DNA of 64,000 nucleotides from Coriobacteriia bacterium. Its GTDB lineage: Bacteria > Actinomycetota > Coriobacteriia > Anaerosomatales > JAJZPX01. Within the stretch, counting starts at the first letter, position 1. Each line of letters starts with the position of its first letter. The position numbers were made by a program, and so were the translations under genes. This document shows positions 1-64,000 of the stretch, one piece after another. The notes beneath the pieces were generated by a model. The model was not told where the DNA came from. It searched no databases and saw only the letters and a program-made list of their open reading frames with translations. Location: assembly GCA_036504755.1 (NCBI GenBank), contig DASXUP010000013.1, positions 8,976 through 72,975 of the forward strand, in the 5' to 3' direction.

Positions 1-3000
1 CCGTAGCGGTCCGCGCCCCAGACGCGCTCGACGCTCATGCCCGGCAGCAGGTCGAGCTGCTCGTACACGGCGGCGGAGACCGCACTGTCGCTGCCCACGA
101 CGATCGCGCGGGTCGCGCCGAGGCGCGCCACCTCGGCCGGAAGGCTAGGGTACAGCGCCGACGGGGGCGTCAGCAGCAGCGGCGCGCCGTAGCTGCCCGC
201 GAGCGCGGAGGCCGACAGCGCGTCGGCGAAGCCGGTGCCGGTGGCGACCACGATCGTGGCGGCGTGCGCGAAGCGCTCCCGGGAGATGCGGATGGCGGTG
301 TCGTATCGGTTCGGCCCTTCGAGGCGCGAGATCCGCGGAGGCACGGCGAGGTAGACCTGCCGCGTGAGCGTGAGGACGTTGCCCGCGACGTCGCGGTATT
401 GCGCCGCGACCGTCTTCGTCCCGCGGCCGGCCGCCAGCGTCACGGTGGCCTGCGCGGAGTAGGGCCCCCACCCGGGCCATGTGACGCCGCCATCGCCGGA
501 GAGCCGCATCTCGATCGCGTGCGCGTCCGTGACGGCCGAGGTGACGGCTACCGAACGGAGGGTCACCTCGGCAGGGACGGTGAGAGTGCCCGCCGGCGGC
601 GTGCTGTCGACCCGGACGGTGAAGACGGGGCTCGTCCCGACGAGGCCGGCGCCGTTGGTCACCCGGAACTGCACCCGGTCCGCGGTGTCGGAGTCTCCAG
701 CGAAGGAGGCGGTCGCGGAGATGGTCTCGGTCGCGGTGCTGCCGGGAGACCCCGTCAGCGCGGCGGCCGCCCAGCCGCTCCAGGTCGCGCCGCCGTTGGA
801 GGTGCAGCGGAATTCGGCGCCCGTGGCCGCCAGGCCGCTCGTGACGTCGCGAGCCTGGACGCTCACAGACGGCGTCAGCGTGGCGCTCCACGACTCCGGC
901 TGGAAGGCGGCCCAGCGGTACGTCGGCGTGGGGAGCTGCAGCACGATCGGGCGGGACAGCTCGAGCACGTTGCCGGCGATGTCGCGGTAGCGCGCCTTGA
1001 CGGTGTAGGAGCCGTCGGCGGCCGGTATCGTCACGCTCGCGGCCGACGTGTACGGGCCCCATCCCGTCCACGTGACGCCGCCGTCGGCCGACAGCTGCAT
1101 CTGGATCGCGTGCGCGTCCGTGACGGCCGAGATGACCGGGACGGTGGTGGTCGAGACGGTGCTCGCGCCGCTGGCGAGCGTCAGCGTGCCCGTCGGAGGC
1201 GTGCTGTCGACGCGCACGGTGAAGATCGAGCTCGTCGCGATGCGGCTGCCGCCGTTGGTCACGCGGAACTGCACCCGGTCCGCCGAGTCCGAGTCGGCGG
1301 TGAAGGTAGCCGTAGCCGAGATCGTCTCGGTCGCGGTGCTGCCGGGAGACCCCGTCAGCGCGGCGACCGCCCAGCCGCTCCAGGTGGTCCCCCCGTCGGA
1401 GGTGCACCGCACCTCGGCTGTTCCCGGCGCGAGGCCCGTCGTGGCGTCGCGCGTCTCTATGCTCACCGCGGGCGTCAGCGTGGCGCACCATCCCTGCGGC
1501 TGGAAGGCGGCCCAGCCGGGCGGCGCCGGCACCGTGGCGGTGTCCGACGTCGCGCTCAGCGCGTCGTAGTAGTCGTAGACGCTGGTGGCCTGCACTCTGA
1601 TCCCGTGCGAGCCGTCGTTGATGGTCAGAACGGTGCCGGTGGCGGTCGTGGTCGACACGAGCGAGCCGTCCAGGGAGACCTCGTACACGACCGAGTGCCC
1701 GGGGACGGCGTCCCAAGCGACCGTGTAGTCACCGGGCGAGGGCGTGGCCGGGAGGTGCAGCACCGGCGCGCCTAGGTAGGGGTAGGTCGCGGTGACGCTC
1801 GCGATGGTACTCGACATGTCGAGGTATCCCCAGCCGTAGTCGCTGTTCGGCTGACCACTGCCCGCCGGGACGGCCGTGCGTTGGACGAGGTCGACGACCT
1901 GGTCGTTCGTGAGCGCCGGCACGTAGCGCCACAGGTGGGCGATAGCGCCGGCAGCCGCCGGGGTCGCCATACTCGTGCCCTGCCAGAACATGTAGCCGGC
2001 ATTCGCGGTCCCACCATCCGAGGTGTAGTAGCTCGGATGCAGCAGTCCCCAGACCATCTCACCGGGAGCCGTGATGTCGAGACCGGTGCCGTAGTTGGAG
2101 AACGAGGAGCGGAAGCGGGCCCCGGCGTTGACGCCGCCGCTGCCAACCCCTACCACGTGGCCGTATCGAGCCGGGTACATGACCCCCGTGCTCGCGCCGC
2201 TGTTGCCGCTGGCGGCCACCACCACGCAGCCCTTCCCCCAGGCGTAGTCGACGGCGGTCTGCTCGGCCGCCGAGGCGACATCGCCGCCGAGGCTGATGCT
2301 GATGACACGGCAGCCGTCGTCGGCCGCCCGGTAGATGGCCGCCGTCAGCGCCTCGCTCGTGATGCCGACCCCGTTGGCCGGGTAGCCGTAGGGGTTCGGG
2401 GTGGTGAAGACGCCGGCGACCTTGTAGACGACCGCCTGGTCGTCGTAGCCCACGCTCGCGACGCCGGTAGCGTTGTGCGTCGCCGCCGCGATCTGGCCCG
2501 CGGTGCAGGTGCCGTGCGAATCGGAGACGATGTCCGTCACCCAGCTGTACCCGTTCCACCACTTGGCGGTGTCCGGCGGCGGGCTGACGTCGTCATCCTC
2601 GTAGAAGACGCCGTTGTAGTAGTGGTCGAAGAAGTCGTGCCCTGCGACGATGTTCGCGCCGCGGTCGGGGTGAGTCAGGTAGAAGCCCGTGTCGATGACG
2701 CCCACCTTGAAGCTCCCCGCCGCAGCCCGCATCGGGAAGTCCCTCGCCGCGGGATCGCTGAATCCGTGCGCCCACGCGGCGGGCGCGTTCACGCCCGTGT
2801 CGCGCAGCCACCAGCTCTTCCCGTACGGCGAGGTGCTCGGCCCTTTCGTCCACGTCGTGGGATCGCTGTACGCGGGGTCGTCCGGAGGCACGTATGCCGC
2901 GAGCTGGCGGAGAAGTACGGGCTCGGCGTAGGCGACGTTCGGGTCCGCCTTCAGCTCGGCGATGACGTCGTCGCGCGCCCGCCCCTTCGGGACCCGCAGT

Positions 3001-3263
3001 CTTCCCAGCCGATGCGCTCGCAGCGTCAAGTCGGCGCTCGCCAGCCCATGCGCTCTCAGCGTTAGGCCCAAGCGTGCCGCCGAGGCGTCGCGGAATCCGA
3101 CGAGCACGACGTCGGGCAACGTCCCGGTCACTCCGGTAGCCGTGCGGGTCTCGGCGAGAAGGCGCGCCTGCCCTGCCGGCTCGCCGAACCCGGGTGACGG
3201 GACGCCGCCCAGAAGGACGAGCATCGCCAGCGCGCATCTGAGGGCGAGACCGCGTATCCGCAT
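1..3263 (-). CDS. Secreted subtilisin-like (peptidase S8) surface protease with tandem ~200-aa modules and C-terminal CWB2-type cell-wall-binding repeats. The 3' end runs off the window, so it is absent from the ORF track.
   Basis: My own translation of the minus frame from ATG 3263..3261, with GGAG 6 nt upstream and an in-frame TGA two codons upstream. Signal peptide MRIRGLALRCALAMLVLLGG. S8 triad motifs VGVIDTGF (Asp), SHGTCTAG (His) and GTSMATPAAAG (Ser). No listed minus-strand ORF uses this frame between 1 and 3300, consistent with one open frame reaching nt 1. The C-terminal part reads NRYDTAIRIS...VVATGTGFADALSASALAGSYGAPLLLT, which is CWB2-like. Confidence 0.8.
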   Translation of the reverse strand, partial: MRIRGLALRCALAMLVLLGGVPSPGFGEPAGQARLLAETRTATGVTGTLPDVVLVGFRDASAARLGLTLRAHGLASADLTLRAHRLGRLRVPKGRARDDVIAELKADPNVAYAEPVLLRQLAAYVPPDDPAYSDPTTWTKGPSTSPYGKSWWLRDTGVNAPAAWAHGFSDPAARDFPMRAAAGSFKVGVIDTGFYLTHPDRGANIVAGHDFFDHYYNGVFYEDDDVSPPPDTAKWWNGYSWVTDIVSDSHGTCTAGQIAAATHNATGVASVGYDDQAVVYKVAGVFTTPNPYGYPANGVGITSEALTAAIYRAADDGCRVISISLGGDVASAAEQTAVDYAWGKGCVVVAASGNSGASTGVMYPARYGHVVGVGSGGVNAGARFRSSFSNYGTGLDITAPGEMVWGLLHPSYYTSDGGTANAGYMFWQGTSMATPAAAGAIAHLWRYVPALTNDQVVDLVQRTAVPAGSGQPNSDYGWGYLDMSSTIASVTATYPYLGAPVLHLPATPSPGDYTVAWDAVPGHSVVYEVSLDGSLVSTTTATGTVLTINDGSHGIRVQATSVYDYYDALSATSDTATVPAPPGWAAFQPQGWCATLTPAVSIETRDATTGLAPGTAEVRCTSDGGTTWSGWAVAALTGSPGSTATETISATATFTADSDSADRVQFRVTNGGSRIATSSIFTVRVDSTPPTGTLTLASGASTVSTTTVPVISAVTDAHAIQMQLSADGGVTWTGWGPYTSAASVTIPAADGSYTVKARYRDIAGNVLELSRPIVLQLPTPTYRWAAFQPESWSATLTPSVSVQARDVTSGLAATGAEFRCTSNGGATWSGWAAAALTGSPGSTATETISATASFAGDSDTADRVQFRVTNGAGLVGTSPVFTVRVDSTPPAGTLTVPAEVTLRSVAVTSAVTDAHAIEMRLSGDGGVTWPGWGPYSAQATVTLAAGRGTKTVAAQYRDVAGNVLTLTRQVYLAVPPRISRLEGPNRYDTAIRISRERFAHAATIVVATGTGFADALSASALAGSYGAPLLLTPPSALYPSLPAEVARLGATRAIVVGSDSAVSAAVYEQLDLLPGMSVERVWGADRY
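300..1520 (-). repeat. Two tandem coding repeats (period about 591-600 bp) inside the S8 protease gene
   Basis: ggctggaaggcggcccagc occurs at 898 and 1498. atc/ggtctcggtcgcggtgctgccgggagaccccgtcagcgcggcg.ccgcccagccgctccaggt occurs at about 721 and about 1321. gtgacgccgcc...gatcgcgtgcgcgtccgtgacggccgag occurs at about 481 and about 1072. The protein units share AAFQP..W.ATLTP.VS...RD.T.GLA..GAE.RCTS.GG.TWSGWA.AALTGSPGSTATETISATA...DSD.ADRVQFRVTNG. Confidence 0.75.
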
Positions 3264-3430
3264 GTGTCACTCCACGGGCCAAGGACGAACAGGGCTCTAC
3301 CGAGGATAGACCTCCCGACTCGCATCGGCGACCTCGGCCGTCACCACGAGGACCGCGATCACGAACCTGGCGGCGTGTCGGACCGTTCTGCTAGCGTGGG
3401 GCGTAGGGGAACCAGACGGGGGAGGGCTCG

Positions 3431-4213
3431 ATGAACGACTTCTGGTCGGCGTGGCCGTGGCCGCTCGCCACTGCGCTGCTGGGGTTCGTGTTCACGTGGC
3501 TGGTGTTCAGACAATGGCTCGCGCGGCGCAAGCCGCACCAGCTCGCGTGGACGGTGGGTCTGCTCTTCTACTCTGTCGCGGCGGTGATGGAGTCCTGGTC
3601 GGAGTACGTCCAGCACTGGGACCCGACGGTGTATCGCGTCTACATCGTGCTGGCCGCGTCGCTCGTGGGCTTCCTCGGCCTGGGGTCGCTCTATCTCATC
3701 GTGCACCGCCGCGTCTGGGGGCATGTCTACCTGACGTTCAACCTGGTGTGCATGGCCGTCTTCCTGTACGGCACGTTCACGACGCCTCTGCGCGGCCGCC
3801 TCGCCGCGGGCATCACCGTAGGGGGGTCCGCTCTGGGCGCGGCCACGTCGTTCCCGCGGATCATGTCGCTGCCCTTCAACATCCCCGGCTCGTTCTTCCT
3901 TCTCGGGGGCGCCCTGCTGTCCGTGTGGCGTTTCGCGGGCAAGAGGGAGTATCGCTACCGGATGTGGGCGAACGTCCTCATCGCGCTGGGCACCGTCGTC
4001 ATCGCGTTCGTGGGCGGCAAGGCGCGTGCGGGTTCCACGGTCGGGCTCTACCCCGCCGAGATGGTCGCCTCGGCGCTGCTCCTGTGGGGCTTCCTGCTGG
4101 CGGGCACGCTCGAGAAGGGGGCGCGCGCCGCCGGCGCGGCGAGACGCGCCTCCCGGGTCCCGGAGACGATGGCGCCCGCCGACGAAGCGCCCCCGCCCGC
4201 CGAGGCACGCTGA
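3431..4213 (+). CDS. Hypothetical polytopic membrane protein
   Basis: 260-aa ORF with several hydrophobic helices (WPWPLATALLGFVFTWLVF, LLFYSVAAVMESW, YIVLAASLVGFLGLGSLYLIV and others). Its composition looks coding, unlike the overlapping Arg/Pro-rich frames. It is divergent from the protease gene. Confidence 0.6.
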   Translation: MNDFWSAWPWPLATALLGFVFTWLVFRQWLARRKPHQLAWTVGLLFYSVAAVMESWSEYVQHWDPTVYRVYIVLAASLVGFLGLGSLYLIVHRRVWGHVYLTFNLVCMAVFLYGTFTTPLRGRLAAGITVGGSALGAATSFPRIMSLPFNIPGSFFLLGGALLSVWRFAGKREYRYRMWANVLIALGTVVIAFVGGKARAGSTVGLYPAEMVASALLLWGFLLAGTLEKGARAAGAARRASRVPETMAPADEAPPPAEAR

Positions 4214-4278
4214 CCGCAGCGCGCCGCGCCGCCGCCGACGGGTATGTAGCATCCGTCGGGCTTCTCTTGGAGGCGACC

Positions 4279-4647
4279 GTGGGCGTGCGCGTCAAGCGGG
4301 TGTACGAGGAGCCGTCTGCCCAGGACGGATATCGGGTGCTCGTCGACCGGCTCTGGCCGCGCGGGCTCACGAAAGAGCGGGCGCGGGTCGACCTGTGGCT
4401 CCGGGACATCGCGCCGAGCACGGACCTCAGGCAGTGGTACGGGCACGACGAGGCCAAGTGGCCCGCCTTCTCCGAGCGGTACCGGGGTGAGCTGGAACGC
4501 CACGGCGAGTTGCTGGACCTGCTCCAAGACCTCGACCGGGAGCACCGCACTCTCACACTGCTCTTCGCCGCGCGGGACGAGGCGCACAACGAAGCCGACG
4601 TGCTGGCCGAGGTGCTTCAGCGGCGCCCGGCTCACTCCCATCGTTGA
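4279..4647 (+). CDS. DUF488 (YeaO-like) family protein
   Basis: GTG 4279 is preceded by GGAGG. Translation VKRVYEEPSAQDGYRVLVDRLWPRGLTKERARVDLWLRDIAPSTDLRQWYGHDEAKWPAFSERYRGEL...LLFAARDEAHNEADVL matches my recollection of the DUF488/YeaO consensus. It is the C-terminal third of track ORF 3451..4647. Confidence 0.8.
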   Translation: MGVRVKRVYEEPSAQDGYRVLVDRLWPRGLTKERARVDLWLRDIAPSTDLRQWYGHDEAKWPAFSERYRGELERHGELLDLLQDLDREHRTLTLLFAARDEAHNEADVLAEVLQRRPAHSHR

Positions 4648-4664
4648 CGGGACGGCGTCCGACG

Positions 4665-6923
4665 ATGCGCCTCGGCCTGCGCCAGAAACTGGTCGTCCTA
4701 GTACTGGTGATCCTCGTCCCGCTGCTGGTGCTGCTCGCGTTCGATCTGTACCGCTTCTTCAGCCTGCTCGAGAAGGATCAGTTGACCGCGCACGTGCGGG
4801 ACGCTCAGATCGTGGGCACGAGCCTCGACCGCCTGATGCACGAGCTGGCACAGGTCAGCAAGACGGCCGGGCTCGCGGTGGTGGACAGGGGACCGGAGGC
4901 GGCCTCGGCGGAGTCCTACCTGGCTCTCGTGCGGACGCACGTGCCGGTGAGCAACGTCGCCGTGCTCGACTTGCGCGGGCTCGTCCGAGCCTCGGGCATC
5001 CCGGGCATCGTTGGTCGTGACTTCGCGGGAGAGCCGGGGTTCCGTGCGGTGCTCTCCGGAGCGCCCGTGGCGGTGAGCGACATGAGGCGCAACGCGAGCG
5101 GGAACCTCGGCTTCGTCGTCTTCACGGCGGTGCAGCGCGACGGCAAGCTGCTCGCCGTGACCGGCGCCGCGGTGGACGCGCGCGATCTCGGGGAGGTCGT
5201 TCCGTCCAGCGTGTCGCACGAGGCCCTCATCATCACCGACAGTCGCGGGTCCCTCATGTACAGCAACCGCCCCGAGCTGGCCAGGCTGACGGAGCAGCAG
5301 CGGCGCGACCTCGTCTCTCCCGGCGTCACCGAGGCGCTGGGAGGGCGCACGTACACGACCAGGTCGACGCGGCTGCCGCTCCTGGACGGCCAGTGGCTCG
5401 GTGCGGAGGTACCTGTCGGCACGACCGGATGGAGCGTCGGGCTCTTCGACTCGTCGGGCTCCGCGCTGGCGGCCATCAGCGACGAGGCGTACCTCACCGC
5501 CGCGGTCACGGCCGCCGTCATCGCGGTCTCGCTGCTCGCCGCCCGGCGATACGGATCCGCGATCACCGACCCGGTGGAGCATCTCATCGCCGTGACGGGC
5601 GAGATCGAGCGAGGCCGCTTCGACGCCGAGGTGCCCGTCACGACGCACGACGAGATCGGGGAGCTGGCGCTCAACTTCCGCAGGATGCAGGACAGCCTCA
5701 AGCACACGATAGGCGACGTGCAGCTGCTCGCCGATTCCGCGCGATGGATGTCGAGCACGCTCGATCTCGATTCCGTCGGACACGCGGCCGCCGACTACCT
5801 CGATCGTGTCCTGGGCGCCCGGGCCGTCGCGATCGTCCTGTCCGCCGACGGCAGGCCCGAGGGGACGCGGTTGATCGCTCCTCGGATGAGCGCTCAGGCG
5901 GCCGAGGAGCTCGCGGCCGCCGGTGCGGACGTCGCCGCGAGACTCGACATCCAGCATCGGGGATACGCGATCGTCGGGATAGAGCCCGGGCGAGCACTCG
6001 CCGCCGCGGTCCCGGGCGCGACGACGCTGGTCGTGCTGCCGCTCGTGGTGAACCGGAAGCTGATCGGCCGCATCGACGCCCTGGTGGGGCCGGGAGCGCA
6101 GCGCCGCGAGTTCGAGCGCGCGGACGTCCCGCTGGCCGCGAGCCTCGCTCAGCAGGTGGCGCAGGCCGCGGCGAACGCGCGGCTGTTCGAGCAGCAGCGC
6201 ACGATCGCGGACACGCTCCAGGACTCGCTGCTCACGGAGCCGTACCGCATCCCGGAGCTCGACATCGGCCTTATCTACCATCAGGCCACCGTCGGGGGGC
6301 GGATCGGCGGCGACTTCTACGACTTCATCCCCATCGGCTCGAACAGGACGGCGATAGTCATCGGCGACATCACGGGCAAGGGCCTGGACGCCGCGCGCTA
6401 CACCACCATCGGCAAGGGCGCCATCCGCGCGTTCGCTCTGGAGGATCCCGACCCGGCGTCGGTCCTCGGCCGGGCGAGCCGGGTGATCCACGAGCAGCTT
6501 GGCGCGGAGAACTTCATAACCGCTGTGTACATGCTGATCGACCTCGAACAGGGAAGTCTGTCGTACGCGGTCGCGGGACATCCGCCGCCGCTGCTGAGGC
6601 GGAAGGCGGGCAAGATCGAGCTACTGGGCGAGGGCGGCCTCCCCCTCGGCATCGAGGCCTCGGAGGAGTATGCGGACGGCACGGCGTGCATGGAGCCCGG
6701 CGACCGGCTGCTGCTCTACACCGACGGGTTGAGCGAGGCGCGGCGAGGCAAGGAGCTGTTCGGGATAGAGAGGACCGCCGGGGCGTTCGAGGCGTTCGAT
6801 GGCTTGCCGGTGCGCGACATCGCCTCGGGTATCGCCGAGGCGGCCATCGCGTTCGCGGGGGGACAGTTGCAGGACGACCTCGCCATCATCGTGATGGAGC
6901 GGTGCGACCTCTCGCGCGCCTAG
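4665..6923 (+). CDS. Membrane sensor serine phosphatase: extracytoplasmic sensor domain, HAMP, GAF and a PP2C/SpoIIE (RsbU-like) domain
   Basis: N-terminal TM segment LVVLVLVILVPLLVLLAF and a second TM segment AAVTAAVIAVSLLAA. HAMP-like DPVEHLIAVTGEIERGRFDAEVPVTTHDEIGELALNFRRM. PP2C motifs IGGDFYDFIP, VIGDITGKGLDAARY, LLLYTDGLSEAR and DDLAIIVM. The start could also be TTG 4644, which overlaps the DUF488 stop. Confidence 0.85.
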   Translation: MRLGLRQKLVVLVLVILVPLLVLLAFDLYRFFSLLEKDQLTAHVRDAQIVGTSLDRLMHELAQVSKTAGLAVVDRGPEAASAESYLALVRTHVPVSNVAVLDLRGLVRASGIPGIVGRDFAGEPGFRAVLSGAPVAVSDMRRNASGNLGFVVFTAVQRDGKLLAVTGAAVDARDLGEVVPSSVSHEALIITDSRGSLMYSNRPELARLTEQQRRDLVSPGVTEALGGRTYTTRSTRLPLLDGQWLGAEVPVGTTGWSVGLFDSSGSALAAISDEAYLTAAVTAAVIAVSLLAARRYGSAITDPVEHLIAVTGEIERGRFDAEVPVTTHDEIGELALNFRRMQDSLKHTIGDVQLLADSARWMSSTLDLDSVGHAAADYLDRVLGARAVAIVLSADGRPEGTRLIAPRMSAQAAEELAAAGADVAARLDIQHRGYAIVGIEPGRALAAAVPGATTLVVLPLVVNRKLIGRIDALVGPGAQRREFERADVPLAASLAQQVAQAAANARLFEQQRTIADTLQDSLLTEPYRIPELDIGLIYHQATVGGRIGGDFYDFIPIGSNRTAIVIGDITGKGLDAARYTTIGKGAIRAFALEDPDPASVLGRASRVIHEQLGAENFITAVYMLIDLEQGSLSYAVAGHPPPLLRRKAGKIELLGEGGLPLGIEASEEYADGTACMEPGDRLLLYTDGLSEARRGKELFGIERTAGAFEAFDGLPVRDIASGIAEAAIAFAGGQLQDDLAIIVMERCDLSRA

Positions 6924-7707
6924 GGAACGTCTCCGTGAAGGCGCCGTCGCCTGCGGAGTCCCGCACGGTGACCTCGATCGCGTCGCGCGTGACGCGCAGC
7001 AGGTTGTACGAGGGTGCGCTCTCGCCGCGCGTGCGGTGCGACGCCGCCGTGCCGCTGGTGACCACCAGGAGTTCCGCCACCGGCCACGAGTAGGGCACGT
7101 GCTTGTGCCCGGCGAGCACCAGGTCGACCTCGGCGTCTCGAAGCGCCTCCAGGACGTCTCCGGCGTCCCACACGACGTTCCGCTCTCGTCCCGTGCGGGG
7201 GATGCTGACGAGGTGGTGGTGGAGCACGAAGAGCTTGAACGTGTCGCCTTCACCGAACTCGTCCCGGATGCGCGCCGTCTTCTCGCGGCCGATCTCCCCG
7301 TCGTTCAGGTCCGGGATGTTCGAGTCGACCGCCAGCACCTTCAGTCTCCCGTTGCGCCCGTCGGGTGGGAAGTCGCAGGTGACGCACGTGTTGCGGGTGC
7401 CGACTATCCGCTCGAAGAGCCGGTCTCCGACGTTGCGGCAATCGTGGTTCCCCGCGATCACCACGCGCCGCGGGCACTCGATGAGATCGAGATAGGCGAC
7501 GAACTCGCGGAACTGCTCGGCGTATCCCATGGCGGTCAGGTCGCCCGGCACGATGACGAGGTCCGGTAGCGCCTCGTTGACCTCGCGCACGACGCGCAGC
7601 ATCAGCTTCTCGTCGAAGCGCGGATCGCCGCAGTGGACGTCCGAGAGCTGCGCGATGACGTATCCCGGTGCCCGAGCGGGCACGGCCGCTCCTTCCGTCG
7701 CCCTCAT
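6886..7707 (-). CDS. Calcineurin-like metallophosphoesterase
   Basis: ATG 7707 is in frame with track ORF 6886..8460. Motifs QLSDVHCG, VPGDLT, IAGNHD, LHHHL and LAGHKHV. The upstream 250 codons of the track ORF are antisense to the response-regulator gene and were rejected. Confidence 0.8.
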   Translation of the reverse strand: MRATEGAAVPARAPGYVIAQLSDVHCGDPRFDEKLMLRVVREVNEALPDLVIVPGDLTAMGYAEQFREFVAYLDLIECPRRVVIAGNHDCRNVGDRLFERIVGTRNTCVTCDFPPDGRNGRLKVLAVDSNIPDLNDGEIGREKTARIRDEFGEGDTFKLFVLHHHLVSIPRTGRERNVVWDAGDVLEALRDAEVDLVLAGHKHVPYSWPVAELLVVTSGTAASHRTRGESAPSYNLLRVTRDAIEVTVRDSAGDGAFTETFPRRARGRTAPSR

Positions 7708-7818
7708 GGAGCTTCTTCCCAGGTAGGCGCCGTGCGTGTCGGCGCGAGGCCGCTGCGTTTGCCGGTATCTCCCTCGGGGAATCAAGACGGCCTCGGAGCC
7801 TACGAGAGGGGGGTAGCC

Positions 7819-7968
7819 ATGTTGTGGACGCTGTTCGTGATCCTGCTGGTGCTGTGGCTGCTGGGAGTGATCTCGGGAACCACGCTCGGCGGCTTCGTCC
7901 ACCTGCTGCTCGTGCTGGCGATCGTGGTGCTCGTCATCGAGCTCCTCACCGGCCGACGCGTCGTCTAG
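7819..7968 (+). CDS. Small lmo0937-family membrane protein (49 aa)
   Basis: ATG 7819 follows GAGAGGGGGG. MLWTLFVILLVLWLLGVISGTTLGGFVHLLLVLAIVVLVIELLTGRRVV matches the lmo0937-type small membrane protein pattern as I recall it. Confidence 0.7.
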   Translation: MLWTLFVILLVLWLLGVISGTTLGGFVHLLLVLAIVVLVIELLTGRRVV

Positions 7969-8675
7969 GCGCCGCCGTCGAGGCGGAAGCCGACTCCGGG
8001 TTCCGTGAGGACATAGCGCGGGATGTCGCCCGGCGCTTCGATCTTGTGCCGCAGATGAGAGACGTGCACGCGCAGCGTCTGTGAGTCGCCCGCGTATTCC
8101 GGTCCCCACACGGTCTCGAGCAGCATCCGCGACGTCACCACCCGGTCGGCATTGCGGGCGAGCAGCGCGAGGATGTCGAACTCGATCCGCGTCAGGCGCA
8201 CTTGCTCCCCCCGCACGGTCACCTCCCGCCTGCCGAAGTCGATGCACAGCTCGCGGGTGCGGAACTCTCCGGCCGAGGTGTCCGCGCCCGCCGTCCGCCT
8301 CAGCAGAGCCCGGATGCGGGCTAGGAGCTCGCCCGTCGAGAACGGCTTCGTCAGGTAGTCGTCCGCGCCGAGGTCCAGCGCGGCGATCTTGTCCTCGTCG
8401 CCGCTGCGGACCGACAGCACGAGGATCGGCCCGCGGTACCACTCGCGCAGCCGGCGGCACGCCTCCAGCCCGCTCATCCCCGGCAGCGACAGGTCGAGGA
8501 TGATCAGGTCGGGCGTCCGCGCGGCGGTGAGCTCGAGCGCCTCCTCGCCCGAAGCCGCAAGCTCTACCTCGTAGTGGCGCACCTGCAGCACCGAGCGGAG
8601 GGCGCGGCGTATCTGCTCCTCGTCGTCGACGATCAGAACGAGTGCCGAGCGTTCGGGCGAGCCCACCGTCATCAC
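7965..8675 (-). CDS. OmpR-family response regulator, KdpE-like
   Basis: Receiver motifs LIVDDE, DLIILDLSLPGMSG and ADDYLTKPF. Winged-helix motifs RIEFDILALLARN, LRVHVSHLRHKIE and GVGFRL. The start (GTG 8675 or ATG 8672) overlaps the kinase stop codon. Confidence 0.9.
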   Translation of the reverse strand: MMTVGSPERSALVLIVDDEEQIRRALRSVLQVRHYEVELAASGEEALELTAARTPDLIILDLSLPGMSGLEACRRLREWYRGPILVLSVRSGDEDKIAALDLGADDYLTKPFSTGELLARIRALLRRTAGADTSAGEFRTRELCIDFGRREVTVRGEQVRLTRIEFDILALLARNADRVVTSRMLLETVWGPEYAGDSQTLRVHVSHLRHKIEAPGDIPRYVLTEPGVGFRLDGGA

Positions 8676-10240
8676 CCGCCTTCTTCGGCGCAGCCGCGAT
8701 CGGAGGGCAGCGCCACTACGAAACGCGCGCCGTGCGGCTCCGCGTCCTCGACGTACAGGCGCCCGCCGTGGCTGCGCACGATCTCGCGTGCGATCGGAAG
8801 ACCTAGGCCCGTGCCGCCCGGAGCTTGGCCGGACGCTGCCCCGCGAAAGAACTTCTCGAAGATGCGGGACCTCTCGGTGCCCCCCACTCCCGGCCCGCGG
8901 TCCTCCACGGCGATGAGGACCTCGCCGGCGCGGACCGAGGACGTGACGACCACCGTCTCGCCCGGCGGCGAGTAGGCCAGGGCGTTCTCGACGAGGTTGA
9001 AGAGCGCCCGAGCGAGCTGCGAGAAGTCCGCACAGATAGTCGGCGCCCCCTCCGACAGCGAGAAGTGGACGCGGCCGCGCTGCGCGGCGGGCAGGCGGGA
9101 GACCACCGTCCCGAGGATGTCGCCGACGTCGTACAGCTCGCGATGCGGCCGCCAGGCGTCCGACTCGAGGCGCGAGAGGTCGAGCAGGTCGCCGATGGAC
9201 GCGTTCAGCCGCTGGAGGTCCTCGGCCACCTCGGTCAGCTCCTCCCCGAGACGGCCCGGCGCGACGACCGCCTCATCGATCAGGCCCGTCACTCGCGCGG
9301 TGGCCGCCGCGAGCGGAGTCTTGAGCTCGTGCGACACGGACGACACCAGCGTGCTCTTCAATTTGTCCGCCTCGCGGAGGGCGGCGGCGTGAGAGGCCTC
9401 CTCCTCTAGCCTCTGGCGCTCGAACGATGCCGCGACCAGGTTGGCGACGGCGACGAGCAGCGCCGGGTCGGCGGCGTCGGAGATCTTGTCGGAGGCGGGC
9501 AGGACGGCGTGCAGGACGCCCTCGCGGCTGTCGGCGGTCTGCAGGGGGAAGTACGCGCCTTCGGACGTCACGCCCGGCAGCGCCTCGGTCGCGCTCACCG
9601 AAGCCGTGCCGTCCTCGGTACTTGAGGGGACGCCTACCGGTCTGCCGTTGCGCAGCACCCAACGCACGAGCGCTGCCTCGCCCGGCGACGGTTTCTGCCG
9701 GCCCGCGGTCGCCAGGCATCGGGCGGCGGGCGCGCCGGCGGGCGCGGCGTAGAGCGCCGCGCGTTCCGCGCCGAGGACGGCGGTCACCTGGCGGACGACG
9801 AAGGCCGCCACCTCGGCCGGAGAGCTCGCGGTGGCGATGCGGAAGGAGAGGCGGTTCAGGAACTCGAGCTCCATCTGCCTCCGCGTGGCCGCGCGCTGGC
9901 GGCGCCTCAGCTGGCCGGTCTGCTGCCCGGCGACGAGCGCGACGACGACGAACACGACGAGTCCGATCCATTCAGCCGCCGACCGGACGGTGAGGCGGTA
10001 GTAGGGCGGCATGAAGAGGAAGTCCATCGCGAAGAAGGCAAGAACGGACGCGGCGGCCGAGGGTCCGACGCCGAAGACGCGCGCCAGCCCGATGATGACC
10101 GGCACGAACAGCAGCATGAGGGTAGGCGGCTGGAGTATCGGCCGCAGCGGCAGCAGCAGGAGCGCGGCGGCCAACACCGCCGCGGTGGCGGTCGGATAGC
10201 CGCCGGCCGCGTATGGGAAGCCGTCAAGACGCATTCTCAT
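8672..10240 (-). CDS. Sensor histidine kinase of the KdpD C-terminal type (DUF4118 membrane domain, GAF-like, HisKA, HATPase), lacking the N-terminal KdpD/Usp module
   Basis: Four N-terminal hydrophobic helices begin at residue ~15 (AVLAAALLLLPL, LMLLFVPVIIGLARVF, VLAFFAMDFLFMPP, IGLVVFVVVALVAG). H-box SHELKTPL. N/G boxes LFNLVENALAYS, DRGPGV and GTGLGLPIAREIV. Confidence 0.9.
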   Translation of the reverse strand: MRMRLDGFPYAAGGYPTATAAVLAAALLLLPLRPILQPPTLMLLFVPVIIGLARVFGVGPSAAASVLAFFAMDFLFMPPYYRLTVRSAAEWIGLVVFVVVALVAGQQTGQLRRRQRAATRRQMELEFLNRLSFRIATASSPAEVAAFVVRQVTAVLGAERAALYAAPAGAPAARCLATAGRQKPSPGEAALVRWVLRNGRPVGVPSSTEDGTASVSATEALPGVTSEGAYFPLQTADSREGVLHAVLPASDKISDAADPALLVAVANLVAASFERQRLEEEASHAAALREADKLKSTLVSSVSHELKTPLAAATARVTGLIDEAVVAPGRLGEELTEVAEDLQRLNASIGDLLDLSRLESDAWRPHRELYDVGDILGTVVSRLPAAQRGRVHFSLSEGAPTICADFSQLARALFNLVENALAYSPPGETVVVTSSVRAGEVLIAVEDRGPGVGGTERSRIFEKFFRGAASGQAPGGTGLGLPIAREIVRSHGGRLYVEDAEPHGARFVVALPSDRGCAEEGG

Positions 10241-10280
10241 GAGGCGCAGCGTAGCACTCGCCGCGCCACAGCGGGCAGCC

Positions 10281-10946
10281 TTACAGGTCGACGCCGAAGC
10301 AGCGGCGCAGCTCGCGCTCCTCGCCCACCTCGGACAGGATCAGGACCTCGTCTCCCACGCCGAGCACCTGGTCCGGATGCGGCACCACGATCTCGCCTTT
10401 GGAGACGATCGCCATGATGTGCGTCTTGCTCGGCATGTGCAGGTCGCCGAGGCGCTTCCCGACAGCCTGTGCATCGGCCGACAGCTTGATGTCGTCGATC
10501 ACCATGTTCTCGGTGGACAGCCCCATGAGCGTTATCACGTCGCCGAGGCTGACCTCTTTCTCGATGAGGTTGTAGATGACCGAGGCGGTCGAGACGCCGA
10601 CGTCCACGCCCCAGGCCTTCGTGAACATCCACTCGTTCTTCGGGTGGTTCGTGCGCGCGAACACCTTGGGCACGCGGTGCGTACGCTTCGACAGGAACGA
10701 CACCACGAGGTTGTCCTCGTCGTCGCCCGTCAGCGCCGCGACCAGGTCTACCTCGGCGGCCCCGGCCTTGTCGAGCACGGCGGGCTCGCATCCGTCACCC
10801 TGGATGATGTCCAGGTGCGGGAGGCGCTGCCTGACGAACTCGACGCGCTCCGGGCGGATCTCCACGATCTTGACCTGGTGCTTCTGCTGAAGCTTCTCCG
10901 CCAGGTAGAGGCCGGCCTTGCCGGCGCCGACGATAAGCACGTTCAT
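10281..10946 (-). CDS. TrkA/RCK-family protein (TrkA-N + TrkA-C), cassette 1, second RCK gene
   Basis: MNVLIVGAGKAGLYLA Rossmann motif, TGDDEDNLVV, and a C-terminal RCK_C-like segment (ADAQAVGKRLGDLHMPSKTHIMAIVSKGEIVVPHPDQVLGVGDEVLIL). The AGGTGG ribosome-binding site overlaps the previous stop codon. Confidence 0.9.
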   Translation of the reverse strand: MNVLIVGAGKAGLYLAEKLQQKHQVKIVEIRPERVEFVRQRLPHLDIIQGDGCEPAVLDKAGAAEVDLVAALTGDDEDNLVVSFLSKRTHRVPKVFARTNHPKNEWMFTKAWGVDVGVSTASVIYNLIEKEVSLGDVITLMGLSTENMVIDDIKLSADAQAVGKRLGDLHMPSKTHIMAIVSKGEIVVPHPDQVLGVGDEVLILSEVGEERELRRCFGVDL

Positions 10947-10956
10947 CGCGGGCCAC

Positions 10957-11628
10957 CTACTCCTTCAGCCCGAGCAGCCGCTCGAGCTTCTCGGTGCTCT
11001 CGTTCAGCACGTTGAGGAACAGCACGTCGTCCTTCTGGAACGTCACCCCGGACGCGGGGAGCATCGCCTCGCCCTCGCGGACGATCGACGCGACCCGGAT
11101 CTCACCCGGGACGTCGAGATCGAGCACGGATCGTCCTTCGAGCCCGGCCGGCAGCTGGACCTCGTACATCTTCACCTCGCCGTTCCCGAACTGGTAGTCG
11201 CTGTGCATGTCGGGGTGCGTGATGAGGTCGAGCAGCCGCGCGCTCGTCCAGGTGACCGACGCGATGGTCGATATGCCGAGGCCGCGGTATATCTCGGCGC
11301 GCCGCGGGTCGTAGATGCGCGCGATGACGCGGGGGACGCGGTAGTACTCCTTGGCGTTGCGCGCCGCGACGATGTTGCTGTTGTCGCCCGAGGTGACCGC
11401 GGCGAAGCAGTCCGCGTCGCGCACGCCCGCCGCCTCCATGACCTCGCGGTCGAACACTTGCCCGACGAACTTCCCGCCGAGGATGCCGTCACCTTCGTCC
11501 TCGTCGAACGCGTGCGGATCCTGGTCGATCACGGACACGGAGTGCCCCTCGTACTCGAGCATGTGCGCGAGGATGCGACCCACACGCCCGTACCCTCCGA
11601 TCAGGACGTGCATATGATGCATCGCCAT
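10957..11628 (-). CDS. TrkA/RCK-family protein (CeoB-like, TrkA-N + TrkA-C), cassette 1, first RCK gene
   Basis: HVLIGGYGRVGRILA, AVTSGDNSNIVAAR, ARIYDPRRAEIYRGLGI, and RCK_C-like LEGRSVLDLDVPGEIRVASIVREGEAMLPASGVTFQKDDVLFL. It starts 7 nt after the ATPase stop. Confidence 0.9.
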   Translation of the reverse strand: MAMHHMHVLIGGYGRVGRILAHMLEYEGHSVSVIDQDPHAFDEDEGDGILGGKFVGQVFDREVMEAAGVRDADCFAAVTSGDNSNIVAARNAKEYYRVPRVIARIYDPRRAEIYRGLGISTIASVTWTSARLLDLITHPDMHSDYQFGNGEVKMYEVQLPAGLEGRSVLDLDVPGEIRVASIVREGEAMLPASGVTFQKDDVLFLNVLNESTEKLERLLGLKE

Positions 11629-11635
11629 CGCCGGG

Positions 11636-14494
11636 TCACCCCACCTTCACGGTCGAAACGCTCGTCGTCCTTCGCAGTACGAACTTGCGGATCTCGTCGG
11701 CTATCAGCAGCAGCGGCCAGAACGCCGCCAGCACGAGCCACTCGTTGAGCGTGAGCGGCGCGGTGCTGAAGATCCGCTGCAGGGCCGGGATGTACATCAG
11801 CGCCGCGACGCCCAGGATCTCGCCCGCGATACCCCACAGTCGAAGCTTATTCGAAAAGAAGCCGACCTTGAGGATAGACTGCCGATGCGTCCGCATGGCG
11901 AACCCGTTCCCGACCTGTGCCATGACGATACCCGTCAAGGTCATGGTGGTGGCGGCGGCGTAGACGCCGGTGGCCCCGATGGCGCCGCCGGGCATGTTCC
12001 CGAAGTGCGCCATCGCGCTCCACTGCCCGAAGTGCCAGCCCGCTTCCATGTAGCGGTGGAAGAACCCGTACAGCCCGACCGCCGCCGCCATAGGGCCGAG
12101 GAACACATACGCCTTCAGGAGCATGCCGGTCGTGAGGATCGGCTCCTTCGGGCTCTTCGGCGGCCGCGCCATGACGCCCGGCTCGGGCTGCTCGAGGCCT
12201 AGGGCGAGGGCGGGGACCTGGTCGGTGAGCAGGTCGATGGTCAGGATCTGGAGCAGCGTGAGCGGCAGCGGGATCCGGAGGAACACCAGCGCCAGGAACG
12301 GGAACATCTCGGCCACGTTGGAGGTCTGGAAGTACGTCAGGAAGCGGCGGATGTTGTCGAAGATCGCCCGGCCCTCCTCGACCGCGTGGACGATCGAGGC
12401 GAAGTTGTCGTCCGTGAGGATCATGTCGGCCGCCTCGCGCGCGACGTCCGTGCCGGCCTTGCCCATCGCGATGCCGATGTCGGCGGCCTTCAGCGCCGGG
12501 GCGTCGTTCACGCCGTCGCCCGTCATCGCGACGACCTCGCCCATCGACTGGAGCTTCTGGGCGATGCGCATCTTGTGCTCCGGTATGACGCGCGCGAACA
12601 CGACCTCGCCCCTGAGCGCCTCCTCGAGATCCCCATCGTCTATCGTATCGAGGTCCTTGCCGGTGATGATGCGCGCGAGCGGGTGGGTGATGATCCCGAT
12701 CTTGCGCGCGATCGCCTCGGCCGTGAGCCCGTAGTCGCCCGTGATCATCACAACGTGGATGCCGGCAAGATGGCACTCCTCGACCGCCGCGGCCACTTCC
12801 GGCCGAGGCGGGTCCTGCATCGCTTCGAGGCCGAGCAGCGTGAGCTTCTGCTCCATCGCCGACATGTCCGCCGGGTCGTCCGTGGCGGCTACCTCGCGGG
12901 TGCAGACGGCGATGACGCGCAGCGCTTCGCGGGCGAGGCGGTCGTTGGCCGCGAGTGCGTCCTCGCGGTCCCGGTCGGTTATCGGGCGGACGCCCTCGGC
13001 CGTGCGGACGTGCGTGCACAGCTCGATCGTCTCCTTCGGCGCCCCCTTGGTGTACGCGCGAAGGCCGCTGCCCGTGTCGCACACGATCGTCATACGCTTG
13101 CGCGCGGAGTCGAAGGGGTGCTCGTAGCGCCGCTCGCAGCGCTGGTGCAGATCCTCGACGTCGAAGCCGCCCTTCGCGGCCGCGACCAGCATGGCGGCCT
13201 CGGTCGGGTCGCCGACGATCCCCCAGCGGTCCGAGTCGCCCTCCGGCGGCTTCATCCGGGAGTTGTTGCACAGCGCGCCGCCTATGAGGCACTCGTCCAG
13301 CAGCTCCCGGGCATCGCCCGTGACGGCCGCCCCGTCCGCTTCGAACGCGCCGTCGGGCGCGTAGCCGACGCCGCTGACCTCGACACGCAGCCCGGGCAGC
13401 CATACCTCGCGCACCGTCATCTGGTTCGCGGTCAGTGTCCCGGTCTTGTCCGTGCAGATGTACGTGGTGGAGCCGAGCGTCTCCACGCTCGACAGCTTCT
13501 TCACCAGAACGTGCCGCTTCGCCATCCGTTGGGCGGCCACCGACAGCGCCATGGTAAGAGTGGGGAGCAGGCCCTCGGGGACGTTGGCGACGATGATGCC
13601 GATCGCGAACACGACCGCTTCCAGAAGGCTCATGCCGACGAAGACGCGCCCGATCACGCCGAAGAACACGCCCAGCACGATGGCGATGAGCGAGATGATG
13701 CGAGAGAGGCGCGCCACGTTCTTCTGCAGCGGCGACAGGCGCTCGGCGACGCTCTGGGTGAGCCCGGCGATCTTGCCGAACTCCGTCTTCATGCCGGTGG
13801 CGTACACCACGCCCCGGCCGGCCCCCAGCACCGCGGTGCTGCCCATGAACACGAAGCTCTCGACGTCGGTGATCGACGGCGCCGTGCCGCACAAGCTGTC
13901 CGCCCGGCGCACCACCGGGTCGACCTCGCCTGTGAGTGCTGAGTTGTCGACACGCAGGTCCGCCGAGTAGACGAGCCGCGCGTCGGCGGGGACGAGGTCG
14001 CCCTCCTCGAGGTAGATGACGTCGCCTGGCACGAGGTAGCGCGCCTCGATGTCCTGCACCTGGCCGTCGCGCACCACTCTAGCCATCGGCGGCAGGAGGT
14101 TGCGCAGCGCCTCGATCGCCTTCTCGGCGCGGTACTCCTGCACGAACGCGAAGACGGCGTTGATGAGGATGACGATGATGATCGCCACGCCGAGGGCGGC
14201 CTGGTCCGAGAAGAACGCCAGCACCGTGGCCGCCCACAGCAGCAGCGCGAACGTGTTGACGAGGTGCGCGCCGAAGCGCTTCCACATCGGCACCGGCTTC
14301 TTCGCCGAAAGCACGTTCTCGCCGAACAGCGCGGCTCGCGCTGCGGCCTCCTCGGCCGTCAGGCCCTTCCTGGAGGTGTACAGCACGCCGTAGACGTCTT
14401 CGGCGGGTACGCCGCACAGGTCGAGCGGCTCGAAGTGCAGCAGTCCTTCGCGCTCGATCGCGGGATCCGTTGCCGGCATCATAGGGCGGGCCAC
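11636..14494 (-). CDS. P2-type cation-transporting ATPase (Na,K/H,K-ATPase-alpha-like ion-site residues), cassette 1
   Basis: LTGEVDP (TGE), ICTDKTGTLT, TKGAPKE, MQDPPRPEV, VMITGDYG and VAMTGDGVNDAPALK. TM4 IVANVPEGLLPT, TM5 FQTSNVAEM, TM6 LTIDLLTDQVPALALG. The start is GTG 14494 or ATG 14482/14479. Confidence 0.95.
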   Translation of the reverse strand: MARPMMPATDPAIEREGLLHFEPLDLCGVPAEDVYGVLYTSRKGLTAEEAAARAALFGENVLSAKKPVPMWKRFGAHLVNTFALLLWAATVLAFFSDQAALGVAIIIVILINAVFAFVQEYRAEKAIEALRNLLPPMARVVRDGQVQDIEARYLVPGDVIYLEEGDLVPADARLVYSADLRVDNSALTGEVDPVVRRADSLCGTAPSITDVESFVFMGSTAVLGAGRGVVYATGMKTEFGKIAGLTQSVAERLSPLQKNVARLSRIISLIAIVLGVFFGVIGRVFVGMSLLEAVVFAIGIIVANVPEGLLPTLTMALSVAAQRMAKRHVLVKKLSSVETLGSTTYICTDKTGTLTANQMTVREVWLPGLRVEVSGVGYAPDGAFEADGAAVTGDARELLDECLIGGALCNNSRMKPPEGDSDRWGIVGDPTEAAMLVAAAKGGFDVEDLHQRCERRYEHPFDSARKRMTIVCDTGSGLRAYTKGAPKETIELCTHVRTAEGVRPITDRDREDALAANDRLAREALRVIAVCTREVAATDDPADMSAMEQKLTLLGLEAMQDPPRPEVAAAVEECHLAGIHVVMITGDYGLTAEAIARKIGIITHPLARIITGKDLDTIDDGDLEEALRGEVVFARVIPEHKMRIAQKLQSMGEVVAMTGDGVNDAPALKAADIGIAMGKAGTDVAREAADMILTDDNFASIVHAVEEGRAIFDNIRRFLTYFQTSNVAEMFPFLALVFLRIPLPLTLLQILTIDLLTDQVPALALGLEQPEPGVMARPPKSPKEPILTTGMLLKAYVFLGPMAAAVGLYGFFHRYMEAGWHFGQWSAMAHFGNMPGGAIGATGVYAAATTMTLTGIVMAQVGNGFAMRTHRQSILKVGFFSNKLRLWGIAGEILGVAALMYIPALQRIFSTAPLTLNEWLVLAAFWPLLLIADEIRKFVLRRTTSVSTVKVG

Positions 14495-14689
14495 CCGATG
14501 ACGCCGGTGGACCGCCGCCCGAGCGAGTGGGTCTCCATGCTCATCTTCGCCGACGACACCGGCGCCTCCAGTCGTAACGCCGCCGAGGCGGCCTCAAGGC
14601 ACGACAGCGGGAAGTATGCCCCTTGAGGTGTTGGAAGCGCGTGAAGAGGCGGTCGCCGGTCGTGAAGAATCCGTTAAGAACCCGGATCT

Positions 14690-15484
14690 CTACCAAAGGC
14701 GGTAGTAGCCGCCGCGCTCGCTCACCTGCGCCGGGTATCGGAAGAGCGCGCCGAGCCGTTCGGCGGTGAGCGCCCGGGACTTCGGCAAGTCGGCGAAGAT
14801 CCTGCCCTCGGCAAGCATCACCACGCGCTCGATCTCCGGGATGATGTCGGCGATGTCGTGCGTCACGAGCACGATCCCCGTCCCCGCTCGCGCCAGGTCG
14901 CGCAGCAGTTCCCGCAGGTCGAAGCGGCCGCGGGGATCCAGCCCGTCGAACGGCTCGTCCAGGATCAGCGTCTCCGGCCGGTGGGCGAGCGCGCGCGCGA
15001 TGAGTGCCCGCCGGGCCTGCCCCGTCGACAAGGTGTCCACCCGCCGTTCCGCCAGCCCCGAGATGCCGAGGAAGCTGAGCACGTCGAGCGTGCGCTCGCC
15101 CATCTCGGCGGTCACGCGCTGGTGCGGGTACGTCCCGATCGAGCCGAAGAAGCCGCCGAGCACGAGCTGCCGCACCGTGACCGGACGGGCGCAGGCGGCT
15201 GCGAGCGCATCGGACACGACGCCGAGGTGGCGCCGTACCTCGAACAGGTCCCAGCGCTCCTGCCCCAGCACGCGCACGCTGCCCACGCCGTCCGAGCGGA
15301 TGCGCGCGTCGCCGGCTATCGTCCGGACGAGCGTCGACTTCCCCGAGCCGTTCGGTCCGATGATGGCGACGTGCTCGCCACGCTCGAACGCCAGCGTGAC
15401 GCGGTCGAGCACGACGTTGGCGCCGAGCACGACCGAGGCGTCGCGGAACTCGACGAGTTGGCGGTCGCCGGCTGAAGACGTCAC
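14690..15484 (-). CDS. Orphan ABC-type ATPase (ModF/YlmA-like nucleotide-binding domain, no permease nearby)
   Basis: GTG 15484 overlaps the TGA of the upstream TrkA-N gene (GTGA). Walker A GPNGSGKST, signature LSTGQARR, Walker B LILDEP, H-loop VTHD. It is the C-terminal 264 codons of track ORF 14690..15793. Confidence 0.8.
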   Translation of the reverse strand: MTSSAGDRQLVEFRDASVVLGANVVLDRVTLAFERGEHVAIIGPNGSGKSTLVRTIAGDARIRSDGVGSVRVLGQERWDLFEVRRHLGVVSDALAAACARPVTVRQLVLGGFFGSIGTYPHQRVTAEMGERTLDVLSFLGISGLAERRVDTLSTGQARRALIARALAHRPETLILDEPFDGLDPRGRFDLRELLRDLARAGTGIVLVTHDIADIIPEIERVVMLAEGRIFADLPKSRALTAERLGALFRYPAQVSERGGYYRLW

Positions 15485-15897
15485 TGCTTCGTGACGACGT
15501 GCTTCTCTAGAAGGTTCGCGATCATGGACGTGTTCGACACGGGTATGTCCACGCCGAACTCGTCGGTGAACAGCCACTCGTTCTTCGGGTTGTTTATGCG
15601 CGCGATGGTGAGCGGCACCTTGTACTCGTACTTCCCGAGCAGGCACACCACGAGGTTGTCTTCGTCGTCGCCGGTGGCCGCGACGATCGCGTCCGCCTTC
15701 GTGACGTTCGCGTCCTCCAGGATGTACGGCTCGTCGCCGTCGCCGCAGATCAGCCGCACGTTGTCCTGGAGCTCGCCTTCCAGACGCGTGCACTGCTCCG
15801 GCCTGAACTCCACCAGCGTGACCTCGTGACCGGCCTCTCCGAGCATCTGAGCGAGGAACGAACCGACCTTGCCCCCGCCGACTATGACTACGACCAT
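15481..15897 (-). CDS. TrkA-N-only RCK protein (138 aa, no RCK_C domain), cassette 2, second RCK gene
   Basis: MVVVIVGGGKVGSFLA, TGDDEDNLVV and ARINNPKNEWLF. It is clearly paralogous to the N-terminal half of 10281..10946 but ends after about 138 aa. The TAGGAGG ribosome-binding site overlaps the previous stop. Confidence 0.85.
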   Translation of the reverse strand: MVVVIVGGGKVGSFLAQMLGEAGHEVTLVEFRPEQCTRLEGELQDNVRLICGDGDEPYILEDANVTKADAIVAATGDDEDNLVVCLLGKYEYKVPLTIARINNPKNEWLFTDEFGVDIPVSNTSMIANLLEKHVVTKQ

Positions 15898-15908
15898 CTC
15901 TTCGCCTC

Positions 15909-16556
15909 CTACAGGCCGATCATGCGCTTGAACTTCGGCATAGCGGTGGTGAGGACGGCGAGCTCCAGCACGTCTCCCTCGCGGAAGGTCGCGCCGGTCG
16001 CCGGGATGAACGACTGTCCCGCCCTGATGATGGCCACCACGAGCACCTCGTTCGGCATCGAGATGTCTTCGACGCGCCTGCCGATGAGCTGCTGCGTCAC
16101 GGACAGCTTCACCAGCTGCACCTCGCCGTCACCGAGGGTGGTGTCTCGCACGAGCGCCTGGTGCATGACGATCGACATGATCTCGTTCACGGCCCACGAG
16201 ACCGACGAGATCGTCGGGATGCCGAGGCGCCGGTAGATGTCGGCGCGGCGGGGGTCGAAGATGCGTGCGACCACCTTGGGGATGCGGTAGATGTCCCGCG
16301 CGATCGTGGAGGAGACGACGTTGCTGTTGTCGCCGCTGGTGACCGCGACGAACGCGTCGGCCATGTCCGCCCCGGCCTTCGTCAGAACGTCCCGGTCGAA
16401 GACGAGACCCTTGACCGTGATCCCCTTGAACGCCTTCCCGAGCCGCTTGAACGCCGCGGGGTCCTTGTCGATGACCGCGACGTCATGCCCCTCGGCCGAG
16501 AACTTGGTCGCGAGCAGGGCGCCTACACGACCGCATCCCGCGATTATGACCTTCAC
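15909..16556 (-). CDS. TrkA/RCK-family protein (CeoB-like), cassette 2, first RCK gene
   Basis: GTG start with a GAGGGAGG ribosome-binding site that overlaps the ATPase stop. KVIIAGCGRVGALLA, AVTSGDNSNVV, ARIFDPRRADIYRRLGI, and RCK_C-like LIGRRVEDISMPNEVLVVAIIRAGQSFIPATGATFREGDVLEL. Confidence 0.9.
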   Translation of the reverse strand: MKVIIAGCGRVGALLATKFSAEGHDVAVIDKDPAAFKRLGKAFKGITVKGLVFDRDVLTKAGADMADAFVAVTSGDNSNVVSSTIARDIYRIPKVVARIFDPRRADIYRRLGIPTISSVSWAVNEIMSIVMHQALVRDTTLGDGEVQLVKLSVTQQLIGRRVEDISMPNEVLVVAIIRAGQSFIPATGATFREGDVLELAVLTTAMPKFKRMIGL

Positions 16557-16567
16557 TTTCGCCTCCC

Positions 16568-19441
16568 TCAGCTCGCCGCCGCGACATCGTCGTCGTCGGT
16601 CTTGTCCTCATGGTAGACTTCCCCACCCTCGGCCGTATCCGCCACCAACGGGTGACGGCGCCGGTAGAAGAACTTGCGGATCTCGTCGGCGACCAGGAGC
16701 GTGGGTATGAGCGCGACGAGCACGACCCAGTCGACGGGTTGCAGCGGACCGTGCTCGAAGATGCGCTGGAACGGCTGCGCGTAGATCAGGATGTTGATCG
16801 CGACGAGCTCGATCAGGATGCCCCAGATCAGGAATCGGTTGCTGAAGAAGCCGACCTTGAAGATCGACTCGCGGTTCGTCCGCTGCGCGAAGCCGTTGCC
16901 GATCTGGGTCGTGACGACCGCGGCGTGCGTCATCGTCGTCGCTTTGGCATACAGCAGCGCTCCCGCGGTCCCGGCACCCATCGCCACCATGCCGGCCACG
17001 CCCATCGAGGGACGCCAGCCGTGGGACCAGTACATCCAGTAGAAAGCGACCATCGCTGCCGCGGCTTGGATCGGGCCGAGGAACAGGAACACGCGCCAGA
17101 GTACCGACCAGTTCAGCAGGTTTTCCGATCGCGACCGCGGCGGCCGCCGCATGATGCCGGGCTCGGGCGCTTCGGTGCCGAGGGCGAGTGCCGGGATCAT
17201 GTCCGTGCCGAGGTCGATGGCGAGGATCTGCATGACCGTGAGCGGGAGTGGTATGCGGAACATGACGAACAGCAGGAACGGCACGAGCTCGGGCACGTTG
17301 CTGGTGAAGATGTAGGTGACGAACCGGCGGATGTTGTCGTAGACCGCGCGACCCTCTTCGATCGCGTTGACGATGCTCGCGAAGTTGTCGTCCGTGAGGA
17401 TCATGTCGGCCGCTTCCTTGGCGACGTCCGTGCCCGCGATCCCCATCGCGACACCGATGTCGGCTACCTTCAGCGCCGGCGCGTCGTTCACGCCGTCGCC
17501 GGTCATGGCTACGATGTGCCCCATGTCCTTCAGCGCCTGCGCGATCTGCATCTTGTGCTCGGGCGCCACGCGCGCGAACAGCACGTCGTCCTTCGCGAGG
17601 TGCTCCTCGAGGTCCTGCTGGGTCATCCGGTTGAGTTCGGCGCCCGTCACGATCGTCGCGCTGCTTCCGCGGACGATCCCGATCCGGCGCGCGATCGATT
17701 CCGCCGTCAGGCCGTAGTCGCCGGTGATCATGATGATCTTGATGCCGGCCGTCCGGCACTCCTCGACGGCCGTCGCCACCTCGTCGCGCGGCGGGTCCTG
17801 CATCGCCATCAAGCCGACGAACACGAGATCGCGCTCGGTCGCATCGGGCGAGTAGTCGCTCTCGTGCTCCGGGATCTCGCGATACGCCATCGCGAGCACT
17901 CGCAGGCCGTTGCGCGCGAACTCGTCGTTCTGCCCGACGATCGTCTCGCGGTCCTCGGCCGTCATGTCGCGCGAGCCGTCCACCGTCGCGATCCGCGTCG
18001 ACAGGTCGAGGACCTCCTTCGGAGCGCCCTTCACGTAGCCGATGCGGCCGAACTTGTGCAGGTGGATCGTCGTCATGCGCTTGCGCACGGAGTCGAACGG
18101 CAGCTCGAATATCCGCCGGTAGGCCTTGATCTCCTTCGGGTAGTCGAAGCCGGCCTTCTCCGCGGCCACGAGTAGCGCGGCCTCCGTCGGATCGCCGAGG
18201 ATCGTCCAGGTGTCCTTCTCGGCCGAGGGCGGGATCAGCCGGGCGTTGTTGGCGAGGGCTGCCGCGCGCACGAGTATCCGGAGCGCCTGCTGCTGGTGCT
18301 CGTTCAGACTCTTGCCGTCGTGGACGAACTCGCCGTTGGGCTCGTAGCCGCTGCCGAGGACCTGGATGTGCTCGCCGTTCACGAAGATGTCCCGGACCGT
18401 CATCTCGTTCTTCGTGAGCGTCCCGGTCTTGTCCGTGCAGATCACGGTCGTGGAGCCCAGCGTCTCCACCGAGGACAGCTTCTTGATGAGCGCGTGCCTC
18501 CCCGCCATCCGCTGCACGCCCATCGCGAGTGCCAGGCTGACGGTGGGCAAGAGGCCCTCCGGCACGAGCGCGACGATTATGCCGACGGCGAAGACGAAGC
18601 CCTCGATGAGCGTCAGCCCGGCGACGAAGTAGCCGAGCACGAAGAACAGAACGCCGAGTCCGGTCGCGAGGATCGCGACGATCTGGACGACCTTCTCCAT
18701 CTGCTTCTGCAACGGCGAGAGTTCCTGCTTCACGCTCTGCGTCAGCTGCGCGATCTTGCCGAACTGCGTGTGCATCCCGGTCGCGTAGACGGCCGCCTTG
18801 CCGCCGCCGTACGCGACCGACGTGCCGGCGAAGACGAGGTTCGGCATCTCGACGACGGTGAGTCGTTCGTCCTTGTGAGGTGACGCCGTCTTGCGGACGG
18901 GCTCGGACTCGCCCGTCAAGGTGGCGTTGTTCGTGCGGAGCTCGAACTCCTCGATCAGCCGCGCGTCGGCCGAGATGTTGTCGCCCTCCTCGAGCACCAA
19001 TATGTCGCCCGGCACGATCTCGCCCGCCAGGATCTCCTTCACCTCGCCGTCCCGGATGACCTTGGCACGAGCGGGGATCATCGCCTTGAGCGCCTCGGTC
19101 GCCTTCTCGGCCTTGAACTCCTGCCAGAACGAGAAGATGGCGTTGATGAAGATCACGGCGAAGATGGCGTAGCCGAGCTGGGGCATACCCCCGACGAAGG
19201 ACAGGACGCCGCCGACCCAGAGCATGATCGCGAACAGGTGGTAGAAGTTCTCGAGGAACTTCAGCCACAGCGGCCGCCCGCGGACTTCCTTGATCTCGTT
19301 CCGGCCGTACGTCTCGAGACGCTCGAGCGCATCGGACTCGGAGAGGCCGTCCTCGCCGGAGTGGAGCGTCTCGAGCACCGAGGTCCGCGTCATCTCGTGG
19401 CAGGAGACCTCGGGGTCGCACACAAGAGGTTCGGTCGGCAT
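16568..19441 (-). CDS. P2-type cation-transporting ATPase (Na,K/H,K-ATPase-alpha-like ion-site residues), cassette 2
   Basis: LTGESEP, ICTDKTGTLT, VKGAPKE, MQDPPRDEV, IMITGDYG and VAMTGDGVNDAPALKVADIGVAMGIAGTDVAKEAADMILTDDNFASIV. TM4 IVALVPEGLLPT, TM5 IFTSNVPEL, TM6 LAIDLGTDMIPALALG. Confidence 0.95.
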   Translation of the reverse strand: MPTEPLVCDPEVSCHEMTRTSVLETLHSGEDGLSESDALERLETYGRNEIKEVRGRPLWLKFLENFYHLFAIMLWVGGVLSFVGGMPQLGYAIFAVIFINAIFSFWQEFKAEKATEALKAMIPARAKVIRDGEVKEILAGEIVPGDILVLEEGDNISADARLIEEFELRTNNATLTGESEPVRKTASPHKDERLTVVEMPNLVFAGTSVAYGGGKAAVYATGMHTQFGKIAQLTQSVKQELSPLQKQMEKVVQIVAILATGLGVLFFVLGYFVAGLTLIEGFVFAVGIIVALVPEGLLPTVSLALAMGVQRMAGRHALIKKLSSVETLGSTTVICTDKTGTLTKNEMTVRDIFVNGEHIQVLGSGYEPNGEFVHDGKSLNEHQQQALRILVRAAALANNARLIPPSAEKDTWTILGDPTEAALLVAAEKAGFDYPKEIKAYRRIFELPFDSVRKRMTTIHLHKFGRIGYVKGAPKEVLDLSTRIATVDGSRDMTAEDRETIVGQNDEFARNGLRVLAMAYREIPEHESDYSPDATERDLVFVGLMAMQDPPRDEVATAVEECRTAGIKIIMITGDYGLTAESIARRIGIVRGSSATIVTGAELNRMTQQDLEEHLAKDDVLFARVAPEHKMQIAQALKDMGHIVAMTGDGVNDAPALKVADIGVAMGIAGTDVAKEAADMILTDDNFASIVNAIEEGRAVYDNIRRFVTYIFTSNVPELVPFLLFVMFRIPLPLTVMQILAIDLGTDMIPALALGTEAPEPGIMRRPPRSRSENLLNWSVLWRVFLFLGPIQAAAAMVAFYWMYWSHGWRPSMGVAGMVAMGAGTAGALLYAKATTMTHAAVVTTQIGNGFAQRTNRESIFKVGFFSNRFLIWGILIELVAINILIYAQPFQRIFEHGPLQPVDWVVLVALIPTLLVADEIRKFFYRRRHPLVADTAEGGEVYHEDKTDDDDVAAAS

Positions 19442-19559
19442 GCATCACGCTTTCGACGGGGTCGTCTTGGGACGCAACGCTCCATGGTAGAAGGGGGCGA
19501 TCGCGGCACTGTTAACGAATGGTGAGACGGTTCACGCGCGTTTGCAATACGTGCTTCGC

Positions 19560-20804
19560 TCATCGCGCCAGCGCGAGCATCTCCCGTGTCCGCTTCGCGG
19601 CGAGGCGCAATCCGCCGACTTGCAGCCAGTACTTCACGTAGGTGATGCGCTTCATGGTTATCGCCGGGATCCCCGTCAGCGGGACGCCGTACATCCAGCC
19701 TACGCCCCAGCGCGGCCCGATGCTCACGAACTCCCCGCGCATGTGCGGCGTGAACGGCCGCGGCCCCTCGCCACGCGCCTCGCGCAGTATGTTGTCGGCT
19801 GTCGCGGGACCCTCTTGGATCGCCATCTGAGCGAGCATCATCAGCGGCTGACCCGTGTCGGGGTCGCGAGCCTCCGCCACGTCACCGATCGAGTAGACGT
19901 CGGGGTACCGCGGCGTGCGGAGCGCGGGGTCGACGACCACACGCCCGCCCGCCGAGGTCTCCAGCCCCCATCGGGCCGCGTGCGGGTCCGCCTTCGCGCC
20001 GCCCGCCCAAACGAGGATCGTGCTGTCGACCCGGCGTCCGTCGGAAAGGGCGATCATGTTGCCCTCGACGCGGTCGACGAAGGCGCCCGTGATCACTTCG
20101 ACACCCATCCGGCCCAGACGACGCTCCGCCTTGCCGCGCTCGCGCTCGGGGAGGTCGAAGAGGATCTCGTCGCGGCCCTCGACGAGGTGGATGCTCAGGT
20201 CGGCCGGATCGAGGCCCGCGTCGATGACGCGCCTCGGGAGCATCTGCGCCAGGGTCCCGACGATCTCCACCCCCGTGGCGCCGCCGCCGACCACGGTGTA
20301 GCTCATCGTGCGCCGGCGCTCGTCCCGGTCCGCCACCCGCGCGGCCGCCTTCAGCATCTCCTGCCCGCGGCGCTGCAGCAGGCGCGCATCCTCCACCGAC
20401 CACATGGTGACGGCATGCTCGTCCAGCCCAGGGATCGGCGGCACTGCGGCGACGGCCCCGGTGGCCACGACGAGCCGCCAGTAGTCGACACGCTCGCCCC
20501 CCTCGACCACGATCGCGTGCTCGTCGGGAAGCACCTCGGCCACACGGTTGTAGCAGGCGGTGACGGGAAGGCCGCGGTATATGGTGGGATGCCACAGCTC
20601 GCAGAACTCCGGCCGGTTCGGGCCGACCGCCACCAGGTCGAGCTCGGAGAGCGCCTGCTGGCACGGGTTGGGCTCGACGAGAAGGATGTCGACGTCGTCC
20701 TCCGGCCGCATCCGCCTCGCGAGCCTGACGGCGCACGACGTGCCGGCGTATCCTGCGCCCGCTATCACGACGCGCCTCTTCGTTGTCTCGGGTGCGCAGG
20801 CCAC
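19560..20804 (-). CDS. Type II NADH dehydrogenase-like FAD/NAD(P)-dependent oxidoreductase (NDH-2 family)
   Basis: GTG 20804 has GGAGGG 6 nt upstream and is in frame with track ORF 19560..21164. Two dinucleotide motifs, VVIAGAGYAG and TVVGGGATGVE, plus IGDVA. An alternative ATG start lies at 20870. Confidence 0.8.
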   Translation of the reverse strand: MACAPETTKRRVVIAGAGYAGTSCAVRLARRMRPEDDVDILLVEPNPCQQALSELDLVAVGPNRPEFCELWHPTIYRGLPVTACYNRVAEVLPDEHAIVVEGGERVDYWRLVVATGAVAAVPPIPGLDEHAVTMWSVEDARLLQRRGQEMLKAAARVADRDERRRTMSYTVVGGGATGVEIVGTLAQMLPRRVIDAGLDPADLSIHLVEGRDEILFDLPERERGKAERRLGRMGVEVITGAFVDRVEGNMIALSDGRRVDSTILVWAGGAKADPHAARWGLETSAGGRVVVDPALRTPRYPDVYSIGDVAEARDPDTGQPLMMLAQMAIQEGPATADNILREARGEGPRPFTPHMRGEFVSIGPRWGVGWMYGVPLTGIPAITMKRITYVKYWLQVGGLRLAAKRTREMLALAR

Positions 20805-20927
20805 GTCACTCCCTCCGTTCGCGGGTATGTTCCCGTACCGCGGCGGGCGCGTTTCCGCCCTCCGCCCCATAGGAAGATACTGTACGAGCCGCCTCGCCGC
20901 GACGTCACTCGACCGGAGGAGAGCACC

Positions 20928-21170
20928 ATGGTGAAGGTCTACGCCCTGTCGACGTGCCCGTACTGCAAGATGACGAAGCAGTACCTCTCCGAGAACGGCG
21001 TGGCATTCGAGCACACCGACGTGGACATGCTGGACGGTGAAGAGCGCCAAAAGGCGATCGACACGGTGAAGCGACTCTCGGGCGGGACGTCGTTCCCCGT
21101 GGTGGACGTCGACGGCGAGGTCGTCGTCGGCTTCGACAAGGCGAAGCTGAAGGAGCTGCTGCACCTGTGA
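20928..21170 (+). CDS. Glutaredoxin-like protein, YruB/NrdH type (CPYC active site)
   Basis: ATG 20928 follows GGAGGAG. MVKVYALSTCPYCKMTKQYLSENGVAFEHTDVD...SFPVVDVDGEVVVGFDKAKLKELL. It is the C-terminal 80 codons of track ORF 19542..21170. Confidence 0.85.
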   Translation: MVKVYALSTCPYCKMTKQYLSENGVAFEHTDVDMLDGEERQKAIDTVKRLSGGTSFPVVDVDGEVVVGFDKAKLKELLHL

Positions 21171-21829
21171 GCGATCCCGGCGGATACGCCCTTCGGCCGA
21201 GGTTCGAGCCGGGCACCACAGTCGACGACCTCGAGGCGTACATGGCGCCCTTCGTCGCCACCCTCGGCTACAAGTTCAACACGGACTCGGAGTTCGTCGG
21301 TGCCGTCATGCGGTCCGAGATCGAGATCCTCGGCCGAGACGGCGACGTCTTCTGCCCTTGAAGGATCCGCACCGGCGTGTACGCCGAGGACGTCAAGATC
21401 GTCTGCCCGTGCATCCCGTTCTACCTCGGCGAGTTCTCCGCGATGCGCAAGTGCTGGTGCGGGCTGTTCATCCGCACGGACGTCGAGGACGGGGCCGAGC
21501 TGCACGGCGTGAGCGAACCTCCGACCGGCCCTGTCGAGGTGCGCGTGGCGGCCGAGGACGACTTGCGCGAGGGGGAGGGGAAGGCCGTCACGATAGGGAA
21601 GCGCAAGGTCGCGCTCTTCCGCACCACGTCGGGCTGGCATGCCCTCTCCAACGTGTGCCGCCATTGGGGCGGGCCGCTGGCCGAGGGCCCGGTGGAAGGC
21701 GAGTTCGTGATGTGTCCCTGGCACGGGTGGAGGTACGACGTGCGCACGGGAACGACCGATCACCCGGACGCCGACGTCAAGGTCTACCCCATCACCGTGC
21801 GAGACGGCGAGATCTTCGTCACGGTCTAG
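21167..21829 (+). CDS. Ferredoxin:thioredoxin-reductase catalytic-subunit-like domain fused to a Rieske [2Fe-2S] domain. It is interrupted by an in-frame TGA (21359..21361) inside the CPC motif. It is either a candidate selenoprotein or a split/pseudogene.
   Basis: Track ORFs 21167..21361 and 21377..21829 share one frame. The joined translation is ...GYKFNTDSEFVGAVMRSEIEILGRDGDVFCP[TGA]RIRTGVYAEDVKIVCPCIPFYLGEFSAMRKCWCGLF.... The Rieske motif is CRHWGGPL-x-CPWHGW (C-x-H-x16-C-x2-H). The GTG start overlaps the glutaredoxin stop (GTGA). Confidence 0.55.
21373..21386 (+). promoter_or_regulatory. SECIS-like hairpin candidate downstream of the in-frame UGA
   Basis: CGGCG-UGUA-CGCCG is a perfect 5-bp GC stem starting 11 nt after the UGA, with G as the second loop base. 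A flanking GAUC (21364..21367) / GAUC (21397..21400) pair could extend the structure. This is geometry only. No covariation was tested. Confidence 0.35.
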
Positions 21830-21844
21830 ACGTGCCGGACCGGC

Positions 21845-22213
21845 TCATCGATGGCGGCGGGGTCCGCCATCGATGTTCTTCAGCGATCGTCTTCCCGGCG
21901 CGCGGAACCGTTGCACGCCGACGAGAAGCGCGCTGCCGATCCCCACGAAGGCGACCCACTCCCAGCCTATCGGCGCATGGAGCGCTTCGAGCAGCGCCGC
22001 GGCGGCCGCGCCGAACGCCCAGGGGAGGGTGTAGTACTCGCGGTCGAACGCCTCGAGCACTGCGAGGATGCCGGCGAGAAGCAGCCATCCCCAGAACCAG
22101 ATCTGCACGCCTTCTCCAAGTGGTCGGAGCGAACGGCCAGCGTGCGGCAAGCGTAGCCGAACCATGCCGAGTACCGCAAAGACTACAATGCGCACCGGAA
22201 GAGTGCGTAGCAA
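21845..22213 (-). CDS. Hypothetical small membrane protein (NfeD-like membrane segment); start uncertain
   Basis: Hydrophobic helices IWFWGWLLLAGILAVLEAF, LPWAFGAAAAALLEAL and WEWVAFVGIGSALLVGV. A likely shorter start is GTG (VQIWFWG...) preceded by GGAGAAGG. Confidence 0.45.
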   Translation of the reverse strand: MLRTLPVRIVVFAVLGMVRLRLPHAGRSLRPLGEGVQIWFWGWLLLAGILAVLEAFDREYYTLPWAFGAAAAALLEALHAPIGWEWVAFVGIGSALLVGVQRFRAPGRRSLKNIDGGPRRHR

Positions 22214-22287
22214 TCACTTGTCCCCTCATCGGCAGGGGAATAAGCTGACCGTACGCATAGGAGAAGTGCGGAGTAGGAGGAATCGTC

Positions 22288-23241
22288 ATGGCGCTCCCAA
22301 AGTCAGTCATCGACACGATCGGCGACACGCCCGTCGTTCCGCTCAACCGTATCGGCGAGGGCTTGCCTGGCCGCGTCTACGTCAAGCTCGAGTCGCGCAA
22401 TCCCGGCGGCTCGGTCAAGGACCGTATCGGATGGTCGATGGTCGATGACGCGGAGCAGCGCGGTGTCATCCGCCCCGGCGAGTCGGTCCTGGTCGAGCCG
22501 ACCTCGGGTAACACCGGCATCGCGCTCGCGCTGATCGGCGCCGCCCGCGGCTACCGCGTCGTGCTGACGATGCCGGAGAGCATGTCTCTCGAACGGCGCA
22601 AGCTGCTCGCGGCGTTCGGCGCGGAGCTCGTGCTGACGGACAAAGCGGCCGGCATGCGCGGTTCGGTGGAGCGCGCCGCGGAGATCGCTGCCGAGACGGA
22701 GAACGCCTTCATCCCCGGACAGTTCGACAATCCCGCCAACCCGAGGGCGCACTACGAGACGACCGGCCCCGAGGTGCGCCGCGCCCTCGCGGGCATCGAG
22801 ATCGGCGCGTTCGTGGCCGGAGTGGGCACGGGCGGGACCATCTCGGGAGCCGGGCGCTACTTGAAGGAGGCGGACGACGCCACGCTCGCCATCGCTGTCG
22901 AGCCGGAGGAGTCCCCGCTGATAACACAGACGCGCGCGCGCGAGCCGCTGACGCCGGCACCCCATCCAATCCAGGGCATCGGAGCCAACTTCATCCCGAG
23001 GACACTCGATCTGACCGTCCTCGACGGCGTCGAGCTCGTGAACGGACCGGACGCGATCGCCATGGCGCGCCGCGCCGCTGCCGAGGAGGGGCTCCTCGTG
23101 GGAATCTCCTCCGGGGCGAACATCGTCGCCGCCCTCCGGCTCGCTGCTCGCCCCGAGATGACGGGCAAGGCAATCGTCACCGTCGCGCCCTCCACCGGAG
23201 AGCGCTACCTCTCGACCCCCTTGTGGGAGGGGGTGGGCTAG
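22288..23241 (+). CDS. cysK: Cysteine synthase A (O-acetylserine sulfhydrylase)
   Basis: IGDTPVVPLNRI, KLESRNPGGSVKDR (PLP lysine), EPTSGNTGIALA and GVGTGGTISG. The AGGAGG ribosome-binding site is upstream. Confidence 0.95.
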   Translation: MALPKSVIDTIGDTPVVPLNRIGEGLPGRVYVKLESRNPGGSVKDRIGWSMVDDAEQRGVIRPGESVLVEPTSGNTGIALALIGAARGYRVVLTMPESMSLERRKLLAAFGAELVLTDKAAGMRGSVERAAEIAAETENAFIPGQFDNPANPRAHYETTGPEVRRALAGIEIGAFVAGVGTGGTISGAGRYLKEADDATLAIAVEPEESPLITQTRAREPLTPAPHPIQGIGANFIPRTLDLTVLDGVELVNGPDAIAMARRAAAEEGLLVGISSGANIVAALRLAARPEMTGKAIVTVAPSTGERYLSTPLWEGVG

Positions 23242-23658
23242 GTGCGGGTCTCGCAGAGGCTGGACTACGCGCTGCGCGCGCTCACGGCGCTGGCGCAGCA
23301 GCCGGAGGGACGCCCGATGGTCGCCGGGGATCTCGCTCGCGACCTCGGCTTGCCGAAGCGCTTCCTCGAGCAGCAGATCACGGCGCTGGGGAAACGCGGG
23401 TTGGTGAGCTGCCAGCGAGGCGCGTCGGGGGGCTGCGTGCTCGCCCGCTCCCCCGACCTCGTCACGGTCGCCGACGTCGTGCGTGCCGTGCAGGGGGAAG
23501 TGCTGGACGTGCCGCACCGAACGGGGTCGGCCAGTTCGGAGATGTGGCTGGACGTCGCGCGAGCCCTTGAAGACGTGCTCGGATCGGTGACGCTTCGGCA
23601 GCTCGCGAAGCGTCAGACCGAGCTCGACGCGGCGGCCGTTCCCATGTACTACATCTGA
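23242..23658 (+). CDS. Rrf2-family transcriptional regulator (CymR/IscR-like)
   Basis: MRVSQRLDYALRALTALA...DLARDLGLPKRFLEQQITALGKRGLVSCQRGASGGCVLAR. The GTG start directly abuts the cysK TAG. Confidence 0.9.
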   Translation: MRVSQRLDYALRALTALAQQPEGRPMVAGDLARDLGLPKRFLEQQITALGKRGLVSCQRGASGGCVLARSPDLVTVADVVRAVQGEVLDVPHRTGSASSEMWLDVARALEDVLGSVTLRQLAKRQTELDAAAVPMYYI

Positions 23659-23854
23659 CGTTCATCCACTCCTTCGGCTCCGCCCGGCGAAACAATACCG
23701 AAACCTATGCACGACCAGGGGTTTTCCGATACATCGCCGGTCTTGTTGGCCGAATCGGGCTTGTGCTACGCTCCATGAATCCTGAGCCTCCTGGGTGAGG
23801 CTCTTCGGGTGTCGTCACTCAACGAGGAACGACAAGGCGCAAGGGAGGAAAGGG

Positions 23855-25042
23855 ATGGGCATGGGTAAGGGCAGGCGGGTGTTCGCGCTGGTCGCCGTCC
23901 TCGCGATGGTGGCCGTTGTGGCCGCCGGTTGCGGTGGTGGCGCTACCGGTGGCGGCCTGACGACGGTGAAGCTGGCGATCGGCGCGCCGTTGACGCAGGG
24001 CGCTACCGCTCTCGGTCAGGGCATGGATCGCGGCGCCAAACTGGCGATCAAGGACAACGAAGAGGCACTCAAGGCCGCCGGCCTGAAGATGGAGCCGTTC
24101 TCCGGCGACGATCAGGGCGACCCCAAGACCGGCGTGAACGTGGCGAACCAATTCGCCTCGGACCCCGCGGTCATCGGCGTCATGGGTCACCTGAACTCCG
24201 GCGTGTCGATCCCGGCCTCGAAGGTCTACAACAAGGCGAACCTCGTGCAGATCTCGCCTGCGTCGACGAATCCCGCGCTCACGCTGCAGCAGCTCAACAA
24301 CGTCTTCCGCGTGTGCACGATCGACTCGGTCCAGGGTCCCTCGGGCGCCGACTCGGCGTTCAAGGACCTTGGTTTCAAGACGGCCGTCGTCGTCGACGAC
24401 TCTACCCCGTACGGTGAGGGTCTCGCCAAGGCGTTCGCGGATCAGTTCGTCGCCGATGGCGGCAAGGTGCTCACGTCCGAGAAGACCACCGACAAGGACA
24501 CGGACTTCAACGCCCTCGTCACGAAGATCAAGGCACTGAACCCGGACCTCATCTACTACGGTGGCATCTACAATGCAGGCGCGCTTCTGGCGAAGCAGTC
24601 GAAGGACGCCGGCATGAAGGCGCCCCTGATGGGCGGCGACGGTCTCTACGACCCGACGTTCGTCAAGCTGGCCGGTGCCACGCAGGCCGAGGGCGACTAC
24701 GCGACCTCCGTCGGCCTGCCGATCTCGGAGCTCGCCAAGGGCAAGCAGTTCACCGATTCCTACAAGAAGCTGTACCCGAACGACGAGATCGCTGCCTATG
24801 ACGCGTACTCCTACGACGCGGCCGACGTCATCATCAAGGCCGTCATCGCTGTCGCGAAGGAGAAGGGCGCCGCTGCGGTCACCACGGTCGAGGGCAAGAA
24901 GGCGATCATCGCCGCCGTTGCCAAGACCGACATGGAGGGTGTCACCGGCAAGATCTCGTTCGACAAGAACGGCGACACCACCAACAAGGCCATCACTCTG
25001 TACGTCGTGAAGAGCGGCGCGTGGGGACCCTGGAAGAAGTAG
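23855..25042 (+). CDS. livK: Branched-chain amino acid ABC transporter substrate-binding lipoprotein (LivK/LivJ family)
   Basis: ATG 23855 follows AGGGAGGA. Lipoprotein signal RRVFALVAVLAMVAVVAAGCGG. Family-typical GHLNSGVSIPAS, DDSTPYGEGLA and YYGGIY. Confidence 0.9.
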   Translation: MGMGKGRRVFALVAVLAMVAVVAAGCGGGATGGGLTTVKLAIGAPLTQGATALGQGMDRGAKLAIKDNEEALKAAGLKMEPFSGDDQGDPKTGVNVANQFASDPAVIGVMGHLNSGVSIPASKVYNKANLVQISPASTNPALTLQQLNNVFRVCTIDSVQGPSGADSAFKDLGFKTAVVVDDSTPYGEGLAKAFADQFVADGGKVLTSEKTTDKDTDFNALVTKIKALNPDLIYYGGIYNAGALLAKQSKDAGMKAPLMGGDGLYDPTFVKLAGATQAEGDYATSVGLPISELAKGKQFTDSYKKLYPNDEIAAYDAYSYDAADVIIKAVIAVAKEKGAAAVTTVEGKKAIIAAVAKTDMEGVTGKISFDKNGDTTNKAITLYVVKSGAWGPWKK

Positions 25043-25174
25043 TCGGGTAGGCATATCCGTCACCTCAGGGACCCGGGCGAGTGGGACCACTCGCCCGGGT
25101 CCTTCTGGGGACTTCTAGCCCTTGTGGGGGAGTCCGTCCTTCGCGTCGTAGTCCTAGAAGCAGGTGGAATCGCA

Positions 25175-26098
25175 GTGTCAATGGCAATCATCGGGCAACA
25201 ACTCGTGAACGGGCTCACGCTCGGCGGCATGTACGCCCTCATCGCCCTCGGCTACACGCTCGTGTATGGCATCCTTCTCATGATCAACTTCGCGCACAGT
25301 GAGATGTTCATGTCCGGGGCGTTCATCGGGCTGGGCGTGCTCACGGTACTCGGCAAGAACAAGTTCCTTACCGGCAGCGGCCTCGGCGTGTTCATGCTGC
25401 TTCTCATCACGTTCCTGGTCGCCATGGTCGGCGTCGGCATCCTCGGCGTTCTCACCGAGCGCTTCGCGTACAGGCCGCTGCGGCACGCGCCACGCCTGGC
25501 GCCGCTCATCTCCGCGATCGGCGTGTCGCTCTTCCTGCAGCAGGCGGTGCTGTTGTGGATCGCCGCGAAGCCGCTTCCTTTCCCGAACTACCTGCCGGTC
25601 CTGAAGTTCAATCTCGGGCCGGTCACGATCAATACACTGCAGATCTTCATCATCGGCATCTCGCTCGTCCTTCTGGGTGTCCTCGACACCTTTGTCAGCC
25701 GGACCAGGATGGGCAAGGCGATGCGCGCGACGTCCCAGGATCGTGACGCCGCGGGCCTCATGGGGATAGACATCAACCGCGTCATCTCGACGACGTTCTT
25801 CATCGGCCCGGCGCTCGGCGCCGTCGCAGGCATCTGCTCGGGGATGTACTACGGGTCCATCGTCTTCAACATGGGCTTCATCCCGGGCATCAAGTCGTTC
25901 ACGGCGGCCGTCATCGGCGGCATCGGCAACCTTCGCGGCGCGATGCTCGGCGGATTCGCCCTCGGCATGATCGAGTCGCTCGCGGCGGGCTTCGTGTCCT
26001 CGGGCTACAAGGACGTCATCGCTTTCGCGATCCTCATCCTGGTGCTCATCTTCCGTCCGGGCGGACTGCTCGGCGAGTCCGTCATCGAGAAGGTGTAG
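25175..26098 (+). CDS. livH: Branched-chain amino acid ABC transporter permease LivH
   Basis: IIGQQLVNGLTLGGMYALIALGYTLVYG, MRATSQDRDAAGLMGI and IGGIGNLRGAMLGG. The start is GTG 25175 (AGGTGGA 8 nt upstream) or ATG 25181. Confidence 0.9.
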   Translation: MSMAIIGQQLVNGLTLGGMYALIALGYTLVYGILLMINFAHSEMFMSGAFIGLGVLTVLGKNKFLTGSGLGVFMLLLITFLVAMVGVGILGVLTERFAYRPLRHAPRLAPLISAIGVSLFLQQAVLLWIAAKPLPFPNYLPVLKFNLGPVTINTLQIFIIGISLVLLGVLDTFVSRTRMGKAMRATSQDRDAAGLMGIDINRVISTTFFIGPALGAVAGICSGMYYGSIVFNMGFIPGIKSFTAAVIGGIGNLRGAMLGGFALGMIESLAAGFVSSGYKDVIAFAILILVLIFRPGGLLGESVIEKV

Positions 26099-26102
26099 CG
26101 CC

Positions 26103-27266
26103 ATGGCGAAGATGGAAGTCGCGACGAAGGTCGGAGCCACCCGCATCACGCCGGCGAGATGGGCGCTGTACGCGACCCTCACTCTCGCGGCGGTCGGCCT
26201 GCCGATCATGTTCCAGGCGTTGAACAACGTCTTCATGGTGCACATCTTCGGCCTCATGGGCATCTACGTGATGCTCGCGCTGGGGCTGAACATAGTCGTC
26301 GGGTACGCGGGTCTGCTGGACCTCGGCTACATCGCGTTCTACGCGATGGGCGCGTACTCAGGGGTCATCCTCGGCTCCGTCGGCATGCAGATCGCCGGCA
26401 AGGGTTTCGGCCCCTGGGCGTACTGGGCCCTCTTGCCCGTCGCCGCGGTCGTGGCGGCCGGCACGGGCATAGCGCTCGGCACTCCCGTGCTGCGCCTCAA
26501 GGGCGACTATCTGGCGATAGTCACGCTGGGCTTCGGAGAGATCGTCCGCATCATCGCCACGAACTGGTCGCAACTCACCAACGGGCCGGCCGGCCTGCCG
26601 AGGGCGGCGCAGTTCGTGCCTTCTCCCGCGGGCCAGCAGTGGGCGTCCGACCACCTGAGCCGCGGGAACTTCCAGTTCAGCGCCGACCTGTGGTGGTACT
26701 ACGTCATCGGCGCGCTGTGCCTGGTCACCGTGTTCTTCGTCCGCCGTCTCGACAACTCGCGCCTCGGCCGGGCCTGGGTGGCCATGCGCGAGGACATGGT
26801 GGCGGCGGCGTCGGTCGGCATCAACATCACCACCACGAAGCTGTGGGCGTTCTCCCTGGGCGCGCTGTGGGGCGGCATCGGAGGCATCACGTACGGCTAC
26901 TGGGTCGGGTTCATCAGCCCCGAGTCGTTCAACTTCTTCGAGTCGGTCCTCATCGTGTGCATGGTCGTCCTCGGCGGCATGGGGTCGATCCCCGGCGCCG
27001 CTCTCGGTGCGGTCATCATCGCCGGCCTGCCGGAGATCATCCGCGGCCTGGCGCAGAGCCGGGCCCTTTCCGGCGTGCTGACGGTCGATCAGGCCGCCGC
27101 GATCGGCAACTATCGGTACCTCATCTTCGGCCTGCTGATGGTGGTCATGATGGCGGTGCGACCACAAGGCATCCTGCCGTCTTCGCGCCGTGCGCGCGAA
27201 CTCCATCCGGAAGACGAGGCGATCCTCGAAGAAGAGAGTGCCGAGATCACCTCGGCCAGCATGTAG
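26103..27266 (+). CDS. livM: Branched-chain amino acid ABC transporter permease LivM
   Basis: GLNIVVGYAGLLDLGYIAFYAMGAY, LRLKGDYLAIVTLGFGEI, GRAWVAMREDMVAAASVGIN and VVLGGMGSIPGA. Confidence 0.9.
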   Translation: MAKMEVATKVGATRITPARWALYATLTLAAVGLPIMFQALNNVFMVHIFGLMGIYVMLALGLNIVVGYAGLLDLGYIAFYAMGAYSGVILGSVGMQIAGKGFGPWAYWALLPVAAVVAAGTGIALGTPVLRLKGDYLAIVTLGFGEIVRIIATNWSQLTNGPAGLPRAAQFVPSPAGQQWASDHLSRGNFQFSADLWWYYVIGALCLVTVFFVRRLDNSRLGRAWVAMREDMVAAASVGINITTTKLWAFSLGALWGGIGGITYGYWVGFISPESFNFFESVLIVCMVVLGGMGSIPGAALGAVIIAGLPEIIRGLAQSRALSGVLTVDQAAAIGNYRYLIFGLLMVVMMAVRPQGILPSSRRARELHPEDEAILEEESAEITSASM

Positions 27267-27282
27267 GGGGCTGGAGAGAACA

Positions 27283-28065
27283 ATGGCACTCCTCGAAGCA
27301 AGCAAAGTCACGATGCAGTTCGGCGGCCTGAAGGCGCTGTGCGACATCGACTTCCACGTCGAGAAGGGCGAGATCGTCGCGCTCATCGGTCCCAACGGCG
27401 CCGGCAAGACGACCTTCTTCAACCTGCTCACCGGCATCTACAAGCCCACCGAGGGCACGCTGATGTTCAACGGCAAGAGCCTCGCGGGGCTCAAGCCGCA
27501 CGTCATGTGCAAGATGGGCATCGCCCGCACGTTCCAGAACATCCGCCTGTTCGCGAACATGACAGCTCTCGAGAACGTCATGGTGGGCAGGCATTCACGC
27601 ATGAAGGGCACGCCGCTCTCCGCCGTGCTGCGCACTCCCGCGTTCAAGCGGGAGGAGGAACAGGTGGTAGCCGAGGCGCTGCGGAGACTGCAGTTCGTCG
27701 GATTGGCGAAGGTCGCGAACGAGCTCGCGAAGAATCTGCCCTACGGCGACCAGCGGCGGCTCGAGATAGCCCGCGCGCTCGCGACGGACCCGGAGCTCAT
27801 CCTGCTCGACGAGCCCGCCGCGGGCATGAACCCGCATGAGAGCTCCGAGCTGACGCAGCTCGTGCGCAAGATCCGCGAGGCCGGCGTCACCGTCCTTCTG
27901 ATCGAGCACGACATGAAGGTCGTCATGGGGATCGCGGACCGGGTGGTGGTCCTCGACTTCGGCGAGAAGATAGCCGAGGGCGTGCCGGCGGAGATCCAGC
28001 GCGACCCGAAGGTCATCGAAGCGTACCTCGGCAAGGGCGCCGACCAACTGATGGCGCAGAGCTAG
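27283..28065 (+). CDS. livG: Branched-chain amino acid ABC transporter ATP-binding protein LivG
   Basis: ATG 27283 is in frame with track ORF 27190..28065. FGGLKALCDIDF, GPNGAGKTT, LPYGDQRRLEIARAL, LLDEPAAGMN and IEHDM. Confidence 0.9.
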   Translation: MALLEASKVTMQFGGLKALCDIDFHVEKGEIVALIGPNGAGKTTFFNLLTGIYKPTEGTLMFNGKSLAGLKPHVMCKMGIARTFQNIRLFANMTALENVMVGRHSRMKGTPLSAVLRTPAFKREEEQVVAEALRRLQFVGLAKVANELAKNLPYGDQRRLEIARALATDPELILLDEPAAGMNPHESSELTQLVRKIREAGVTVLLIEHDMKVVMGIADRVVVLDFGEKIAEGVPAEIQRDPKVIEAYLGKGADQLMAQS

Positions 28066-28077
28066 GAGGACGCCGGG

Positions 28078-28791
28078 ATGTCGATACTCAAAGTGGAGGA
28101 CCTCCACACCTTCTACGGCCAGATCGAGGCGCTCAAAGGGATCTCGCTCGAGGTCCAGGAGGGCGAGATCGTCACGCTCATCGGCGCGAACGGCGCCGGC
28201 AAGTCCACGACGCTCAAGACGCTGTCGGGTCAGCTCGTCCCCTCCCAAGGCCGGATCGAGTTCCTCGGCGAGGATATCGCCGGCCTGCCGGCGCATGCCG
28301 TGACCCAGAGGGGCATCATCCAGGTGCCCGAAGGCCGACGCATCTTCCCGCGCATGAGCGTGGAGGAGAACCTCGAGATGGGTGCGTTCCTTCGCGAGGA
28401 CAAGGCCGGCATAGCCGAGTCGATGGAGCGCGTCTTCACGCTGTTCCCTCGCCTTCGCGAGCGCCGCTCCCAGAAGGGCGGTACCCTCTCCGGCGGCGAG
28501 CAGCAGATGCTGGCCACCGGCCGAGGCATGATGGCCTCCCCGAAGCTGCTGATGCTCGACGAGCCCTCGATGGGCCTCGCGCCCGTGGTGGTCGAGATGA
28601 TCTTCGAGACGATCCGGAGGCTCAACGCCGAGGGCATCACGATCCTGCTGGTCGAGCAGAACGCGGCGATGGCGCTGAACCTCGCGCACAGGGGCTACGT
28701 GCTCGAGACGGGCACGATCGCGCTCGAGGGCACGGGCAAGGAGCTGCTCACGAACGAGCGCGTGCGCAAGACGTACCTCGGAGAGGCCTAG
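28078..28791 (+). CDS. livF: Branched-chain amino acid ABC transporter ATP-binding protein LivF
   Basis: GANGAGKSTTLK, LSGGEQQMLATGR, LMLDEPSMGLAP and LVEQN. Confidence 0.9.
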   Translation: MSILKVEDLHTFYGQIEALKGISLEVQEGEIVTLIGANGAGKSTTLKTLSGQLVPSQGRIEFLGEDIAGLPAHAVTQRGIIQVPEGRRIFPRMSVEENLEMGAFLREDKAGIAESMERVFTLFPRLRERRSQKGGTLSGGEQQMLATGRGMMASPKLLMLDEPSMGLAPVVVEMIFETIRRLNAEGITILLVEQNAAMALNLAHRGYVLETGTIALEGTGKELLTNERVRKTYLGEA

Positions 28792-28851
28792 CCGCTTCGG
28801 GCGAACGCATCTCTAGCTGTTGCAGGCCCAGTCGCAGTAGACGCCGGCGGG

Positions 28852-30165
28852 TCACACTCCACCGGGCTCCCATGCTCCTTTCGCCGCGCTCACCTTGTCC
28901 GTGACCTGTCTGCCCGCGGATTCGACGGGGACCTCGTTGAACGCGGGGCGTCCGCCGCGCATCCGCCACACCCCCGCCGACATCACGGCCTCCACCGAAG
29001 CCGGCGCACCGGAGTCGATCAGCTCTCGGACGGGGTCGTCGGCATCGCCGATCCTAACGAGCGCGAGATCCGCCTGTTTCCCCACGGCCAGGGACCCGAA
29101 GGATGCCTCGACGCCGAGCGCGACGGCGCCTTCGAGCGTCATCATCCGGAGGAGCCGTTCGGGCGGGAGGGCGGGCGCGATGTCTCGCAACGCCCTCGCC
29201 TCGGCGAACAGGTCGATGCCTTCGTTGCTCGCCGATGAGTCCGTCCCGATCCCGATGGCCACCTTCTCCCGCGCCAGCGCGTCGACCGGCGGGTAGCCGT
29301 TGTGCAGGAACGCGTTGCTGAGCGGGCAGAGGGCCACCCCGCGCACACGCTGCGCGAGAGTGTGGACGTCGCCGTGCCCGAGGTGCACGCAATGCACGGC
29401 TAGCGCGTCGTCCAGCACGCCGAGGCGCGCGAGGTACGCCACTGGCGAGAGATGCGGCGGCTCGAATCCGTCGGCGAGGCGTTCGGCGACCGCGGCCAGC
29501 GGGCCGGCCCCTTCCCGGAACAGCCGCGTCTCCGCCAGGGACTCGGCCACGTGGACGGCGAGCGGGTAGCCGCCTTCGCGCGCGAGCGCGGCCACGGCGC
29601 GGAGGAGCTCGGGACCGGAGGTGTAGGCGGTGTGCGGGCTTATCCCGACCCGCGCACGCACCCATTTCGCCTTGCTCTGCCCGTGCGGGAACTCCGCCCG
29701 GTCGAGCATGTCGGACAGCTCGGACGCCGGTATGCCGAAAGCCTCCCAGAAGTACACGCCGCCGAGCCCCATGTCCGCAGCGGCCGCCAGCGCCTCAGGC
29801 CCGTACGCGATGTCACCGGCCACCGTGATACCGGACTGAAGGCAGCGCAGCGCACCCAGGGCTGCCGAGGTGGCCATGTCGTCCTCGTCGAGCGCGGCGA
29901 TCAGCGGCACGACGCGGATCAGCCAGGTCGCGAAGTCGGATGAGGGCAGAAGACCGCCGAGGGCGGCGAGGGAGAGGTGTGTGTGCGCGTTGACGAGGCC
30001 CGGGACCATCGCGCAGCCGGCGAAGTCCACGTGCGCGACACGCTCGAGCCGGCTCAGACGGTCCGCCGGCCCCACCTCGGCTATGCGGCCGTTCCGGACG
30101 AGGACGCCGCCGCGGCGGATGGGCGCCGCGTCGATCGGCAAGACCCAGTCGGCGGTGACGAGCAT
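28852..30165 (-). CDS. Amidohydrolase-superfamily nucleoside deaminase. Candidates are an MTA/5'-deoxyadenosine deaminase (MtaD/DadD-like) or an aminofutalosine deaminase.
   Basis: ATG 30165 is in frame with track ORF 28852..30384. MLVTADWVLPI...VPGLVNAHTHLS, ISPHTAYT, AVHVAES, HCVH, GTDS and ADLAL. Confidence 0.85.
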   Translation of the reverse strand: MLVTADWVLPIDAAPIRRGGVLVRNGRIAEVGPADRLSRLERVAHVDFAGCAMVPGLVNAHTHLSLAALGGLLPSSDFATWLIRVVPLIAALDEDDMATSAALGALRCLQSGITVAGDIAYGPEALAAAADMGLGGVYFWEAFGIPASELSDMLDRAEFPHGQSKAKWVRARVGISPHTAYTSGPELLRAVAALAREGGYPLAVHVAESLAETRLFREGAGPLAAVAERLADGFEPPHLSPVAYLARLGVLDDALAVHCVHLGHGDVHTLAQRVRGVALCPLSNAFLHNGYPPVDALAREKVAIGIGTDSSASNEGIDLFAEARALRDIAPALPPERLLRMMTLEGAVALGVEASFGSLAVGKQADLALVRIGDADDPVRELIDSGAPASVEAVMSAGVWRMRGGRPAFNEVPVESAGRQVTDKVSAAKGAWEPGGV

Positions 30166-30167
30166 CC

Positions 30168-31019
30168 TTAGGGCTCGCGCTCGTCGGGCAGCGCCAGCAG
30201 GCTCGGCTTGCGCAACGACGCGCATTCGCACCCCGCCTCGAGGTCCACGGCAGCGACCGAGTCGAGCACGATGCGCGACAGAGTCTCGGATTCGTCGGCG
30301 AAGATCGCCTTGAGCTCGCGATGCTCCCACTCCCTGACGACGCCCTCGCCGTAGTTGACCACGATGTAGATCCCGGCGAAGCACGCGCCGATGTCGCGCG
30401 CGAGCACCACTTCCGGCGCGAAGCTCTGCCCGATGACGTCTCCGCCGAGGCGACGCATGTAGTCCACCTCGGCAACGGACTCGAATCGCGGGCCGTCGGT
30501 GACGAGATAGGTGCCTCGGCGGAACACGCGGGGGAACGCGTTCTCGGCACGAGCGGCGAGGCCCTCCGCGAGCACCGGGCAGACCGGGCGCCGCATGATG
30601 AGCAGGTGGTCGCCCCGGACGTAGATGTCCTGCCTGGCGGTGAGGTCGATGAAGTCCGTCGGCACGAGGACGTCACGCGGGTCGAGCAGCTGGTTGAGGC
30701 TGCCCACGCCTCCGTCCGAGATCACCTTGCGCACGCCGGCCCTCTCGAACACCCAGAAGGTCTGCAGGCTTGCGTCGGCGCGCTTCACGCCGCGCCGCCA
30801 GCCGTGCATCTTCACCGCGAGCGCCTCTCGCCGCCCGTGCTCGCCCTCGATACTGAAGTGAGTGAAGAGCGGCGAGCGCCCATAGGGAGTGTCGAAGACG
30901 AGATCGGTCGCGAACACGGTGACACGGGGGTCGGCAAGGCCCGCCGGAAAGTCGAAACCGAGCGTGCCGCTCCCGCCGCAGAGCCCGAAGTCCACGCGGG
31001 GGACGTCCTGGGTCAGCAT
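30168..31019 (-). CDS. MTAP-family purine nucleoside phosphorylase (methylthioadenosine/methylthioinosine phosphorylase-like)
   Basis: GAGGAGG ribosome-binding site. FGLCGGSGT, VISDGGVGSL, PTDFIDLT, TYLVTDGPRFESVAE and GDVIGQSFAPEVVLARD. Confidence 0.8.
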   Translation of the reverse strand: MLTQDVPRVDFGLCGGSGTLGFDFPAGLADPRVTVFATDLVFDTPYGRSPLFTHFSIEGEHGRREALAVKMHGWRRGVKRADASLQTFWVFERAGVRKVISDGGVGSLNQLLDPRDVLVPTDFIDLTARQDIYVRGDHLLIMRRPVCPVLAEGLAARAENAFPRVFRRGTYLVTDGPRFESVAEVDYMRRLGGDVIGQSFAPEVVLARDIGACFAGIYIVVNYGEGVVREWEHRELKAIFADESETLSRIVLDSVAAVDLEAGCECASLRKPSLLALPDEREP

Positions 31020-31083
31020 GGGACACCTCCTCTACAAGAAGGCTACCCGAAAGGGCGTCCCGCGGGCCAATACGAGAGTGCGG

Positions 31084-31521
31084 TCAGAGGCGAAGCTCCA
31101 TGCGCTTGTGCGGCATCTGCGTGTCTTCGGCGGCCGTCAACCCGCCTGCCTCGTGGAAGCCCAGCCCGCGGTAGAAGCCGAGGGCCGTGAAACGGGCGTT
31201 CACCCATATGAGTGTGCGGCCTTCCCGGCGAGCCTGAGTGATCAGCTCCTGCATGAGCTTCGCGCCCACGCCGCCGTGGCGCGCGGTCGGGTCCACGGCC
31301 AAGTGGCGTATCCGTGCGGCGCGGTCGGTCATCACCAGCCGCGCGTATCCTACGACCGTCTCGCCGCGGACGGCGACGAGGTGCCGCGAGTGGGGGTCCG
31401 CGTCATCCCAGTCCGCGTCGGACGCCAGACCCAGCGGACGGTGGAGCACTTCGTAGCGGAGTGCCGAGGCGCCCGCGAAGAGCGGGTCGGCGGGAGTGAC
31501 GAATCGCAGCTGGTCGGTCAT
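31084..31521 (-). CDS. GNAT-family N-acetyltransferase
   Basis: ATG 31521 has TAAGGAG 7 nt upstream. RIRHLAVDPTARHGGVGAKLMQELI...ARFTALGFYRGLGF is the acetyl-CoA-binding motif A. The track ORF starts 10 codons earlier without a ribosome-binding site. Confidence 0.8.
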   Translation of the reverse strand: MTDQLRFVTPADPLFAGASALRYEVLHRPLGLASDADWDDADPHSRHLVAVRGETVVGYARLVMTDRAARIRHLAVDPTARHGGVGAKLMQELITQARREGRTLIWVNARFTALGFYRGLGFHEAGGLTAAEDTQMPHKRMELRL

Positions 31522-31679
31522 CGCGGGTCTCCTTAGCGCGGAGTGCTCCATACCGAGAGTTTACGGAGCCGCGAGCCCTCGCGGTGGTCCTTCGCCGACG
31601 CATGACCGCCGCTCGTCGAGCAGAAGGCGGCGGAAGCGCCTTGCCGGCACCGCCACCGCCTTCTGCTCGAGCCCTGCGC

Positions 31680-32588
31680 TTACACTTGCTCGATACGCTG
31701 GAGCACCCAGTCGAGCGCCGGGTCGTTCATCTGCGTCCCGCAGTACGCGCACTTCACGTAGTTGCCGTCGGTGACTGGTGCGCCGCAGTTCGGGCACTTC
31801 TTGATCGTCGCCTCGGCCTTCGTCCGCGCGCCCGCCTTGCGGACGAGCGTCCAGTACTCCTGGAACGTCTTCGGCGTCTTGCCGTCGCCGAGAACCCCGG
31901 GGTTGACCAGCTCGCCCGTGCGTTCATCGACCGTGTAGTCGATCACCGTCGCCGTGACGAGGACGCGGACGTAGTCGTACCCGCCCTCGGCAGTGACCGA
32001 GACGGGGTCTATGCGGTCGACGTGCATGCCGTCGAGCTTGTTGACCTGGCCGCTGCGGACGTACTCCTGCACGCCGTTCTGCAGTACGTCGAACTGCTGG
32101 TCGGCGAGGAACCTGCGCGCCGGCTCCATGTCGCGAGCCTGCCACGCATGCTGGATGGCCATGAACATCTCGTTGACCCGCCCGTAGAACGCCTGCTCGC
32201 CGAAGTCCGGGTCCGCGGCCTTCAGGGCATCGAACGAGGCCTGGTCCGGCGGCGTCTCGGTCATGATCGAGCCGATGGCGCCGCCCTCGCCGCCGGAGCT
32301 CCCGCCACCGTTGCGGCTCTGGACGTACATCACTATGCCGACGATGACGATGATGAGGATGATCGTCCCGCAGCCGCCACCGCCGCCTCCGATCGGGATC
32401 GGGATCGGCAGGCCGCCGGAGAACCCGCCGGAGCTGCGGCTGCCTCCGCTGAACCCGCCCGAGCGGCCGGGGCTGCCGATGTGGCCGCCGCCCGCACGGG
32501 CGAGCGCGACGCTGGGCAGCAGCAGGGCGAGCGCGAGCGCCAGCACAAGGGCGGCAGCGAGGGCCGCGCGCTGCGAACGTGTGCGCAT
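31680..32588 (-). CDS. Membrane-anchored Tim44-like domain protein with a Gly-rich N-terminal segment and a C-terminal zinc ribbon
   Basis: Signal-like MRTRSQRAALAAALVLALALALLLPSVALA. GGFSGG repeats. TM segment TIILIIVIVGIVMYV. Tim44-like core FYGRVNEMFMAIQHAWQARDMEPARRFL...YWTLVRK. Zinc ribbon CPNCGAP...CAYCG, ending DPALDWVLQRI. Confidence 0.8.
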   Translation of the reverse strand: MRTRSQRAALAAALVLALALALLLPSVALARAGGGHIGSPGRSGGFSGGSRSSGGFSGGLPIPIPIGGGGGGCGTIILIIVIVGIVMYVQSRNGGGSSGGEGGAIGSIMTETPPDQASFDALKAADPDFGEQAFYGRVNEMFMAIQHAWQARDMEPARRFLADQQFDVLQNGVQEYVRSGQVNKLDGMHVDRIDPVSVTAEGGYDYVRVLVTATVIDYTVDERTGELVNPGVLGDGKTPKTFQEYWTLVRKAGARTKAEATIKKCPNCGAPVTDGNYVKCAYCGTQMNDPALDWVLQRIEQV

Positions 32589-32597
32589 CCCGGTCAC

Positions 32598-33677
32598 CTA
32601 CTCCTGCTTCGTGCCGCACGAGGGGCAGAACTTGGCGTCCGCCGCCAGCTCGGCATCGCAGTTCGCACAGCGTTTCGGGCCCACGGCCGCCCCGCAAGCG
32701 GGGCAGAACTTCCCGCCCGCGGGAACCGCTGCGCCGCAACCCGGGCAGGTGACGGCGGTCGCGGAGGCCTGTTGAGCCTGCTGCTGCACCTGGCCCGACT
32801 GCACCCCGCCGGCGATGGTCTGGCCGAGCCCCGCGCCGACGAACAGACCCGCCATGGACGCGCCGTCGCCGCCCTGCGCCATGCCCTGAGCGGCACCGAA
32901 CATCGCCTCCGTCTGGCCGGCCGCCATGTACCGCGGGTCTCCGGCGAGGCGCATCTTCGCCATGCGGTCCTTGAGGTCGAGCAGACGCTGCCGGTCGGCG
33001 TCATCCATGTTGACGAGGAAGTCCTCGATCTTGGTGATCTGCAAGCCCCAGTCGGCGAGGTACGGTCCCGCCGCCTCCACGATGGCCTTCTCGAACTCGA
33101 GGTTGTACGTGCCGTCGGTGACGTCCAGCAGCGACCACTTCTCGGACTTCATCTTGCCGAAGACCGTGGCGCGCAGGATCTTGGTGAGCTGGTCGCGTAT
33201 CGCGTCCGCGATGAACTCGTTGCTATAGATCGTCTGCGTGCCGATGAGGCCGAGGATGAGCTTCGCCGGGTCGACCACCTTGAAGACGTACTCGCCGAAG
33301 ACGCCGCAGCGCAACACCTCGCCCGTGCCGGGGTCCTCGACCTCGCCCATCGAGCCGCCGAATTTGTTGTTGGCGAACTCACGGTTCGAGACGAAGTACA
33401 GTTCGGCCTTGAGCGCGTTGCCTCCAGTGGCGCCGTCGATCAGCCCTCCGATGAAGGGGATGTTCGCGCCGTCGAGCCGATGCTGGCCGCCCTGCAGGTA
33501 TCCGGCGACGCTGCCTTCTTTGATGAAGAGCGCCCATTCGTCGGGCTGGACCGTGGCGACCGAGAAGAGCCGGATGTTCTGCTCCGGCCATTTGTAGAGC
33601 ACGAGGTCCTTGCTGCTGTCCGGGCGCGCGATGAACTGCTCCTGCAGTCCGCCCTTGAAGCCGTCGAGAAGTCCCAT
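32598..33677 (-). CDS. SPFH (stomatin/prohibitin/flotillin)-like protein with a C-terminal double zinc ribbon (COG4260 / B. subtilis YdjI-like)
   Basis: MGLLDGFKGGLQEQFIARPDSSKDLVLYKWP...VQPDEWALFIKEG...ELYFVSNREF...RCGVFGEYVFKVVDP. C-terminus CPGCGAAVPAGGKFCPACGA...CANCDAELAADAKFCPSCG. Confidence 0.85.
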   Translation of the reverse strand: MGLLDGFKGGLQEQFIARPDSSKDLVLYKWPEQNIRLFSVATVQPDEWALFIKEGSVAGYLQGGQHRLDGANIPFIGGLIDGATGGNALKAELYFVSNREFANNKFGGSMGEVEDPGTGEVLRCGVFGEYVFKVVDPAKLILGLIGTQTIYSNEFIADAIRDQLTKILRATVFGKMKSEKWSLLDVTDGTYNLEFEKAIVEAAGPYLADWGLQITKIEDFLVNMDDADRQRLLDLKDRMAKMRLAGDPRYMAAGQTEAMFGAAQGMAQGGDGASMAGLFVGAGLGQTIAGGVQSGQVQQQAQQASATAVTCPGCGAAVPAGGKFCPACGAAVGPKRCANCDAELAADAKFCPSCGTKQE

Positions 33678-33776
33678 TCGTCCGCCTTTCGATGCCGACG
33701 GGGGAGGGGAAGAGGGAGCCCCCCGTTCCTGTTCCTCACATCTTGGGGAGTCGCGGGGCGCGAATCAACCGCGGGG

Positions 33777-34403
33777 TCAGTCCAAGTCGATCCGGGAGAC
33801 CACCCAGTCGAGCGCGGGATCGGCCAGACGCGCTCCGCAGTACGAGCACCGCGTGGGATCGTCGCCGTCGGTGGGAGCACCGCAGTTCGGGCACTTGTAG
33901 GCGGAGAGCCCGGCCTTCGTCTGCGCGCCCGCGCGACGGATGAGCGTCCAGTACTCCTGCAGCTTCTGCGATCCGCGGGCCTGACCGGGGTAGGCCGCGG
34001 TGATCATGACGCGCACCGTGTCCATGCCTTCCTCGTGCCTCGCCGTCATCGCGCGCGCATGCTCGGGCTCGGGCACCGCCGACGGGATCGACGCCTCTTG
34101 CGACTTCATCCGGTCGGCCAGCTCGCGGTAGTAGCGCTCGTCGATGAATCGCCGCGCGGGCGCGAGGTCGTTCTTCGCGAGCGCGGCGTGGTAGGCCTGG
34201 AACATCTCGGCGACACGGGCGTAGAACGTGTCGAGGTCGAACGCCGGGTCGGCGTGCCGGATCGCCCCGAAGCCGATGTGCTCGGGCGCCGAGGAGCCGT
34301 GGAGCCGCACGGGCGGAGCCCAAGTGTCGGCGTCGTCGGTCTCCTGCGGCACGCCGGCACTCACGCGGGCCAGAGCCGCGAAGAGATCGTTCCAGAAGCC
34401 CAT
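33777..34403 (-). CDS. Soluble Tim44-like domain protein with a C-terminal zinc ribbon, paralogous to 31680..32588
   Basis: GGGAGGTG ribosome-binding site. FYARVAEMFQAYHAALAKNDLAPARRFI...EYWTLIRR...CPNCGAP...CSYCGARLADPALDWVVSRI. It has the same C-terminal signature as the downstream paralogue. Confidence 0.8.
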   Translation of the reverse strand: MGFWNDLFAALARVSAGVPQETDDADTWAPPVRLHGSSAPEHIGFGAIRHADPAFDLDTFYARVAEMFQAYHAALAKNDLAPARRFIDERYYRELADRMKSQEASIPSAVPEPEHARAMTARHEEGMDTVRVMITAAYPGQARGSQKLQEYWTLIRRAGAQTKAGLSAYKCPNCGAPTDGDDPTRCSYCGARLADPALDWVVSRIDLD

Positions 34404-34437
34404 CCGTCACCTCCCGCTCACAGCGTAGCAGGGGGCG

Positions 34438-35538
34438 CTAGAACCGCGCGACCTCGCGATAAAAGGTGTCGCGCTGCACGGGCGTGAAGCCGGCGTCGCG
34501 GGCGAGGCGGACGAGCTCGTCGCGCGCGAGCATGTAGCGCGTGCCCGCCGCGGCGACGACGTTCTCCTCGATCATCGTCGAGCCGAGGTCGTTCGCTCCG
34601 AAGGCGAGCGCGACCTGGCCGATCTTGCCGCCCTGAGTCACCCAGCTCGCCTGGATGTTCGGTACGTTGTCGAGGTACAGCCGCGACACGGCGAGCGTCC
34701 GCAGGTACTGCCACCCGCTCGCGGCCGCGGGCTGCTCGGTCTCGAGCTCGGTGTTCCCGGGCTGGAAGCTCCACGGGATGAACGCGCGGAAGCCGACGTG
34801 CCCCCCGGCGACCGCCTCGTCCTGCACCTCGCGTACGCGGCGCATGTGCTCGACGCGCTCTTGAAGCGTCTCGACGCCCCCGAACATCATCGTGGCGGTG
34901 GTCGACATGTCGAGCTTGTGCGCCTCGCGCATCACGTCGAGCCACTGCTCGCTGGACGCCTTGTGCGGCGACACGTAGCTGCGCACGCGGTCCACGAGGA
35001 TCTCCGCGCCGCCGCCGGGCAGCGAGTCGAGGCCGGCGTCGCGCAGGCGCCGGAGGACCTCGCGCGTGGAGATGTTGGAGACGCGGGCGATGTGCACGAT
35101 CTCGGGCGGGCCGAAGCCGTGGACGTGGATGGGGAAGCGCGCCTTCAGCTCGCGCAGCATCCCCTCGTACCACTCGATGCCGAGGTCCGGATGCAGCCCG
35201 CCCTGCAGCAGGATCGCCGTCCCGCCCAGCTCGAGCGTCTCGGCCACCTTCGCGTACAGCTCGTCGGGCGGGAGCACGTAGGCGTCCGGGTCCTCGGCCG
35301 AGCGGTAGAAGGCACAGAAGCGGCAGCCGGAGACGCACACGTTCGTGTAGTTCACGTTGCGGTCGACGATGAAGGTGACCTCGCTCTCCGGATGCATCCG
35401 GTCCCGCGTCGCGCCCGCGGCCGCGGCGAGGTCGAGCATCTCGGCGGACTCCAGCAGCGAGAGGGCTTCGGCTTCCGTCAGCCGATGCTCGCCGCTGGCC
35501 GCCGCGAAGGCGAGGCCTGCGAGGCCGGGCGCGCTCAC
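34438..35538 (-). CDS. mqnC: Cyclic dehypoxanthinyl futalosine synthase (radical SAM), MqnC
   Basis: GTG 35538 overlaps the mqnA TGA. NYTNVCVSGCRFCAFY (CxxxCxxC), LLQGGLHPD, FIPWSFQPGNT, QASWVTQG and GANDLGSTMIEENVVAAAG. It is the C-terminal 366 codons of track ORF 34438..35862. Confidence 0.85.
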   Translation of the reverse strand: MSAPGLAGLAFAAASGEHRLTEAEALSLLESAEMLDLAAAAGATRDRMHPESEVTFIVDRNVNYTNVCVSGCRFCAFYRSAEDPDAYVLPPDELYAKVAETLELGGTAILLQGGLHPDLGIEWYEGMLRELKARFPIHVHGFGPPEIVHIARVSNISTREVLRRLRDAGLDSLPGGGAEILVDRVRSYVSPHKASSEQWLDVMREAHKLDMSTTATMMFGGVETLQERVEHMRRVREVQDEAVAGGHVGFRAFIPWSFQPGNTELETEQPAAASGWQYLRTLAVSRLYLDNVPNIQASWVTQGGKIGQVALAFGANDLGSTMIEENVVAAAGTRYMLARDELVRLARDAGFTPVQRDTFYREVARF

Positions 35539-36362
35539 ACGCGCTCCAGGACCCGCAGCTCCGGCACGCGCTCCAACTCGCCGATGTCGTGCGCCTCGGC
35601 GAAGTATCGCATCATCCCCTCGCGGAAGCGCTCGCCGAAACTGAAGCGCAGCGTGTCGTAGTAGCTGGCGAAGAAGTTGACCGGCATCGGCTCCCACCGG
35701 GCCGCGTACTCGGCGACAGCCTCGGCGTGCTCGGCGGAGTAGCGCATCGACTCGTTGAGCGCCCAGTCCAGGCGCTGTACCTCCGCCGGGTTGGCCTCGG
35801 CGTACTCCCGGCGCACCGCCCACACGGCGTACACCATCGGCAGCCCCGTGTGCTCCTTCCACACACTGCCGAGGTCGAACTTCAGCTCCGCCATCGGCTG
35901 GTGGTACGCCCGCAGCGCGTCGTCGCCGATGAGCAGCGCCGCGTCGGCCTCGCGCATCATGCTCGCGAGGTCGCTCGGCATCTCGGCGTAGCGGGGCACG
36001 ACTCCCCAGTGCTTCGCGAGCAGGATCTTAGCGAGCACCTGCGAGGTGCGCGAGCTGTCGGTGAGCGCCACCGTCTTCCCGCCGAGGTCCTCGGCCGGCA
36101 CCTTCGACACCAGCAGGATCGACTGGACCTCGCCGTCGGAGCTGATCGAGATGTCCGGGAGGAGCACGAGGTCGTCGGCGTGGCGCGCGTACTCGATCGC
36201 CGGGATGGGCGCGGCGTCGAGCTCGCCGGCGACGAGCATCTCGGCGAGCCGCCTGGGCGGCGCTTTCAGCAGCTCGACGTCCAGCAGCGCGTCCGACTTC
36301 ACCAGCCCGTAGTAGAGCGGCAGGCAGTTCAGGAACTGGATGTGGCCGAGGCGTGGACGCAT
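35535..36362 (-). CDS. mqnA: Chorismate dehydratase (futalosine pathway), MqnA
   Basis: RLGHIQFLNCLPLYYGL, LDAAPIPAIEY, ALLIGDDAL and PMVYAVWAVRREY. Confidence 0.9.
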   Translation of the reverse strand: MRPRLGHIQFLNCLPLYYGLVKSDALLDVELLKAPPRRLAEMLVAGELDAAPIPAIEYARHADDLVLLPDISISSDGEVQSILLVSKVPAEDLGGKTVALTDSSRTSQVLAKILLAKHWGVVPRYAEMPSDLASMMREADAALLIGDDALRAYHQPMAELKFDLGSVWKEHTGLPMVYAVWAVRREYAEANPAEVQRLDWALNESMRYSAEHAEAVAEYAARWEPMPVNFFASYYDTLRFSFGERFREGMMRYFAEAHDIGELERVPELRVLERV

Positions 36363-36383
36363 GGACCCTCGCTTCCGCGGCTT

Positions 36384-37034
36384 CTACTTACCGCTGATCG
36401 TGCCGTGGAACGTGTACGTGTGGCCGCTGATGCCCACCTGCAGCGTCACCTTCGAGCCTTTCACCTGCACGTCGATCTGCTGACCGGAGGTGTTGCTGTA
36501 CGAACCGCCCGCGGGTCCGACGCTCGCGTGCCCGGCGGCCTTCATCGTGATCGCGCCCCTGCCCGACAGCAGATCGGCGTTCGCCGTTTCGGTCGACAGT
36601 CCGGCCAGTGCCCCGCCGGCCGTAGTGTCCTCGAGCTTGAACTGCAGCGTCCCGCTGTTGGCGATCGCCTGGGCGTTCAGCTGCGCACCGCCTACCGTGC
36701 CCTGCGTCGTCGTGCTGGCGGTCGCGTTGCCGGTGTACTTGCCGGCCTCGTCGCCGGTCGGGTTCGTGGCGGTGAGGTTGAGCGCGATCTTGTACGTGAC
36801 GCTGCCCTGCGAGTAGGAGTCGTCGTCGTTGATGTACACGACCCAGGACGAGTACTTCGGCTCCGCGGGTTTCCCGGTCGCCGCCGGCTTGTTCGCGGGC
36901 GGCGCGCTGGATTGGCCGCTCGACGCTCCCGTGCCTCCGCTCTGCGAGCAGCCCGAGGCCGCAAAGGGCAGAGCGATGAGCACGAGTACGGTGAGCAGGC
37001 GTATCGACGCGGAACGAGAGATGTTCCATGCCAT
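36384..37034 (-). CDS. Hypothetical lipoprotein embedded in the mqn operon
   Basis: ATG 37034 has GAAGGGGG 7 nt upstream. Signal plus lipobox IRLLTVLVLIALPFAASGC, followed by a Ser/Gly/Pro linker and a Thr/Gly-rich beta-type sequence. I recognise no family. Confidence 0.7.
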   Translation of the reverse strand: MAWNISRSASIRLLTVLVLIALPFAASGCSQSGGTGASSGQSSAPPANKPAATGKPAEPKYSSWVVYINDDDSYSQGSVTYKIALNLTATNPTGDEAGKYTGNATASTTTQGTVGGAQLNAQAIANSGTLQFKLEDTTAGGALAGLSTETANADLLSGRGAITMKAAGHASVGPAGGSYSNTSGQQIDVQVKGSKVTLQVGISGHTYTFHGTISGK

Positions 37035-37063
37035 GTTCGGACCCCCTTCTCTTGTGGCCCTGG

Positions 37064-38179
37064 TCACTCACACACCTCCAAGTACTCGCGCACCACGCGG
37101 TAGAGCGTGTCCCGCTCCACCGGGAGGTGACCGGTCTCCGCTATGAGCGCGACGAGGTCGTCCTTCGACAGCGCCTCGGGGGTGATGGCGCCCGCCATGT
37201 GCGTGATGCGCTCCTGCACGACCGTGCCGTCGAGGTCGTCGACGCCGAAGACGGTCGAGAGCTGCGCGACCTTGAGGCCGAGCATGATCCAGAACGCCTT
37301 CACGTGCGGGAAGTTGTCGAGCATGAGGCGCGCGATGGCGAGCGTCTTGAGGTCGTCGAAGCCGGTCGTGGAGGGCAGCTCCTCCAGCTCGGTGTTGAGC
37401 GGGTGGAACGCGAGCGGGATGAACGCGAGGAACCCGCCTGACACGTCCTGCTGCTCGCGCAGCCGGACGAGGTGGTCGACGCGCTCCTCCAGAGTCTCGA
37501 TGTGGCCGTAGAGCATCGTGGCGTTCGTCTTCATGCCGAGGCTGTGCGCCTCGCCGTGGATCCGGAGCCAGTCGGCCGAGGAGGTCTTCTTATCCCAGGC
37601 GGCCGCGCGTGTGCGCTCCGAGAATATCTCCGCCCCTCCGCCGGGCAGCGAGTCCAGCCCGGCGGTCTGCAGGCGGCGCAGCGTCTCGAGCGTCGAGATG
37701 CCCTCGAGGTTCGCGAGGTGCTCGATCTCCACCGCGGTGAACCCCTGGATGATCACGTGGGGTGGCAGGACGGTCTTGAGCCGCCGCATCATCTCCTCGT
37801 AGTAGCCGAGCGGCCAGTCAGGATGCAGTCCTCCCACGATGTGGATCTCGTGCGCGCCGTCGGGTACGGCCGCCTCGGCCGCCTCGACCACCTCGTCGAG
37901 CGTCATCTCGTACGCGCCCTCCTGGCCCTTGTTCCGGGAGAACGCGCAGAATTTGCAGCGGTTCACGCAGATGTTGGTCGGGTTGATGTGGCGGTTCACC
38001 ATGAAGTAGACGCGCTCGCCGCTCTTGGACCTCCGCACGTGGTCCGCCAGTTGGCCGATACCGATGAGGTCGCTGCTCGCATACAGTGCGATGCCGTCCT
38101 CGCGCGTGAGGCGCTCGCCCGCGAACACCTTCTCCGCGATCGGCTCGAGGACCGGATCCTTGAGGTGGAACTCCGTCAC
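37064..38179 (-). CDS. mqnE: Aminodeoxyfutalosine synthase (radical SAM), MqnE
   Basis: GTG 38179 has GAAGGGG 7 nt upstream. NPTNICVNRCKFCAFS, IVGGLHPD, FIPLAFHPLNT, HVKAFWIMLG and GVDDLDGTVVQERITH. It is the C-terminal 371 codons of track ORF 37064..38269. Confidence 0.85.
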   Translation of the reverse strand: MTEFHLKDPVLEPIAEKVFAGERLTREDGIALYASSDLIGIGQLADHVRRSKSGERVYFMVNRHINPTNICVNRCKFCAFSRNKGQEGAYEMTLDEVVEAAEAAVPDGAHEIHIVGGLHPDWPLGYYEEMMRRLKTVLPPHVIIQGFTAVEIEHLANLEGISTLETLRRLQTAGLDSLPGGGAEIFSERTRAAAWDKKTSSADWLRIHGEAHSLGMKTNATMLYGHIETLEERVDHLVRLREQQDVSGGFLAFIPLAFHPLNTELEELPSTTGFDDLKTLAIARLMLDNFPHVKAFWIMLGLKVAQLSTVFGVDDLDGTVVQERITHMAGAITPEALSKDDLVALIAETGHLPVERDTLYRVVREYLEVCE

Positions 38180-38322
38180 TGTCTCGCCCCTTCTCGTCCG
38201 GGGCGCCGCCGCCCCCGCCGGGAATGATATACCTTCGAGCGGACATGGCCGGCTGGAATACGTTGCCATGGCCTCGGTTATATACCTTCGTGATCGCCCG
38301 AACAGAATCCGGGAGGGACAAG

Positions 38323-39321
38323 ATGAGACGTTCGCACATCCTCATCGCTACGACGCTAGCCGCCGTCGCACTGGTCTTCGTGGGGTGCGCTCCGGCACGG
38401 ACCGGCACGCCCACCACCGCCACGCCGACGAACGAGGCCACAGGACAGGCGGGCGGGGGGACGAAGGGCCCGATCAAGGTGGGCAGCAAGATCGACACCG
38501 AAGGCAGCCTTCTGGCGCAGCTCATCATCGCGATGCTGAAGAACGATGGCTTCAACGTGGTGGACCGCTCCCAGCTCGGCACGACGGACGTGAACCGCAA
38601 GGCGCTGCTCAACGGCGAGATCGACGTGTACCCGGAGTACACCGGCACCGCGCTCACGCAGTTCTTCGCGAAGGACAAGCTGCCGCTCACCCTGTCGAAA
38701 GAGGCGACCGCGAGCTACGAGCGGGTGAAGGAGCTCGACGCGAAGGAGAACGACGTCGCGTGGCTCGGCCGCGCGCCCGCGGACAACACGTTCGCGATCG
38801 CGGTCCCCAAGAAGCTGGCGGACGCGAGCAAGCTGATGACCCTGGACGACTGGGCGAAGTACATCAACGGCGGCGGCACGGTCAAGCTCGTGGCGTCCTC
38901 CGAGTTCGTGCAGCGCTCCGACGCGTTGCCCGCGTTCGAGAAGGCTTACGGCTTCAAGCTCAAGCCGAACCAGGTCGTCGCTCTCTCGGGAGGCAACACG
39001 GCCGTCACCGAGGCGGCCGCGGCGAACGGGCAGGACGGCGCGAACGCGGCGATGGCTTACGGCACGGACGGGAACCTCGCCGCGCTGAACCTCGTCATCC
39101 TGAAGGACACAAAGGGAGTTCAGCCCGTCTACCAGCCCGCGCCGACCTTCCGAGGTGAGATCGTCAAGAAGTACCCGGAGATCCCCGGCATCCTCGATCC
39201 GGTGTTCTCGAGCCTCACCCTGGAGACACTGCAGCAGCTCAATGCGAAGATATCCGTCGACGGACAGGACCCGAAGAAGGTCGCGACCGACTACCTGACG
39301 TCGAAAGGCTTCCTCAAGTAG
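38323..39321 (+). CDS. Glycine betaine/choline-type (OpuBC/OsmF-like) ABC transporter substrate-binding lipoprotein
   Basis: ATG 38323 follows GGGAGGGA. Lipobox AAVALVFVGCAP. IKVGSKIDTEGSLLAQLI, GEIDVYPEYTGT and QPVYQPAPTFR. Confidence 0.9.
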   Translation: MRRSHILIATTLAAVALVFVGCAPARTGTPTTATPTNEATGQAGGGTKGPIKVGSKIDTEGSLLAQLIIAMLKNDGFNVVDRSQLGTTDVNRKALLNGEIDVYPEYTGTALTQFFAKDKLPLTLSKEATASYERVKELDAKENDVAWLGRAPADNTFAIAVPKKLADASKLMTLDDWAKYINGGGTVKLVASSEFVQRSDALPAFEKAYGFKLKPNQVVALSGGNTAVTEAAAANGQDGANAAMAYGTDGNLAALNLVILKDTKGVQPVYQPAPTFRGEIVKKYPEIPGILDPVFSSLTLETLQQLNAKISVDGQDPKKVATDYLTSKGFLK

Positions 39322-39332
39322 GGAGAGACTTC

Positions 39333-40517
39333 GTGGCCGCGCCGCATCCGCGGTACGTGCTCGATCCGGTGGCGCTGACGGGGGCCGTGACGGCCCTCGT
39401 CAGCTGCCTCGCGCTGCCGCTCGCGCAGCTGCGCTCCTCCCGCCTCGCGCTGGCCGGCGAGCCGCATCGCGCGCTCGAGGCGGGGCCGTTCGGCGTAGCC
39501 GCCGTCGCGCTCGCGCTCGCCGCTGTCGCCGTGGCGCTCGTCGGGCGGCCCGCGCTCCGTCGGCTCCTCGCGCAGCTCGACGCGACCGCTCTCGCGGTCG
39601 CGCTCGCGTGGGCGTTCGGCGCCGCCGTCACGCGGCTCGCGGCGCAGGCGCCGCCGATCGCGCGCGTCTCGCCGGGCGTCGGCTTCTGGGTGGCGCTCGC
39701 CGGCGCGGCGGCGCTCGCGTTCGCCGGTCGCGACGCCGCGCCGGCTTCGCGACCCTGGCGCTCCCTCGCGCTAGGCGCCGTGGCGCTCGCCGGGTTCGCG
39801 GCGGCGGCCGCCTACGGCGGGCTGGCGCAGGTCTCCATCGGTCGCGAGTACGCCGTGCGCTCGGACGTCTTCTGGCAGCTGGCCGCCCAGCACCTCGCGC
39901 TGGCGGGGGCCGGACTGGCGGGCGGGGTCCTCATCGGCGTTCCCCTCGGCATCGCCGCCACTCGGCGTCCACGGCTGCGCGCCCTCGCCCTCGGCGTGAC
40001 CGGCATCCTCGAGACCGTTCCGAGTCTCGCGCTGCTCGGGCTGCTCATCGCGCCGCTCGCCGCGCTCGCGGCGGCCTACCCCTCGCTCGAGGCCGCGGGA
40101 GTGGGAGGCATCGGGCCGGCGCCCGCGCTCATCGCGCTAGTGACTTACGCGCTGCTGCCCGTGGTGCGCGGCACCTACGTCGCGCTCGACTCTGTCGACT
40201 TCGCGCTCGTGGACGCCGGACGCGGCATGGGGATGAGCCGCGTCCAGCTGTTCGCCCGCGTCGAGCTGCCTCTCGCGCTGCCGCTCGTGATCGAGGGCGT
40301 GCGTGTGGCCGCCGTGCTCCTCATCGGCATCACGACCGTCACCGCCTTCGTCGGCGAAGGCGGGTTCGGCGCGCTCATCTTCCAGGGTGTCGGCCAGAAC
40401 GCCCCCGACCTCATCCTGCTCGGCGCGTTGCCGGTGATCGTGCTCGCCGTCGTGGCGGACTACGGTCTTCGGGCCGTGGCCTCGCTGGCCACGCCGAGGG
40501 GGGTCGGAGCCGCGTGA
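39333..40517 (+). CDS. Opu-type ABC transporter permease with a ~180-aa hydrophobic N-terminal extension
   Basis: The C-terminal half carries a BPD-transporter core: ILETVPSLALLGLLI, ALVTYALLPVVRGTY, DAGRGMGMSRVQLFARVELPLALP. Confidence 0.85.
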   Translation: MAAPHPRYVLDPVALTGAVTALVSCLALPLAQLRSSRLALAGEPHRALEAGPFGVAAVALALAAVAVALVGRPALRRLLAQLDATALAVALAWAFGAAVTRLAAQAPPIARVSPGVGFWVALAGAAALAFAGRDAAPASRPWRSLALGAVALAGFAAAAAYGGLAQVSIGREYAVRSDVFWQLAAQHLALAGAGLAGGVLIGVPLGIAATRRPRLRALALGVTGILETVPSLALLGLLIAPLAALAAAYPSLEAAGVGGIGPAPALIALVTYALLPVVRGTYVALDSVDFALVDAGRGMGMSRVQLFARVELPLALPLVIEGVRVAAVLLIGITTVTAFVGEGGFGALIFQGVGQNAPDLILLGALPVIVLAVVADYGLRAVASLATPRGVGAA

Positions 40518-41635
40518 TCGAGCTGCAGGAGCTGACGCGCCGCTACGCCGACAAGACCGCCGTCGACCGCCTCTCGCTCGAGGTCCGCGACGGCGAGACG
40601 TGCGTGCTGATCGGACCGAGCGGCTGCGGCAAGACCACCACGCTGCGCATGATCAACCGGCTTCTCGAACCGACGTCCGGCCGGGTGCTGATCGGCGGGG
40701 TCGATGCGGCCACGATCGATCCCGTCGAGCTGCGCCGCGGCCTCGGGTACGCGATCCAGTCGGTCGGGCTGTTCCCGCACCTCACCGTGCGCGACAACAT
40801 CGCCACCGTCCCGCGGCTGCTGGGATGGGACGACGCGCGCATCGGCGAGCGCGCCGAGGAGTTGCTGGCGCTCGTGCGGCTCGAGCCGGCCGCCTACCTC
40901 GGCAAGTATCCGCGGCAGCTGTCGGGAGGGGAGGCGCAGCGCGTAGGCGTGGCGCGTGCGCTCGCCGCCGACCCGCCGGTGCTGCTGATGGACGAGCCGT
41001 TCGGCGCCGTGGACCCGCTCACCCGAGAGCGCCTGCAGATCGAGTTCGCCCGCATCCAGCGCGAGCTGCACAAGACCGTCGTGTTCGTGACGCACGACGT
41101 GGACGAGGCCATACGCCTCGCCGACCGGATCGCCGTCATGCGCGACGGCCGGCTGCTGCAGTACGACACACCGGAGAACGTCCTCGATCACCCGGCCGAC
41201 AAGTTCGTGCACGACTTCATGGGCGCGGACCGCGCGCTCAAGCGCCTCGTGCGCGTGCGCGTCACCGACGTGCTCGAGCCCGCGCCGCGCATCCGTCCGG
41301 GCGAGCCGGTGTCCTCCGCGGAGCCGCCCGTGACGGACGGGCGCATGTTCGTCTACGTCGTGGACGCCGAGGACAGGCTGGCCGGTTGGGTGGACGGCCG
41401 CGAGATGGCGGCCGGCCGCAGCGTCGAGGAAGCGACCACGCGGGTGGACCGGGCGGTGGCCGCGGTCCCCGGGGACGCGACGCTCAAGGAGGCGCTGTCC
41501 GCGATGCTCGGCCTCGGCTTCCGCCACATCGCCGTCATCGACGCCGAGGGACGGCTGCTCGGCGAGGTGGGTTTCGACGCGATCGACCGTGTGCTCGCCA
41601 GCGGCGACGCGCGCAGGGCGGGCGAGGGGGCGTGA
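40514..41635 (+). CDS. Opu-type ABC transporter ATP-binding protein with a C-terminal CBS pair
   Basis: GTG 40514 overlaps the upstream TGA. GPSGCGKTTT, LSGGEAQRVGVARAL, LLMDEPFGAVD and VTHD. C-terminal CBS-like segments (VYVVDAEDRLAGWV, HIAVIDAEGRLLGEV). Confidence 0.9.
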   Translation: MIELQELTRRYADKTAVDRLSLEVRDGETCVLIGPSGCGKTTTLRMINRLLEPTSGRVLIGGVDAATIDPVELRRGLGYAIQSVGLFPHLTVRDNIATVPRLLGWDDARIGERAEELLALVRLEPAAYLGKYPRQLSGGEAQRVGVARALAADPPVLLMDEPFGAVDPLTRERLQIEFARIQRELHKTVVFVTHDVDEAIRLADRIAVMRDGRLLQYDTPENVLDHPADKFVHDFMGADRALKRLVRVRVTDVLEPAPRIRPGEPVSSAEPPVTDGRMFVYVVDAEDRLAGWVDGREMAAGRSVEEATTRVDRAVAAVPGDATLKEALSAMLGLGFRHIAVIDAEGRLLGEVGFDAIDRVLASGDARRAGEGA

Positions 41636-42381
41636 ACCGGTGCAGGCCCGTCGCGCTGGCCGCGGTGCTCGCCGCGGCGGCGGTGTTCGCGTGGCTGGTC
41701 GCGCAGCCTGCGATATGGCAGCGCCTTCTCGCGCGGTTCGCACCCGACGGCGTGACGGCGCTCTACCCCACCGGCACGCTCGCGGACTTCGTTCTCGCGC
41801 ACCTGGTGCTGGTGGGGGTCAGCAGCGGCCTTACGATCGCGGCGGGACTGCCGCTCGGCATCTTCGCGACGCGTCGCTCCGGGCGCCCGTTCCGGCCGCT
41901 CATCGCCGCCGCGGTCGATCTCGGCCAGACGTTCCCGCCGGTGGCGGTGCTCGCGCTCGCGCTGCCGGCGCTCGGCTTCGGCTTCACCCCGACGGTGGTC
42001 GCGCTGTTCCTCTACGGGCTGTTCCCGGTGGTGTCCGGCACGATCGCGGGCATCGAGGAGGTGCCCTCGGCCGTCCTCGACGCGGCGCGAGGCATGGGCA
42101 TGGCGCCGAGGCAGGTGCTCATGCGCGTCGAGCTCCCCCTGGCCGCGCGCGTCATCCTCGCGGGCATCCGCACGTCGGTCATCATCAACATCGGGACGGC
42201 CACCGTGGGAGCCGCCGTCGGCGCGAGCGGGCTGGGCGTGCCCATCATCGGCGGACTCGTCGGGAGCCAGAACGTCGCGTTCGTCCTGGAGGGCGCCATC
42301 CCCGCGGCGATCCTCGCGGTGCTGGCCGACCTGCTCCTCGGTCAGCTGGAGGCGGCGGTGTCCCCGGCGACGGGAGGCTGA
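41632..42381 (+). CDS. Opu-type ABC transporter permease (second)
   Basis: GTG 41632 overlaps the upstream TGA. LGQTFPPVAVLALALP, LFLYGLFPVVSGT and DAARGMGMAPRQVLMRVELPLAA. Confidence 0.9.
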   Translation: MNRCRPVALAAVLAAAAVFAWLVAQPAIWQRLLARFAPDGVTALYPTGTLADFVLAHLVLVGVSSGLTIAAGLPLGIFATRRSGRPFRPLIAAAVDLGQTFPPVAVLALALPALGFGFTPTVVALFLYGLFPVVSGTIAGIEEVPSAVLDAARGMGMAPRQVLMRVELPLAARVILAGIRTSVIINIGTATVGAAVGASGLGVPIIGGLVGSQNVAFVLEGAIPAAILAVLADLLLGQLEAAVSPATGG

Positions 42382-42387
42382 GGAGCC

Positions 42388-42633
42388 TCAGTCGGAGTCA
42401 GGGGATCCTTCGATTCCGCGGGCCAGAGCGTCCATCCGTCCGAAGTCCGTGGGGAGGAGGTCGTCGGGCACGCGATCCGCGCCGACGGCCAGCATCCCGA
42501 CGTAGCGCGCGCAGGACTCGAACTGCCCTCGGCAGTAGTGCTCGACGAACAGCATCCCCATCTCGGGCGAGTACCCGACCGGGTCCTCGAAGAACGGACA
42601 GACGTGCGTCCATTCGCATTCGCTCGCTCGCAT
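42388..42633 (-). CDS. Hypothetical small cysteine-rich protein (81 aa)
   Basis: ATG 42633 has GAAGGGGG 8 nt upstream. MRASECEWTHVCPFFEDPVGYSPEMGMLFVEHYCRGQFESCARYVG.... The four Cys are arranged C-x5-C ... C-x7-C. I recognise no family. Confidence 0.5.
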   Translation of the reverse strand: MRASECEWTHVCPFFEDPVGYSPEMGMLFVEHYCRGQFESCARYVGMLAVGADRVPDDLLPTDFGRMDALARGIEGSPDSD

Positions 42634-42723
42634 GAGCCGAACCCCCTTCGGCCGATCAGCGTCATATCCGATTCTGACACCCCCGGCGGCCGTTTCAAGT
42701 CCCGGCCGTAGTACGCTTACCGC

Positions 42724-44097
42724 ATGGCTTCGCTCCCCGACATCGCACGCGCGACAGTCCGCCGCCACGACATGCTGCCGGAAGGCTCCGTGGTGCTAGC
42801 GATGGTGTCGGGCGGAGCGGATTCCACGTCCCTGCTGCGTCTCCTGCACGCCGGCGGGTTCGGCGCGCTGGACGTGCGCGTGCTGCACGTGAACCACCTC
42901 CTGCGAGGGGCCGACTCCGATGCCGACGCCGCGTTCGTCGAGGACTTGTGCGAGCGGCTCGCCGTTCCGTGCCGCGTCGTGCGCTACGACGTCTCCGCGT
43001 ATGCCGCCGAGGAAGGCCTCAACCTCGAGGACGCGGGCCGCCGCGTCCGCTACCGCTTCGCGGATGAGGAGCTCGACGCGGCCGCTGGGCCCGGCGAGGG
43101 CCGCATCGCCGTGGCACACACGCTCGACGACAACGCCGAGACGTTCCTCATGCGCGTGCTCACGGGCGCCGGTGCGGGCGGGCTCGCCGCGATCCCGCCC
43201 GTGCGCGGCCGCATCGTGCGCCCGCTGCTCGACGCCAGGCGCGCCGACGTCGTCGAGTACCTTCGCGAGCTGGCGCAGGAGTGGCGCGAGGACGCCACTA
43301 ACGCCGATACGTCCCGGCTCCGGGCGCGCATCCGCCACGAGGTCGTGCCCGCGCTCGAAGCGGTCGACCCGCGGTTCCCGGGCACCCTCGGCCGTTCCCT
43401 CGCGCTGCTCGCCGATGACGACGCGCTGCTCGCCGGTATGGCCGAGGGCTTCGCCGACGCCTTCGGCGAGCAGCAGGCGGGGGGAGTGTCGCTGGACCTC
43501 GCGCTCATGCGCACGCTCAGCCGAGCGATGGCGCGCCGCGTCGTGCGCACCGCTCTGCTCAGGGCCTTTCCCGATGCGGCGCGGCTCGAGGCTTCGCACG
43601 TCGATGCGGTCGTCGACGGCCTCGCGTCCGACGCGTTCGCGCGCGACCTCCCGTTCGGCCTGCGTGCGTTCGTCGAGTGCGGTAGAATGTTCGTCTCGCG
43701 GCAGCCGGGACCGCGACCGCCCGTTCCACCCGCCCTGCTTGACATCCCGGGCACCGCCGACCTCGGCGAAGCGGGGAGTATCGACGCCGAGGAGACGACC
43801 CCGGGAGACGTCCTCGCCGACCCCTCCTCGGCCGTGATCGACGCGGGGCGGATCGACGGCCCGCTGGTGGTCGACGGGCCGCACGAGGGGGACCGCATCC
43901 GACCCCTCGGCATGACCGGCACGAAGAAGCTGTCGGACCTGCTGCAGGAGGCGGAAGTGCCTCGGCGGGAGCGGGCGGCGACGCCGGTGGTGAGGAACGG
44001 GAAGGACGTGGTTTGGGTCGCGGGCGTACGGATGAGCGAGGACTACCGCGTGACCGCTTCCACGACACGTGCGGTACGGTTGAGCTGGCGACGATGA
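42724..44097 (+). CDS. tilS: tRNA(Ile)-lysidine synthase
   Basis: PP-loop [40 protein letters not shown], and C-terminal [17 protein letters not shown]. Confidence 0.9.
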
Positions 44098-44125
44098 GGT
44101 CGAGTCAGGAAGGAAGCGCTCGTCG

Positions 44126-44665
44126 ATGCACCCGGATGTGAAAGAAGTGATCCTCTCCGAGGAGCAGCTCCGCCGGCGCGTGCACGAGCTGGGAGCGGAG
44201 ATCACGCGCGACTACGCGGGCGAGAGCGTGCTGCTCGTGGCGGTCCTGCGCGGTGCCGCGTTGTTCATGGCGGACCTCGCCCGTGAGATCTCGGTCCCCG
44301 TGGAGATGGACTTCATGGCCGTCTCCAGCTACGGCAGCTCGACCAAGTCCTCCGGGGTCGTGCGGATACTGAAGGATCTCGACGAACTGATCGAGGACCG
44401 TAACGTGCTCGTCGTCGAGGACATCCTGGACACCGGCCTCACGTTGAAATACCTGCTGAAGAACCTGGCGAGCCGCAAGCCGCGCTCGCTGGAGGTCTGT
44501 GCGCTGCTGAGCAAAGAGGGTAAGCAGCGGGTACCTATCCAGTGCAAGTACGTCGGTTTCGGCATCCCCGACGAGTTCGTCGTGGGATATGGCCTGGACT
44601 TTGCGGAACGGTATCGAAACCTCCCGTACATCGGGATCCTCAAGCCCGAGGCGTACGCCGAGTAG
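44126..44665 (+). CDS. hpt: Hypoxanthine phosphoribosyltransferase
   Basis: [32 protein letters not shown] (PRPP loop) and [22 protein letters not shown]. Confidence 0.95.
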
Positions 44666-44701
44666 GCGGGACGCTCGCACCAGGCCGAAGGAGGACTGGA
44701 T

Positions 44702-46672
44702 TTGAACAAGAACGTGCGAACCATCGCACTCTATCTGCTGATCATCGTGGCGCTGGCGTTCTTCGTCGCGAACTGGGGGAGCACGAGCAGCAAGCCTGTC
44801 GCGCTGACGTACTCGCCCGATCTGGTGGACGCGATCAAGGGCGGGCGGGTGCACGACATCACCGTGCTCGCGAAGGACCGGAAGCTCGAAGGCAAGTACT
44901 GGACGCGGTCGCGGTTCGTCGGCGAAGAGAAGATGCTCGTGTCGTTCACCTCGGCGTACTTCAGCGACGACGGCTTCAACTCCCTCGTCGCCCAGTACCA
45001 GGCGAAGACCGGCATGAAGGTGACGGTCGACGCTCAGGAGACCCCCGCGTGGATCCCGATCGTGAGCTCCGTGCTGCCAATAGCGTTGCTGTTCCTGCTG
45101 ATGTTCTGGTTCATGCAGCAGATGCAGGGCGGCAACAGCCGCATCATGTCCTTCGGCAAGGCCAAGGCTAAGCGCATGACGCGCGACCAGCCGCGCATCA
45201 CGTTCAAGGACGTGGCCGGCGCGGACGAGGCCGTCGAGGAGCTGCAGGAGATCAAGGAGTTCCTGGCCAACCCCGGCAAGTTCCAGGCCCTGGGTGCGAA
45301 GATCCCGAAGGGCGTGCTGCTGGTGGGGCCTCCAGGCACGGGTAAGACGCTGCTGGCCCGCGCCGTCGCGGGCGAGGCCGCGGTGCCCTTCTTCTCGATC
45401 TCCGGCTCGGATTTCGTCGAGATGTTCGTCGGCGTGGGCGCTTCCCGCGTGCGCGACCTGTTCGAGCAGGCGAAGGCCGCCTCGCCGTGCATCATCTTCA
45501 TGGACGAGATCGACGCGGTCGGCCGCCAGCGCGGCGCCGGCCTCGGCGGCGGCCACGACGAGCGCGAGCAGACCCTGAACCAGCTGCTAGTCGAGATGGA
45601 CGGCTTCGACATCAAGGACAACATCATCCTCATCGCCGCGACCAACCGCCCGGACATCCTCGACCCGGCGCTGCTGCGCCCGGGCCGTTTCGACCGGCAG
45701 ATCGTCGTGGACCGCCCCGACCTCAAGGGCCGCACCGGCATCCTGAAGGTGCACGCGCGGGGCAAGCCCCTCGCCGAGGGCGTCGACCTCGAGGTCCTCG
45801 CCCGCCGGACGCCCGGCTTCACCGGCGCCGACTTGGCGAACCTCATCAACGAGGCCGCGCTCCTCTCCGCCCGCCATGGCGCGAAAGACATCTCCATGGA
45901 GGAACTCGAGGAGTCGATCGACCGCGTGATCGCCGGTCCGGAGCGCAAGACGCGCCTGATCTCGGACCAGGAGAAGCGGGTCATCGCCTACCACGAATCG
46001 GGTCACGCCCTCGTCGGCCACGTGCTGCCGAACACCGACCCGATCCACAAGATCTCGATAATCCCCCGCGGCCAGGCGCTCGGCTACACGCTGGCCCTGC
46101 CCACCGAGGACAAGTTCCTCGTGACGCGCGGCGAGATGGTGGACAACCTCGCGATGTTCCTCGGCGGCCGCGTGGCCGAGGAGGTTGCGACGGGCGACGT
46201 GACCACGGGTGCGTCCAACGACATCGAGCGCGCCACCAAGATGGCGAAGCAGATGGTCACCCGCTACGGCATGTCCGAGAAGCTGGGGCCGCAGACGTTC
46301 GGCGAGGCGAACCACGAGGTCTTCCTCGGCCGTGACTTCTCGGCGAACGCGGACTACTCCCAAGAGATCGCGTTCGAGATCGACAAGGAGGTGCGTCGCC
46401 TCATCGACGACGCCTACACCCGCTCCCACACGATCCTGGAGGAACGCCGCGAGCAGCTCGACCTGATGGCGCGCGTGCTCATCGAGCGCGAGACCGTCGA
46501 CAAGGAGGAGCTGGCGGCGCTGCTGGACAACCGCTGGGAGGAGTACCTCGCCAAGGAGCAGGAGTCGCAGGACTCGGGCGACGCCGAGCCCGGCGCGGGC
46601 GAGGAGAAGCCGAAGCGCGAGCGCAAGCCGCGCACCGAGCCGGGAGCGAAGCTGCGTCCTGTCATCGAGTAA
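44702..46672 (+). CDS. ftsH: ATP-dependent zinc metalloprotease FtsH
   Basis: TTG start with a GAAGGAGG ribosome-binding site. [40 protein letters not shown] (SRH) and the HESGHA zinc site. Confidence 0.97.
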
Positions 46673-46699
46673 CGGCAAGACACGCCAAGAGACTGCCGA

Positions 46700-46732
46700 G
46701 AGGCCCCGCCCGGAAAGGGCGGGGCCTCTTTC
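46700..46732 (+). terminator. Rho-independent terminator after ftsH
   Basis: GAGGCCCCGCCC-GGAAA-GGGCGGGGCCTC is a perfect 12-bp stem followed by TTTC, 28 nt after the ftsH stop. Confidence 0.7.
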
Positions 46733-46809
46733 GCTCCCCGGGCGTCGCGAACGACTCGCCCGGGCTATTTGGGTACTTCTGTCATTGGAGAGGCGAAGGC
46801 GTTACTGTT

Positions 46810-48081
46810 ATGAGAAGCCGACGCATGTTTCTTCGGGGGGAGGACCGCGTGGAGGAACCTTCTACGCGTCCCGTCGAAGTCGACGGGACGTCAGCACGCG
46901 CAGGGCTCGAGGGCGGAGGGCCGCTCGGGGGGTTGGGAAGCCCCCGGACGCGCGGCCGCCTTCTTGCCGCCGCCGTAGGGAAGCCTGCCGACTTCGTGGG
47001 GTCGCTCGCCGAGGTCGCGTCCGTCGTCTCATCGCGCAGCTCGATCGGCGAGGTGCTGCAGCGGGTCGTCGACGAGGCGAAGGTCCTCGTGCGGTGCCGC
47101 AAGTCCTTCCTCCTGCTCTTCGACGAGACCGAGGAGCGCCCGCGGATGGGAGCCTCCGTGGTCGTCGTCCGCGGCAGCCGCGACCAGTACCCGGAGGAGT
47201 GGTGGCAGTCGTGCGTCGATGACATCGGCCCCCAGGTGTCGGACTCCGGTTTGCCGATGCTGGTGGAGGACGCTCGGCACAACGCAGCCCTCGTGTGCGT
47301 GCCGATACGTGCTCACGACCGCTCGATAGGCCTGCTCTCGGCCATCAACAGCCGCACCCGCAGTTTCACCGAGGAGCAGATCACGCTGCTCGCCGTGCTC
47401 GGCGCGTTCGCGGGTGTCGCGATCGAGAACGCCCGCCTCCGAGCGCAGTCCGAATACGCGCTGCTCGCCGGGGAACGGAACCGCATCGCCAAGGAGATGC
47501 ATGACGGGCTCGCGCAGTCGCTGTTCAGCGCTTCGCTCGCGCTCGAGGTGTGCAAGCGCCGCTCCCGGGCCCACCCCGACGAGGTGGAGGAGAAGTTGGG
47601 CGAGACACAGCAGCTTCTGTCCGAAAGTCTCACCGAGTTGCGGCGCTACATCTTCGACCTTCGGCCGGTGAGTCTCGAGCGGCTTGGGCTCGCCGGCGCG
47701 ATCCGCTCCAAGATCGAGGAGGTCGTCCGATCGGGGAGGCTGACGGGCGAGCTGGTCGTGACGGGCAAGGAGCGTTCGCTGTCACCCTCCGTCGAGGCGT
47801 GCCTGTACCGGATCACCCAGGAGGCTGTCGCCAACGCGGTCAAGCACGCTCACGCGGCGTCGGTCATCGTGACGCTCACCTACGCGAAGGACACGGTGGA
47901 ACTGCTGATCGAGGACGACGGGGACGGGTTCGACGTCGCGGAGGCGGCGGCGCGGGCGGAGAGCGGCCGCTCGCTGGGCCTGCGCAGCATGCGCGACCGC
48001 GTCGCAGCCGAGGCGGGCCGGTTCCGGATCTACAGCGCGCAGCGGGGCGGCACCAACGTGTGGGTGACCGTGCCGTGCTAG
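46810..48081 (+). CDS. Cytoplasmic GAF-domain sensor histidine kinase (HisKA_3 / NarL-partner type)
   Basis: No TM segment. GAF-like VCVPIRAHDRSIGLLSAIN...FTEEQITLLAVLGAFAGVAIENARL. H-box ERNRIAKEMHDGLAQSL. ATPase motifs EAVANAVKHA, DDGDGF and GLRSMRDR. Confidence 0.85.
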   Translation: MRSRRMFLRGEDRVEEPSTRPVEVDGTSARAGLEGGGPLGGLGSPRTRGRLLAAAVGKPADFVGSLAEVASVVSSRSSIGEVLQRVVDEAKVLVRCRKSFLLLFDETEERPRMGASVVVVRGSRDQYPEEWWQSCVDDIGPQVSDSGLPMLVEDARHNAALVCVPIRAHDRSIGLLSAINSRTRSFTEEQITLLAVLGAFAGVAIENARLRAQSEYALLAGERNRIAKEMHDGLAQSLFSASLALEVCKRRSRAHPDEVEEKLGETQQLLSESLTELRRYIFDLRPVSLERLGLAGAIRSKIEEVVRSGRLTGELVVTGKERSLSPSVEACLYRITQEAVANAVKHAHAASVIVTLTYAKDTVELLIEDDGDGFDVAEAAARAESGRSLGLRSMRDRVAAEAGRFRIYSAQRGGTNVWVTVPC

Positions 48082-48743
48082 AGGAGCCTCGCGGCGGCAC
48101 CATCCGCGTCGTCCTCGCTGATGACCACGAGCTCGTGCGGCGTGGGCTCCGCATGGTGCTCGACGCCGAAGACGACATCGCGGTCGTGGCCGAGGCGGCG
48201 GACTGCGACGAGGCCGTGCGCCGCACGCTCGAAGAGAGGCCTGACGTCCTTCTACTCGACCTGCGCATGCCCGGCAGCGGTGCCGCCGACGTGTGCCGTC
48301 GGGTGATAGACCAGGGCGGAGGGACGCGCGTCATGGTGCTCTCGACCTTCGACGACGACGCGGACGTCTACGCGGTGATGGAGGCGGGTGCGAGCGGATA
48401 CCTCCTGAAGAGCGTAGCGCCCGACGCGCTCGCGCGGTCGATCCGCGGGGTGGCCGACGGAAGCGTCGTCATGGATCCCGATGTCGCGCATCGCCTCATG
48501 CGGCTGCGGCGCGAGCCGGGGTGCCCGGATTCGCCCGACGCGCTGTCCGGGCGCGAGCTCGAAGTCCTGGCCCTGATGGCGCGCGGGATGAAGAACCGGG
48601 AGATCGCGCGGGAGATGTGGATCAGCGAGAGCACCGTGAAGACCCACGTGGGCCGGGTCATACGGAAGCTCGGGCAGCGTGACCGCACCCAGGCGGTTCT
48701 CCGCGCCATCCAAGCCGGGCTCGTGAGCGTCGACCCCTCCTGA
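48075..48743 (+). CDS. NarL/LuxR-family response regulator
   Basis: GTG 48075 overlaps the kinase end by 7 nt. VVLADDHELVRRGL, DVLLLDLRMPG, GYLLKS, and HTH motif LSGRELEVLALMARGMKNREIAREMWISESTVKTHV. Confidence 0.9.
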   Translation: MLEEPRGGTIRVVLADDHELVRRGLRMVLDAEDDIAVVAEAADCDEAVRRTLEERPDVLLLDLRMPGSGAADVCRRVIDQGGGTRVMVLSTFDDDADVYAVMEAGASGYLLKSVAPDALARSIRGVADGSVVMDPDVAHRLMRLRREPGCPDSPDALSGRELEVLALMARGMKNREIAREMWISESTVKTHVGRVIRKLGQRDRTQAVLRAIQAGLVSVDPS

Positions 48744-48876
48744 GCCTGGCCCGGCCGCGGTCATCCGAAAGTACCATCGCGAATCATCCTCCTGCCGCCC
48801 GGGCGGTACTCCCGATGCTGTTTGATGGCTCCCGCTCCCAGGTAGATTCTCGGTATCCATCGGCCGGGGGGCAGCA

Positions 48877-49263
48877 GTGGAGCGGGCAAGGATCCTCATA
48901 GTCGACGACCACGCCGAGGTGATCCTCGGCCTTCGGCAGCTGATCGAGACGGATGAGGCCAGCGAGGTCGTCGGGGAGGCCACGAGCGCCGGTCAGGCGG
49001 TCGAGCGCGCGCGCAAACTTCGGCCGGACATCGTGCTCATGGACTTCTCGATGGGCGACATGGACGGGCTCGAGGCCGCGTCCCTGATCCGCGAGGAGAA
49101 CCCTTCCACCGAGGTCGTCATCTTGAGCGTGTACGAGGCTGACGAGCACGAGGAGCGCGTCCGGCAGGCGGGCGTGCGGCGGTGGATCCCCAAGAGCCAG
49201 CCGCCCGACGTGTTGCTTCAAGAGCTGCACGAGCTCGCGGGCGAGCTGCACCAGCGTCTCTGA
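48877..49263 (+). CDS. Stand-alone CheY-like receiver protein (no output domain) immediately upstream of flp
   Basis: GTG start with a GGGGGG ribosome-binding site. ILIVDDHAEV, DIVLMDFSMGDMDG and VVILSVY. It ends after about 128 aa. Confidence 0.8.
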   Translation: MERARILIVDDHAEVILGLRQLIETDEASEVVGEATSAGQAVERARKLRPDIVLMDFSMGDMDGLEAASLIREENPSTEVVILSVYEADEHEERVRQAGVRRWIPKSQPPDVLLQELHELAGELHQRL

Positions 49264-49295
49264 TCGGGACTACCTCTGGAGGGGGGTGTTTTCGA

Positions 49296-49472
49296 ATGTT
49301 GACGAAGCTGTACGTGAGGTGCACGACCGCGCTGCGCAGCGAGGAGGGCTCGACCGGTGTCGAGTACGCGATCCTCGTCGCGGTCATCGCCGTGGCGGTC
49401 GCTCTGGGAGCGACCGCTGTCGCCGGGAAGATCCCGTCCACCTTCGATGTGATAGTCGGCTATCTCAAGTAG
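49296..49472 (+). CDS. flp: Flp-family type IVb prepilin, copy 1 (58 aa)
   Basis: GGAGGGGGG ribosome-binding site. MLTKLYVRCTTALRSEEG/STGVEYAILVAVIAVAVALGATAV... carries the G-x4-EY Flp processing motif plus a hydrophobic helix. Confidence 0.85.
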   Translation: MLTKLYVRCTTALRSEEGSTGVEYAILVAVIAVAVALGATAVAGKIPSTFDVIVGYLK

Positions 49473-49485
49473 TGAGGAGAACGGC

Positions 49486-49662
49486 ATGTTGACGAAGCTG
49501 TACGTGAGGTGCACGACCGCGCTGCACAGCGAGGAGGGCTCGACCGGTGTCGAGTACGCGATCCTCGTCGCGGTCATCGCCGTGGCGGTCGCTCTGGGCG
49601 CCACCGCTGTAGCCCCGAAGATCCCGACGACCTTCAACGCGATCGTCGGGTACCTGAAGTAG
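49486..49662 (+). CDS. flp: Flp-family type IVb prepilin, copy 2 (58 aa; below the ORF-track size cut-off)
   Basis: GAGGAGAA ribosome-binding site. My own translation: MLTKLYVRCTTALHSEEGSTGVEYAILVAVIAVAVALGATAVAPKIPTTFNAIVGYLK, stop TAG 49660..49662. Confidence 0.85.
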   Translation: MLTKLYVRCTTALHSEEGSTGVEYAILVAVIAVAVALGATAVAPKIPTTFNAIVGYLK

Positions 49663-49674
49663 GCGTTCGAGCGC

Positions 49675-49703
49675 AACGGCGGCCCGCTGGGCGGGCCGCC
49701 GTT
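49675..49703 (+). terminator. Strong hairpin after flp copy 2 (terminator/attenuator candidate)
   Basis: AACGGCGGCCCGC-TGG-GCGGGCCGCCGTT is a perfect 13-bp stem followed by CTTGC, a weak U tract. It lies between flp and tadE. Confidence 0.5.
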
Positions 49704-49734
49704 CTTGCTCGAAGTGAAGAGGTGTGATGTGACC

Positions 49735-50142
49735 ATGTCGACCGATATGCCGCGCATGCGCGAAGAGACCGGCGCCGCCGCCGTCGAGTTCGCGCTCGTG
49801 GTCGTTCTGCTCTTCATGCTGCTGCTCGGCATCATGCAGTTCGGGCTCACGATGTCGCAGTGGCTGCAGGTCGTGCACTCGGCGCGCGAGGGTGCTCGCT
49901 GGGCCGCACTTCAGGCACCGGAGAGCGAAGTCCGCACTCGTGTGGCGAATGCCGCGACGCCCATCACGCCCAAGCGCATCGATATATCGCCCGGCGATTA
50001 CGCCACCCCGGCCGGCATCGGCAAGCCCGTGACTGTCACGGTCTACTACGATCCCGCCGTCATATCGCCTCTCTTCGGCGGGCTGATGGGCATCGCCGGT
50101 ATCCCCGAGCTGAAGAGCTCGGCGACGCTGAGGGTGGACTGA
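49735..50142 (+). CDS. tadE: TadE-like minor pilin / pilus assembly protein
   Basis: REETGAAAVEFALVVVLLFMLLLGIMQFG is the TadE N-terminal motif. An alternative GTG start lies at 49729. Confidence 0.8.
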   Translation: MSTDMPRMREETGAAAVEFALVVVLLFMLLLGIMQFGLTMSQWLQVVHSAREGARWAALQAPESEVRTRVANAATPITPKRIDISPGDYATPAGIGKPVTVTVYYDPAVISPLFGGLMGIAGIPELKSSATLRVD

Positions 50143-50147
50143 GACGG

Positions 50148-51749
50148 ATGAAGGACTCCCGGGATCGGCTTCGAGACGACGAGGGTGCGGTCGCGATCAT
50201 CGTCGTCATCCTGTTCGTGGTGTTCCTCGGTCTTGCCGCGCTCGCCATCGACGTGGGTTACTACTACAACGTCCGACGGCAGCTTCAGGCGGCGGCGGAC
50301 GCGGGAGCCCTTGCGGGCGCCATGGAGCTGAAGATGTCGGGCGACGCGGCGGTCGCCGATTCCCAGGCCCGGCAACTCGTCGCGGCCAACGGGCAGGCCC
50401 CGGGTGACGGCGTACGGGTCGAGTCGGTGATCGTCGGCTCGGACTACTGCCAGGTCACCGTAGCGAAGAACGCCCCGCTCTTCTTCGGCGCGGCCGCCGG
50501 CCAGTCTGGCGGCCCCCTGATCAGGGCCATGTCCCGTGCGAAGCTGTCCTTGCTCACCGGCATGAAGGGCATCGTGCCTTGGTTCCTGCCGGTGATAGTG
50601 CCAACCTCGGTGCGCGCCCAACTCTCAGGCGGCGGTAATGGGGTCGAGCTGACGCCCGCGGGCGGCAACACCTTCAGCAGCGGATGGGATCCGGGCCTCG
50701 GCGTGTCGATGACGACGGCGGCTGGCAAGGCCGGCAAGGGGCCGACCCGAACGGTGTATGGGCGACTCGTCGACTACGTCGCGCGCAACGCCTACGGAGT
50801 CGAGCAGCGCCTGGACGGCGCGTCCAGCATCGTGGTCCTTCCGGACGACAGCCCTATCGACGCGATCAGGATCGACCCGCACATGGTCGGCGTCGGCGGG
50901 GGCTTCGACCTTGTGGTCGAAGTGAACGCGCGTGCCGCCGAGGCGCCCAAGGCCACCATGGCCGGGGGCTCCATCGGCGGGCCCTCGCCGTCCGGCGCCG
51001 GGGCGAGCACCTACACCTTCCACGGCGTCGCGACCTCCGAGGGCGGCGACCGCATCACCATCAGTGTCGCCGAGCGGCCGGCCGGCAGCGCTCTCGCGAG
51101 CGCGGGCGTGTTCGTCGTCCAGGACGCTGCGGTGGTGGCCGTCACCTCGGCAACATCGCTCTTCCGCGACCTGGAGATCGGGCCGACCTGCTTCAAGGGC
51201 TCCTCGGGCGGCTCTCTGTACACGCTGAAGATGACCACGCTCGACGGCTTCTTGGCCGGCGAGGCGTACAGCCTGAAGGTCGGGTCCGGCGACGTGCTGA
51301 GCGGGAACTTCCAGGCCCTCGCCTTGGGCGGCACGGGGGCCAGCGACTACCGGACGAACATCGCCCAAGGCTATCCGGGGACCGTCTACATCGGGCAGCT
51401 GCTGAGCTCGGAGCCGGGGAACATGGTCGGTCCCACGGCCGGCGGGTTGAGGGACCGCATCGGAATGGATGCGCACTCGACGTACGCGTCGTGGGTGGCC
51501 GCCGGCAGCCCGCCTTGTCCGCGGATCGTCTACGTGCCGATCTGCGAGTGGACCGCGCAGCCCTTGGGGCGATCCGAGCCGGTCATCGTCCGCGGCTTCG
51601 CGGCGTTCTTCGTCGAGGGGGATCCGAGCGGCACCTCGACCGGCATCTTCATCCAGTACGTCGCCCCGGGCATCCCGGGCCCGGATCCGCCTCCATTCCT
51701 GAAAGCGCTGATGACCGCGCGCCTCGTGTCCGAGGGCGTGACCTTCTAG
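50148..51749 (+). CDS. TadG-like (TadE/G-like N-terminus) large pilus-associated protein
   Basis: ATG 50148 is in frame with track ORF 49860..51749. DEGAVAIIVVILFVVFLGLAALAIDVGYYYNVRRQLQAAADAGALAG is the pilus-assembly TadE/G-like motif. I do not recognise the ~450-aa C-terminal part. Confidence 0.75.
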   Translation: MKDSRDRLRDDEGAVAIIVVILFVVFLGLAALAIDVGYYYNVRRQLQAAADAGALAGAMELKMSGDAAVADSQARQLVAANGQAPGDGVRVESVIVGSDYCQVTVAKNAPLFFGAAAGQSGGPLIRAMSRAKLSLLTGMKGIVPWFLPVIVPTSVRAQLSGGGNGVELTPAGGNTFSSGWDPGLGVSMTTAAGKAGKGPTRTVYGRLVDYVARNAYGVEQRLDGASSIVVLPDDSPIDAIRIDPHMVGVGGGFDLVVEVNARAAEAPKATMAGGSIGGPSPSGAGASTYTFHGVATSEGGDRITISVAERPAGSALASAGVFVVQDAAVVAVTSATSLFRDLEIGPTCFKGSSGGSLYTLKMTTLDGFLAGEAYSLKVGSGDVLSGNFQALALGGTGASDYRTNIAQGYPGTVYIGQLLSSEPGNMVGPTAGGLRDRIGMDAHSTYASWVAAGSPPCPRIVYVPICEWTAQPLGRSEPVIVRGFAAFFVEGDPSGTSTGIFIQYVAPGIPGPDPPPFLKALMTARLVSEGVTF

Positions 51750-51785
51750 AAGCTCGAAACGGCACACGGCGATAGGAGAACAACG

Positions 51786-52553
51786 ATGAGGTCGAGATGG
51801 ATCATCCTGATCGCGGCCGCCGCCCTCGGGATCCTCGCCGCGGCATTGGCCGGGCGCTACCTCGCGGCAGTCCGCAGTCAGGCTCTCGCGGGTGCGAAGC
51901 CGGTCGAGGTGCTCGTGGCCAAGGAGGACATCCCCAAGGGGCTGACGGCGGACGAGATCCGCGCACAGGGTCTGACCGAGACGCGGAAGGTGCCTCAGCA
52001 GTACCTGTCGGCCAGTGCGATCTCGACCATGAAGGCCGTCGACGGCCAGGTCCTCGCCGTGTCGCTCGGAAAGGGCGAACAGCTGACGACGAACCGCTTC
52101 CAGTTCTCGTCTCAGGCCGGTCTTTCCTTCGGGGTGCCGAAAGGGATGGTGGCACTGTCGCTCGCTTCCGATGAGGTGCGCGGCATCGCCGGCCTCGTGA
52201 AGACGGGCGACAACGTCGTCGTCATCGCGAGCGTCAAGACCGACGCGAACGATGAGAACAGCTGGAAGACACGCGTCCTCGTCGACGGCGCGCGCGTCCT
52301 TGCCACGGGACATACGACCGGCGTGGAGGCCAAGAGCGCGAAGAGCGCGGATCAAGGCGTCGCGTTCGCGGCCAAGGCAGACGACAAGCAGGTCGTCCCG
52401 AGCAGCATCACGCTGGCCCTCTCGCCCGATCAGATGGAGCGCGTGGTCCTCGCTCAGGAGGTCGGGCGCGTGTGGCTGGCGCTGCTGCCCACTGAAGAGA
52501 AGGCGTTGGTGGTCAAGACGAGCGGGCAGGTCCGCGCGACGGTGCTGAAGTGA
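51786..52553 (+). CDS. cpaB: Flp pilus assembly protein CpaB (SAF domain)
   Basis: TAGGAGAA ribosome-binding site. N-terminal TM segment WIILIAAAALGILAAALAG. VEVLVAKEDIPKGLTL.. is SAF-like, plus GEQLTTNRF. Confidence 0.9.
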   Translation: MRSRWIILIAAAALGILAAALAGRYLAAVRSQALAGAKPVEVLVAKEDIPKGLTADEIRAQGLTETRKVPQQYLSASAISTMKAVDGQVLAVSLGKGEQLTTNRFQFSSQAGLSFGVPKGMVALSLASDEVRGIAGLVKTGDNVVVIASVKTDANDENSWKTRVLVDGARVLATGHTTGVEAKSAKSADQGVAFAAKADDKQVVPSSITLALSPDQMERVVLAQEVGRVWLALLPTEEKALVVKTSGQVRATVLK

Positions 52554-52564
52554 AGGGGGAGACG

Positions 52565-53728
52565 ATGGGGTCGATCCTTCTCGCAGGCGCCGACGCCGAG
52601 TCCGGCGCCGCGCTGGCCGGGGCGCTTCGCGAGATCGCGGGGGATCTCGAGGTCCTCTGCGCCGACGAAGCGGGTGTCGAGGCGGTCTTCTCGGCCGAGC
52701 AGCCCTCCGTGGTAGTGCTCGGCCCGCTGCTCGAGACTTCGGCCGCGATGGCGCTGGCCCGGCGGTTCGCCGCCGCCACCCCGCCCTGCGAGGTGGTCCT
52801 CGTGGCCGTCGAACCGTCGACCGAGCTCATGCGCACCGCCATGCGCGTGGGCGTGCGTGACGTGCTGTCCGCAGAAGACGATTTCGTCGAGGTCGCCGAG
52901 GCGGTCAGGCTGGCTCACGGATCGGCGATGCAAAGAGGCCGGACGCAGGTGGAGAAGGCCGTACGCGCGGAGCGTCGCCTCGCCAAGGTGGTCACCGTGT
53001 TCGGCACCAAAGGCGGGGTCGGGAAGAGCGTCGTTGCGACCAACATGGCCGTCGCGCTGGCGCAGGCCGGGCACGCCGTCATGCTGCTCGACCTCGACCT
53101 GCAGTTCGGGGACACCGCGATCATGCTGCAGCTCGTGCCCGAGCGGACGATCTTCGACGCCGTCCAGTCCTTCGACCGTCTGGACGCCGAGATGCTGAAG
53201 GGCTTCTTGATCGAGCACTCCTCGGGCGTGAGGGCTTTGCTGGCGCCGGTGCATCCCGAGGAGGCGGAGGCCGTCACGGCGAGTCGGGTAGCCACGATCA
53301 TCGGCCTGCTGCGGGAGCTGGCGGACTTCGTGGTCATCGACACCCCGGCGTCCTTCAACGACGTAGTGCTCGGCGCCCTCGAGCAGAGCGACGAGGTGTA
53401 CACCATAGCGACGATGGACGTCCCGAGCGTGAAGAACGTGAAGGTGTCCCTGCAGAAGCTCCAGCAGCTCGGACTCGACGGCGGCCGCACCCGGCTCGTG
53501 CTGAATCGGGCCGACAGCAAGGTCGGGCTCCAGCCGGCGGACATCGAGTCCGCGACGGGCCAGGGGATCGTCGCGAAGATCCCGAGCGACCGGCTGGTGC
53601 CGAGGGCGGTCAACAAGGGCATTCCCGTCGTCGTCGACGCTCCCCGCTCTCCGGTGGCGCGCGCGCTCAACGCGCTCGCCCAGCTTGCGTCACAGCGCAT
53701 GGAGGAGGTCGATGCAGATGTCGCTTAG
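52565..53728 (+). CDS. tadZ: TadZ/CpaE-like pilus-assembly ATPase (receiver-like N-domain plus a MinD/ParA-type domain)
   Basis: VVTVFGTKGGVGKSVVATNMA is a deviant Walker A. LLDLDLQFGD and VIDTP. An alternative GTG start at 52550 overlaps the cpaB stop. Confidence 0.85.
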   Translation: MGSILLAGADAESGAALAGALREIAGDLEVLCADEAGVEAVFSAEQPSVVVLGPLLETSAAMALARRFAAATPPCEVVLVAVEPSTELMRTAMRVGVRDVLSAEDDFVEVAEAVRLAHGSAMQRGRTQVEKAVRAERRLAKVVTVFGTKGGVGKSVVATNMAVALAQAGHAVMLLDLDLQFGDTAIMLQLVPERTIFDAVQSFDRLDAEMLKGFLIEHSSGVRALLAPVHPEEAEAVTASRVATIIGLLRELADFVVIDTPASFNDVVLGALEQSDEVYTIATMDVPSVKNVKVSLQKLQQLGLDGGRTRLVLNRADSKVGLQPADIESATGQGIVAKIPSDRLVPRAVNKGIPVVVDAPRSPVARALNALAQLASQRMEEVDADVA

Positions 53729-55052
53729 CGATCGTCTCGGACAGGCCACCGCCGCGGCTCCGGCGGCGCTGCCCCCCATCGACGAGATCAAGAAGCGGCT
53801 CCATTATCAGCTCATCGAGTCGCTCGGCGCGGAGCTGGGCCGCGAGGGCGGCGGCAACGGGAGCACGCGCGGACGTCTCGAGACCGCCCTGTCCGCCCTC
53901 ATGGACGGCGAGCCGACACCGCTGTCGTCGGCGGATCGGCGGGAGATCGCCACGGACGTCCTCGACAACATCCTCGGGTACGGACCTATCGAGGTCTTCC
54001 TGAACGACCCCGAGATCACCGAGGTCATGGTGAACGGCCCGGACATGATCTACGTGGAGCGCGAAGGCAAGCTCCACGCGACGGGCCGGCGTTTCATCGA
54101 CGAGGACCATCTGCTGCGTATCATCGACAAGATCGTCAGCCAGGTGGGCAGGCGGATAGACGAGAGCGTACCGATGGTGGACGCGCGCCTTCCCGACGGC
54201 TCGCGCGTCAACGCCGTCATCCATCCGCTGGCGATCAACGGTCCCATGCTGACGGTGCGGAAGTTCTCCGCGACCCCGTTCACCTCGGACGACCTGATCG
54301 GGTTCGGCACGATGGACGAGAGCTCGGCCTTCTTCCTCGAAGCGTGTGTGCGCGGACGGATGAACGTGCTGATCTCCGGGGGCACCGGGTCGGGCAAGAC
54401 GACGCTGCTCAACGTGCTGTCGGCGTACGTCCCGGTCGACGAGCGCATCATCACCATCGAGGATGCAGCGGAACTCAACCTGGGCCAGGAGCACGTCCTG
54501 CGCCTCGAGGCCCGCCCGCCCAACATCGAGGGCAAGGGTCAGGTGACCATCCGCGACCTCGTGCGCAACTCGCTGCGTATGCGTCCCGACCGCATCATCG
54601 TCGGCGAGGTGCGCGGCGGCGAGGCGCTCGACATGCTCCAAGCGATGAACACGGGGCACGACGGATCGCTCTCGACGATCCACGCGAACTCCACTCGCGA
54701 CGCCCTCGCCCGGCTCGAGACGATGGTCCTGATGGCCGGGTTCGACCTGCCGGTGCGTGCTATCCGCGAACAGGTCAGCTCCGCGCTCGACCTCATCGTG
54801 CACATGATGCGGTTGAGCGACGGCACCCGGCGGGTCACGAAGATCTCCGAGGTGGAAGGCATGGAAGGCGAGATAGTCACCATGCAGGACGTCTTCGCTT
54901 TCGACTTCCAGGCAGGTGTGGACGAGCTGGGGCGGTTCAAGGGGCGGATACGTCCGACCGGCCTTCGGCCGAAGTTCGCCGAGCGGCTGGAGGAGCGAGG
55001 GATCTCTCTTCCCGGCGAGCTGTTCGGCAGCGACCGGAAACGCTGGCGGTGA
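53712..55052 (+). CDS. cpaF: CpaF/TadA secretion ATPase
   Basis: GGAGGAGG ribosome-binding site. ITEVMVNG, Walker [14 protein letters not shown], Walker [46 protein letters not shown]. Confidence 0.95.
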
Positions 55053-55057
55053 CGGTG

Positions 55058-56974
55058 ATGCGACGTCTTCTCGCGACGCTTCTCCTCGCTGCTGTCTGGT
55101 GTCTCACCCCGTCGGTCGCGGCGGCGGCGAGCCCTTCCGCGCTCGTCGTGCAGTCCTTGGAGACGTCCGCCTACCCGGCCGTCACCGTCCGCGTCATGGT
55201 TCCCTCATCGCTCTCCAGGACGGGTACGGCACCGGCGTTCACCGTGAAAGAGAACGGCGTAGAGCTCGCGGGAGTCAGTGCGCGCCCTGTCGCGATCGAC
55301 CGAGCGCCGCTCTCGATCGTGCTGGTGATGGACACCAGCGGCAGCATGCGCGGAGAGCCGCTGGCGGCGGCGAAGCAAGCCGCAGCCACTTTCATCGGGG
55401 CCCTCGCGGCCGAGGACCAGGTGGCGGTGGTGGGCTTCAACACGCGGCCCGACATCCTCTCCCGGTTCACGGCCGACCGGTCGAGCAGCCTTGCCGCCGT
55501 CGGGCAGTTGCAGGCGTCCGGGGAGACGGCGATGTACGACGCACTCATCGCCGCGGACACGCTGGCTTTCACGGCGCCCTCCACGCAACGCATCGTCGTG
55601 CTGCTGTCGGACGGCGGCGACACGCAGAGCTCTTCCTCGCTCGACACGACGCTACGCTTCCTCAAGCAGGGGGCCGTCCCGGTGTTCGCGCTGGGTCTGG
55701 CGTCTCCCGAAGCCGCTCCCGCCGCGCTGGCTCGGATAGCGTCCGAGACGCGAGGCAGGAGTCTGGGCGTGGAGCAGGCGGGTGACCTCGGCCGTGTGTA
55801 CGCGGACGTGGCGCGGCAGATACAGAACCGCTACGACGTGGCGTTCACGAGCGCGGGTCCGGCGACAAAGGACCTCGAGCTCGCGATATCCGGACGCTCG
55901 GGCCCGAACTCCGCCGCGGCGGACCTGGTCATCGCCAACCCGGCGTTCGCGGCGCCACGCGCCTCTCAGCTCGCGGAGGCCGCGCGCTCCGGCACGGGTG
56001 CGGCGGCACCGATGACAGTCGGCATCCTCGGCATATTCGCGGTCGCGGGTCTCGTGTTCGGCGCGGTCATGCTCTTCGCGCTGTTCGCGTTCCGCTCGCT
56101 CGCCCGCAAGCCCAGCGCGATGGAGCAGCTGTCCTACTACGAGCAGTCGGCTTCCGCCGACGACAGCAATCCCGGTGGTCTGCGCGCGAGGCTTATGTCG
56201 GTGGTCGGCCAGGTGGCGGAGCGGCGCGGGTTCACAGGTGAGCTCCAGGTGCGGCTGGAGGCGGCGGGCTTGCCGCTTCGCCCGGTGGAGTACATCACGA
56301 TGCACGTCGTGTTCGTGGTCGCGGTCGGTTTCGTCACCGAGGTGTTCACGGGGTCTCTCGGCTTCTCGCTGGCCGTCATCCTCCTCTCCGCGTTCGCCCC
56401 GCTCCTGTTGCTCGACCTGCTCGCGACGAGGCGCAAGAAGGCGTTCGCCGCGCAGCTGCCCGACGTTCTCGGGTTGATCGCCGGTTCGCTGCGGGCGGGC
56501 TACGGGCTCATGCAGGCGGTGGATCACATCGTGCGGGAGGCGCCCGCTCCGGCCGGCGTGGAGTTCCAGCGCGTCCAGACGGAGGCCCGGCTGGGACTGC
56601 GCGTGGAGGACGCGCTCGAGAAGATGGCCCGCCGTATGGGAAGCCCGGATTTCGAATGGGCGGTCTCGGCGATCACGATCCAGCGAGAGGTAGGCGGCAA
56701 TCTCGCGGAGGTCCTCGACATCGTGGGCAGGACGATCCGCGAGCGTGACGCGCTTCGGCGCACCATCGACGGCCTCACTGCCGAGGGCAGACTCTCGGCG
56801 GTCATCCTCGTGATCCTCCCGTTCGTGGTGGGATTCGTGCTGTTCTTCGTCTCGCCCGGCTACATCGGGCTGCTGTTCACCTCCCCGATGGGCTGGTTCC
56901 TCGTCGGCTCGGCCGTCCTGCTGATGATCGTCGGCGTGATCTGGCTGCGCCGCGTCTCGATGATCGAGGTGTGA
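55058..56974 (+). CDS. tadB: Fusion of a secreted von Willebrand factor A domain and a TadB-type (T2SS-F) pilus platform protein
   Basis: Signal [24 protein letters not shown]. vWA MIDAS motif [10 protein letters not shown]...[10 protein letters not shown]...[10 protein letters not shown] segment [26 protein letters not shown]2SSF domain [25 protein letters not shown]...[17 protein letters not shown]. Confidence 0.85.
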
Positions 56975-56975
56975 G

Positions 56976-57899
56976 ATGTACGTCGTGATGTTCTGCGCCT
57001 TCGCGGCCGCGTCGCTCGCGGCGTACGCCGCCCTCGACGCCGTCTTCGCCGATGAGCGTCAGGTGCGCCGCGCCATGAAGGGCCTGTCGGCGTACGAGGC
57101 GGAACAGGCCAAGGAAGCGGAGCCGCTCCTGCGTCCGATACGTGAGCGGGCCGGCGCCGCGACACGTGCCGCGGTCTCGCGCGCGGCGCACCTCCTTGCG
57201 CCGGCCGACTACTTCGAGCGCCTGCGAACGCGCCTGCTGCATGCCGGCGAGCCCGGCGGCCTTTCCGCCGACGGGCTGCTCACGGTGAAGTTCCTGTCCG
57301 TCCCCGTCGCGCTCGTCGTGCTCGGCCCGCTCGCGGTCTTCCTGTTCGTGGCCGGTATGCGCATCCCGTCGTTCCTGTCGGCGTTGCTGATCCCGGCTGC
57401 GTTCTTCGCACCCGACCTGTGGCTCGCGAGCCTGGCGAACTCGCGCGCGCACGCCATCCGCGTGGCGCTGCCGGACATGCTGGACATGCTCACGATCAGC
57501 GTCGAGGCGGGCCTGGGGCTGGACGCCGCCCTCGGCAAACTCGTCGCGAACACCACAGGGCCGCTCTCGCAGGAGTTCGGCACGATGCTGCGGGAGATCC
57601 AGGCGGGCATCTCGCGCAGGGACGCGTTCCGCAACCTGTCGCAGCGCGTCGACGTGCCCGAGCTCACGGCGTTCATCTCCGCGATGGTGCAGGCGGACGT
57701 CTTCGGCGTCAGCGTGAGCCAGGTGCTCAGGTCGCAGGCGCAGGAGATGCGACTGAAGAGGCGCCAGCTCGCCGAGGAGATGGCACAGAAGGCCCCCGTC
57801 AAGATCGTCTTCCCGCTGGTGTTGTGCATCCTGCCGGCGACGCTGATCGTCATCATCGGCCCCGCGATCTTGACGATCGGGCGCATGTTCGGGATCTGA
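56976..57899 (+). CDS. tadC: TadC-type (T2SS-F) pilus platform protein
   Basis: [46 protein letters not shown] and [25 protein letters not shown]. Confidence 0.9.
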
Positions 57900-57964
57900 T
57901 CGCGGCTCCTCCCCTCTCGCTGCCGCGGGGCGCGCGGGCTCGGCGCCGATGGCGATACACTGTT

Positions 57965-58010
57965 GAGGCGGCACGAGCCGGGTGCGATCCCGCCCCGCCG
58001 TTGCCGCCTC
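57965..58010 (+). other. GC-rich structured element between tadC and folE. It could be the tad operon terminator or a folE leader.
   Basis: GAGGCGGCA...TGCCGCCTC is a perfect 9-bp outer stem. It encloses CCGGG-TGCGAT-CCCGC, which pairs through the 4-bp inner stem CGGG/CCCG. The element ends 27 nt before the folE ATG, with no U tract. Confidence 0.3.
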
Positions 58011-58036
58011 GGCCGACGAGGGTTGGAGCGCTTGGT

Positions 58037-58600
58037 ATGGATCGCGACAAGATCGAGCGGGGCGTGCGGCTGATACTGGAAGGGATCGGCGAGGACCCGT
58101 CGCGCGAGGGGCTCGCCCGTACGCCCGAGCGGGTCGCCGACATGTACGAGGAGATATTCGCGGGCATCGGCGAAGACGCCGGGCAGCACTTCTGCGTGAC
58201 CTTCAACGAGGAGCACCAGGAGATGGTGCTCGTGCGCGCCATCCCGCTGTACTCGGTCTGCGAGCACCATCTGGTGCCGTTCATGGGCCGTGCGCATGTG
58301 GCGTACATCCCCGGCAAGGAAGGCCGTATCTGCGGGCTGTCTAAGCTCGCGCGCGTGGTCGACGTGTTCGCGAAGCGCCCGCAGGTGCAGGAGCGGATGA
58401 CGTCGCAGATCGCCGACACGATCGTCGAGCACCTCAAGCCGCAAGGCGTGATGGTGGTCATCGAGGCCGAGCACCTGTGCATGTCCATGCGCGGCGTGAA
58501 GAAGCCCGGCGCCGTGACGGTCACCTCGGCGGTGCGGGGGATCTTCGAGCGCTCCACCAAGACGCGCGCCGAGGCGATGTCGCTCATCAAGGGTTCGTGA
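58037..58600 (+). CDS. folE: GTP cyclohydrolase I
   Basis: ATG 58037 is in frame with track ORF 57419..58600. [46 protein letters not shown] and [12 protein letters not shown]. Confidence 0.95.
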
Positions 58601-58622
58601 CGACCTTTCGGGCATCACGAAC

Positions 58623-58669
58623 CGCGCGGGATCGAGCAGAGCCGCTGCGCTCGCAGCTCATCCCGCGCG
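58623..58669. terminator. Hairpin spanning the convergent folE/cca gene ends (bidirectional terminator candidate)
   Basis: CGCGCGGGAT (58623..58632) pairs perfectly with ATCCCGCGCG (58660..58669). An inner GAGC/GCTC pair is possible. The right arm overlaps the cca stop codon. Confidence 0.4.
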
Positions 58670-60124
58670 CGCCACGAGGTCCTTCGCGTACGCGAGCGCC
58701 TCGTCGCGTGAGGTGACGCGGCGGTCGAGCTGCGCCTCGCGGATGGCGGCGACCACGCGGCCGAGGGCGGGCCCCGGCGGCAGGCCGGTGGCCGCCATCA
58801 GCTCGCGCCCGTCCACGAGCGGGCGCTCGGTGATGCGGGCGGCGGCCCAGCCGTAGTAGGCGTCGGCCATCTCGCGCACGAACTCGCGCGTGCGCTCGAG
58901 GCTCGCCGGGTCGCTCGCCGGCCCGCGCGTCGCCATCCCGTCGGCGAGCGCGAGCAGCAGGAGCGCGAGCCCGCTCTCGCCGTTGCGACGGAAGAAGCGC
59001 GCGCAGCGCCGCTCGGTCAGCGGCCGCGTTCTGACGAGGTCGGCGGGAACCAGGTGGCGCTCGACCCAGGTGGCGGCCTCGCCGGTCTCGCGCGCCGACA
59101 GCCGGAGCCGCTCGCACGCCGCGCGCACCATCGCGGCGCCGCGCTTCGTGTGGCCGTAGAAGGTGACCTTGCCGTCGCGGAGCTCGCGCATCGCCGGCTT
59201 GCCCGAGTCGTGCAGGAGCTCGGCGAACTTCAGCAGCGCCGAGCGCGACCGGTCCGGCACGAGCTGCTCGCCGAGGAACCCGCGCAGGCGCTCGGCGTTA
59301 CGCTCGCCGACGAGCGCAGCGAGGTCCGCCAGCAGCTCTTCGAGATGCTCGAGCGCCTCGAGGGAGTGCAGCCACACGTCGAGGTGGTGGTAGGCGTTCT
59401 GCGTGACGCCGCGCATGAGTGCCACCTCGGGGAGCAGGTTGTCGAGCAGCCCGATCTCGTCCATCTCCCGCACCTGCGCGGCTGCCGCCGGCGTCCCGAG
59501 CACGATGAACAGCTCGCGCGCGGTGCGCTCGGGCGAGGGGCGGTCCGCCAGGTGGGCGAGCCGGCGGATCGCCCCGAGCGTGAGCGGATCCACGCGGAAG
59601 CCGAGCGTGGCCGAGAACCGGAACGCGCGCAGCAGCCGCAGCGGATCGGCCGCCAGCGGCTCCTCGGAGATCATGCGGACGGTGCGGTCGCCGAGATCCC
59701 GTGCGCCGCCGAAGGGGTCGACGACTTGCGCGGTCCCGTCGGCCGACAACGCCGCTAGAGGGACCGCCATCGCGTTGATCGTGAAGTCGCGGCGCGCGAG
59801 GTCGTCCTCGATCGAGCGCCCTGCGGTGCCCGAAACGTCGTAGGTGGTCCCGTCGGCGCCCACCACCCGTGCGGTGCCGTGCGCGGGGGCGAGCGCGACG
59901 TATGCGCCGCGAGTCTCATCGGCGAGAGAGCGCGCGAGCGCCTGGTAGTCGCCCCGCACCGCCACGTCGACGTCGAGCGGGAGCGAAGGGCGGCCAGCCA
60001 GCAGCTCCCGCACCGTCCCGCCGACCAGCCACGCCTCCTCGCCGCGGGCTGCCGAGAGCCGCCTCAGCAGGTCGACCCGCGCGCGCAGGCCTTCAGGCAC
60101 CTCGGCCGTCCTCACCTCCGCCAC
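58658..60124 (-). CDS. cca: CCA-adding tRNA nucleotidyltransferase (poly(A) polymerase head plus HD domain)
   Basis: GTG start with a GGAAGGAGG ribosome-binding site. WLVGGTVRELLAG, DVDVAV, RRDFTINAMA and the HD region HDSGKP. Confidence 0.9.
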   Translation of the reverse strand: MAEVRTAEVPEGLRARVDLLRRLSAARGEEAWLVGGTVRELLAGRPSLPLDVDVAVRGDYQALARSLADETRGAYVALAPAHGTARVVGADGTTYDVSGTAGRSIEDDLARRDFTINAMAVPLAALSADGTAQVVDPFGGARDLGDRTVRMISEEPLAADPLRLLRAFRFSATLGFRVDPLTLGAIRRLAHLADRPSPERTARELFIVLGTPAAAAQVREMDEIGLLDNLLPEVALMRGVTQNAYHHLDVWLHSLEALEHLEELLADLAALVGERNAERLRGFLGEQLVPDRSRSALLKFAELLHDSGKPAMRELRDGKVTFYGHTKRGAAMVRAACERLRLSARETGEAATWVERHLVPADLVRTRPLTERRCARFFRRNGESGLALLLLALADGMATRGPASDPASLERTREFVREMADAYYGWAAARITERPLVDGRELMAATGLPPGPALGRVVAAIREAQLDRRVTSRDEALAYAKDLVARAG

Positions 60125-60200
60125 GCGGGCCTCCTTCCGCCACCTTCATACCACGCGGCCGCTATACTCGTGTCTCGAACAAGGCGGCGGGAGGTGTGGC

Positions 60201-61034
60201 ATGGGACGCGTCTGGCAGTGCGGGCGCTTCGAGCTCGCGCTCGATCGGCCGCTCGTGATGGGCATCCTCAACGTCACCCCCGATTCGTTCTCGGATGGCG
60301 GCCGGTTCGTGACCTACGCCGACGCGATCGCCGAAGGCCTCGCGGTCATCCCCGCCGGAGCCGACATCCTCGACGTCGGCGGTGAGTCCACGCGGCCCGG
60401 CTCGGCCGAGGTGCCACCCGCCGAGGAGGTCGGGAGAGTGCTTCCCGTGGTTGAGGCGCTCGTCGCGGACGCTCGCGTCCCGGTATCGGTCGACACGCGC
60501 CACGCCGACGTCGCTCAGCGATGCGTGGAGGCGGGCGTGGACGTCCTCAACGACGTCGGCGGCTTCCGCGACCCGTGGATGCGCGAGGTGGCCGCCGGCT
60601 CGAACGCCGGCTGCGTGGTGATGCACATGCGAGGCGACCCCGGGACGATGCAGCGCTCACCCCGATACGGCGACGTGTTCGCCGAGGTGAGGGAGTGGCT
60701 GGTCGGGCAGGCCCGGGCGCTCGAGGACGCGGGCGTCGGGCGGGAGCGCATATGTCTGGACCCGGGTATCGGCTTCGGCAAGGCGCTGGAGCACAACCTG
60801 ACCCTGCTGCGGCGCCTGCCGGAGCTCGCGGCGCTCGGCTATCCGCTCCTCCTCGGCGTGTCGCGCAAGCGCTTCATCGGCGAGGTCACCGAGGTGCCGG
60901 AGCCGGCCGAGCGGCTCGCGGGCAGCCTCGCCGCCGCCGTGTGGTGCGCGGAGCACGGCGCCGACGTCGTGCGCGTCCACGACGTCGGCCAGACCGCGCA
61001 GGCGCTTCGAGTGCTCCGCGCGATCGAGGGCTGA
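60201..61034 (+). CDS. folP: Dihydropteroate synthase
   Basis: GGGAGGTG ribosome-binding site. VMGILNVTPDSFSDGG, DVGGESTRPG, VSVDT, LNDV, DPGIGFGK, LLLGVSRKRFIG and VRVHDV. Confidence 0.95.
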   Translation: MGRVWQCGRFELALDRPLVMGILNVTPDSFSDGGRFVTYADAIAEGLAVIPAGADILDVGGESTRPGSAEVPPAEEVGRVLPVVEALVADARVPVSVDTRHADVAQRCVEAGVDVLNDVGGFRDPWMREVAAGSNAGCVVMHMRGDPGTMQRSPRYGDVFAEVREWLVGQARALEDAGVGRERICLDPGIGFGKALEHNLTLLRRLPELAALGYPLLLGVSRKRFIGEVTEVPEPAERLAGSLAAAVWCAEHGADVVRVHDVGQTAQALRVLRAIEG

Positions 61035-61148
61035 ACGCCGCCTATCCGCTCGTCCCCTGGGTCGAGCCGACCGGCGCCTTGCGGGTGACGTGCCGCACAC
61101 ACCCGCATCCCGCGTGCTCATCCTCGCCATCCCGCCCGCCGATACCAC

Positions 61149-61174
61149 GAACGGCACCGGAAGCGGTGCCGTTC
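61149..61174 (+). terminator. Hairpin downstream of folP (terminator candidate)
   Basis: GAACGGCACCG-GAAG-CGGTGCCGTTC is a perfect 11-bp stem. The U tract is poor (ATAGCGGTCTCATTCGTT). Confidence 0.4.
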
Positions 61175-61211
61175 ATAGCGGTCTCATTCGTTGAGGGAGG
61201 GCATCGGTGAG

Positions 61212-64000
61212 ATGAAGAGGAATGGAAGGTATCGGAAGGCGGGGAGCGCGGTCCTCACCGCGGTGCTGCTGTTGAGCCAGCTGCTCGTGTTCGCGGCGGC
61301 TCCCGCGGTGGCGTGCGACCGGAGCTGGAACGCGGAGGTGCTGGCGCACCTCGGGGGCTCCTCGCTGAACAAGGTCGTCGTCAGCGGCGGCTACGCTTAC
61401 GCGGCGGCGAACGGGGCGTTCGTGGTGTTCGACGTCGGCAACCCCGCGGCGCCTAAAGTGCTGTCGCAGGTGCCGCTCGGGGGCAACGCCGAGGACGTCG
61501 CGCTGGACGGGAGCTTCGCGTACGTCGTGGGCGACTGGGGCGACATGCAGATCGTCGACGTCACGACCCCCACGGTGCCGGTCTGTCGCGGGACCGTCGG
61601 TTGGGGCGGCGCGATGCACGGGGTGGCCGTGGCGGGCGACCGCGCGTACGTCACCTCGGACGGACACGGCTTCAAGGTCGTGGACGTCGCCGACAAGGAC
61701 GCTCCTTACCTCGTCAGCTATGCCGGTCCTCCGACCGGCGCCGAGTACTACGACGTGGCACTGGCGGGCGGCAAGGCGTTCGTGAGCTACGGCGCCGACC
61801 CCTCGGCCGTGACAAGGATCCGCGAGTTCGACATCAGCAACCTGGATGCGGCTCCGGTCAAGGTCGGCAACGACTACAGCGTGCCCGGGCTGAGCGTATC
61901 GGTGAGCTCACTCGTGGCCTCCGGCAGCCTGGTGTTCGCGGCCGAGGCCGCGCGCGGGCTCGAGGTCGTCGATTTCACGACGCCCACCGTGCCCGCACAG
62001 CGCGGGACGCACACCGTGGCGGGAGCCGGCGGCTTCGACCTGTTCAAGTCCGGCTCCACTCTCTACCTCGCGGCGGGCGACTCGGGCATGCCCATCCTCG
62101 ACGTCGCCGACCCGGCCGCACCGTCGCTGCTCGGCACGCTCGCGGGTTCGTACACGGCCGTAGCGGCCGCGGCGGGCAAGGCGTACCTGGCGAAGAACGG
62201 CACGCTCACCGTGGCCGACGTCTCGAATCCGGCGGCCCCCGCGGCGCTCGGATCGGTGCGGCTGGTGCCGGCCGACGCCAAGGACGTCTTCGTCTCCGGT
62301 GACTACGAGTACGTGGCCGCCGGCGCGGACGGTCTGCTGAAGGTGAGCTTCGACGAGACCAGCGGCGCGCGCATCGTCGGCAGCTACGTGATGGCGAACG
62401 CGAGCAAGGTGGTCGTGACCGGCGACTTCGCGTACGTCGCCGATGGCACCAACCTGAGGATACTGGACGTCAGCACCGGCACGCCCTCGCCTGTGGGCGG
62501 GGCGGTGGTGAGCGGCGCGATCGAGGGAATGGCCATCGACGGAGACCGGCTGTACCTGGCCGAGGGCTCCGGCGGCATGCAGGTGATGGACATCACGGCG
62601 CGCGCCGTTCCCGTGTCGCTCGGCGTCTACCACGATCCCGGCTCCCCGGTGCACGCCGTGGCCGCCGACGGTTCGCGGGTCTTCATCGGCGTGAACGGCG
62701 GCACGGTCGTCTCGCTCAACGCGGCGAACCCCGCGGCCATGACCGTTCGCGACAGCATGGGGACTTACGGCGACGTACTGTCGCTGTCGATCGCCGGCGA
62801 CCTGCTCTATGCCGGCACTTCCCAGAAGGTATACAAGATCGACGCGAGCGACCCGGCCGACATCTTCCAGATCGGTCACTACTACTACTTCGGTGAGAAC
62901 GTCGTCGCCGTGAAGGGCGCGGGCAACTACGCCTTCGCCGCCACGGACGTAGGCTTCTATCTGATCGACTTCTCCGACGCCGTGAATCCTTACATCGCCA
63001 CCGACTTCGGCGAGTGGACGATGGCGATCGGCGGCCTCGACACGCGGGACAACGTCGTGTTCCTCGCCGCTCGCGACGCGGGCTTCTACGCGGTACGGGT
63101 GCCGGTGGTGCGGACGTCCGGCACCACGCGCTACGACACCTCTGTCGAGATGTCGAAGGCCAACTGGACGTCCGCGAACTACGTGGTGCTCGCCACCGGC
63201 GCGAACTACGCAGACGCGGCTTGTGCGGCCCCGCTCGCGAACGAGCGCGGGGGCCCGTTGATGCTGGTGCACCCGCTCGGTATCTCCGGCGGGGTGCTGG
63301 CCGAGATCCAGCGCCTGGCCGAGGGCGCAGGCGGCATCGGCTCGATGAACGTCGTCATCGCGGGCAGCGCGAAGGTGGTCCCCGCGAGCGTCGAGACGGC
63401 GCTCCGGGGCTTGGGCATCCCGAGCGGCAACATCCAGCGGCTCGCCGGTGCCGATCGATACGACACCGCACGCATGATCGCGCACGAGTTCAAGGTCGCG
63501 CACGGCAGCAACCCGGCCACCGCGTTCGTCGCCACCGGCGACAACTTCCCGGACGCGCTCACGGTGTCCGGACTAGCGGCGTACCTCGAGAGCCCGGTGC
63601 TGCTCGTGAAGAAGACCTACGCGCCGCCGGCCACGCAGGCCGCGTTCGACGACCTCGGCCACCCGGCGCTCATCGCGGTAGGGGGTGAGTCGGTCGTCTC
63701 GGCGGCGCTGTACAACAGCCTGGGCTGCGTGGACCGCATCTCGGGTTCGACCAGGTACGGCACCGCGAAGGAGATCGCGATGTACGCGCTCGAGCACGGC
63801 TTCGGCACGGGCGAGCTGATCGTCACGACCGGCGTCAACTTCCCGGACGCGCTCGTGTCCGGAGTGGTCGCCGCCAAGCGCACGAGCCCTGTGCTGCTCG
63901 CCAACACCGAGCTTCCGGACGATACGAGCTGGTACATCGGGAACTACAAGTCCGACATCAAGAAGATCACGGTGGTCGGTTCGTCCAAGGCGGTCTCGCA
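61212..64000 (+). CDS. Secreted LVIVD-repeat (beta-propeller) surface protein with C-terminal CWB2 cell-wall-binding repeats. The 3' end runs off the window, so it is absent from the ORF track.
   Basis: ATG 61212 follows GAGGGAGG. Signal AVLTAVLLLSQLLVFAAAPAVA. Repeated units include ..AY.A.G..G..V.DVS.P..P (FVVFDVGNPAAPKV, MQIVDVTTPTVP, FKVVDVADKDAP, LEVVDFTTPTVP, MPILDVADPAAPS, LTVADVSNPAAPA, LRILDVSTGTPSP and MQVMDITARAVP). From about 63115 there are three CWB2-like repeats (TRYDTSVEMS...VVLATGANYADAACAAPLA, DRYDTARMIA...FVATGDNFPDALTVSGLAA and TRYGTAKEIA...IVTTGVNFPDALVSGVVAA). Confidence 0.8.
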   Translation, partial: MKRNGRYRKAGSAVLTAVLLLSQLLVFAAAPAVACDRSWNAEVLAHLGGSSLNKVVVSGGYAYAAANGAFVVFDVGNPAAPKVLSQVPLGGNAEDVALDGSFAYVVGDWGDMQIVDVTTPTVPVCRGTVGWGGAMHGVAVAGDRAYVTSDGHGFKVVDVADKDAPYLVSYAGPPTGAEYYDVALAGGKAFVSYGADPSAVTRIREFDISNLDAAPVKVGNDYSVPGLSVSVSSLVASGSLVFAAEAARGLEVVDFTTPTVPAQRGTHTVAGAGGFDLFKSGSTLYLAAGDSGMPILDVADPAAPSLLGTLAGSYTAVAAAAGKAYLAKNGTLTVADVSNPAAPAALGSVRLVPADAKDVFVSGDYEYVAAGADGLLKVSFDETSGARIVGSYVMANASKVVVTGDFAYVADGTNLRILDVSTGTPSPVGGAVVSGAIEGMAIDGDRLYLAEGSGGMQVMDITARAVPVSLGVYHDPGSPVHAVAADGSRVFIGVNGGTVVSLNAANPAAMTVRDSMGTYGDVLSLSIAGDLLYAGTSQKVYKIDASDPADIFQIGHYYYFGENVVAVKGAGNYAFAATDVGFYLIDFSDAVNPYIATDFGEWTMAIGGLDTRDNVVFLAARDAGFYAVRVPVVRTSGTTRYDTSVEMSKANWTSANYVVLATGANYADAACAAPLANERGGPLMLVHPLGISGGVLAEIQRLAEGAGGIGSMNVVIAGSAKVVPASVETALRGLGIPSGNIQRLAGADRYDTARMIAHEFKVAHGSNPATAFVATGDNFPDALTVSGLAAYLESPVLLVKKTYAPPATQAAFDDLGHPALIAVGGESVVSAALYNSLGCVDRISGSTRYGTAKEIAMYALEHGFGTGELIVTTGVNFPDALVSGVVAAKRTSPVLLANTELPDDTSWYIGNYKSDIKKITVVGSSKAVS

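Follow-up and report, generated by a model that had tools for sequence, protein, structure and literature searches.

The window, the whole 64-kb stretch of Coriobacteriia DNA that was analysed, carries on its minus strand two paralogous cassettes, each with a P2-type ATPase gene followed by an RCK-A and then an RCK-B gene as determined from ORF calls. All features described here lie on this strand. Cassette 2 consists of pump 2 (16568..19441, 957 aa), RCK2a (15909..16556, 215 aa), which has TrkA_N and TrkA_C domains and corresponds to the N1-C1 half of TrkA, and RCK2b (15481..15897, 138 aa), which is of the RCK-B type and has a TrkA_N domain only. Cassette 1 consists of pump 1 (11636..14494), RCK1a (10957..11628, 223 aa, RCK-A type) and RCK1b (10281..10946, 221 aa, RCK-B type). 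Both pumps were identified using Pfam, NCBIfam and motif searches; pump 1 is 952 aa long when started at 14494, and 948 aa long with the JGI gene call at 14482. Downstream of cassette 1 are a sensor histidine kinase gene with the domain order DUF4118-GAF-HisKA-HATPase (8672..10240) and a gene for an OmpR-family response regulator (7965..8675), the start of which overlaps the kinase stop. ORFs and Pfam domains matched the cassettes at the positions given in a preliminary description of this DNA. Its spacing of 7-11 nt within the cassettes and 40 nt ahead of the kinase was likewise recovered, with gaps of 11, 11, 7, 10 and 40 nt. That description also had each downstream Shine-Dalgarno sequence overlapping the preceding stop codon, which is clear at both cassette-2 junctions; at the cassette-1 junctions the sequence either spans the stop or is found just ahead of it.

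The stretch between the cassettes (14495-15480) is taken up by the gene for an orphan ABC-transporter ATPase (14690..15484, 264 aa, identified by Pfam) and then a leader of approximately 195 nt, which contains candidate operator-like direct repeats (14641..14680). The GTG start of the ABC ATPase gene overlaps the RCK2b stop (GTGA). As this gene has no counterpart in the orthologous locus L002, it was probably inserted and does not belong to the core module.

No TrkH, KtrB, KdpA or KdpB was found in the 64 kb, either by Pfam scans of the called genes or by tblastn, for which the queries were two TrkH proteins and the pump; this bears out the earlier statement that the region has no TrkH-, KtrB- or KdpA-like partner. 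There is also no KdpC gene or kdpFABC operon in the window. The absence of TrkH from 64 kb says little in itself, because trkH often lies apart from trkA.

Pump class and ion site

Both proteins satisfy the P2 motifs (DKTGT, TGE(S), PEGL in TM4, MITGD and TGDGVNDAP) and have N- and C-terminal cation-ATPase domains by Pfam and motif analysis. Every catalytic motif of pump 2 is intact, TGES included, and in pump 1 TGEV replaces TGES. The two pumps are 52% identical and their ion-site residues are the same, with pump 2 reading VPEGLLPT, TSNVPE, IDLGTD, Q..N and a glutamate in TM9. The TM4, TM5 and TM6 motifs quoted previously (VPEGLL, TSNV(A/P)E and IDL(L/G)TD) were all present in both.

Every NCBIfam subfamily model scored below its cut-off for both pumps: 589-625 bits for the P2C model TIGR01106 (cut-off 946), 650-657 for the PMR1-type P2A model TIGR01522 (cut-off 798), 564-584 for the P2A model TIGR01116 (cut-off 703) and 104-124 for kdpB (cut-off 528). 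Over the full length the PMR1-type P2A Ca2+-ATPase model was the best, scoring marginally above P2C, and the best PDB matches were LMCA1 and SPCA1. For TM5-10 alone, the best PDB match was the Na,K-ATPase alpha subunit, with 112 bits versus 77 for LMCA1. Equivalents of E327, S775, N776, E779, D804, D808, Q923 and E954 are invariant across the pump family, whereas Asn replaces D926, which belongs to Na+ site III, so that sites I and II are intact and site III is altered. The Ca2+-site signature (PEGLPAV, NxGE in TM5 and N-LVTDG in TM6) is absent, and PEGLL, SNxxE and DLxTD are found instead. Sampled P2 loci divide cleanly into those with the Ca2+ signature and those with the Na,K/H,K signature, and all RCK-linked pumps belong to the latter. 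The label P2C-like used in the preliminary description was therefore appropriate for the ion-site residues, but not for the protein as a whole, which misses the TIGR01106 cut-off and is slightly nearer the PMR1-type P2A group; its reading of the double-Asp TM6 as a Na,K/H,K-type mark agrees with the conserved ion site and the affinity of TM5-10. Because sites I and II are of the Na,K/H,K type and the site-III Asp has become Asn, the most likely role of each pump, as judged from these residues, is to carry Na+ or H+ out of the cell and K+ in.

The pumps share with the Na,K/H,K-ATPase alpha subunits a ten-helix P2 architecture, identical site I and II residues and the TM9 glutamate. They differ from them in being prokaryotic and encoded with two RCK proteins, in the D926 substitution and sub-threshold TIGR01106 score, and in lacking the C-terminal YY tail. 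In addition, the genes called in the surrounding ±10 kb and in the rest of the window include no beta-subunit family, and an FXYD subunit gene is likewise missing from the vicinity. Pumps that have this ion-site signature but no RCK genes are numerous, occurring in Nitrospira, archaea and S. ratti, and indicate that a pump of this kind can work without RCK proteins.

The RCK pair and its linkage to the pump

By alignment, the two RCK proteins are a split TrkA, with RCK-A resembling N1-C1 and RCK-B resembling N2-C2. Against Vibrio TrkA (PDB 4J9U), the alignment covers residues 1-212 for RCK1a, which retains GxGxxG and the acidic residue that binds ribose, and residues 235-436 for RCK1b. The tandem N1-C1-N2-C2 architecture of TrkA is present only as this split pair, and RCK2b has no C2 domain. 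Since L002, a 65% relative, has a 136-aa orthologue, the short RCK2b is a conserved feature and not a truncation. A ring mixing N-only and full-length RCK proteins is known from the solved structure of TM1088A/B (PDB 3L4B), and RCK-A and RCK-B are predicted to assemble into a TrkA-like nucleotide-binding ring. The RCK pairs of the two cassettes show 46-47% identity between paralogues. Pfam detected no DNA-binding domain in the RCK proteins, and fusions of a pump with an RCK protein were not encountered.

Conservation of the pump, RCK-A, RCK-B order in related genomes had been proposed as a check on the preliminary description, and the order was found to recur in 18 further loci: L002, L003, L005 and 15 of the 80 loci with P2 pumps that were drawn from species-representative genomes. 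These loci represent at least five phyla (Actinomycetota, Bacillota, Chloroflexota, Desulfobacterota and Rokubacteriota) and extend down to approximately 45% pump identity. The pump stop and RCK-A start overlap by 4 nt in seven of the 18 cassettes, and the gap from RCK-A to RCK-B is 27 nt or less in all but one. Chance adjacency is ruled out as an explanation by this conserved synteny. Cultured carriers among the 15 include Bacillus marasmi, Geomonas anaerohicana and Anaerocolumna jejuensis, as well as Collinsella and a Streptomyces, so the module is open to testing.

Trees of the three proteins indicated that they have been inherited together. In all phyla sampled, RCKs at position 1 group in one clade and those at position 2 in a second, and one pump clade has 22 members, 19 of them RCK-linked. 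Each cassette of the window pairs with its own L002 orthologue, showing that pump, RCK-A and RCK-B were duplicated together, and the grouping of Collinsella and Olsenella with Bacillota in all three trees indicates that the module has moved between phyla as a unit. Agreement among the pump, RCK-A and RCK-B trees gave a Mantel r of 0.75-0.77, a value that is inflated by shared species history and was reached by none of 1000 permutations.

TrkH was not found within 10 kb in any of the 15 linked loci from species-representative genomes. In the distant relatives L003 and L005 a TrkH cluster is contiguous with the module, apparently as a single operon in L005 and with a V-type ATPase operon after it in L003. 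A functional tie of the module to Trk is possible given this contiguity. Both TrkH clusters have their own full set of RCK genes, which fall outside the pump-linked RCK-A and RCK-B clades.

Two-component system and candidate operator

The kinase matched E. coli KdpD over positions 414-883 with 180 bits, well under the cut-off of 1123, and so does not qualify as KdpD. Its DUF4118 region is the four-helix membrane domain of the KdpD type, and the KdpD N-terminal and Usp domains are absent. For the regulator, the best NCBIfam match was KdpE (NF007820), with 208 bits against a cut-off of 325, followed by MtrA (197) and RpaB (196). The description of this pair as a Kdp-type two-component system thus stands for the C-terminal half of the kinase, with its DUF4118 domain, and for KdpE as best match, but not for the family cut-offs or the N-terminal and Usp domains. 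This DUF4118 kinase and regulator also adjoin the module in L002, L008, L016 and L088, and Bacillus marasmi and Collinsella are examples of organisms with this arrangement; only about five of the 18 linked loci have an adjacent kinase.

The direct repeats lie approximately 170 nt upstream of pump 1 and read TTCTTAAC-GGA-TTCTTCAC-N13-CTCTTCAC. This pattern has one match in the window, upstream of cassette 1 only, versus 0.12 expected by chance. The repeats are conserved at the same place in L002 and form the only well-conserved block of the leader. This triple direct repeat looks like a binding site for the OmpR-type regulator and is regarded here as a candidate.

Proposed function and alternative explanations

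We consider it somewhat probable that the locus holds two copies of a K+-responsive transport module, made up of a K+-countertransporting pump, a dedicated RCK ring and two-component control. The P2 pump would move Na+ or H+ out and K+ in, with the RCK-A/B ring as its dedicated regulatory subunit, coupling pump activity to the cytoplasmic nucleotide status, K+ status or both. The ring might thereby act as a post-translational brake, as KdpD-dependent serine phosphorylation does for KdpFABC, while the DUF4118-GAF kinase, similar to the part of KdpD that senses K+, and the OmpR-type regulator would set transcription through the cassette-1 upstream repeats. That the ring physically gates the pump is our conjecture, and the large cytoplasmic headpiece of a P-type ATPase counts against it, as a docking place for a ring is hard to see.

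The RCK pair could instead be the ring of a TrkH/KtrB (SKT-type) channel encoded elsewhere and merely co-expressed with the pump, which would extrude Na+ while Trk imported K+. A comparable arrangement is the Enterococcus hirae ntp operon, in which a Na+ V-ATPase occurs together with the KtrB-like NtpJ. The RCK proteins are bona fide TrkA halves that align to a TrkA solved with TrkH, trkA and trkH are often encoded apart, and the TrkH clusters abutting the module in L003 and L005, with the V-type ATPase operon next in L003, fit the same idea. However, the adjacent TrkH has RCK genes of its own, and TrkH is absent near the 15 linked loci and, within 6 kb, near all 80 related RCK pairs surveyed. 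The pump and RCK genes also duplicate, diverge and transfer jointly, with stop/start overlaps, and the presence of a diverged RCK pair for each pump would be unexpected if both pairs served one channel. We judge a channel elsewhere to be an unlikely partner.

It is very improbable that the pumps are conventional bacterial pumps of the LMCA1/PMR1 type that export Ca2+ (or Mn2+), with RCK and two-component neighbours irrelevant to their specificity and control. The best full-length models and structures are of this kind and relatives are annotated as Ca2+/Mg2+ ATPases in the source records, but every subfamily score is under its cut-off, the Na,K/H,K signature replaces the Ca2+ site in all RCK-linked pumps, the membrane domain favours Na,K-ATPase over LMCA1, and chance adjacency does not account for the conserved synteny. 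Marginally less probable again is a role for the RCK pair as a soluble sensor of nucleotides or redox state, with the kinase or transcription as its target and not the pump. RCK domains do regulate non-transport proteins in some systems, such as RCK_C in the BusR repressor, and a kinase gene follows the RCK pair both in the window and in L088. Most linked loci nevertheless lack an adjacent kinase, so the invariant partner is the pump, and the RCK proteins have no domain with which to bind DNA.

The proposed pump module resembles KdpFABC with KdpD/KdpE in placing a P-type ATPase beside a DUF4118-type kinase and an OmpR-type regulator, and both systems plausibly require transcriptional induction and a post-translational brake. 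Here, however, KdpA, KdpB and KdpC are all missing, the pump, of type P2 and not P1A, binds ions within its own helices, and the RCK proteins stand where the channel-like subunit would be. A published study (PMC11018627) places the serine-kinase function of KdpD in its N-terminal and Usp domains, the domains that the present kinase lacks. As in TrkAH and KtrAB, RCK-A and RCK-B align to TrkA halves (4J9U/4G65) and keep the Rossmann nucleotide-binding motif, but TrkA is split into two genes, TrkH/KtrB is missing from the window and from the surroundings of most linked loci, and the conserved neighbour is a primary pump.

RCK rings gate channels, SKT transporters and CPA2 antiporters. The KefC, KhtTU and CpaA antiporters resemble the present case in that RCK/KTN proteins control transporters other than channels; their partners, like that of TM1088A/B, are secondary transporters or unknown, and none is an ATP-driven P-type pump. 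If the proposal is true, RCK partners would gain a new class, the P-type pumps, and this would be the first known case of an ATP-driven ion pump under the control of a soluble ligand-gated ring. No description of a pump-RCK-RCK unit was found in the literature. Palmgren's 2023 review, in which neither RCK nor TrkA is mentioned, counts among its unsolved problems what prokaryotic Na,K-ATPase-like pumps do (PMC10654040). By linking such pumps to regulators of a K+-sensing type and to a KdpD-like kinase, the operon makes this question concrete, as K+ countertransport whose induction and gating would depend on the status of K+ or nucleotides, and the conserved unit suggests an unrecognised control of a primary ion pump.

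In a metagenome sample, most pump-less relatives of the RCK pair adjoin an APC-type permease and none has TrkH within 6 kb, which points to partners other than TrkH. A large clade of unlinked RCK-A/B pairs neighbours an APC permease and a methyltransferase-like gene, which we take to be the arrangement at ceoBC as well. A more tentative extension, to which we give a little less than even weight, is that the split-TrkA ring is a true regulatory subunit of a beta-free, K+-importing bacterial Na,K/H,K-like pump under short-KdpD-like control, and that the RCK-pair family, CeoB/CeoC included, regulates the adjacent non-channel transporter (P2 pump or APC permease) and not TrkH. CeoB and CeoC, the M. 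tuberculosis 'Trk system', are an adjacent TrkA-like pair of approximately 220 aa each for which no TrkH is named (PMC13163235, PMC4553272); they are likened to the present pairs by gene layout and not by sequence, and their neighbour is an APC-type permease whereas here it is a P-type ATPase. Because no TrkH has been described for CeoB/CeoC, these results suggest that the targets of the mycobacterial 'Trk' proteins should be re-examined.

Organization of the window and its two pump-RCK cassettes

The open reading frames named in the preliminary description were all recovered on the minus strand where it had placed them, and Pfam searches returned the domains that it had named. The window has a GC content of 69%. 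Its two P-type ATPases are 957 and 952 aa long, and a pair of TrkA/RCK genes comes after each. Cassette 2 consists of pump 2 (bp 16568-19441), RCK2a (bp 15909-16556) and RCK2b (bp 15481-15897), and cassette 1 of pump 1 (bp 11636-14494), RCK1a (bp 10957-11628) and RCK1b (bp 10281-10946). Cassette 1 is followed by a DUF4118-GAF-HisKA-HATPase kinase (bp 8672-10240) and then an OmpR-type regulator (bp 7965-8675), both on the minus strand. Gaps within the cassettes are 7-11 nt as first described, and the Shine-Dalgarno sequences lie at the stop codon of the gene before or span it.

Two features had been overlooked. RCK2b is 138 aa in length and consists of the N domain only; the Thermotoga TM1088A/B structure, in which one RCK protein has the N domain only and the other is full-length, is a precedent for cassette 2. 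Between the cassettes lies an orphan ABC ATPase gene (bp 14690-15484, minus strand; 264 aa), whose GTG start overlaps the RCK2b stop and which has no permease near it. Truncation of RCK2b by insertion of this gene was ruled out, since the orthologous locus of a 65% relative (L002), where the two cassettes lie on either side of the DUF4118 kinase and regulator, is missing the ABC gene and encodes the same N-only protein of 136 aa.

The inventory of the 64 kb drew on genes called from GC3 bias, on Pfam, and on tblastn queried with the pump and two TrkH proteins. Neither Pfam on the GC3-bias gene calls nor tblastn revealed TrkH, KtrB, KdpA or KdpB in the 64-kb window, bearing out the earlier remark that a TrkH-, KtrB- or KdpA-like membrane partner is absent from it. 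A channel hidden in the window was ruled out by the Pfam search and the TrkH tblastn queries.

Split TrkA proteins and the pump ion sites

The first RCK protein of each pair (RCK-A) aligns to TrkA positions 1-220 in NCBIfam and the second (RCK-B) to positions 229-443; in the PDB, the Vibrio TrkA solved bound to TrkH is matched over residues 1-212 by the first and 235-436 by the second. RCK-A and RCK-B align to successive halves of TrkA, and the pair is a split TrkA. Nearly all RCK members retain the Rossmann GxGxxG motif, and none differs at the acidic residue that follows beta-2.

Both pumps have the full complement of catalytic motifs. They fall below every P2 subfamily cut-off in NCBIfam, with 650-657 bits for the PMR1 type (cut-off 798), 589-625 bits for IIC (cut-off 946) and 564-584 bits for the SERCA type (cut-off 703), and over their full length they match LMCA1/SPCA1 and Na,K-ATPase equally well in the PDB, so that by these scores they are classed as unclassified prokaryotic P2 pumps and not as formal P2C members. 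The double-Asp TM6 pattern, which had been associated with Na,K- and H,K-ATPases, agrees at the level of the ion-site residues, but P2C class by HMM cut-off does not. When TM5-10 alone were compared with the PDB, Na,K-ATPase alpha was the best match at 112 bits, with SERCA at 103 and LMCA1 at 77. In the alignment to Na,K-ATPase, TSNVAE corresponds to S775/N776/E779, IDLLTD to D804/D808, Q..N to Q923/D926 and the TM9 Glu to E954. These Na,K-like residues are invariant in 12 family members, and 86 pumps split cleanly between a Na,K-like signature and a Ca2+-pump signature (PEGLPAV, NxGE, NLVTDG). On the basis of the TM5-10 alignments, the residue invariance and the two-signature split, sites I and II are predicted to be of the K+-binding P2C type. 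The third Na+ site has Asn in place of Asp, a change which, judging from Na,K-ATPase mutants, speaks against a stoichiometry of 3 Na+.

In the A-domain TGES motif, the serine is present in pump 2 but has been lost in the pump-1 lineage: residues 187-191 of pump 1 give TGEV, its L002 orthologue has TGEA, and the comparison locus L010 has SGEA. In KdpB this serine is the inhibitory phosphorylation site. Five residues separate RCK-linked from unlinked Na,K-like pumps (pump 1 positions 417, 433, 437, 517 and 594). P417, A433, V437 and N517 are located in the nucleotide-binding (N) domain, where two follow closely on the DPTE motif, and this patch may be a docking surface for the RCK proteins, a candidate that is a lead only, from a comparison that ignores phylogenetic kinship.

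Conservation, inheritance and partners of the RCK pair

Synteny of the ATPase and two RCK genes in related genomes, the test named in the preliminary description, is conserved in L002 and well beyond it. The pump-A-B order is kept at 54% in Ca. Solincola (L003) and at 51% in GCA_020723485 (L005). A scan of species-representative genomes gave at least 80 P2 pumps at 36-52% identity, with no close relatives among the matches listed, and at 15 of 80 P2-pump loci among these the pump is directly followed by two RCK genes. The 15 loci belong to Bacillus marasmi, Geomonas anaerohicana, Anaerocolumna jejuensis, two Collinsella, a Coriobacteriaceae MAG, Olsenella, Thermoleophilia, Anaerolineaceae, Erysipelotrichaceae, Nitriliruptoraceae, Rokubacteriota, two Clostridia and Streptomyces; none has TrkH within 10 kb. 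Of 18 cassettes, 7 show a 4-nt overlap between pump stop and RCK-A start, and 17 have no more than 27 nt between A and B.

When all RCK proteins were placed in one tree, those at position 1 all fall in clade A and those at position 2 all in clade B. The cassette-1 and cassette-2 proteins of the window each pair with their own L002 orthologues, and the TrkH-flanking RCK genes of L003 and L005 lie outside both clades. The pump tree contains one clade in which 19 of 22 members are RCK-linked. Distances between pumps correlate with those of A and of B (r = 0.75-0.77; 0 of 1000 label permutations as high), a correlation that owes part to shared species history. Pump, RCK-A and RCK-B are a conserved, co-inherited and translationally coupled unit. 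Collinsella and Olsenella, which are Actinomycetota, cluster with Bacillota in each of the three trees (pump, A and B), which indicates probable horizontal transfer of the whole module, as a unit, into human-gut Coriobacteriia. At these loci (L016-L019, from Collinsella, Olsenella and Coriobacteriaceae) the pumps and both RCK proteins group with those of Bacillota and not with their counterparts in other Actinomycetota.

For a wider view of the RCK-pair family, 80 loci with RCK-A-like proteins were fetched in a metagenome scan using an actinobacterial subset of RCK-A as the query. A pump lies directly upstream in 10, another 43 whose upstream sequence covers 1.5 kb or more have no pump, and TrkH is near the RCK-A-like gene in none of the 80. 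Most pump-less pairs (34/43) group in one large clade, and three exceptions are nested among pump-linked lineages. Their flanks carry an APC-superfamily permease of about 760 aa (26/43), a U5-methyltransferase-like gene (22/43) and also DUF3710; among these loci (L096-L166), examples are the permease at L097:1949-4228 and the RCK pair at L117:6001-7346. These surroundings resemble the ceoB/ceoC neighbourhood of M. tuberculosis, and they suggest the flanking APC permease as the membrane partner of CeoB/CeoC. The M. tuberculosis Trk system has been described as CeoB and CeoC only, with TrkH unnamed (PMC13163235, PMC4553272). In this RCK-pair family the neighbour is a non-channel transporter, whether P2 pump or APC permease.

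We infer, with somewhat better than balanced confidence, a pump that would countertransport K+, served by a dedicated TrkA-like regulatory ring of RCK-A and RCK-B, with a KdpD-like sensor that would control both. The main rival is that RCK-A and RCK-B serve a TrkH or KtrB encoded elsewhere and are merely co-expressed with the pump, a reading favoured by the TrkH clusters that abut the module in L003 and L005. Those clusters, however, own separate RCK genes, each paralogous pump has kept its own diverged RCK pair, and the P2 pump and APC permease neighbours make a partner next door more plausible than a distant TrkH; we regard this explanation as unlikely, though one to be taken seriously. The APC-flanked pairs also mean that the RCK pair is not exclusive to pumps. 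That the pumps transport Ca2+ is at odds with their ion-site residues and seems very doubtful, and action of the RCK pair on the kinase is at least as improbable, given that most linked loci are without a kinase.

The L003 and L005 loci are from distant relatives, in which the module is contiguous with the TrkH cluster (L003:3342-18799 and L005:2172-12217). These clusters include a further three to five RCK domains; TrkH is preceded by a conserved ORF of 51-53 aa and followed by a conserved protein of about 191-194 aa that matches nothing in Pfam. In L003 the cluster runs directly into a V-type ATPase operon. Module, TrkH cluster and neighbours form a large cation-homeostasis island.

All of the components come from known families, and the conserved pump-RCK combination and the regulation implied by it appear new. 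A non-exhaustive search of the full-text literature found no account of a P-type ATPase that is encoded with, or works with, TrkA/RCK proteins, and the recent RCK-focused papers examined do not mention pumps. In a 2023 review by Palmgren, the role of prokaryotic P2C-like pumps is unsolved, and RCK and TrkA are unmentioned (PMC10654040).

Regulatory genes and other features of the window

The proposed KdpD/KdpE-type system was upheld in part. The kinase aligns to E. coli KdpD 414-883, the C-terminal half, but the KdpD N-terminal and Usp domains are absent, and the best NCBIfam match of the OmpR-type regulator is KdpE, although under the cut-off. Bacillus marasmi and Collinsella have the same DUF4118-HisKA-HATPase kinase and regulator directly upstream of the pump, and Geomonas has a HAMP-PAS kinase instead of the DUF4118 type.

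A triple direct repeat, TTCTTAAC-GGA-TTCTTCAC-N13-CTCTTCAC, lies upstream of pump 1 at a distance of about 170 nt. The same element occupies the same position in L002, where it is the sole well-conserved block in an otherwise diverged leader. This pattern matches once in the window versus 0.12 matches expected by chance, and the motif with up to 3 mismatches is found nowhere in the window but upstream of cassette 1. It has the usual form of an OmpR-family operator and is a putative site for the regulator. Upstream of pump 2, inspection by eye alone pointed to a weaker look-alike, on which we make no claim. An Rfam scan of the whole window gave no match at the gathering threshold, and this empty scan ruled out a riboswitch, including a c-di-AMP riboswitch, or other RNA control. 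In the block, no sigma-70-like promoters were found and terminator-like matches were at chance level, in scans that are uninformative at 69% GC.

The plus strand at bp 38164-41635, 19 kb from the pumps, encodes an ABC importer of the glycine-betaine type, made up of an OpuAC binding protein, a permease and a CBS-domain ATPase, and thus a second osmoregulatory system in the same window. Other gene sets were noted at bp 31680-38341 (minus strand) and bp 46336-55052 (plus strand): an SPFH/zinc-ribbon protein with a Tim44-like domain protein on each side, a futalosine-type menaquinone cluster (VitK2_biosynth and two radical-SAM CofH/MqnC-like genes), a GAF-HisKA_3 kinase, and Tad pilus genes.

Follow-up and report, generated by a model that had tools for sequence, protein, structure and literature searches.

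In the 64,000-nucleotide stretch of DNA analysed here (the window), two adjacent genes probably form an operon encoding a CPYC glutaredoxin-like protein (Grx) and a selenocysteine (Sec)-containing FTR-type Fe-S disulfide reductase with an attached Rieske-type [2Fe-2S] ferredoxin domain. Electrons would flow from the Rieske centre through the 4Fe-4S/Sec65-Cys98 site to Grx. A probability of roughly 0.6 was assigned to this reading as a whole. Within it, the domain architecture, the invariant ligands, the obligate linkage to the Grx gene, the TGA with its SECIS-like hairpin and the Sec pathway were computed directly.

The features of the locus are listed in Table 1. The stop codon of the Grx gene (TGA, 21168-21170) shares bases with the GTG start codon of the fusion gene (21167-21169), giving a GTGA overlap, and AAGGAG occupies the Shine-Dalgarno position at 21150-21155, 11 nt 5' of this start. 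Both elements were read in the sequence and bear out the coupling of a CPYC Grx gene to an FTRc-like gene that had been claimed in the preliminary description. Scans of the locus for promoter (sigma-70-type) and terminator consensus sequences gave no match, the sigma-70 consensus being uninformative for a high-GC actinobacterial host.

Table 1. Features of the locus, in window coordinates.
Feature	Position	Strand	Details
NDH-2-like FAD flavoprotein gene	19560..20804	-	414 aa; Pyr_redox_2, 137.5 bits
Intergenic region between the divergent flavoprotein and Grx genes	20805..20927		123 bp; holds the Grx Shine-Dalgarno sequence GGAGGAG at 20915-20921
Glutaredoxin-like gene	20928..21170	+	80 aa; CPYC at residues 10-13 (20955-20966); PF00462, 57.6 bits
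FTRc::Rieske fusion gene	21167..21829	+	220 codons including Sec65; GTG start
FTR catalytic-type domain	21233..21496	+	residues 23-110; PF02943 FeThRed_B, 59.8 bits (cut-off 22)
In-frame TGA	21359..21361	+	codon 65; predicted Sec in place of the second Cys of CPC motif 1, the exposed nucleophile position
SECIS-like hairpin, CGGCG-UGUA-CGCCG	21373..21386	+	begins 11 nt 3' of the UGA codon (14 nt counted from the U)
Rieske-type [2Fe-2S] ferredoxin domain	21539..21787	+	residues 125-207; PF00355, 67.1 bits (cut-off 20.3)

The FTRc-like N-terminal part and the Rieske C-terminal part described earlier were both recovered by profile matches above the respective cut-offs. At the genome level, PF02943 matched the fusion gene with 54.3 bits and one TGA, and this was the sole FeThRed_B gene of the genome. 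The FTR variable subunit (PF02941) found no match in the genome, while the control search was positive in Synechococcus. No second Rieske protein was found in the genome, and no Pfam match to a rubredoxin domain was obtained in the fusion protein, the C-terminal domain being Rieske PF00355.

The Cys motifs of the FTRc domain follow the pattern CPU-x14-CPC-x13-CWC. Among 54 aligned family members, positions C63, C65, C80, C82, C96 and C98 were invariant (C65 being encoded by TGA here), as was W97; the CWC reading of the third Cys pair, noted earlier for this gene, therefore extends across the aligned family. With plant and cyanobacterial FTR as the model, C63, C80, C82 and C96 are the predicted ligands of the 4Fe-4S cluster, and U65 and C98 the predicted redox pair. 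The canonical third motif of FTR is CHC, and its His matters in the plant enzyme. In the Rieske-fused family this His is replaced by Trp and, the change being invariant, the chemistry may differ from that of FTR. The spacing of the Cys motifs also differs, x14/x13 compared with x16/x8 in plant FTR. Relatives of the domain in the PDB are 4tpu and 7pwe, and the best solved sequence relative was 4TPU (residues 29-124 vs 16-110, E 2.8e-8).

The Rieske ligands C164, H166, C183 and H186 were likewise invariant in the 54 aligned members. Unlike bc1-type Rieske proteins, the fused domain lacks the disulfide cysteines. Its AF2 model (pLDDT 82.5) was superposed by Foldseek on the CarAc, BphA3 and NDO ferredoxins with TM scores of 0.8-0.88 and rmsd values of 1.3-1.7 A. 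By its ligands (CxH...CxxH) and its modelled fold, the C-terminal domain is a Rieske-type ferredoxin.

Because of the in-frame TGA at codon 65, an essential feature that is absent from the preliminary description of the module, the first motif reads F-C-P-TGA-R. At this codon, Cys (TGC or TGT) was present in 66 of 67 genome orthologs, and 70 distinct sequence types overall carried Cys at the position; distinct TGA sequence types numbered 4, drawn from no fewer than 8 independent assemblies. The TGA form occurred in both genomes of the host's genus, and further metagenomic TGA types were detected down to 70% N-terminal identity. One and several origins of Sec were not separated by the tree. The dN/dS ratio was 0.21 before the TGA and 0.095 (≈0.10) after it, with dS of 0.46-0.74, indicating purifying selection on both sides. 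A UGA aligned with Cys of the homologs and flanked on either side by conserved coding sequence, the pattern by which bacterial selenoproteins are recognized, was thus observed. On this comparative evidence the TGA is very probably a selenocysteine codon and, the catalytic residue being TGA-encoded, the active site very probably holds a selenylsulfide, not a disulfide.

The predicted SECIS is a stem-loop shortly 3' of the UGA with a G in the apical loop. Its core was identical in 4/4 TGA types although the flanking codons vary, and the hairpin was present in 4/4 TGA types versus 0/70 Cys types. The selD gene of the same genome, itself carrying an in-frame TGA, served as a control; it contains GGUCC-GGC-GGACC at 15 nt, a geometry agreeing with that of the fusion-gene hairpin. 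As a background, a similar hairpin was found at 2.5% of TGAs genome-wide. The stem is short, and shuffled sequences folded about as well as 21350-21420 (minimum free energy, z = -0.52), so the SECIS argument rests on comparative conservation and not on energy. No bacterial SECIS-type model of Rfam was matched, either by the whole window at the gathering threshold or by 21300-21460 at a permissive threshold. The peptide GVYAED was rejected as a marker specific to the TGA form, being common to the nearest Cys forms. The hairpin bases differ from those of the nearest Cys forms at one or two positions, and discrimination is therefore possible only by the exact hairpin bases.

The genes selD, selA and selB were located together with tRNA-SeC (anticodon TCA) on contig C18, with profile scores of 608.5 bits for selA, 393.7 bits for selB and 380.2 bits for selD. 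The distribution of the Sec machinery failed as a discriminator, SelB being present in 36 of 41 ortholog genomes, mostly with the Cys form.

In the preliminary description, the Rieske domain was regarded as a built-in electron module and Grx as its partner or substrate. Comparisons across genomes supported both putative roles. The FTRc::Rieske fusion was found in 131 of ~146 sampled genomes (~90%) of the host's order of anaerobic actinobacteria, which removes the concern, raised at the outset, that it might be confined to one assembly. In each of the 67 loci, a Grx gene immediately precedes the fusion gene, with the stop and start codons overlapping or nearly so. Separate adjacent genes in the order Rieske-Grx-FTRc-Rieske were present in 3/3 long contigs of other lineages (Chloroflexi and other uncultured ones). 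In 4TPU, a rubredoxin is fused to the FTRc part, in agreement with the earlier statement that rubredoxin-fused relatives exist. A search for homologs of the fusion yielded 654 clusters, and the best 120 of the 654 all combined PF02943 with PF00355.

The CPYC motif was retained in 66 of 69 partner Grx genes, and dN/dS for Grx was 0.13 (vs L014). The best-scoring NCBIfam model for Grx was the YruB-type TIGR02196, at 72 bits and under the cut-off of 88.55; the general Glutaredoxin family of Pfam was matched. By sequence, the fused Rieske domain was nearer to the upstream Rieske protein of the four-gene cassette. Neighbours of the cassettes included SOD, hemerythrin and multicopper oxidases, not consistently across loci, and no reductase gene was seen consistently beside the module or its cassette relatives.

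The proposed mechanism would begin with the decoding of UGA as Sec65 by SelB and tRNA-Sec. The Rieske centre would take single electrons from some donor and hand them to the 4Fe-4S cluster, which would lie beside the Sec65-Cys98 selenylsulfide, and this bond would be cleaved in two sequential one-electron steps, as in FTR. Sec65 would then attack the CPYC disulfide of Grx via a mixed Se-S intermediate, and reduced Grx would be released for downstream targets. A conventional thioredoxin reductase, TrxB, is encoded in the genome, and the Grx/FTRc::Rieske system is proposed to run alongside this NADPH-dependent enzyme. Dioxygenase-class Rieske ferredoxins typically have potentials of about -150 mV, compared with about -320 mV for the FTR active-site disulfide; with such values, forward electron flow may be uphill. 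This problem may be avoided if the Rieske or Se-S centre is tuned differently, or if the potential of Grx is high.

The difference in potential would favour the reverse direction, in which the module oxidises thiols and electrons from reduced Grx or its clients reach the Rieske domain by way of the Sec/Cys centre and then the 4Fe-4S cluster, to be accepted finally by, for example, the quinone pool or O2-linked enzymes, the function being disulfide formation or redox sensing. The Rieske domain is structurally of the dioxygenase-ferredoxin class, whose potentials typically lie well above those of FTR disulfides, and the invariant CHC to CWC change, the lack of a consistently adjacent reductase gene and the SOD, hemerythrin and multicopper oxidase genes near the cassettes could be explained in the same way. 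Such a role nevertheless appears quite unlikely, given that all characterised FTRc-type enzymes are known to act reductively, that the proteins are cytoplasmic, no signal peptides having been seen in the sequences, and that Sec, where it occupies the attacking position, normally marks a disulfide-attacking reductase; the neighbouring genes, moreover, differ among loci. It is also unlikely that the substrate of FTRc::Rieske is a different protein, or a disulfide or persulfide of low molecular weight, with Grx acting in parallel, upstream or as a maturation factor. The physiological substrate of the solved M. acetivorans relative is not known to be settled, and the separate roles of the two Rieske proteins in the cassettes are unexplained; against this reading stand the adjacency of Grx in every locus, its retention in all three unfused cassettes and the conservation of its CxxC motif. 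Far less probable than either is a true stop at codon 65, which would leave a pseudogene, or a 64-aa peptide and a separate 150-aa Rieske protein carrying what is left of a disabled FTRc domain. Read with table 11, the fusion frame is indeed broken into a 64-aa and a 150-aa ORF, public gene callers split Sec-type genes into 64-aa and 150/154-aa products, and a GTG is present 5 codons past the TGA. This candidate restart codon, however, is not conserved across TGA types (the window has GTG at +5 and L108 has ATG at +2), and both halves are under purifying selection. The TGA falls exactly at the invariant catalytic Cys and is kept across many samples in 4 divergent types, the gene is the sole genomic copy of an order-wide gene, and the genome possesses the Sec machinery, with a hairpin specific to the TGA forms.

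The donor of the Rieske domain had earlier been sought in the NDH-2-like flavoprotein encoded divergently 123 bp away. The position and the full-length NDH-2 similarity of this gene were confirmed, its best solved relatives, matched over the full length, being NDH-2 enzymes of B. subtilis (YjlD), C. thermarum and S. aureus (9pxk YjlD, 3.6e-48, residues 10-399 vs 3-387; 4nwz, 2.2e-42; 5na1, 1.4e-32). By this likeness to characterised enzymes, the flavoprotein would belong to the NDH-2 class. It adjoins the module in 16 of 67 loci (including the window and L014), whereas in the other 51 the upstream place is taken by genes for a DUF5671 protein and a metallo-beta-lactamase-fold protein. Orthologs were found in 31 of 36 genomes, mostly 4-16 kb away or elsewhere. 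A role as dedicated NAD(P)H-dependent reductase for the Rieske domain, as played by BphA4-type reductases for Rieske ferredoxins, would be in keeping with the divergent arrangement in the window, L014 and 14 other loci, with the Pyr_redox_2 superfamily shared with BphA4 (weak matches, ~1e-6) and with the orthologs of many genomes lying no farther than ~4-16 kb from the module. This role was considered improbable, since the gene is not adjacent in most loci, is absent from the 3/3 cassettes of other phyla and is similar along its whole length to respiratory NDH-2; closeness within one order may represent inherited synteny. The idea of a dedicated upstream reductant was not supported for this protein, which, judging from its sequence, is probably an ordinary respiratory NADH:quinone oxidoreductase loosely linked to the module.

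A broader proposal can be made only tentatively, namely that Rieske/Grx/FTRc(CWC) systems, fused here and arranged as cassettes in Chloroflexi, archaea and others, form a class of their own among Fe-S thiol-disulfide oxidoreductases, widespread and so far unstudied, with Rieske as the obligate electron partner and a Sec switch in one genus. With Rieske in place of ferredoxin or NAD(P)H partners, such a class could work at a potential unlike that of the known systems for thioredoxin or glutaredoxin reduction, and might even run oxidatively. FTR-type enzymes are the only disulfide reductases known to split a disulfide by an Fe-S cluster in two one-electron steps, and outside photosynthetic organisms few of their donors and substrates are known. 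A hard-wired Rieske donor with a Grx partner, maintained lineage-wide, would provide a defined system for study. All components but one are identified as genes, so the system could reveal how thiols are reduced in anaerobic, glutathione-poor bacteria. If the Sec switch in one genus is real, sister species carry natural Sec/Cys isoenzymes; related Sec and Cys enzymes are 77-87% identical, and such pairs would allow a direct test of the contribution of selenium to the chemistry. In public annotation the Sec genes appear as separate pieces of 64 aa and 150 aa, and current databases therefore do not show the selenoprotein at all.

No characterised example of the architecture could be named in the preliminary description, and the literature search likewise returned none; neither a description of an FTR and Rieske fusion nor biochemistry on the Rieske-fused family was found (coverage of FTR surveys being incomplete), nor a characterisation of the four-gene cassette. 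The Sec-FTRc, as a prediction of 2008, and the rubredoxin-fused relative, as a solved structure, are already known, and the Rieske-fused pair is uncharacterised.

Classical FTR receives electrons from a free [2Fe-2S] ferredoxin and reduces thioredoxin. The window protein has in common with the plant and cyanobacterial FTRc (PF02943; 7PWE) an FeThRed_B domain and, apart from the CWC motif, the spacing and the TGA-encoded position, an arrangement of six Cys that implies a 4Fe-4S cluster beside a redox pair. In contrast to those enzymes, with their variable subunit, free ferredoxin and thioredoxin, it has a fused Rieske domain, a Grx-like partner and Sec in place of Cys. The fused domain has the fold and ligand set of the CarAc, BphA3/BphF and NDO ferredoxins; these are free shuttles from a flavoprotein reductase to an oxygenase, whereas the window domain is fused and has no oxygenase nearby.

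A further parallel is provided by 4TPU, deposited as 'Rubredoxin', the FTR-like ferredoxin:disulfide reductase of Methanosarcina acetivorans. Both are single chains with an FTRc-type part and a C-terminal one-electron metal-centre domain, without a variable subunit. The carrier in 4TPU is a rubredoxin, whereas the window gene encodes a Rieske carrier, the CWC motif and a Sec nucleophile and is accompanied by an obligate Grx gene. The Rieske-Grx-FTRc(CWC)-Rieske cassette contains the same three kinds of parts, with CWC and the order Grx, FTRc, Rieske, but as separate genes, with two Rieske proteins and a CPWC Grx, compared with the one fused Rieske domain of the window.

Sec-FTRc with a CxU motif was predicted from GOS reads (PMC2398784; PMC9312934), and NCBIfam holds a double-selenoprotein model of the FtrB family, NF041072. 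The fusion protein reached 24.3 bits against the cut-off of 160 of this model and has a single TGA, not two Sec. In common with the predicted Sec-FTRc proteins (Zhang & Gladyshev 2008), it has UGA at a redox-active Cys in a CxU motif; those proteins are stand-alone, derive from marine reads and in some cases contain two Sec, whereas the window protein combines a single predicted Sec with a fused Rieske domain.

The preliminary description of an FTR catalytic (FTRc) domain fused to a Rieske domain and coupled to a glutaredoxin-like gene (Grx) was borne out. Both Pfam domains scored above their cut-offs, and the Grx stop codon TGA (21168-21170) overlaps the GTG start of the fusion gene (21167-21169) as GTGA, with AAGGAG preceding this start 11 nt upstream. 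The best NCBIfam model for Grx was the YruB-type TIGR02196, which at 72 bits remained under its cut-off of 88.55.

Features of the module, its neighbours and the selenocysteine (Sec) gene cluster
Feature	Position	Strand	Remarks
NDH-2-like flavoprotein	19560..20804	-	414 aa; Pyr_redox_2
Grx	20928..21170	+	80 aa; PF00462, 57.6 bits; CPYC = residues 10-13
FTRc::Rieske fusion gene	21167..21829	+	GTG to TAG (21827-21829); 220 codons
FeThRed_B domain	residues 23-110 of fusion protein	+	59.8 bits, cut-off 22
Rieske domain	residues 125-207 of fusion protein	+	67.1 bits, cut-off 20.3
In-frame TGA	21359-21361	+	codon 65 of fusion gene; first motif reads F-C-P-TGA-R
122-aa ORF	21845..22213	-	convergent with fusion gene; homologs in 29/67 related loci
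CysK-like PALP enzyme	22288..23658	+	Rrf2 regulator directly next
selD, selA, selB, tRNA-SeC (anticodon TCA)	C18:159804-168738		own genome, outside window

An ortholog scan with one genome per species yielded 67 loci with a full-length match, labelled nearly all as Coriobacteriia, Anaerosomatales or similar MAGs. The upstream neighbour was a Grx homolog in every one of them, and the CPYC motif was kept in 66 of 69 upstream Grx homologs. Fusion-protein homologs formed 654 protein-database clusters, and PF02943 and PF00355 occurred together in all of the best 120 of these. When 401 genomes were sampled evenly across the class, about 146 of them from the order of the window, the fusion gene was present in 132, of which 131 belonged to that order; the sole match outside it had only 31% identity.

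Across 54 aligned members, FTRc cysteines 63, 65, 80, 82, 96 and 98 were invariant, as were W97, which confirms the CWC reading of the third cysteine pair, and the Rieske ligands C164/H166/C183/H186. The AF2 model of the fusion protein reached a mean pLDDT of 82.5 and a pTM of 0.66, and its Rieske domain superposed on the CarAc, BphA3 and naphthalene-dioxygenase ferredoxins (TM 0.8-0.88, rmsd 1.3-1.7 A). The fusion gene is the only FeThRed_B gene in its genome, where no match to the FTR variable subunit was obtained and a conventional TrxB is also encoded.

While correct on architecture, the preliminary description did not mention the in-frame TGA of the fusion gene. Codon 65 was TGC or TGT in 66 of 67 genome orthologs, and TGA was common only to the window and locus L014 (87% amino acid identity); in the class survey, a single TGA was likewise restricted to the two genomes of the genus of the window. 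With only the FTRc domain as query, a search retrieved database proteins of 64 aa and 150/154 aa (including P0142, P0147, P0149, P0152 and P0154), which are the fusion gene cut at the TGA by gene callers: the 64-aa ORF has no domain match, and the 150-154-aa ORF is called "Rieske". Because of this splitting, the Sec-form gene is mis-annotated wherever present in public protein databases. The contigs behind the split proteins added two TGA types: L108/L109, and L107, whose N-terminal identity is just 70%.

Sequencing error was excluded as the source of the TGA, because several TGA types exist and the L014 type was recovered from at least five independent samples. Comparison of the window with L014 gave dN/dS values of 0.21 (codons 1-64) and 0.095 (codons 66-220) at a dS of 0.46-0.74; both halves around the TGA are thus kept as coding sequence. 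No restart codon 3' of the TGA was conserved between the TGA types compared. The proline codon directly 5' of the TGA (21356..21358) was the rare CCT in all four TGA forms (window, L014, L107, L108) and CCG or CCC in the nearest Cys forms. The CCT codon may be inherited from a common ancestor, or it may influence how the UGA is decoded as part of its codon context.

A 5-bp hairpin, CGGCG-UGUA-CGCCG, begins 11 nt past the UGA. Its core was the same in 4/4 TGA types, while the codons around it varied. When a perfect 5-bp GC-rich stem with a 3-5 nt loop containing G was demanded at the equivalent position (offset 12-18 nt), all four TGA types qualified, compared to 0/70 distinct Cys types; the four nearest Cys forms each failed by one or two bases of the core. 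The genome-wide background was 2.5% of all TGAs with such a hairpin downstream. Local fold energy was unremarkable, and Rfam models gave no match to the hairpin region. An internal control was provided by selD of the same genome, itself a selenoprotein gene by in-frame TGA (TKSG-U-AAK), followed by the SECIS-like hairpin GGUCC-GGC-GGACC at 15 nt after the U of UGA; the geometry of the two hairpins is nearly the same. SelB is required for Sec reading, yet its presence does not discriminate, as it is also encoded in most genomes having the Cys form. The fusion-gene TGA is best read, from these sequence features, as selenocysteine. In the tree, the four Sec types grouped with four Cys types in one well-supported clade (100/96) without resolved branching inside it; Sec may have replaced Cys once or more often.

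Filtering for TGA, hairpin, open frame and high GC3 also returned two further candidate selenoprotein genes in the same genome outside the window (C4:+:111660 and C5:+:1136, TGA positions counted from 0 on the scanned strand). A SelW/Rdx-like CxxU motif (ITYCTEUGY) is present in one, and the sequence in the other is DHCTSGIUQYNRD.

CWC-type FTRc also exists as a stand-alone protein, in a large family of 796 clusters; among its source names are Chloroflexi, Bathyarchaeota and Promethearchaeota. In 3/3 long contigs examined (L115, L117, L118), a tight cassette of Rieske (~105 aa), Grx (CPWC), FTRc and Rieske (~130 aa) was found, with CxH...CxxH ligands kept in both Rieske proteins. The fused Rieske domain shared 35-39% identity over full length with the upstream cassette Rieske, compared to 30-34%, partial, with the one after FTRc. 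It is nearer to the upstream protein, and the fusion therefore did not simply join two neighbouring genes. Neither cassette Rieske has a separate copy in the window's genome. Co-occurrence across phyla together with the fusion in the window is the strongest available argument that Rieske, Grx and FTRc would work together.

The Rieske and Grx coupling proposed earlier thus holds, whereas the divergent flavoprotein as upstream reductant did not find support. It matched solved NDH-2 enzymes over full length (YjlD at 3.6e-48, also 4nwz and 5na1). Orthologs occurred in 31/36 genomes, by coordinates often 4-16 kb away from the module, a pattern that resembles synteny drifting inside a single order; adjacent and divergent placement was seen in only 16/67 loci, and the gene was missing from all three cassettes. 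For these reasons the flavoprotein is most likely a respiratory NDH-2 and unlikely to be the dedicated reductase of the module. In loci without the flavoprotein, genes for DUF5671 and for a metallo-beta-lactamase fold lie upstream of Grx. In most of them, the small DUF5671 membrane protein gene lies on the same strand directly upstream and abuts or overlaps the Grx start (L042:3314-3742, L029:3382-3738), making it a candidate third member of the operon there. The top NCBIfam match of the flavoprotein was TIGR03169 (104.5 bits, far under the cut-off of 310), named for N-terminal fusion to SelD; nothing was concluded from this sub-threshold match beside a selenoprotein gene.

Downstream, the 122-aa ORF had no match in Pfam and NCBIfam searches, and its product resembles a small membrane protein. 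Among relatives, the gene as called shares ~10 nt with the 3' end of the fusion gene, and in other loci the homolog adjoins an SPFH/band-7 gene. The CysK-like PALP and Rrf2 pair accompanies the module in 18/67 loci.

In FTR chemistry, a 4Fe-4S cluster lies beside the redox-active pair. By analogy, C63, C80, C82 and C96 of the fusion protein are predicted to ligate a 4Fe-4S cluster adjacent to a Sec65-Cys98 selenylsulfide. Two electrons would pass from the Rieske centre, singly, and the CPYC disulfide of Grx would be the target of attack by Sec65. The potential of dioxygenase-type Rieske ferredoxins is usually far more positive than that of FTR disulfides; electrons may flow in either direction, or the centres may be tuned differently.

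No description of an FTRc-Rieske fusion was found in the literature searched. The gene appears to encode an uncharacterised Rieske-fused, Grx-linked FTR-type reductase, conserved order-wide and, in the genus of the window, a predicted and previously unannotated selenoprotein. Sec-containing FTRc homologs with Sec at redox-active cysteines were predicted in 2008 from GOS reads (PMC2398784), and a 2022 review lists such homologs with a CxU motif (PMC9312934). The NCBIfam model "FtrB family double-selenoprotein" was not satisfied by the fusion protein (24.3 bits, cut-off 160). The closest solved relative of its FTRc domain is 4TPU, the FTR-like protein of M. acetivorans with a fused rubredoxin. 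The third motif of FTR is CHC, whereas it is invariantly CWC in the fusion family, a replacement that may alter the chemistry.

Follow-up and report, generated by a model that had tools for sequence, protein, structure and literature searches.

The window, by which we mean the whole 64-kb stretch of DNA that was analysed, contains a small locus of redox genes (Table 1). At its centre are two open reading frames, 21167..21361 (64 codons and a TGA) and 21377..21829, which lie in the same frame. Between the two coding stretches there are only the TGA and five sense codons (AGG ATC CGC ACC GGC). When the reading frame was recomputed, these coordinates, the shared frame and the five-codon gap all agreed with a preceding reading made from the sequence alone (hereafter the sequence-only reading), as did the joined translation (...GDVFCP*RIRTGVYAEDVKIVCPCIPFYLGEFSAMRKCWCGLF...), which is a product of 220 residues. 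About 650 homologues are known at this full length (about 220 aa). GenBank divides the stretch in two, annotating a "hypothetical protein" (HEY3317853.1) and a "Rieske 2Fe-2S domain-containing protein" (HEY3317854.1), and split annotations of this type recur in at least four related lineages. The genetic code is not reassigned, because TGA is the ordinary stop codon of 19 of the 45 predicted ORFs of the window, the upstream glutaredoxin gene among them. The TGA between the two frames is the sole in-frame TGA in the 64 kb to lie on a gene-bearing strand and have a strong coding signal on both sides. Two further matches of the in-frame-TGA scan lie opposite annotated genes and were judged to be antisense shadows.

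Table 1. Features of the locus, in positions of the window
Feature	Position	Strand	Basis or remark
FAD/NAD(P)H oxidoreductase (Pyr_redox_2), divergently transcribed	19560..20711	-	Pfam PF07992; gene calls on identical JGI contig
Glutaredoxin-like protein, 80 aa, CPYC, YruB/NrdH-like	20928..21170	+	Pfam PF00462, TIGR02196
Proposed single recoded gene, 220 codons and TAG	21167..21829	+	FTR/FDR-like [4Fe-4S] domain fused to Rieske [2Fe-2S] domain
FTR-catalytic-subunit-like domain, residues 23-110	21233..21496	+	Pfam FeThRed_B PF02943, 59.8 bits (cut-off 22)
Outer stem, 5' strand, GACGUCUUC	21344..21352	+	9 bp, encloses the UGA; RNAalifold consensus of TGA lineages
Predicted cluster ligand C63	21353..21355	+	Alignment to FTR chains
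In-frame TGA, codon 65, proposed selenocysteine	21359..21361	+	Second Cys of first CPC motif, equivalent to Cys57 of Synechocystis FTR
Five linker codons, R-I-R-T-G	21362..21376	+	Precede the first possible start codon after the TGA; translated with the rest of the protein
Candidate SECIS apical hairpin, CGGCG-UGUA-CGCCG	21373..21386	+	11 nt after the UGA
Outer stem, 3' strand, GAGGACGUC	21386..21394	+	G21386 common to outer stem and inner hairpin
Predicted cluster ligand C80	21404..21406	+	Alignment to FTR chains
Predicted cluster ligand C82	21410..21412	+	Alignment to FTR chains
Predicted cluster ligand C96	21452..21454	+	Alignment to FTR chains
Predicted redox partner of residue 65, C98	21458..21460	+	CWC motif; alignment to FTR chains
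Rieske [2Fe-2S] ferredoxin-like domain, residues 125-207	21539..21787	+	Pfam PF00355, 67.1 bits

The joined product has two domains. The N-terminal one scores above the Pfam gathering cut-off for FeThRed_B and carries the CPC/CPC/CxC signature, here C63-P-U65, C80-P-C82 and C96-W-C98 (U being the proposed selenocysteine), which places it in the FTR superfamily. The sequence-only reading had already assigned the protein to the FTR type, and the profile match bears it out. All five of C63, C80, C82, C96 and C98 are invariant in the family. From the alignment to FTR chains and established structural work, the first four would be the ligands of the cluster and C98 the redox partner of residue 65. 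The C-terminal domain has the CxH...CxxH motif that defines Rieske proteins, with invariant ligands C164, H166, C183 and H186, and in the PDB it matches Rieske ferredoxins from oxygenase systems best.

The genes around the reductase suggest a functional context. Its GTG start shares the letters GTGA with the stop of the upstream glutaredoxin gene, and the two genes are translationally coupled. A glutaredoxin gene lies immediately upstream in 88 of 90 loci, with the CPYC motif in 84, and the operon of glutaredoxin and FTR-Rieske genes is found in at least 577 GTDB species genomes; a literature search gave no characterisation of this operon. The glutaredoxin-like protein is likely to be the substrate of the reductase. 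The Pyr_redox_2 gene adjoins the reductase locus in 32 of 90 loci, and its product could possibly donate electrons to the Rieske domain.

Codon 65 among the relatives

The TGA falls on the second cysteine of the first CPC motif, as proposed from the sequence alone and now borne out by alignment to the PDB chains of FTR and FDR. In the other loci taken from GTDB species genomes, codon 65 is TGC (60) or TGT (20) and thus encodes cysteine in 80/80, and outside the TGA forms the family shows no variation in the CPC motif. The TGA itself is present in four species-level lineages and a strain variant, in more than 10 independent assemblies that come from different samples and assemblers. The orthologue comparison suggested by the sequence-only reading therefore returned both forms, a cysteine codon in most loci and TGA in four lineages. 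Its recurrence at one codon in diverged lineages makes the TGA more than a chance event. An in-frame UGA opposite a conserved cysteine, i.e., a Cys/Sec pair, is a standard mark of selenoproteins.

The sequence of the window is the same as that of JGI Ga0376481_000013 and Logan SRR11794808, including the TGA. Other TGA forms are L096 (GCA_040961035.1), at 96% nucleotide identity; the L004 type, represented by 7 contigs from ENA, NCBI and Logan samples; L094 and L095; and L100, from JGI 3300042876. The four TGA lineages differ from each other at about 17-20% of nucleotides, and dS between the three that were tested is 0.36-0.76. None of the lineages has additional stops or frameshifts, and all keep TGC at position 98, with a single TGA per gene. 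In the three tested lineages dN/dS is 0.19-0.29 N-terminal of the TGA and 0.10-0.20 C-terminal of it, which is on par with intact Cys homologues. Hence, a further standard mark of selenoproteins, TGA orthologues elsewhere together with conservation downstream of the codon, is also found here. These lineages may share ancestry and would then not be fully independent. In the tree, the monophyly of the TGA forms has a bootstrap of only 75/300, and we therefore make no claim on the number of switches between Cys and Sec.

Pattern scans of metagenome_contigs gave zero matches, which is no measure of rarity, the collection being without these samples. The JGI contig L093 fits one of the scan patterns, yet it was absent from the scan output.

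A candidate SECIS element

The candidate hairpin is made of the arms CGGCG (21373..21377) and CGCCG (21382..21386) around the loop TGTA. Its sequence, its 11-nt offset, a distance of about 16 nt between UGA and loop and a G in the loop were all described in the sequence-only reading and are confirmed; the distance is 16 nt and the G is the second base of the loop. Published criteria for bacterial SECIS elements (bSECIS) consist of a small apical loop with G then U, a stem of at least 4 bp, the spacing and an MFE of at most -7.5 kcal/mol (PMC13188914). The hairpin has a 4-nt loop with G2 followed by U, a 5-bp stem, a spacing of 16 nt and -8.5 kcal/mol in context. It thus agrees with all four, as expected from the geometry noted earlier, and provides the bSECIS that is the third standard mark of a selenoprotein; the hairpin is small and its spacing is at the lower end of the bSECIS range.

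How much weight can such a hairpin bear? Alone, it is weak evidence. When we counted Watson-Crick stems with 5 bp or more and a G in the loop, 16-37 nt downstream, 23% of the 9,803 codon positions in genes of the window had one, so a lone hairpin of this kind is not unusual. The MFE z-scores of the hairpin region (-0.5 to -0.95) are not significant and the Cys forms fold as stably as the TGA forms, in other shapes, which led us to drop stability as an argument in favour of conservation and association. A search of the window against Rfam gave no match to a SECIS family; we know of no general bacterial SECIS model in Rfam.

The weight comes from the comparison of TGA and Cys forms. The hairpin has 5/5 bp in 5/5 TGA sequences. 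Of about 86 Cys-form sequences (82 loci and the 4 sister sequences of the per-sequence table), 0 have the complete stem. The residues G-V-Y-A are likewise encoded in the four TGC relatives that stand closest, yet each of these has a mismatch in the hairpin. Within the hairpin, 0 nucleotides vary among the TGA forms and 5 among the sister TGC forms, for an equal overall divergence. Since the hairpin is invariant in the TGA group, it shows no compensatory base changes. The expectation that it would be conserved among TGA-containing homologues is therefore borne out. The proposal that it is the signal for selenocysteine is strengthened by the retention of the hairpin in TGA forms only; taken alone, such hairpins are common (the 23% above).

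The TGA lineages also share an outer stem around the UGA. All 9 of its 9 pairs are present in every TGA sequence, and in 1 of 82 Cys-form loci. Its 3' strand has two one-sided changes in other lineages (GAA, GAU), both of which keep the pairing. This stem has a putative function.

Decoding of the UGA and a possible mechanism

We consider it probable, with good confidence, that 21167..21829 is one gene in which codon 65, a UGA, is decoded as selenocysteine. The TGA lies on the catalytic cysteine and is conserved with the hairpin in four related species; hence selenocysteine is the most likely reading. A nucleophilic redox cysteine is also the classic place for this residue. The sequence-only reading had proposed that selenocysteine replaces the exposed redox cysteine of an FTR-type CPC motif followed by a SECIS-like hairpin, and the Cys/Sec pairing, the recurrence of the TGA, the selection on both sides of it and the fit to bSECIS all support this proposal. 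From these data we infer selenocysteine as the inserted residue, the binding of SelB by the candidate hairpin and the electron path described below.

The five codons that follow the TGA are informative when considering whether the gene could be split. In such a case, translation would stop at the TGA to give a 64-aa peptide, a separate 150-aa Rieske fragment would be produced, and the pieces may assemble around the cluster. Gene callers and GenBank do annotate two ORFs. The restart could use GTG 21377 or, in one lineage, an ATG at codon 67. AGGA is found 5-11 nt before GTG 21377 in 2 of 4 lineages, and AGG accounts for only 6.7% of Arg codons here. However, L094 and L100 lack the AGGA, and we rejected it as a conserved Shine-Dalgarno for an internal restart, as it is present in two lineages and not in the two others. 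The GTG itself is the codon of Val71, which is present in intact TGC relatives too. In the TGA lineages, codon 66 reads AGG or CGG and codon 67 ATC, CTC, ATG or ATA (encoding I, L or M, as in the family); codon 68, whose Arg is invariant in the family, reads CGC, CGT, AGG or CGG. Both Arg66, which precedes every possible restart codon, and Arg68 are thus preserved through synonymous changes, and the linker is therefore translated. Two separate polypeptides among the orthologues, which the sequence-only reading had named as an outcome that would count against it, are not what these conserved linker residues suggest. Furthermore, disulfide reduction would be lost in a split gene, because neither fragment would carry the catalytic residue, yet all the remaining catalytic and ligand residues are still conserved. 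We therefore regard a split gene as very unlikely.

The conservation of the two halves and of the linker shows that the UGA is read through; it does not show which residue is inserted. A near-cognate or suppressor tRNA could insert Cys, Trp, Arg or Gly without selenium, stimulated by the RNA structure, and such a structure does enclose the UGA. No selA, selB, selD or tRNA-Sec turned up in the 64-kb window, in its flanks (about 16 kb) or in related loci totalling 1.46 Mb, which also fits decoding without selenium; this result speaks for the stretches covered and not for the genome as a whole. The search relied on the Pfam annotation of the about 45 ORFs of the window, on scans of the 1.46 Mb of loci for motifs of SelA, SelD and SelB, on about 16 kb added to the window from the identical 726-kb JGI contig, and on ARAGORN, which detected no tRNA-Sec either in the window or in 56 loci. 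Read-through by a near-cognate tRNA usually amounts to a few percent. This would be a poor substitute for TGC, which is one mutation away, at a site where 80/80 relatives have a Cys codon and where the residue is the nucleophilic redox cysteine. Moreover, the hairpin fits the SelB-type model, and selenocysteine at the same site was already reported in FTR homologues (PMC2398784), so that read-through without selenium seems to us quite unlikely. Still less credible is a pseudogene or a sequencing or assembly error, in which the change from TGC to TGA was inactivating or miscalled. The two codons differ by one base, and MAGs or low-coverage contigs make up many of the sources, but more than 10 assemblies and four lineages share this TGA, dN/dS is 0.1-0.3 on both sides of it, and there are no additional stops or frameshifts. 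This explanation is effectively refuted.

The protein is best read as a disulfide reductase of the FTR/FDR type. If the UGA is decoded as selenocysteine, a [4Fe-4S] cluster held by C63, C80, C82 and C96 would lie next to a Sec65-Cys98 selenenylsulfide pair. The C-terminal Rieske [2Fe-2S] domain could be a built-in entry for electrons, akin to the ferredoxin of plant FTR and the fused rubredoxin of archaeal FDR. The Rieske cluster would be charged by a reductant, possibly NAD(P)H via the divergent Pyr_redox_2 flavoprotein, and would pass electrons to the [4Fe-4S] cluster and from there to the Sec65-Cys98 pair. Sec65 could then attack the disulfide in the glutaredoxin-like CPYC protein, whose gene is co-transcribed, and that protein would in turn reduce its own targets. 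The insertion of selenocysteine would depend on the 14-nt hairpin, 11 nt past the UGA, recruiting SelB with Sec-tRNA(Sec) in the manner of the minimal E. coli SECIS.

The best reading of these sequences is a new, mis-annotated subfamily of FTR-type selenoproteins, with one selenocysteine and a Rieske fusion, in Coriobacteriia. This would correct the public record, putting one gene in place of two GenBank ORFs, and, next to the few FTR-type selenoproteins listed so far, would introduce a second subfamily with a different architecture. It would also place such proteins in Actinomycetota (Coriobacteriia) and in non-marine samples. Automatic pipelines can be expected to keep missing the subfamily, because the current NCBIfam model does not recognise it. 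Close Sec and Cys orthologues, about 85% identical and with the same partner glutaredoxin, could be a natural pair in which to study the role of selenium in a redox pair beside a cluster. As a principle, selenocysteine in place of the nucleophilic cysteine of FTR-like enzymes has been on record since 2008.

A broader joint reading, which we put forward tentatively and hold to be rather unlikely as a whole, is that the GVYAED clade descends from an ancestor using selenocysteine, with a Rieske-fed, selenium-dependent thiol chain and a UGA acting as a selenium switch. If this were true, V-Y-A would have replaced the D-P-K usual in the family because the codons GGC GUG UAC GCC form the SECIS hairpin, which would thus have left a footprint in the protein sequence. 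The Cys members of the clade, with decayed hairpins of 4/5 bp, would be recent reversions from Sec to Cys. The enzyme would then be the first Fe-S disulfide reductase that depends on selenium and has a Rieske electron input of its own. Together with the glutaredoxin and the flavoprotein, it would make up a thiol-reducing chain that is self-contained and runs on NAD(P)H, not on ferredoxin. The UGA could then be a selenium-sensing switch between the full-length enzyme and truncated products.

Comparison with known systems

The sequence-only reading knew of no selenocysteine-containing enzyme of the FTR type, and in this it was mistaken. FTR homologues with a CxU motif were reported in 2008 from the GOS metagenome (Zhang and Gladyshev, PMC2398784), FTR-type selenoproteins are listed as "CxU" in PMC9312934 and PMC13188914, and NCBIfam has a model of Sec FTR homologues, NF041072, the "FtrB family double-selenoprotein." These proteins and the window protein belong to the same superfamily (COG4802 / PF02943), have selenocysteine, proposed in the case of the window protein, at the second cysteine of the first CPC (C-x-U), which is the exposed redox residue, and are both predicted from a Cys/Sec pair and a bSECIS. 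The NF041072 family differs in being stand-alone, about 121 aa long, with two selenocysteines at both redox cysteines, and in coming from marine metagenomes. The window protein would have one selenocysteine (Cys98 stays a cysteine) and a fused Rieske domain, and it comes from Coriobacteriia MAGs. It matches the NF041072 model with 24.3 bits for a cut-off of 160 and lacks the second selenocysteine, and is thus not a member of that family.

The nearest solved relatives of the N-terminal domain are structures of archaeal/bacterial ferredoxin:disulfide reductase (FDR), PDB 4TPU (E = 6e-8) and 7PWE (E = 3e-7). The former was deposited as "Rubredoxin" and is, we presume, the FTR-like enzyme of Methanosarcina acetivorans of Kumar et al. 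2015. A search for literature on PDB 4TPU and 7PWE gave nothing useful. FDR and the window protein have in common CPC...CPC...CxC, an aromatic residue in place of His in the CxC motif, and the fusion of a small metal-centre electron-transfer domain. This domain is a rubredoxin in FDR and a C-terminal Rieske [2Fe-2S] domain in the window protein, where, unlike in FDR, the nucleophile is encoded by UGA. FDR is reported to reduce atypical thioredoxin or NrdH-like partners (PMC6262447, PMC9176816), a parallel to the CPYC glutaredoxin adjacent to the reductase in the window.

The window protein shares its six-Cys signature and its fold family with plant and cyanobacterial FTR chains, at weak sequence similarity (E about 0.1-0.2). 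In the alignment, the TGA falls on the Cys of "LCPCRHY", through which these chains form the mixed disulfide with thioredoxin. The window protein has CWC where plant-type FTR has CHC, its electron donor would be the fused Rieske domain and not a free ferredoxin, and its presumed partner, unlike that of plant-type FTR, is a glutaredoxin-like protein. With its CWC motif, its weak PDB match and a fused Rieske domain as putative donor, it falls outside plant-type FTR, a ferredoxin-dependent heterodimer that includes a variable subunit.

Finally, the candidate element can be compared with the minimal SECIS of the E. coli fdhF type. Both follow the UGA and have G then U in a small apical loop, and the E. 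coli element presumably has the same spacing of 11 nt after the UGA. The hairpin in the window is shorter (5 bp and a 4-nt loop) and has no bulged U. It differs from the fdhF SECIS also in the additional 9-bp stem, in which sequence upstream of the UGA pairs with sequence downstream of the hairpin.

The interrupted reductase gene

The FTR-Rieske gene consists of two ORFs in one frame, as the sequence-only reading had noted and as the sequence, the ORF list and the translation bear out, and only a TGA and five codons (AGG ATC CGC ACC GGC) lie between them. The joined product reads ...GRDGDVFCP*RIRTGVYAEDVKIVCPCIPFYLGEFSAMRKCWCGLF... (asterisk, TGA), and its C-terminal portion bears CRHWGGP...CPWHGW. 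Pfam, run on the joined protein with Cys written at the stop, finds an FTR-like and a Rieske domain. In ferredoxin:thioredoxin reductase (FTR), the [4Fe-4S] cluster is bound by both Cys of the second CPC motif and by the leading Cys of the first CPC and of CxC. The redox-active disulfide joins the second Cys of the first CPC, which is the exposed nucleophile, to the last Cys of CxC. The proposal that the TGA stands for this second Cys of the first CPC is confirmed by alignment to solved structures: ferredoxin:disulfide reductase (FDR)-like PDB chains 4TPU and 7PWE align at E = 6e-8 and 3e-7, and the weak matches to plant and cyanobacterial FTR chains have the identical register. The cyanobacterial FTR sequence given with that proposal agrees with PDB chain 2PVD in the structure alignment. 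The Cys roles are transferred to the window's protein by alignment alone.

Features of the FTR-Rieske locus and of the rest of the window
Feature	Position	Strand	Remarks
Glutaredoxin-like and FTR-Rieske genes	20928..21829	+	Two-gene unit
FTR-Rieske gene	21167..21829	+	220 codons and TAG
FeThRed_B (PF02943)	residues 23-110		Pfam, 59.8 bits
Rieske (PF00355)	residues 125-207		Pfam, 67.1 bits
Nearly frozen segment	21323..21358	+	36 nt before the TGA
In-frame TGA	21359..21361	+	Codon 65
Candidate SECIS hairpin CGGCG/TGTA/CGCCG	21373..21386	+	11 nt past the TGA; 16 nt from TGA to loop
V-Y-A codons	21374..21385	+	
Outer stem, 9 bp, enclosing the UGA	21344..21352 with 21386..21394		Consensus fold
Cell-surface protein	1..3263	-	Cut by window end
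Transport module	10281..19441		Tandem duplication
P-type cation ATPase	11636..14494	-	
P-type cation ATPase	16568..19441	-	
Radical-SAM protein	34438..35862	-	
Radical-SAM protein	37064..38269	-	
Tad/Flp-type pilus assembly cluster	49860..57899		
Cell-surface protein	61191..64000	+	Cut by window end

Full-length FTR-Rieske fusions (about 220 aa) form about 650 clusters in the protein database, mostly from MAGs of Coriobacteriia and other Actinomycetota, and a scan of GTDB species genomes gave at least 577 relatives. When 19 of the fusions are aligned, none departs from the six FTR-type Cys or the four Rieske ligands. Gene callers split the reductase gene at the TGA in all TGA lineages, and clustering at 90% buries the TGA-form fragments in clusters represented by a full-length Cys form. 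The GenBank entry, a TPA MAG, has the gene as HEY3317853.1 (a 64-aa hypothetical protein) and HEY3317854.1 (a 150-aa Rieske protein), and the candidate gives an annotation fix for this split record.

Elsewhere in the window, each of the two ATPase genes of the transport module is followed by a TrkA-N/TrkA-C gene pair, and along a 676-nt stretch (about 12158..12823 versus 17138..17806) the two are about 76% identical in nucleotide sequence. Both large cell-surface proteins have CW_binding_2 repeats; one of them also has a subtilisin-like S8 protease domain, visible on the JGI contig, and the second has LVIVD repeats. The pilus cluster encodes TadE/G-like and RcpC/CpaB proteins, a ParA/TadZ-like ATPase, a CpaF-type T2SSE ATPase, a VWA domain fused to T2SSF and a second T2SSF protein. 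The radical-SAM pair, with CofH/MqnC C-terminal regions, would fit menaquinone synthesis by the futalosine pathway (MqnE/MqnC-like).

Conservation and read-through of the TGA

Both Cys and TGA forms occur among the orthologues: codon 65 is TGC in 60, TGT in 20 and TGA in 2 of the loci counted (80 loci kept plus those fetched earlier). The two TGA loci are the window's own copy (L001) and L004, an independent MAG with 87% amino-acid identity; the L004 type is found on seven contigs in samples from ENA, NCBI and Logan. A Logan contig and a 726-kb JGI contig are each 100% identical to the window. Further sequences are split at this point too and so share the TGA, namely L096 (GCA_040961035.1, a 96%-identical strain), L094 and L095, and a TGA form from a different JGI sample (L100) was concealed in the 90% cluster of a Cys form. 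Three TGA lineages (window, L004 and L094) were compared for divergence and selection. Their pairwise dS is 0.36-0.76, and dN/dS is 0.19-0.29 upstream of the TGA and 0.10-0.20 downstream, the same values as in intact TGC relatives. The TGA is thus real and old. A decaying pseudogene or a sequencing error is effectively excluded, given that the same TGA recurs in several lineages on independent contigs and samples and that dN/dS is low on both sides of it.

The stretch from the TGA to the next start codon bears on translation. Across the TGA lineages, Arg66 is encoded by AGG or CGG; residue 67 varies among Ile, Leu and Met (ATC, CTC, ATG, ATA), within the family's normal range; Arg68, invariant in the family alignment, is CGC, CGT, AGG or CGG; Thr69 and Gly70 are fixed. 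The five codons are conserved as protein and not as DNA. The two Arg codons have undergone at least four substitutions, every one synonymous, which by our rough estimate is an event of about 2% if the spacer is untranslated. This pattern indicates that the TGA is read through. Two separately translated products from a split gene are quite unlikely: the spacer residues are kept through the synonymous Arg changes, and no conserved internal ribosome-binding site was found, AGGA preceding the restart in two of the four TGA lineages and missing in the other two. A changed genetic code was rejected, because TGA terminates 19 of the 45 predicted ORFs, the upstream glutaredoxin gene among them. TGA is a normal stop elsewhere, and the recoding is therefore local. 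The TGA at 21359..21361 is a real, conserved recoding site. The best explanation is that it is decoded, probably, as selenocysteine (Sec), read-through of the same codon by other means being unlikely.

The candidate SECIS element and proposed Sec decoding

The hairpin has the position and spacing claimed for it from the sequence. Taken alone it is unremarkable: a comparable hairpin follows 23% of the codons in the window's genes, and folding z-scores of the region are not significant. For bacterial SECIS elements, a 2026 review gives 3-9 nt for the apical loop, with a G at its first or second position and G or U next, 4-16 bp for the upper stem, a UGA-to-loop distance of 16-37 nt and an MFE of at most -7.5 kcal/mol (PMC13188914). 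The candidate agrees on every point (loop UGUA, G then U, 5 bp, 16 nt, -8.5 kcal/mol), so the SECIS-like geometry first proposed for it holds.

The weight of the hairpin evidence rests on the comparison between TGA and Cys forms. The hairpin is fully paired in 5/5 TGA sequences, L100 included, versus none of the Cys forms, about 86 in all (82 loci and four sister sequences). The four closest TGC/TGT relatives encode G-V-Y-A or G-V-Y-S, and each is mismatched (ACG for ACC, GGG for GGC, or GTC TAC TCG). With L100 counted, overall divergence is equal in the TGA and TGC groups (203 versus 215 variable sites of 630), whereas within the 14-nt hairpin 0 sites vary among the TGA forms versus 5 among the TGC forms. 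The expected conservation among TGA homologues is thus found; being invariant, the element offers no compensatory changes. Within the clade, 4/4 TGA versus 0/4 TGC lineages have the hairpin (Fisher about 0.014, our calculation), a contrast weakened by possible shared ancestry.

The outer stem is fully paired in every TGA sequence versus 1/82 Cys loci; a ribosome positioned at the UGA would cover its 5' strand, and the small hairpin would then stand at the entrance of the channel. The segment before the TGA has 4 variable sites in TGA lineages versus 9 in TGC relatives, and the outer stem explains only its own 5' strand there. The rare Pro codon CCT (5.6% of Pro codons) directly precedes the TGA in every TGA sequence, versus CCG or CCC in TGC relatives, and a rare CGA (5.2% of Arg) in this segment is kept in three of the four TGA lineages.

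Only this clade has V-Y-A after Gly70, where other family members carry D-P-K or similar, and the V-Y-A codons are exactly the hairpin-forming sequence. The clade's Cys members (L002, L003, L091 and L092) keep these residues, with the hairpin at 3 or 4 of 5 bp. Such a pattern would agree with an ancestor that used Sec and with later reversions from Sec to Cys, after which the Cys-member hairpins look like decaying "fossil" SECIS elements. TGA monophyly has a bootstrap of 75/300 in the tree, too low to fix the order of events.

The 64-kb window has no tRNA genes and, by Pfam and motif scans, no SelA, SelB or SelD domains or sel motifs, nor were there sel genes in 16 kb of its flanks recovered from an identical JGI contig. 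Two pattern scans of metagenome contigs gave 0 matches from a collection without some JGI samples, so that zero does not mean absence; it is uninformative because the JGI metagenome scan missed contig Ga0376481_000013, a JGI sequence that matches the first pattern exactly. Actinobacteria are among the phyla with the Sec-decoding trait (PMC5322559), and Sec decoding in this lineage is therefore plausible at the level of the phylum.

A possible electron chain and the known relatives

The glutaredoxin-like (CPYC) and FTR-Rieske genes form a near-universal two-gene unit (loci L002-L100). The former lies directly upstream in 88/90 loci, and in the window it overlaps the FTR-Rieske start codon (GTGA). 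A Pyr_redox_2 gene is divergently adjacent in 32/90 loci, and about 30/90 have a cysteine synthase and an Rrf2 regulator on the downstream side. By its PDB matches, the Rieske domain is similar to soluble Rieske ferredoxins from oxygenase systems, to which flavoprotein reductases supply electrons. Atypical thioredoxin or NrdH-like proteins are reported substrates of FDRs (PMC6262447, PMC9176816). By the FTR roles, residue 65 would be a Sec paired with Cys98 in a selenenylsulfide. On the basis of the FDR partners, the linked glutaredoxin, the Rieske likeness and the adjacent Pyr_redox_2 gene, we propose that electrons could pass from a reductase through the Rieske domain and the [4Fe-4S] cluster with its Sec-Cys pair to the glutaredoxin-like protein, as substrate, and on to its targets. 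Gene linkage alone is observed; the electron path is what we infer from it.

Our literature search found no paper on the Rieske-fused FTR-like family. Sec-containing FTR-type enzymes, which the sequence-only reading took to be undescribed, were already reported in 2008: of two such homologues in GOS, one has Sec at both redox positions, and its two predicted Sec fall exactly at the two redox-active Cys (PMC2398784). They are modelled as NCBIfam NF041072, "FtrB family double-selenoprotein," and reviews of 2022 and 2026 give the Sec-FTR family as "CxU" (PMC9312934, PMC13188914). The window's protein falls outside NF041072 (24 bits versus a cut-off of 160), from which it differs by having one predicted Sec and a fused Rieske domain, and the 2026 review lists no Rieske-containing selenoprotein (PMC13188914). 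Its nearest solved relatives, the FDR-type enzymes, have a fused rubredoxin instead. It is a solid new selenoprotein candidate whose underlying principle is already known, and it is best placed in a new subfamily of a selenoprotein kind already described.
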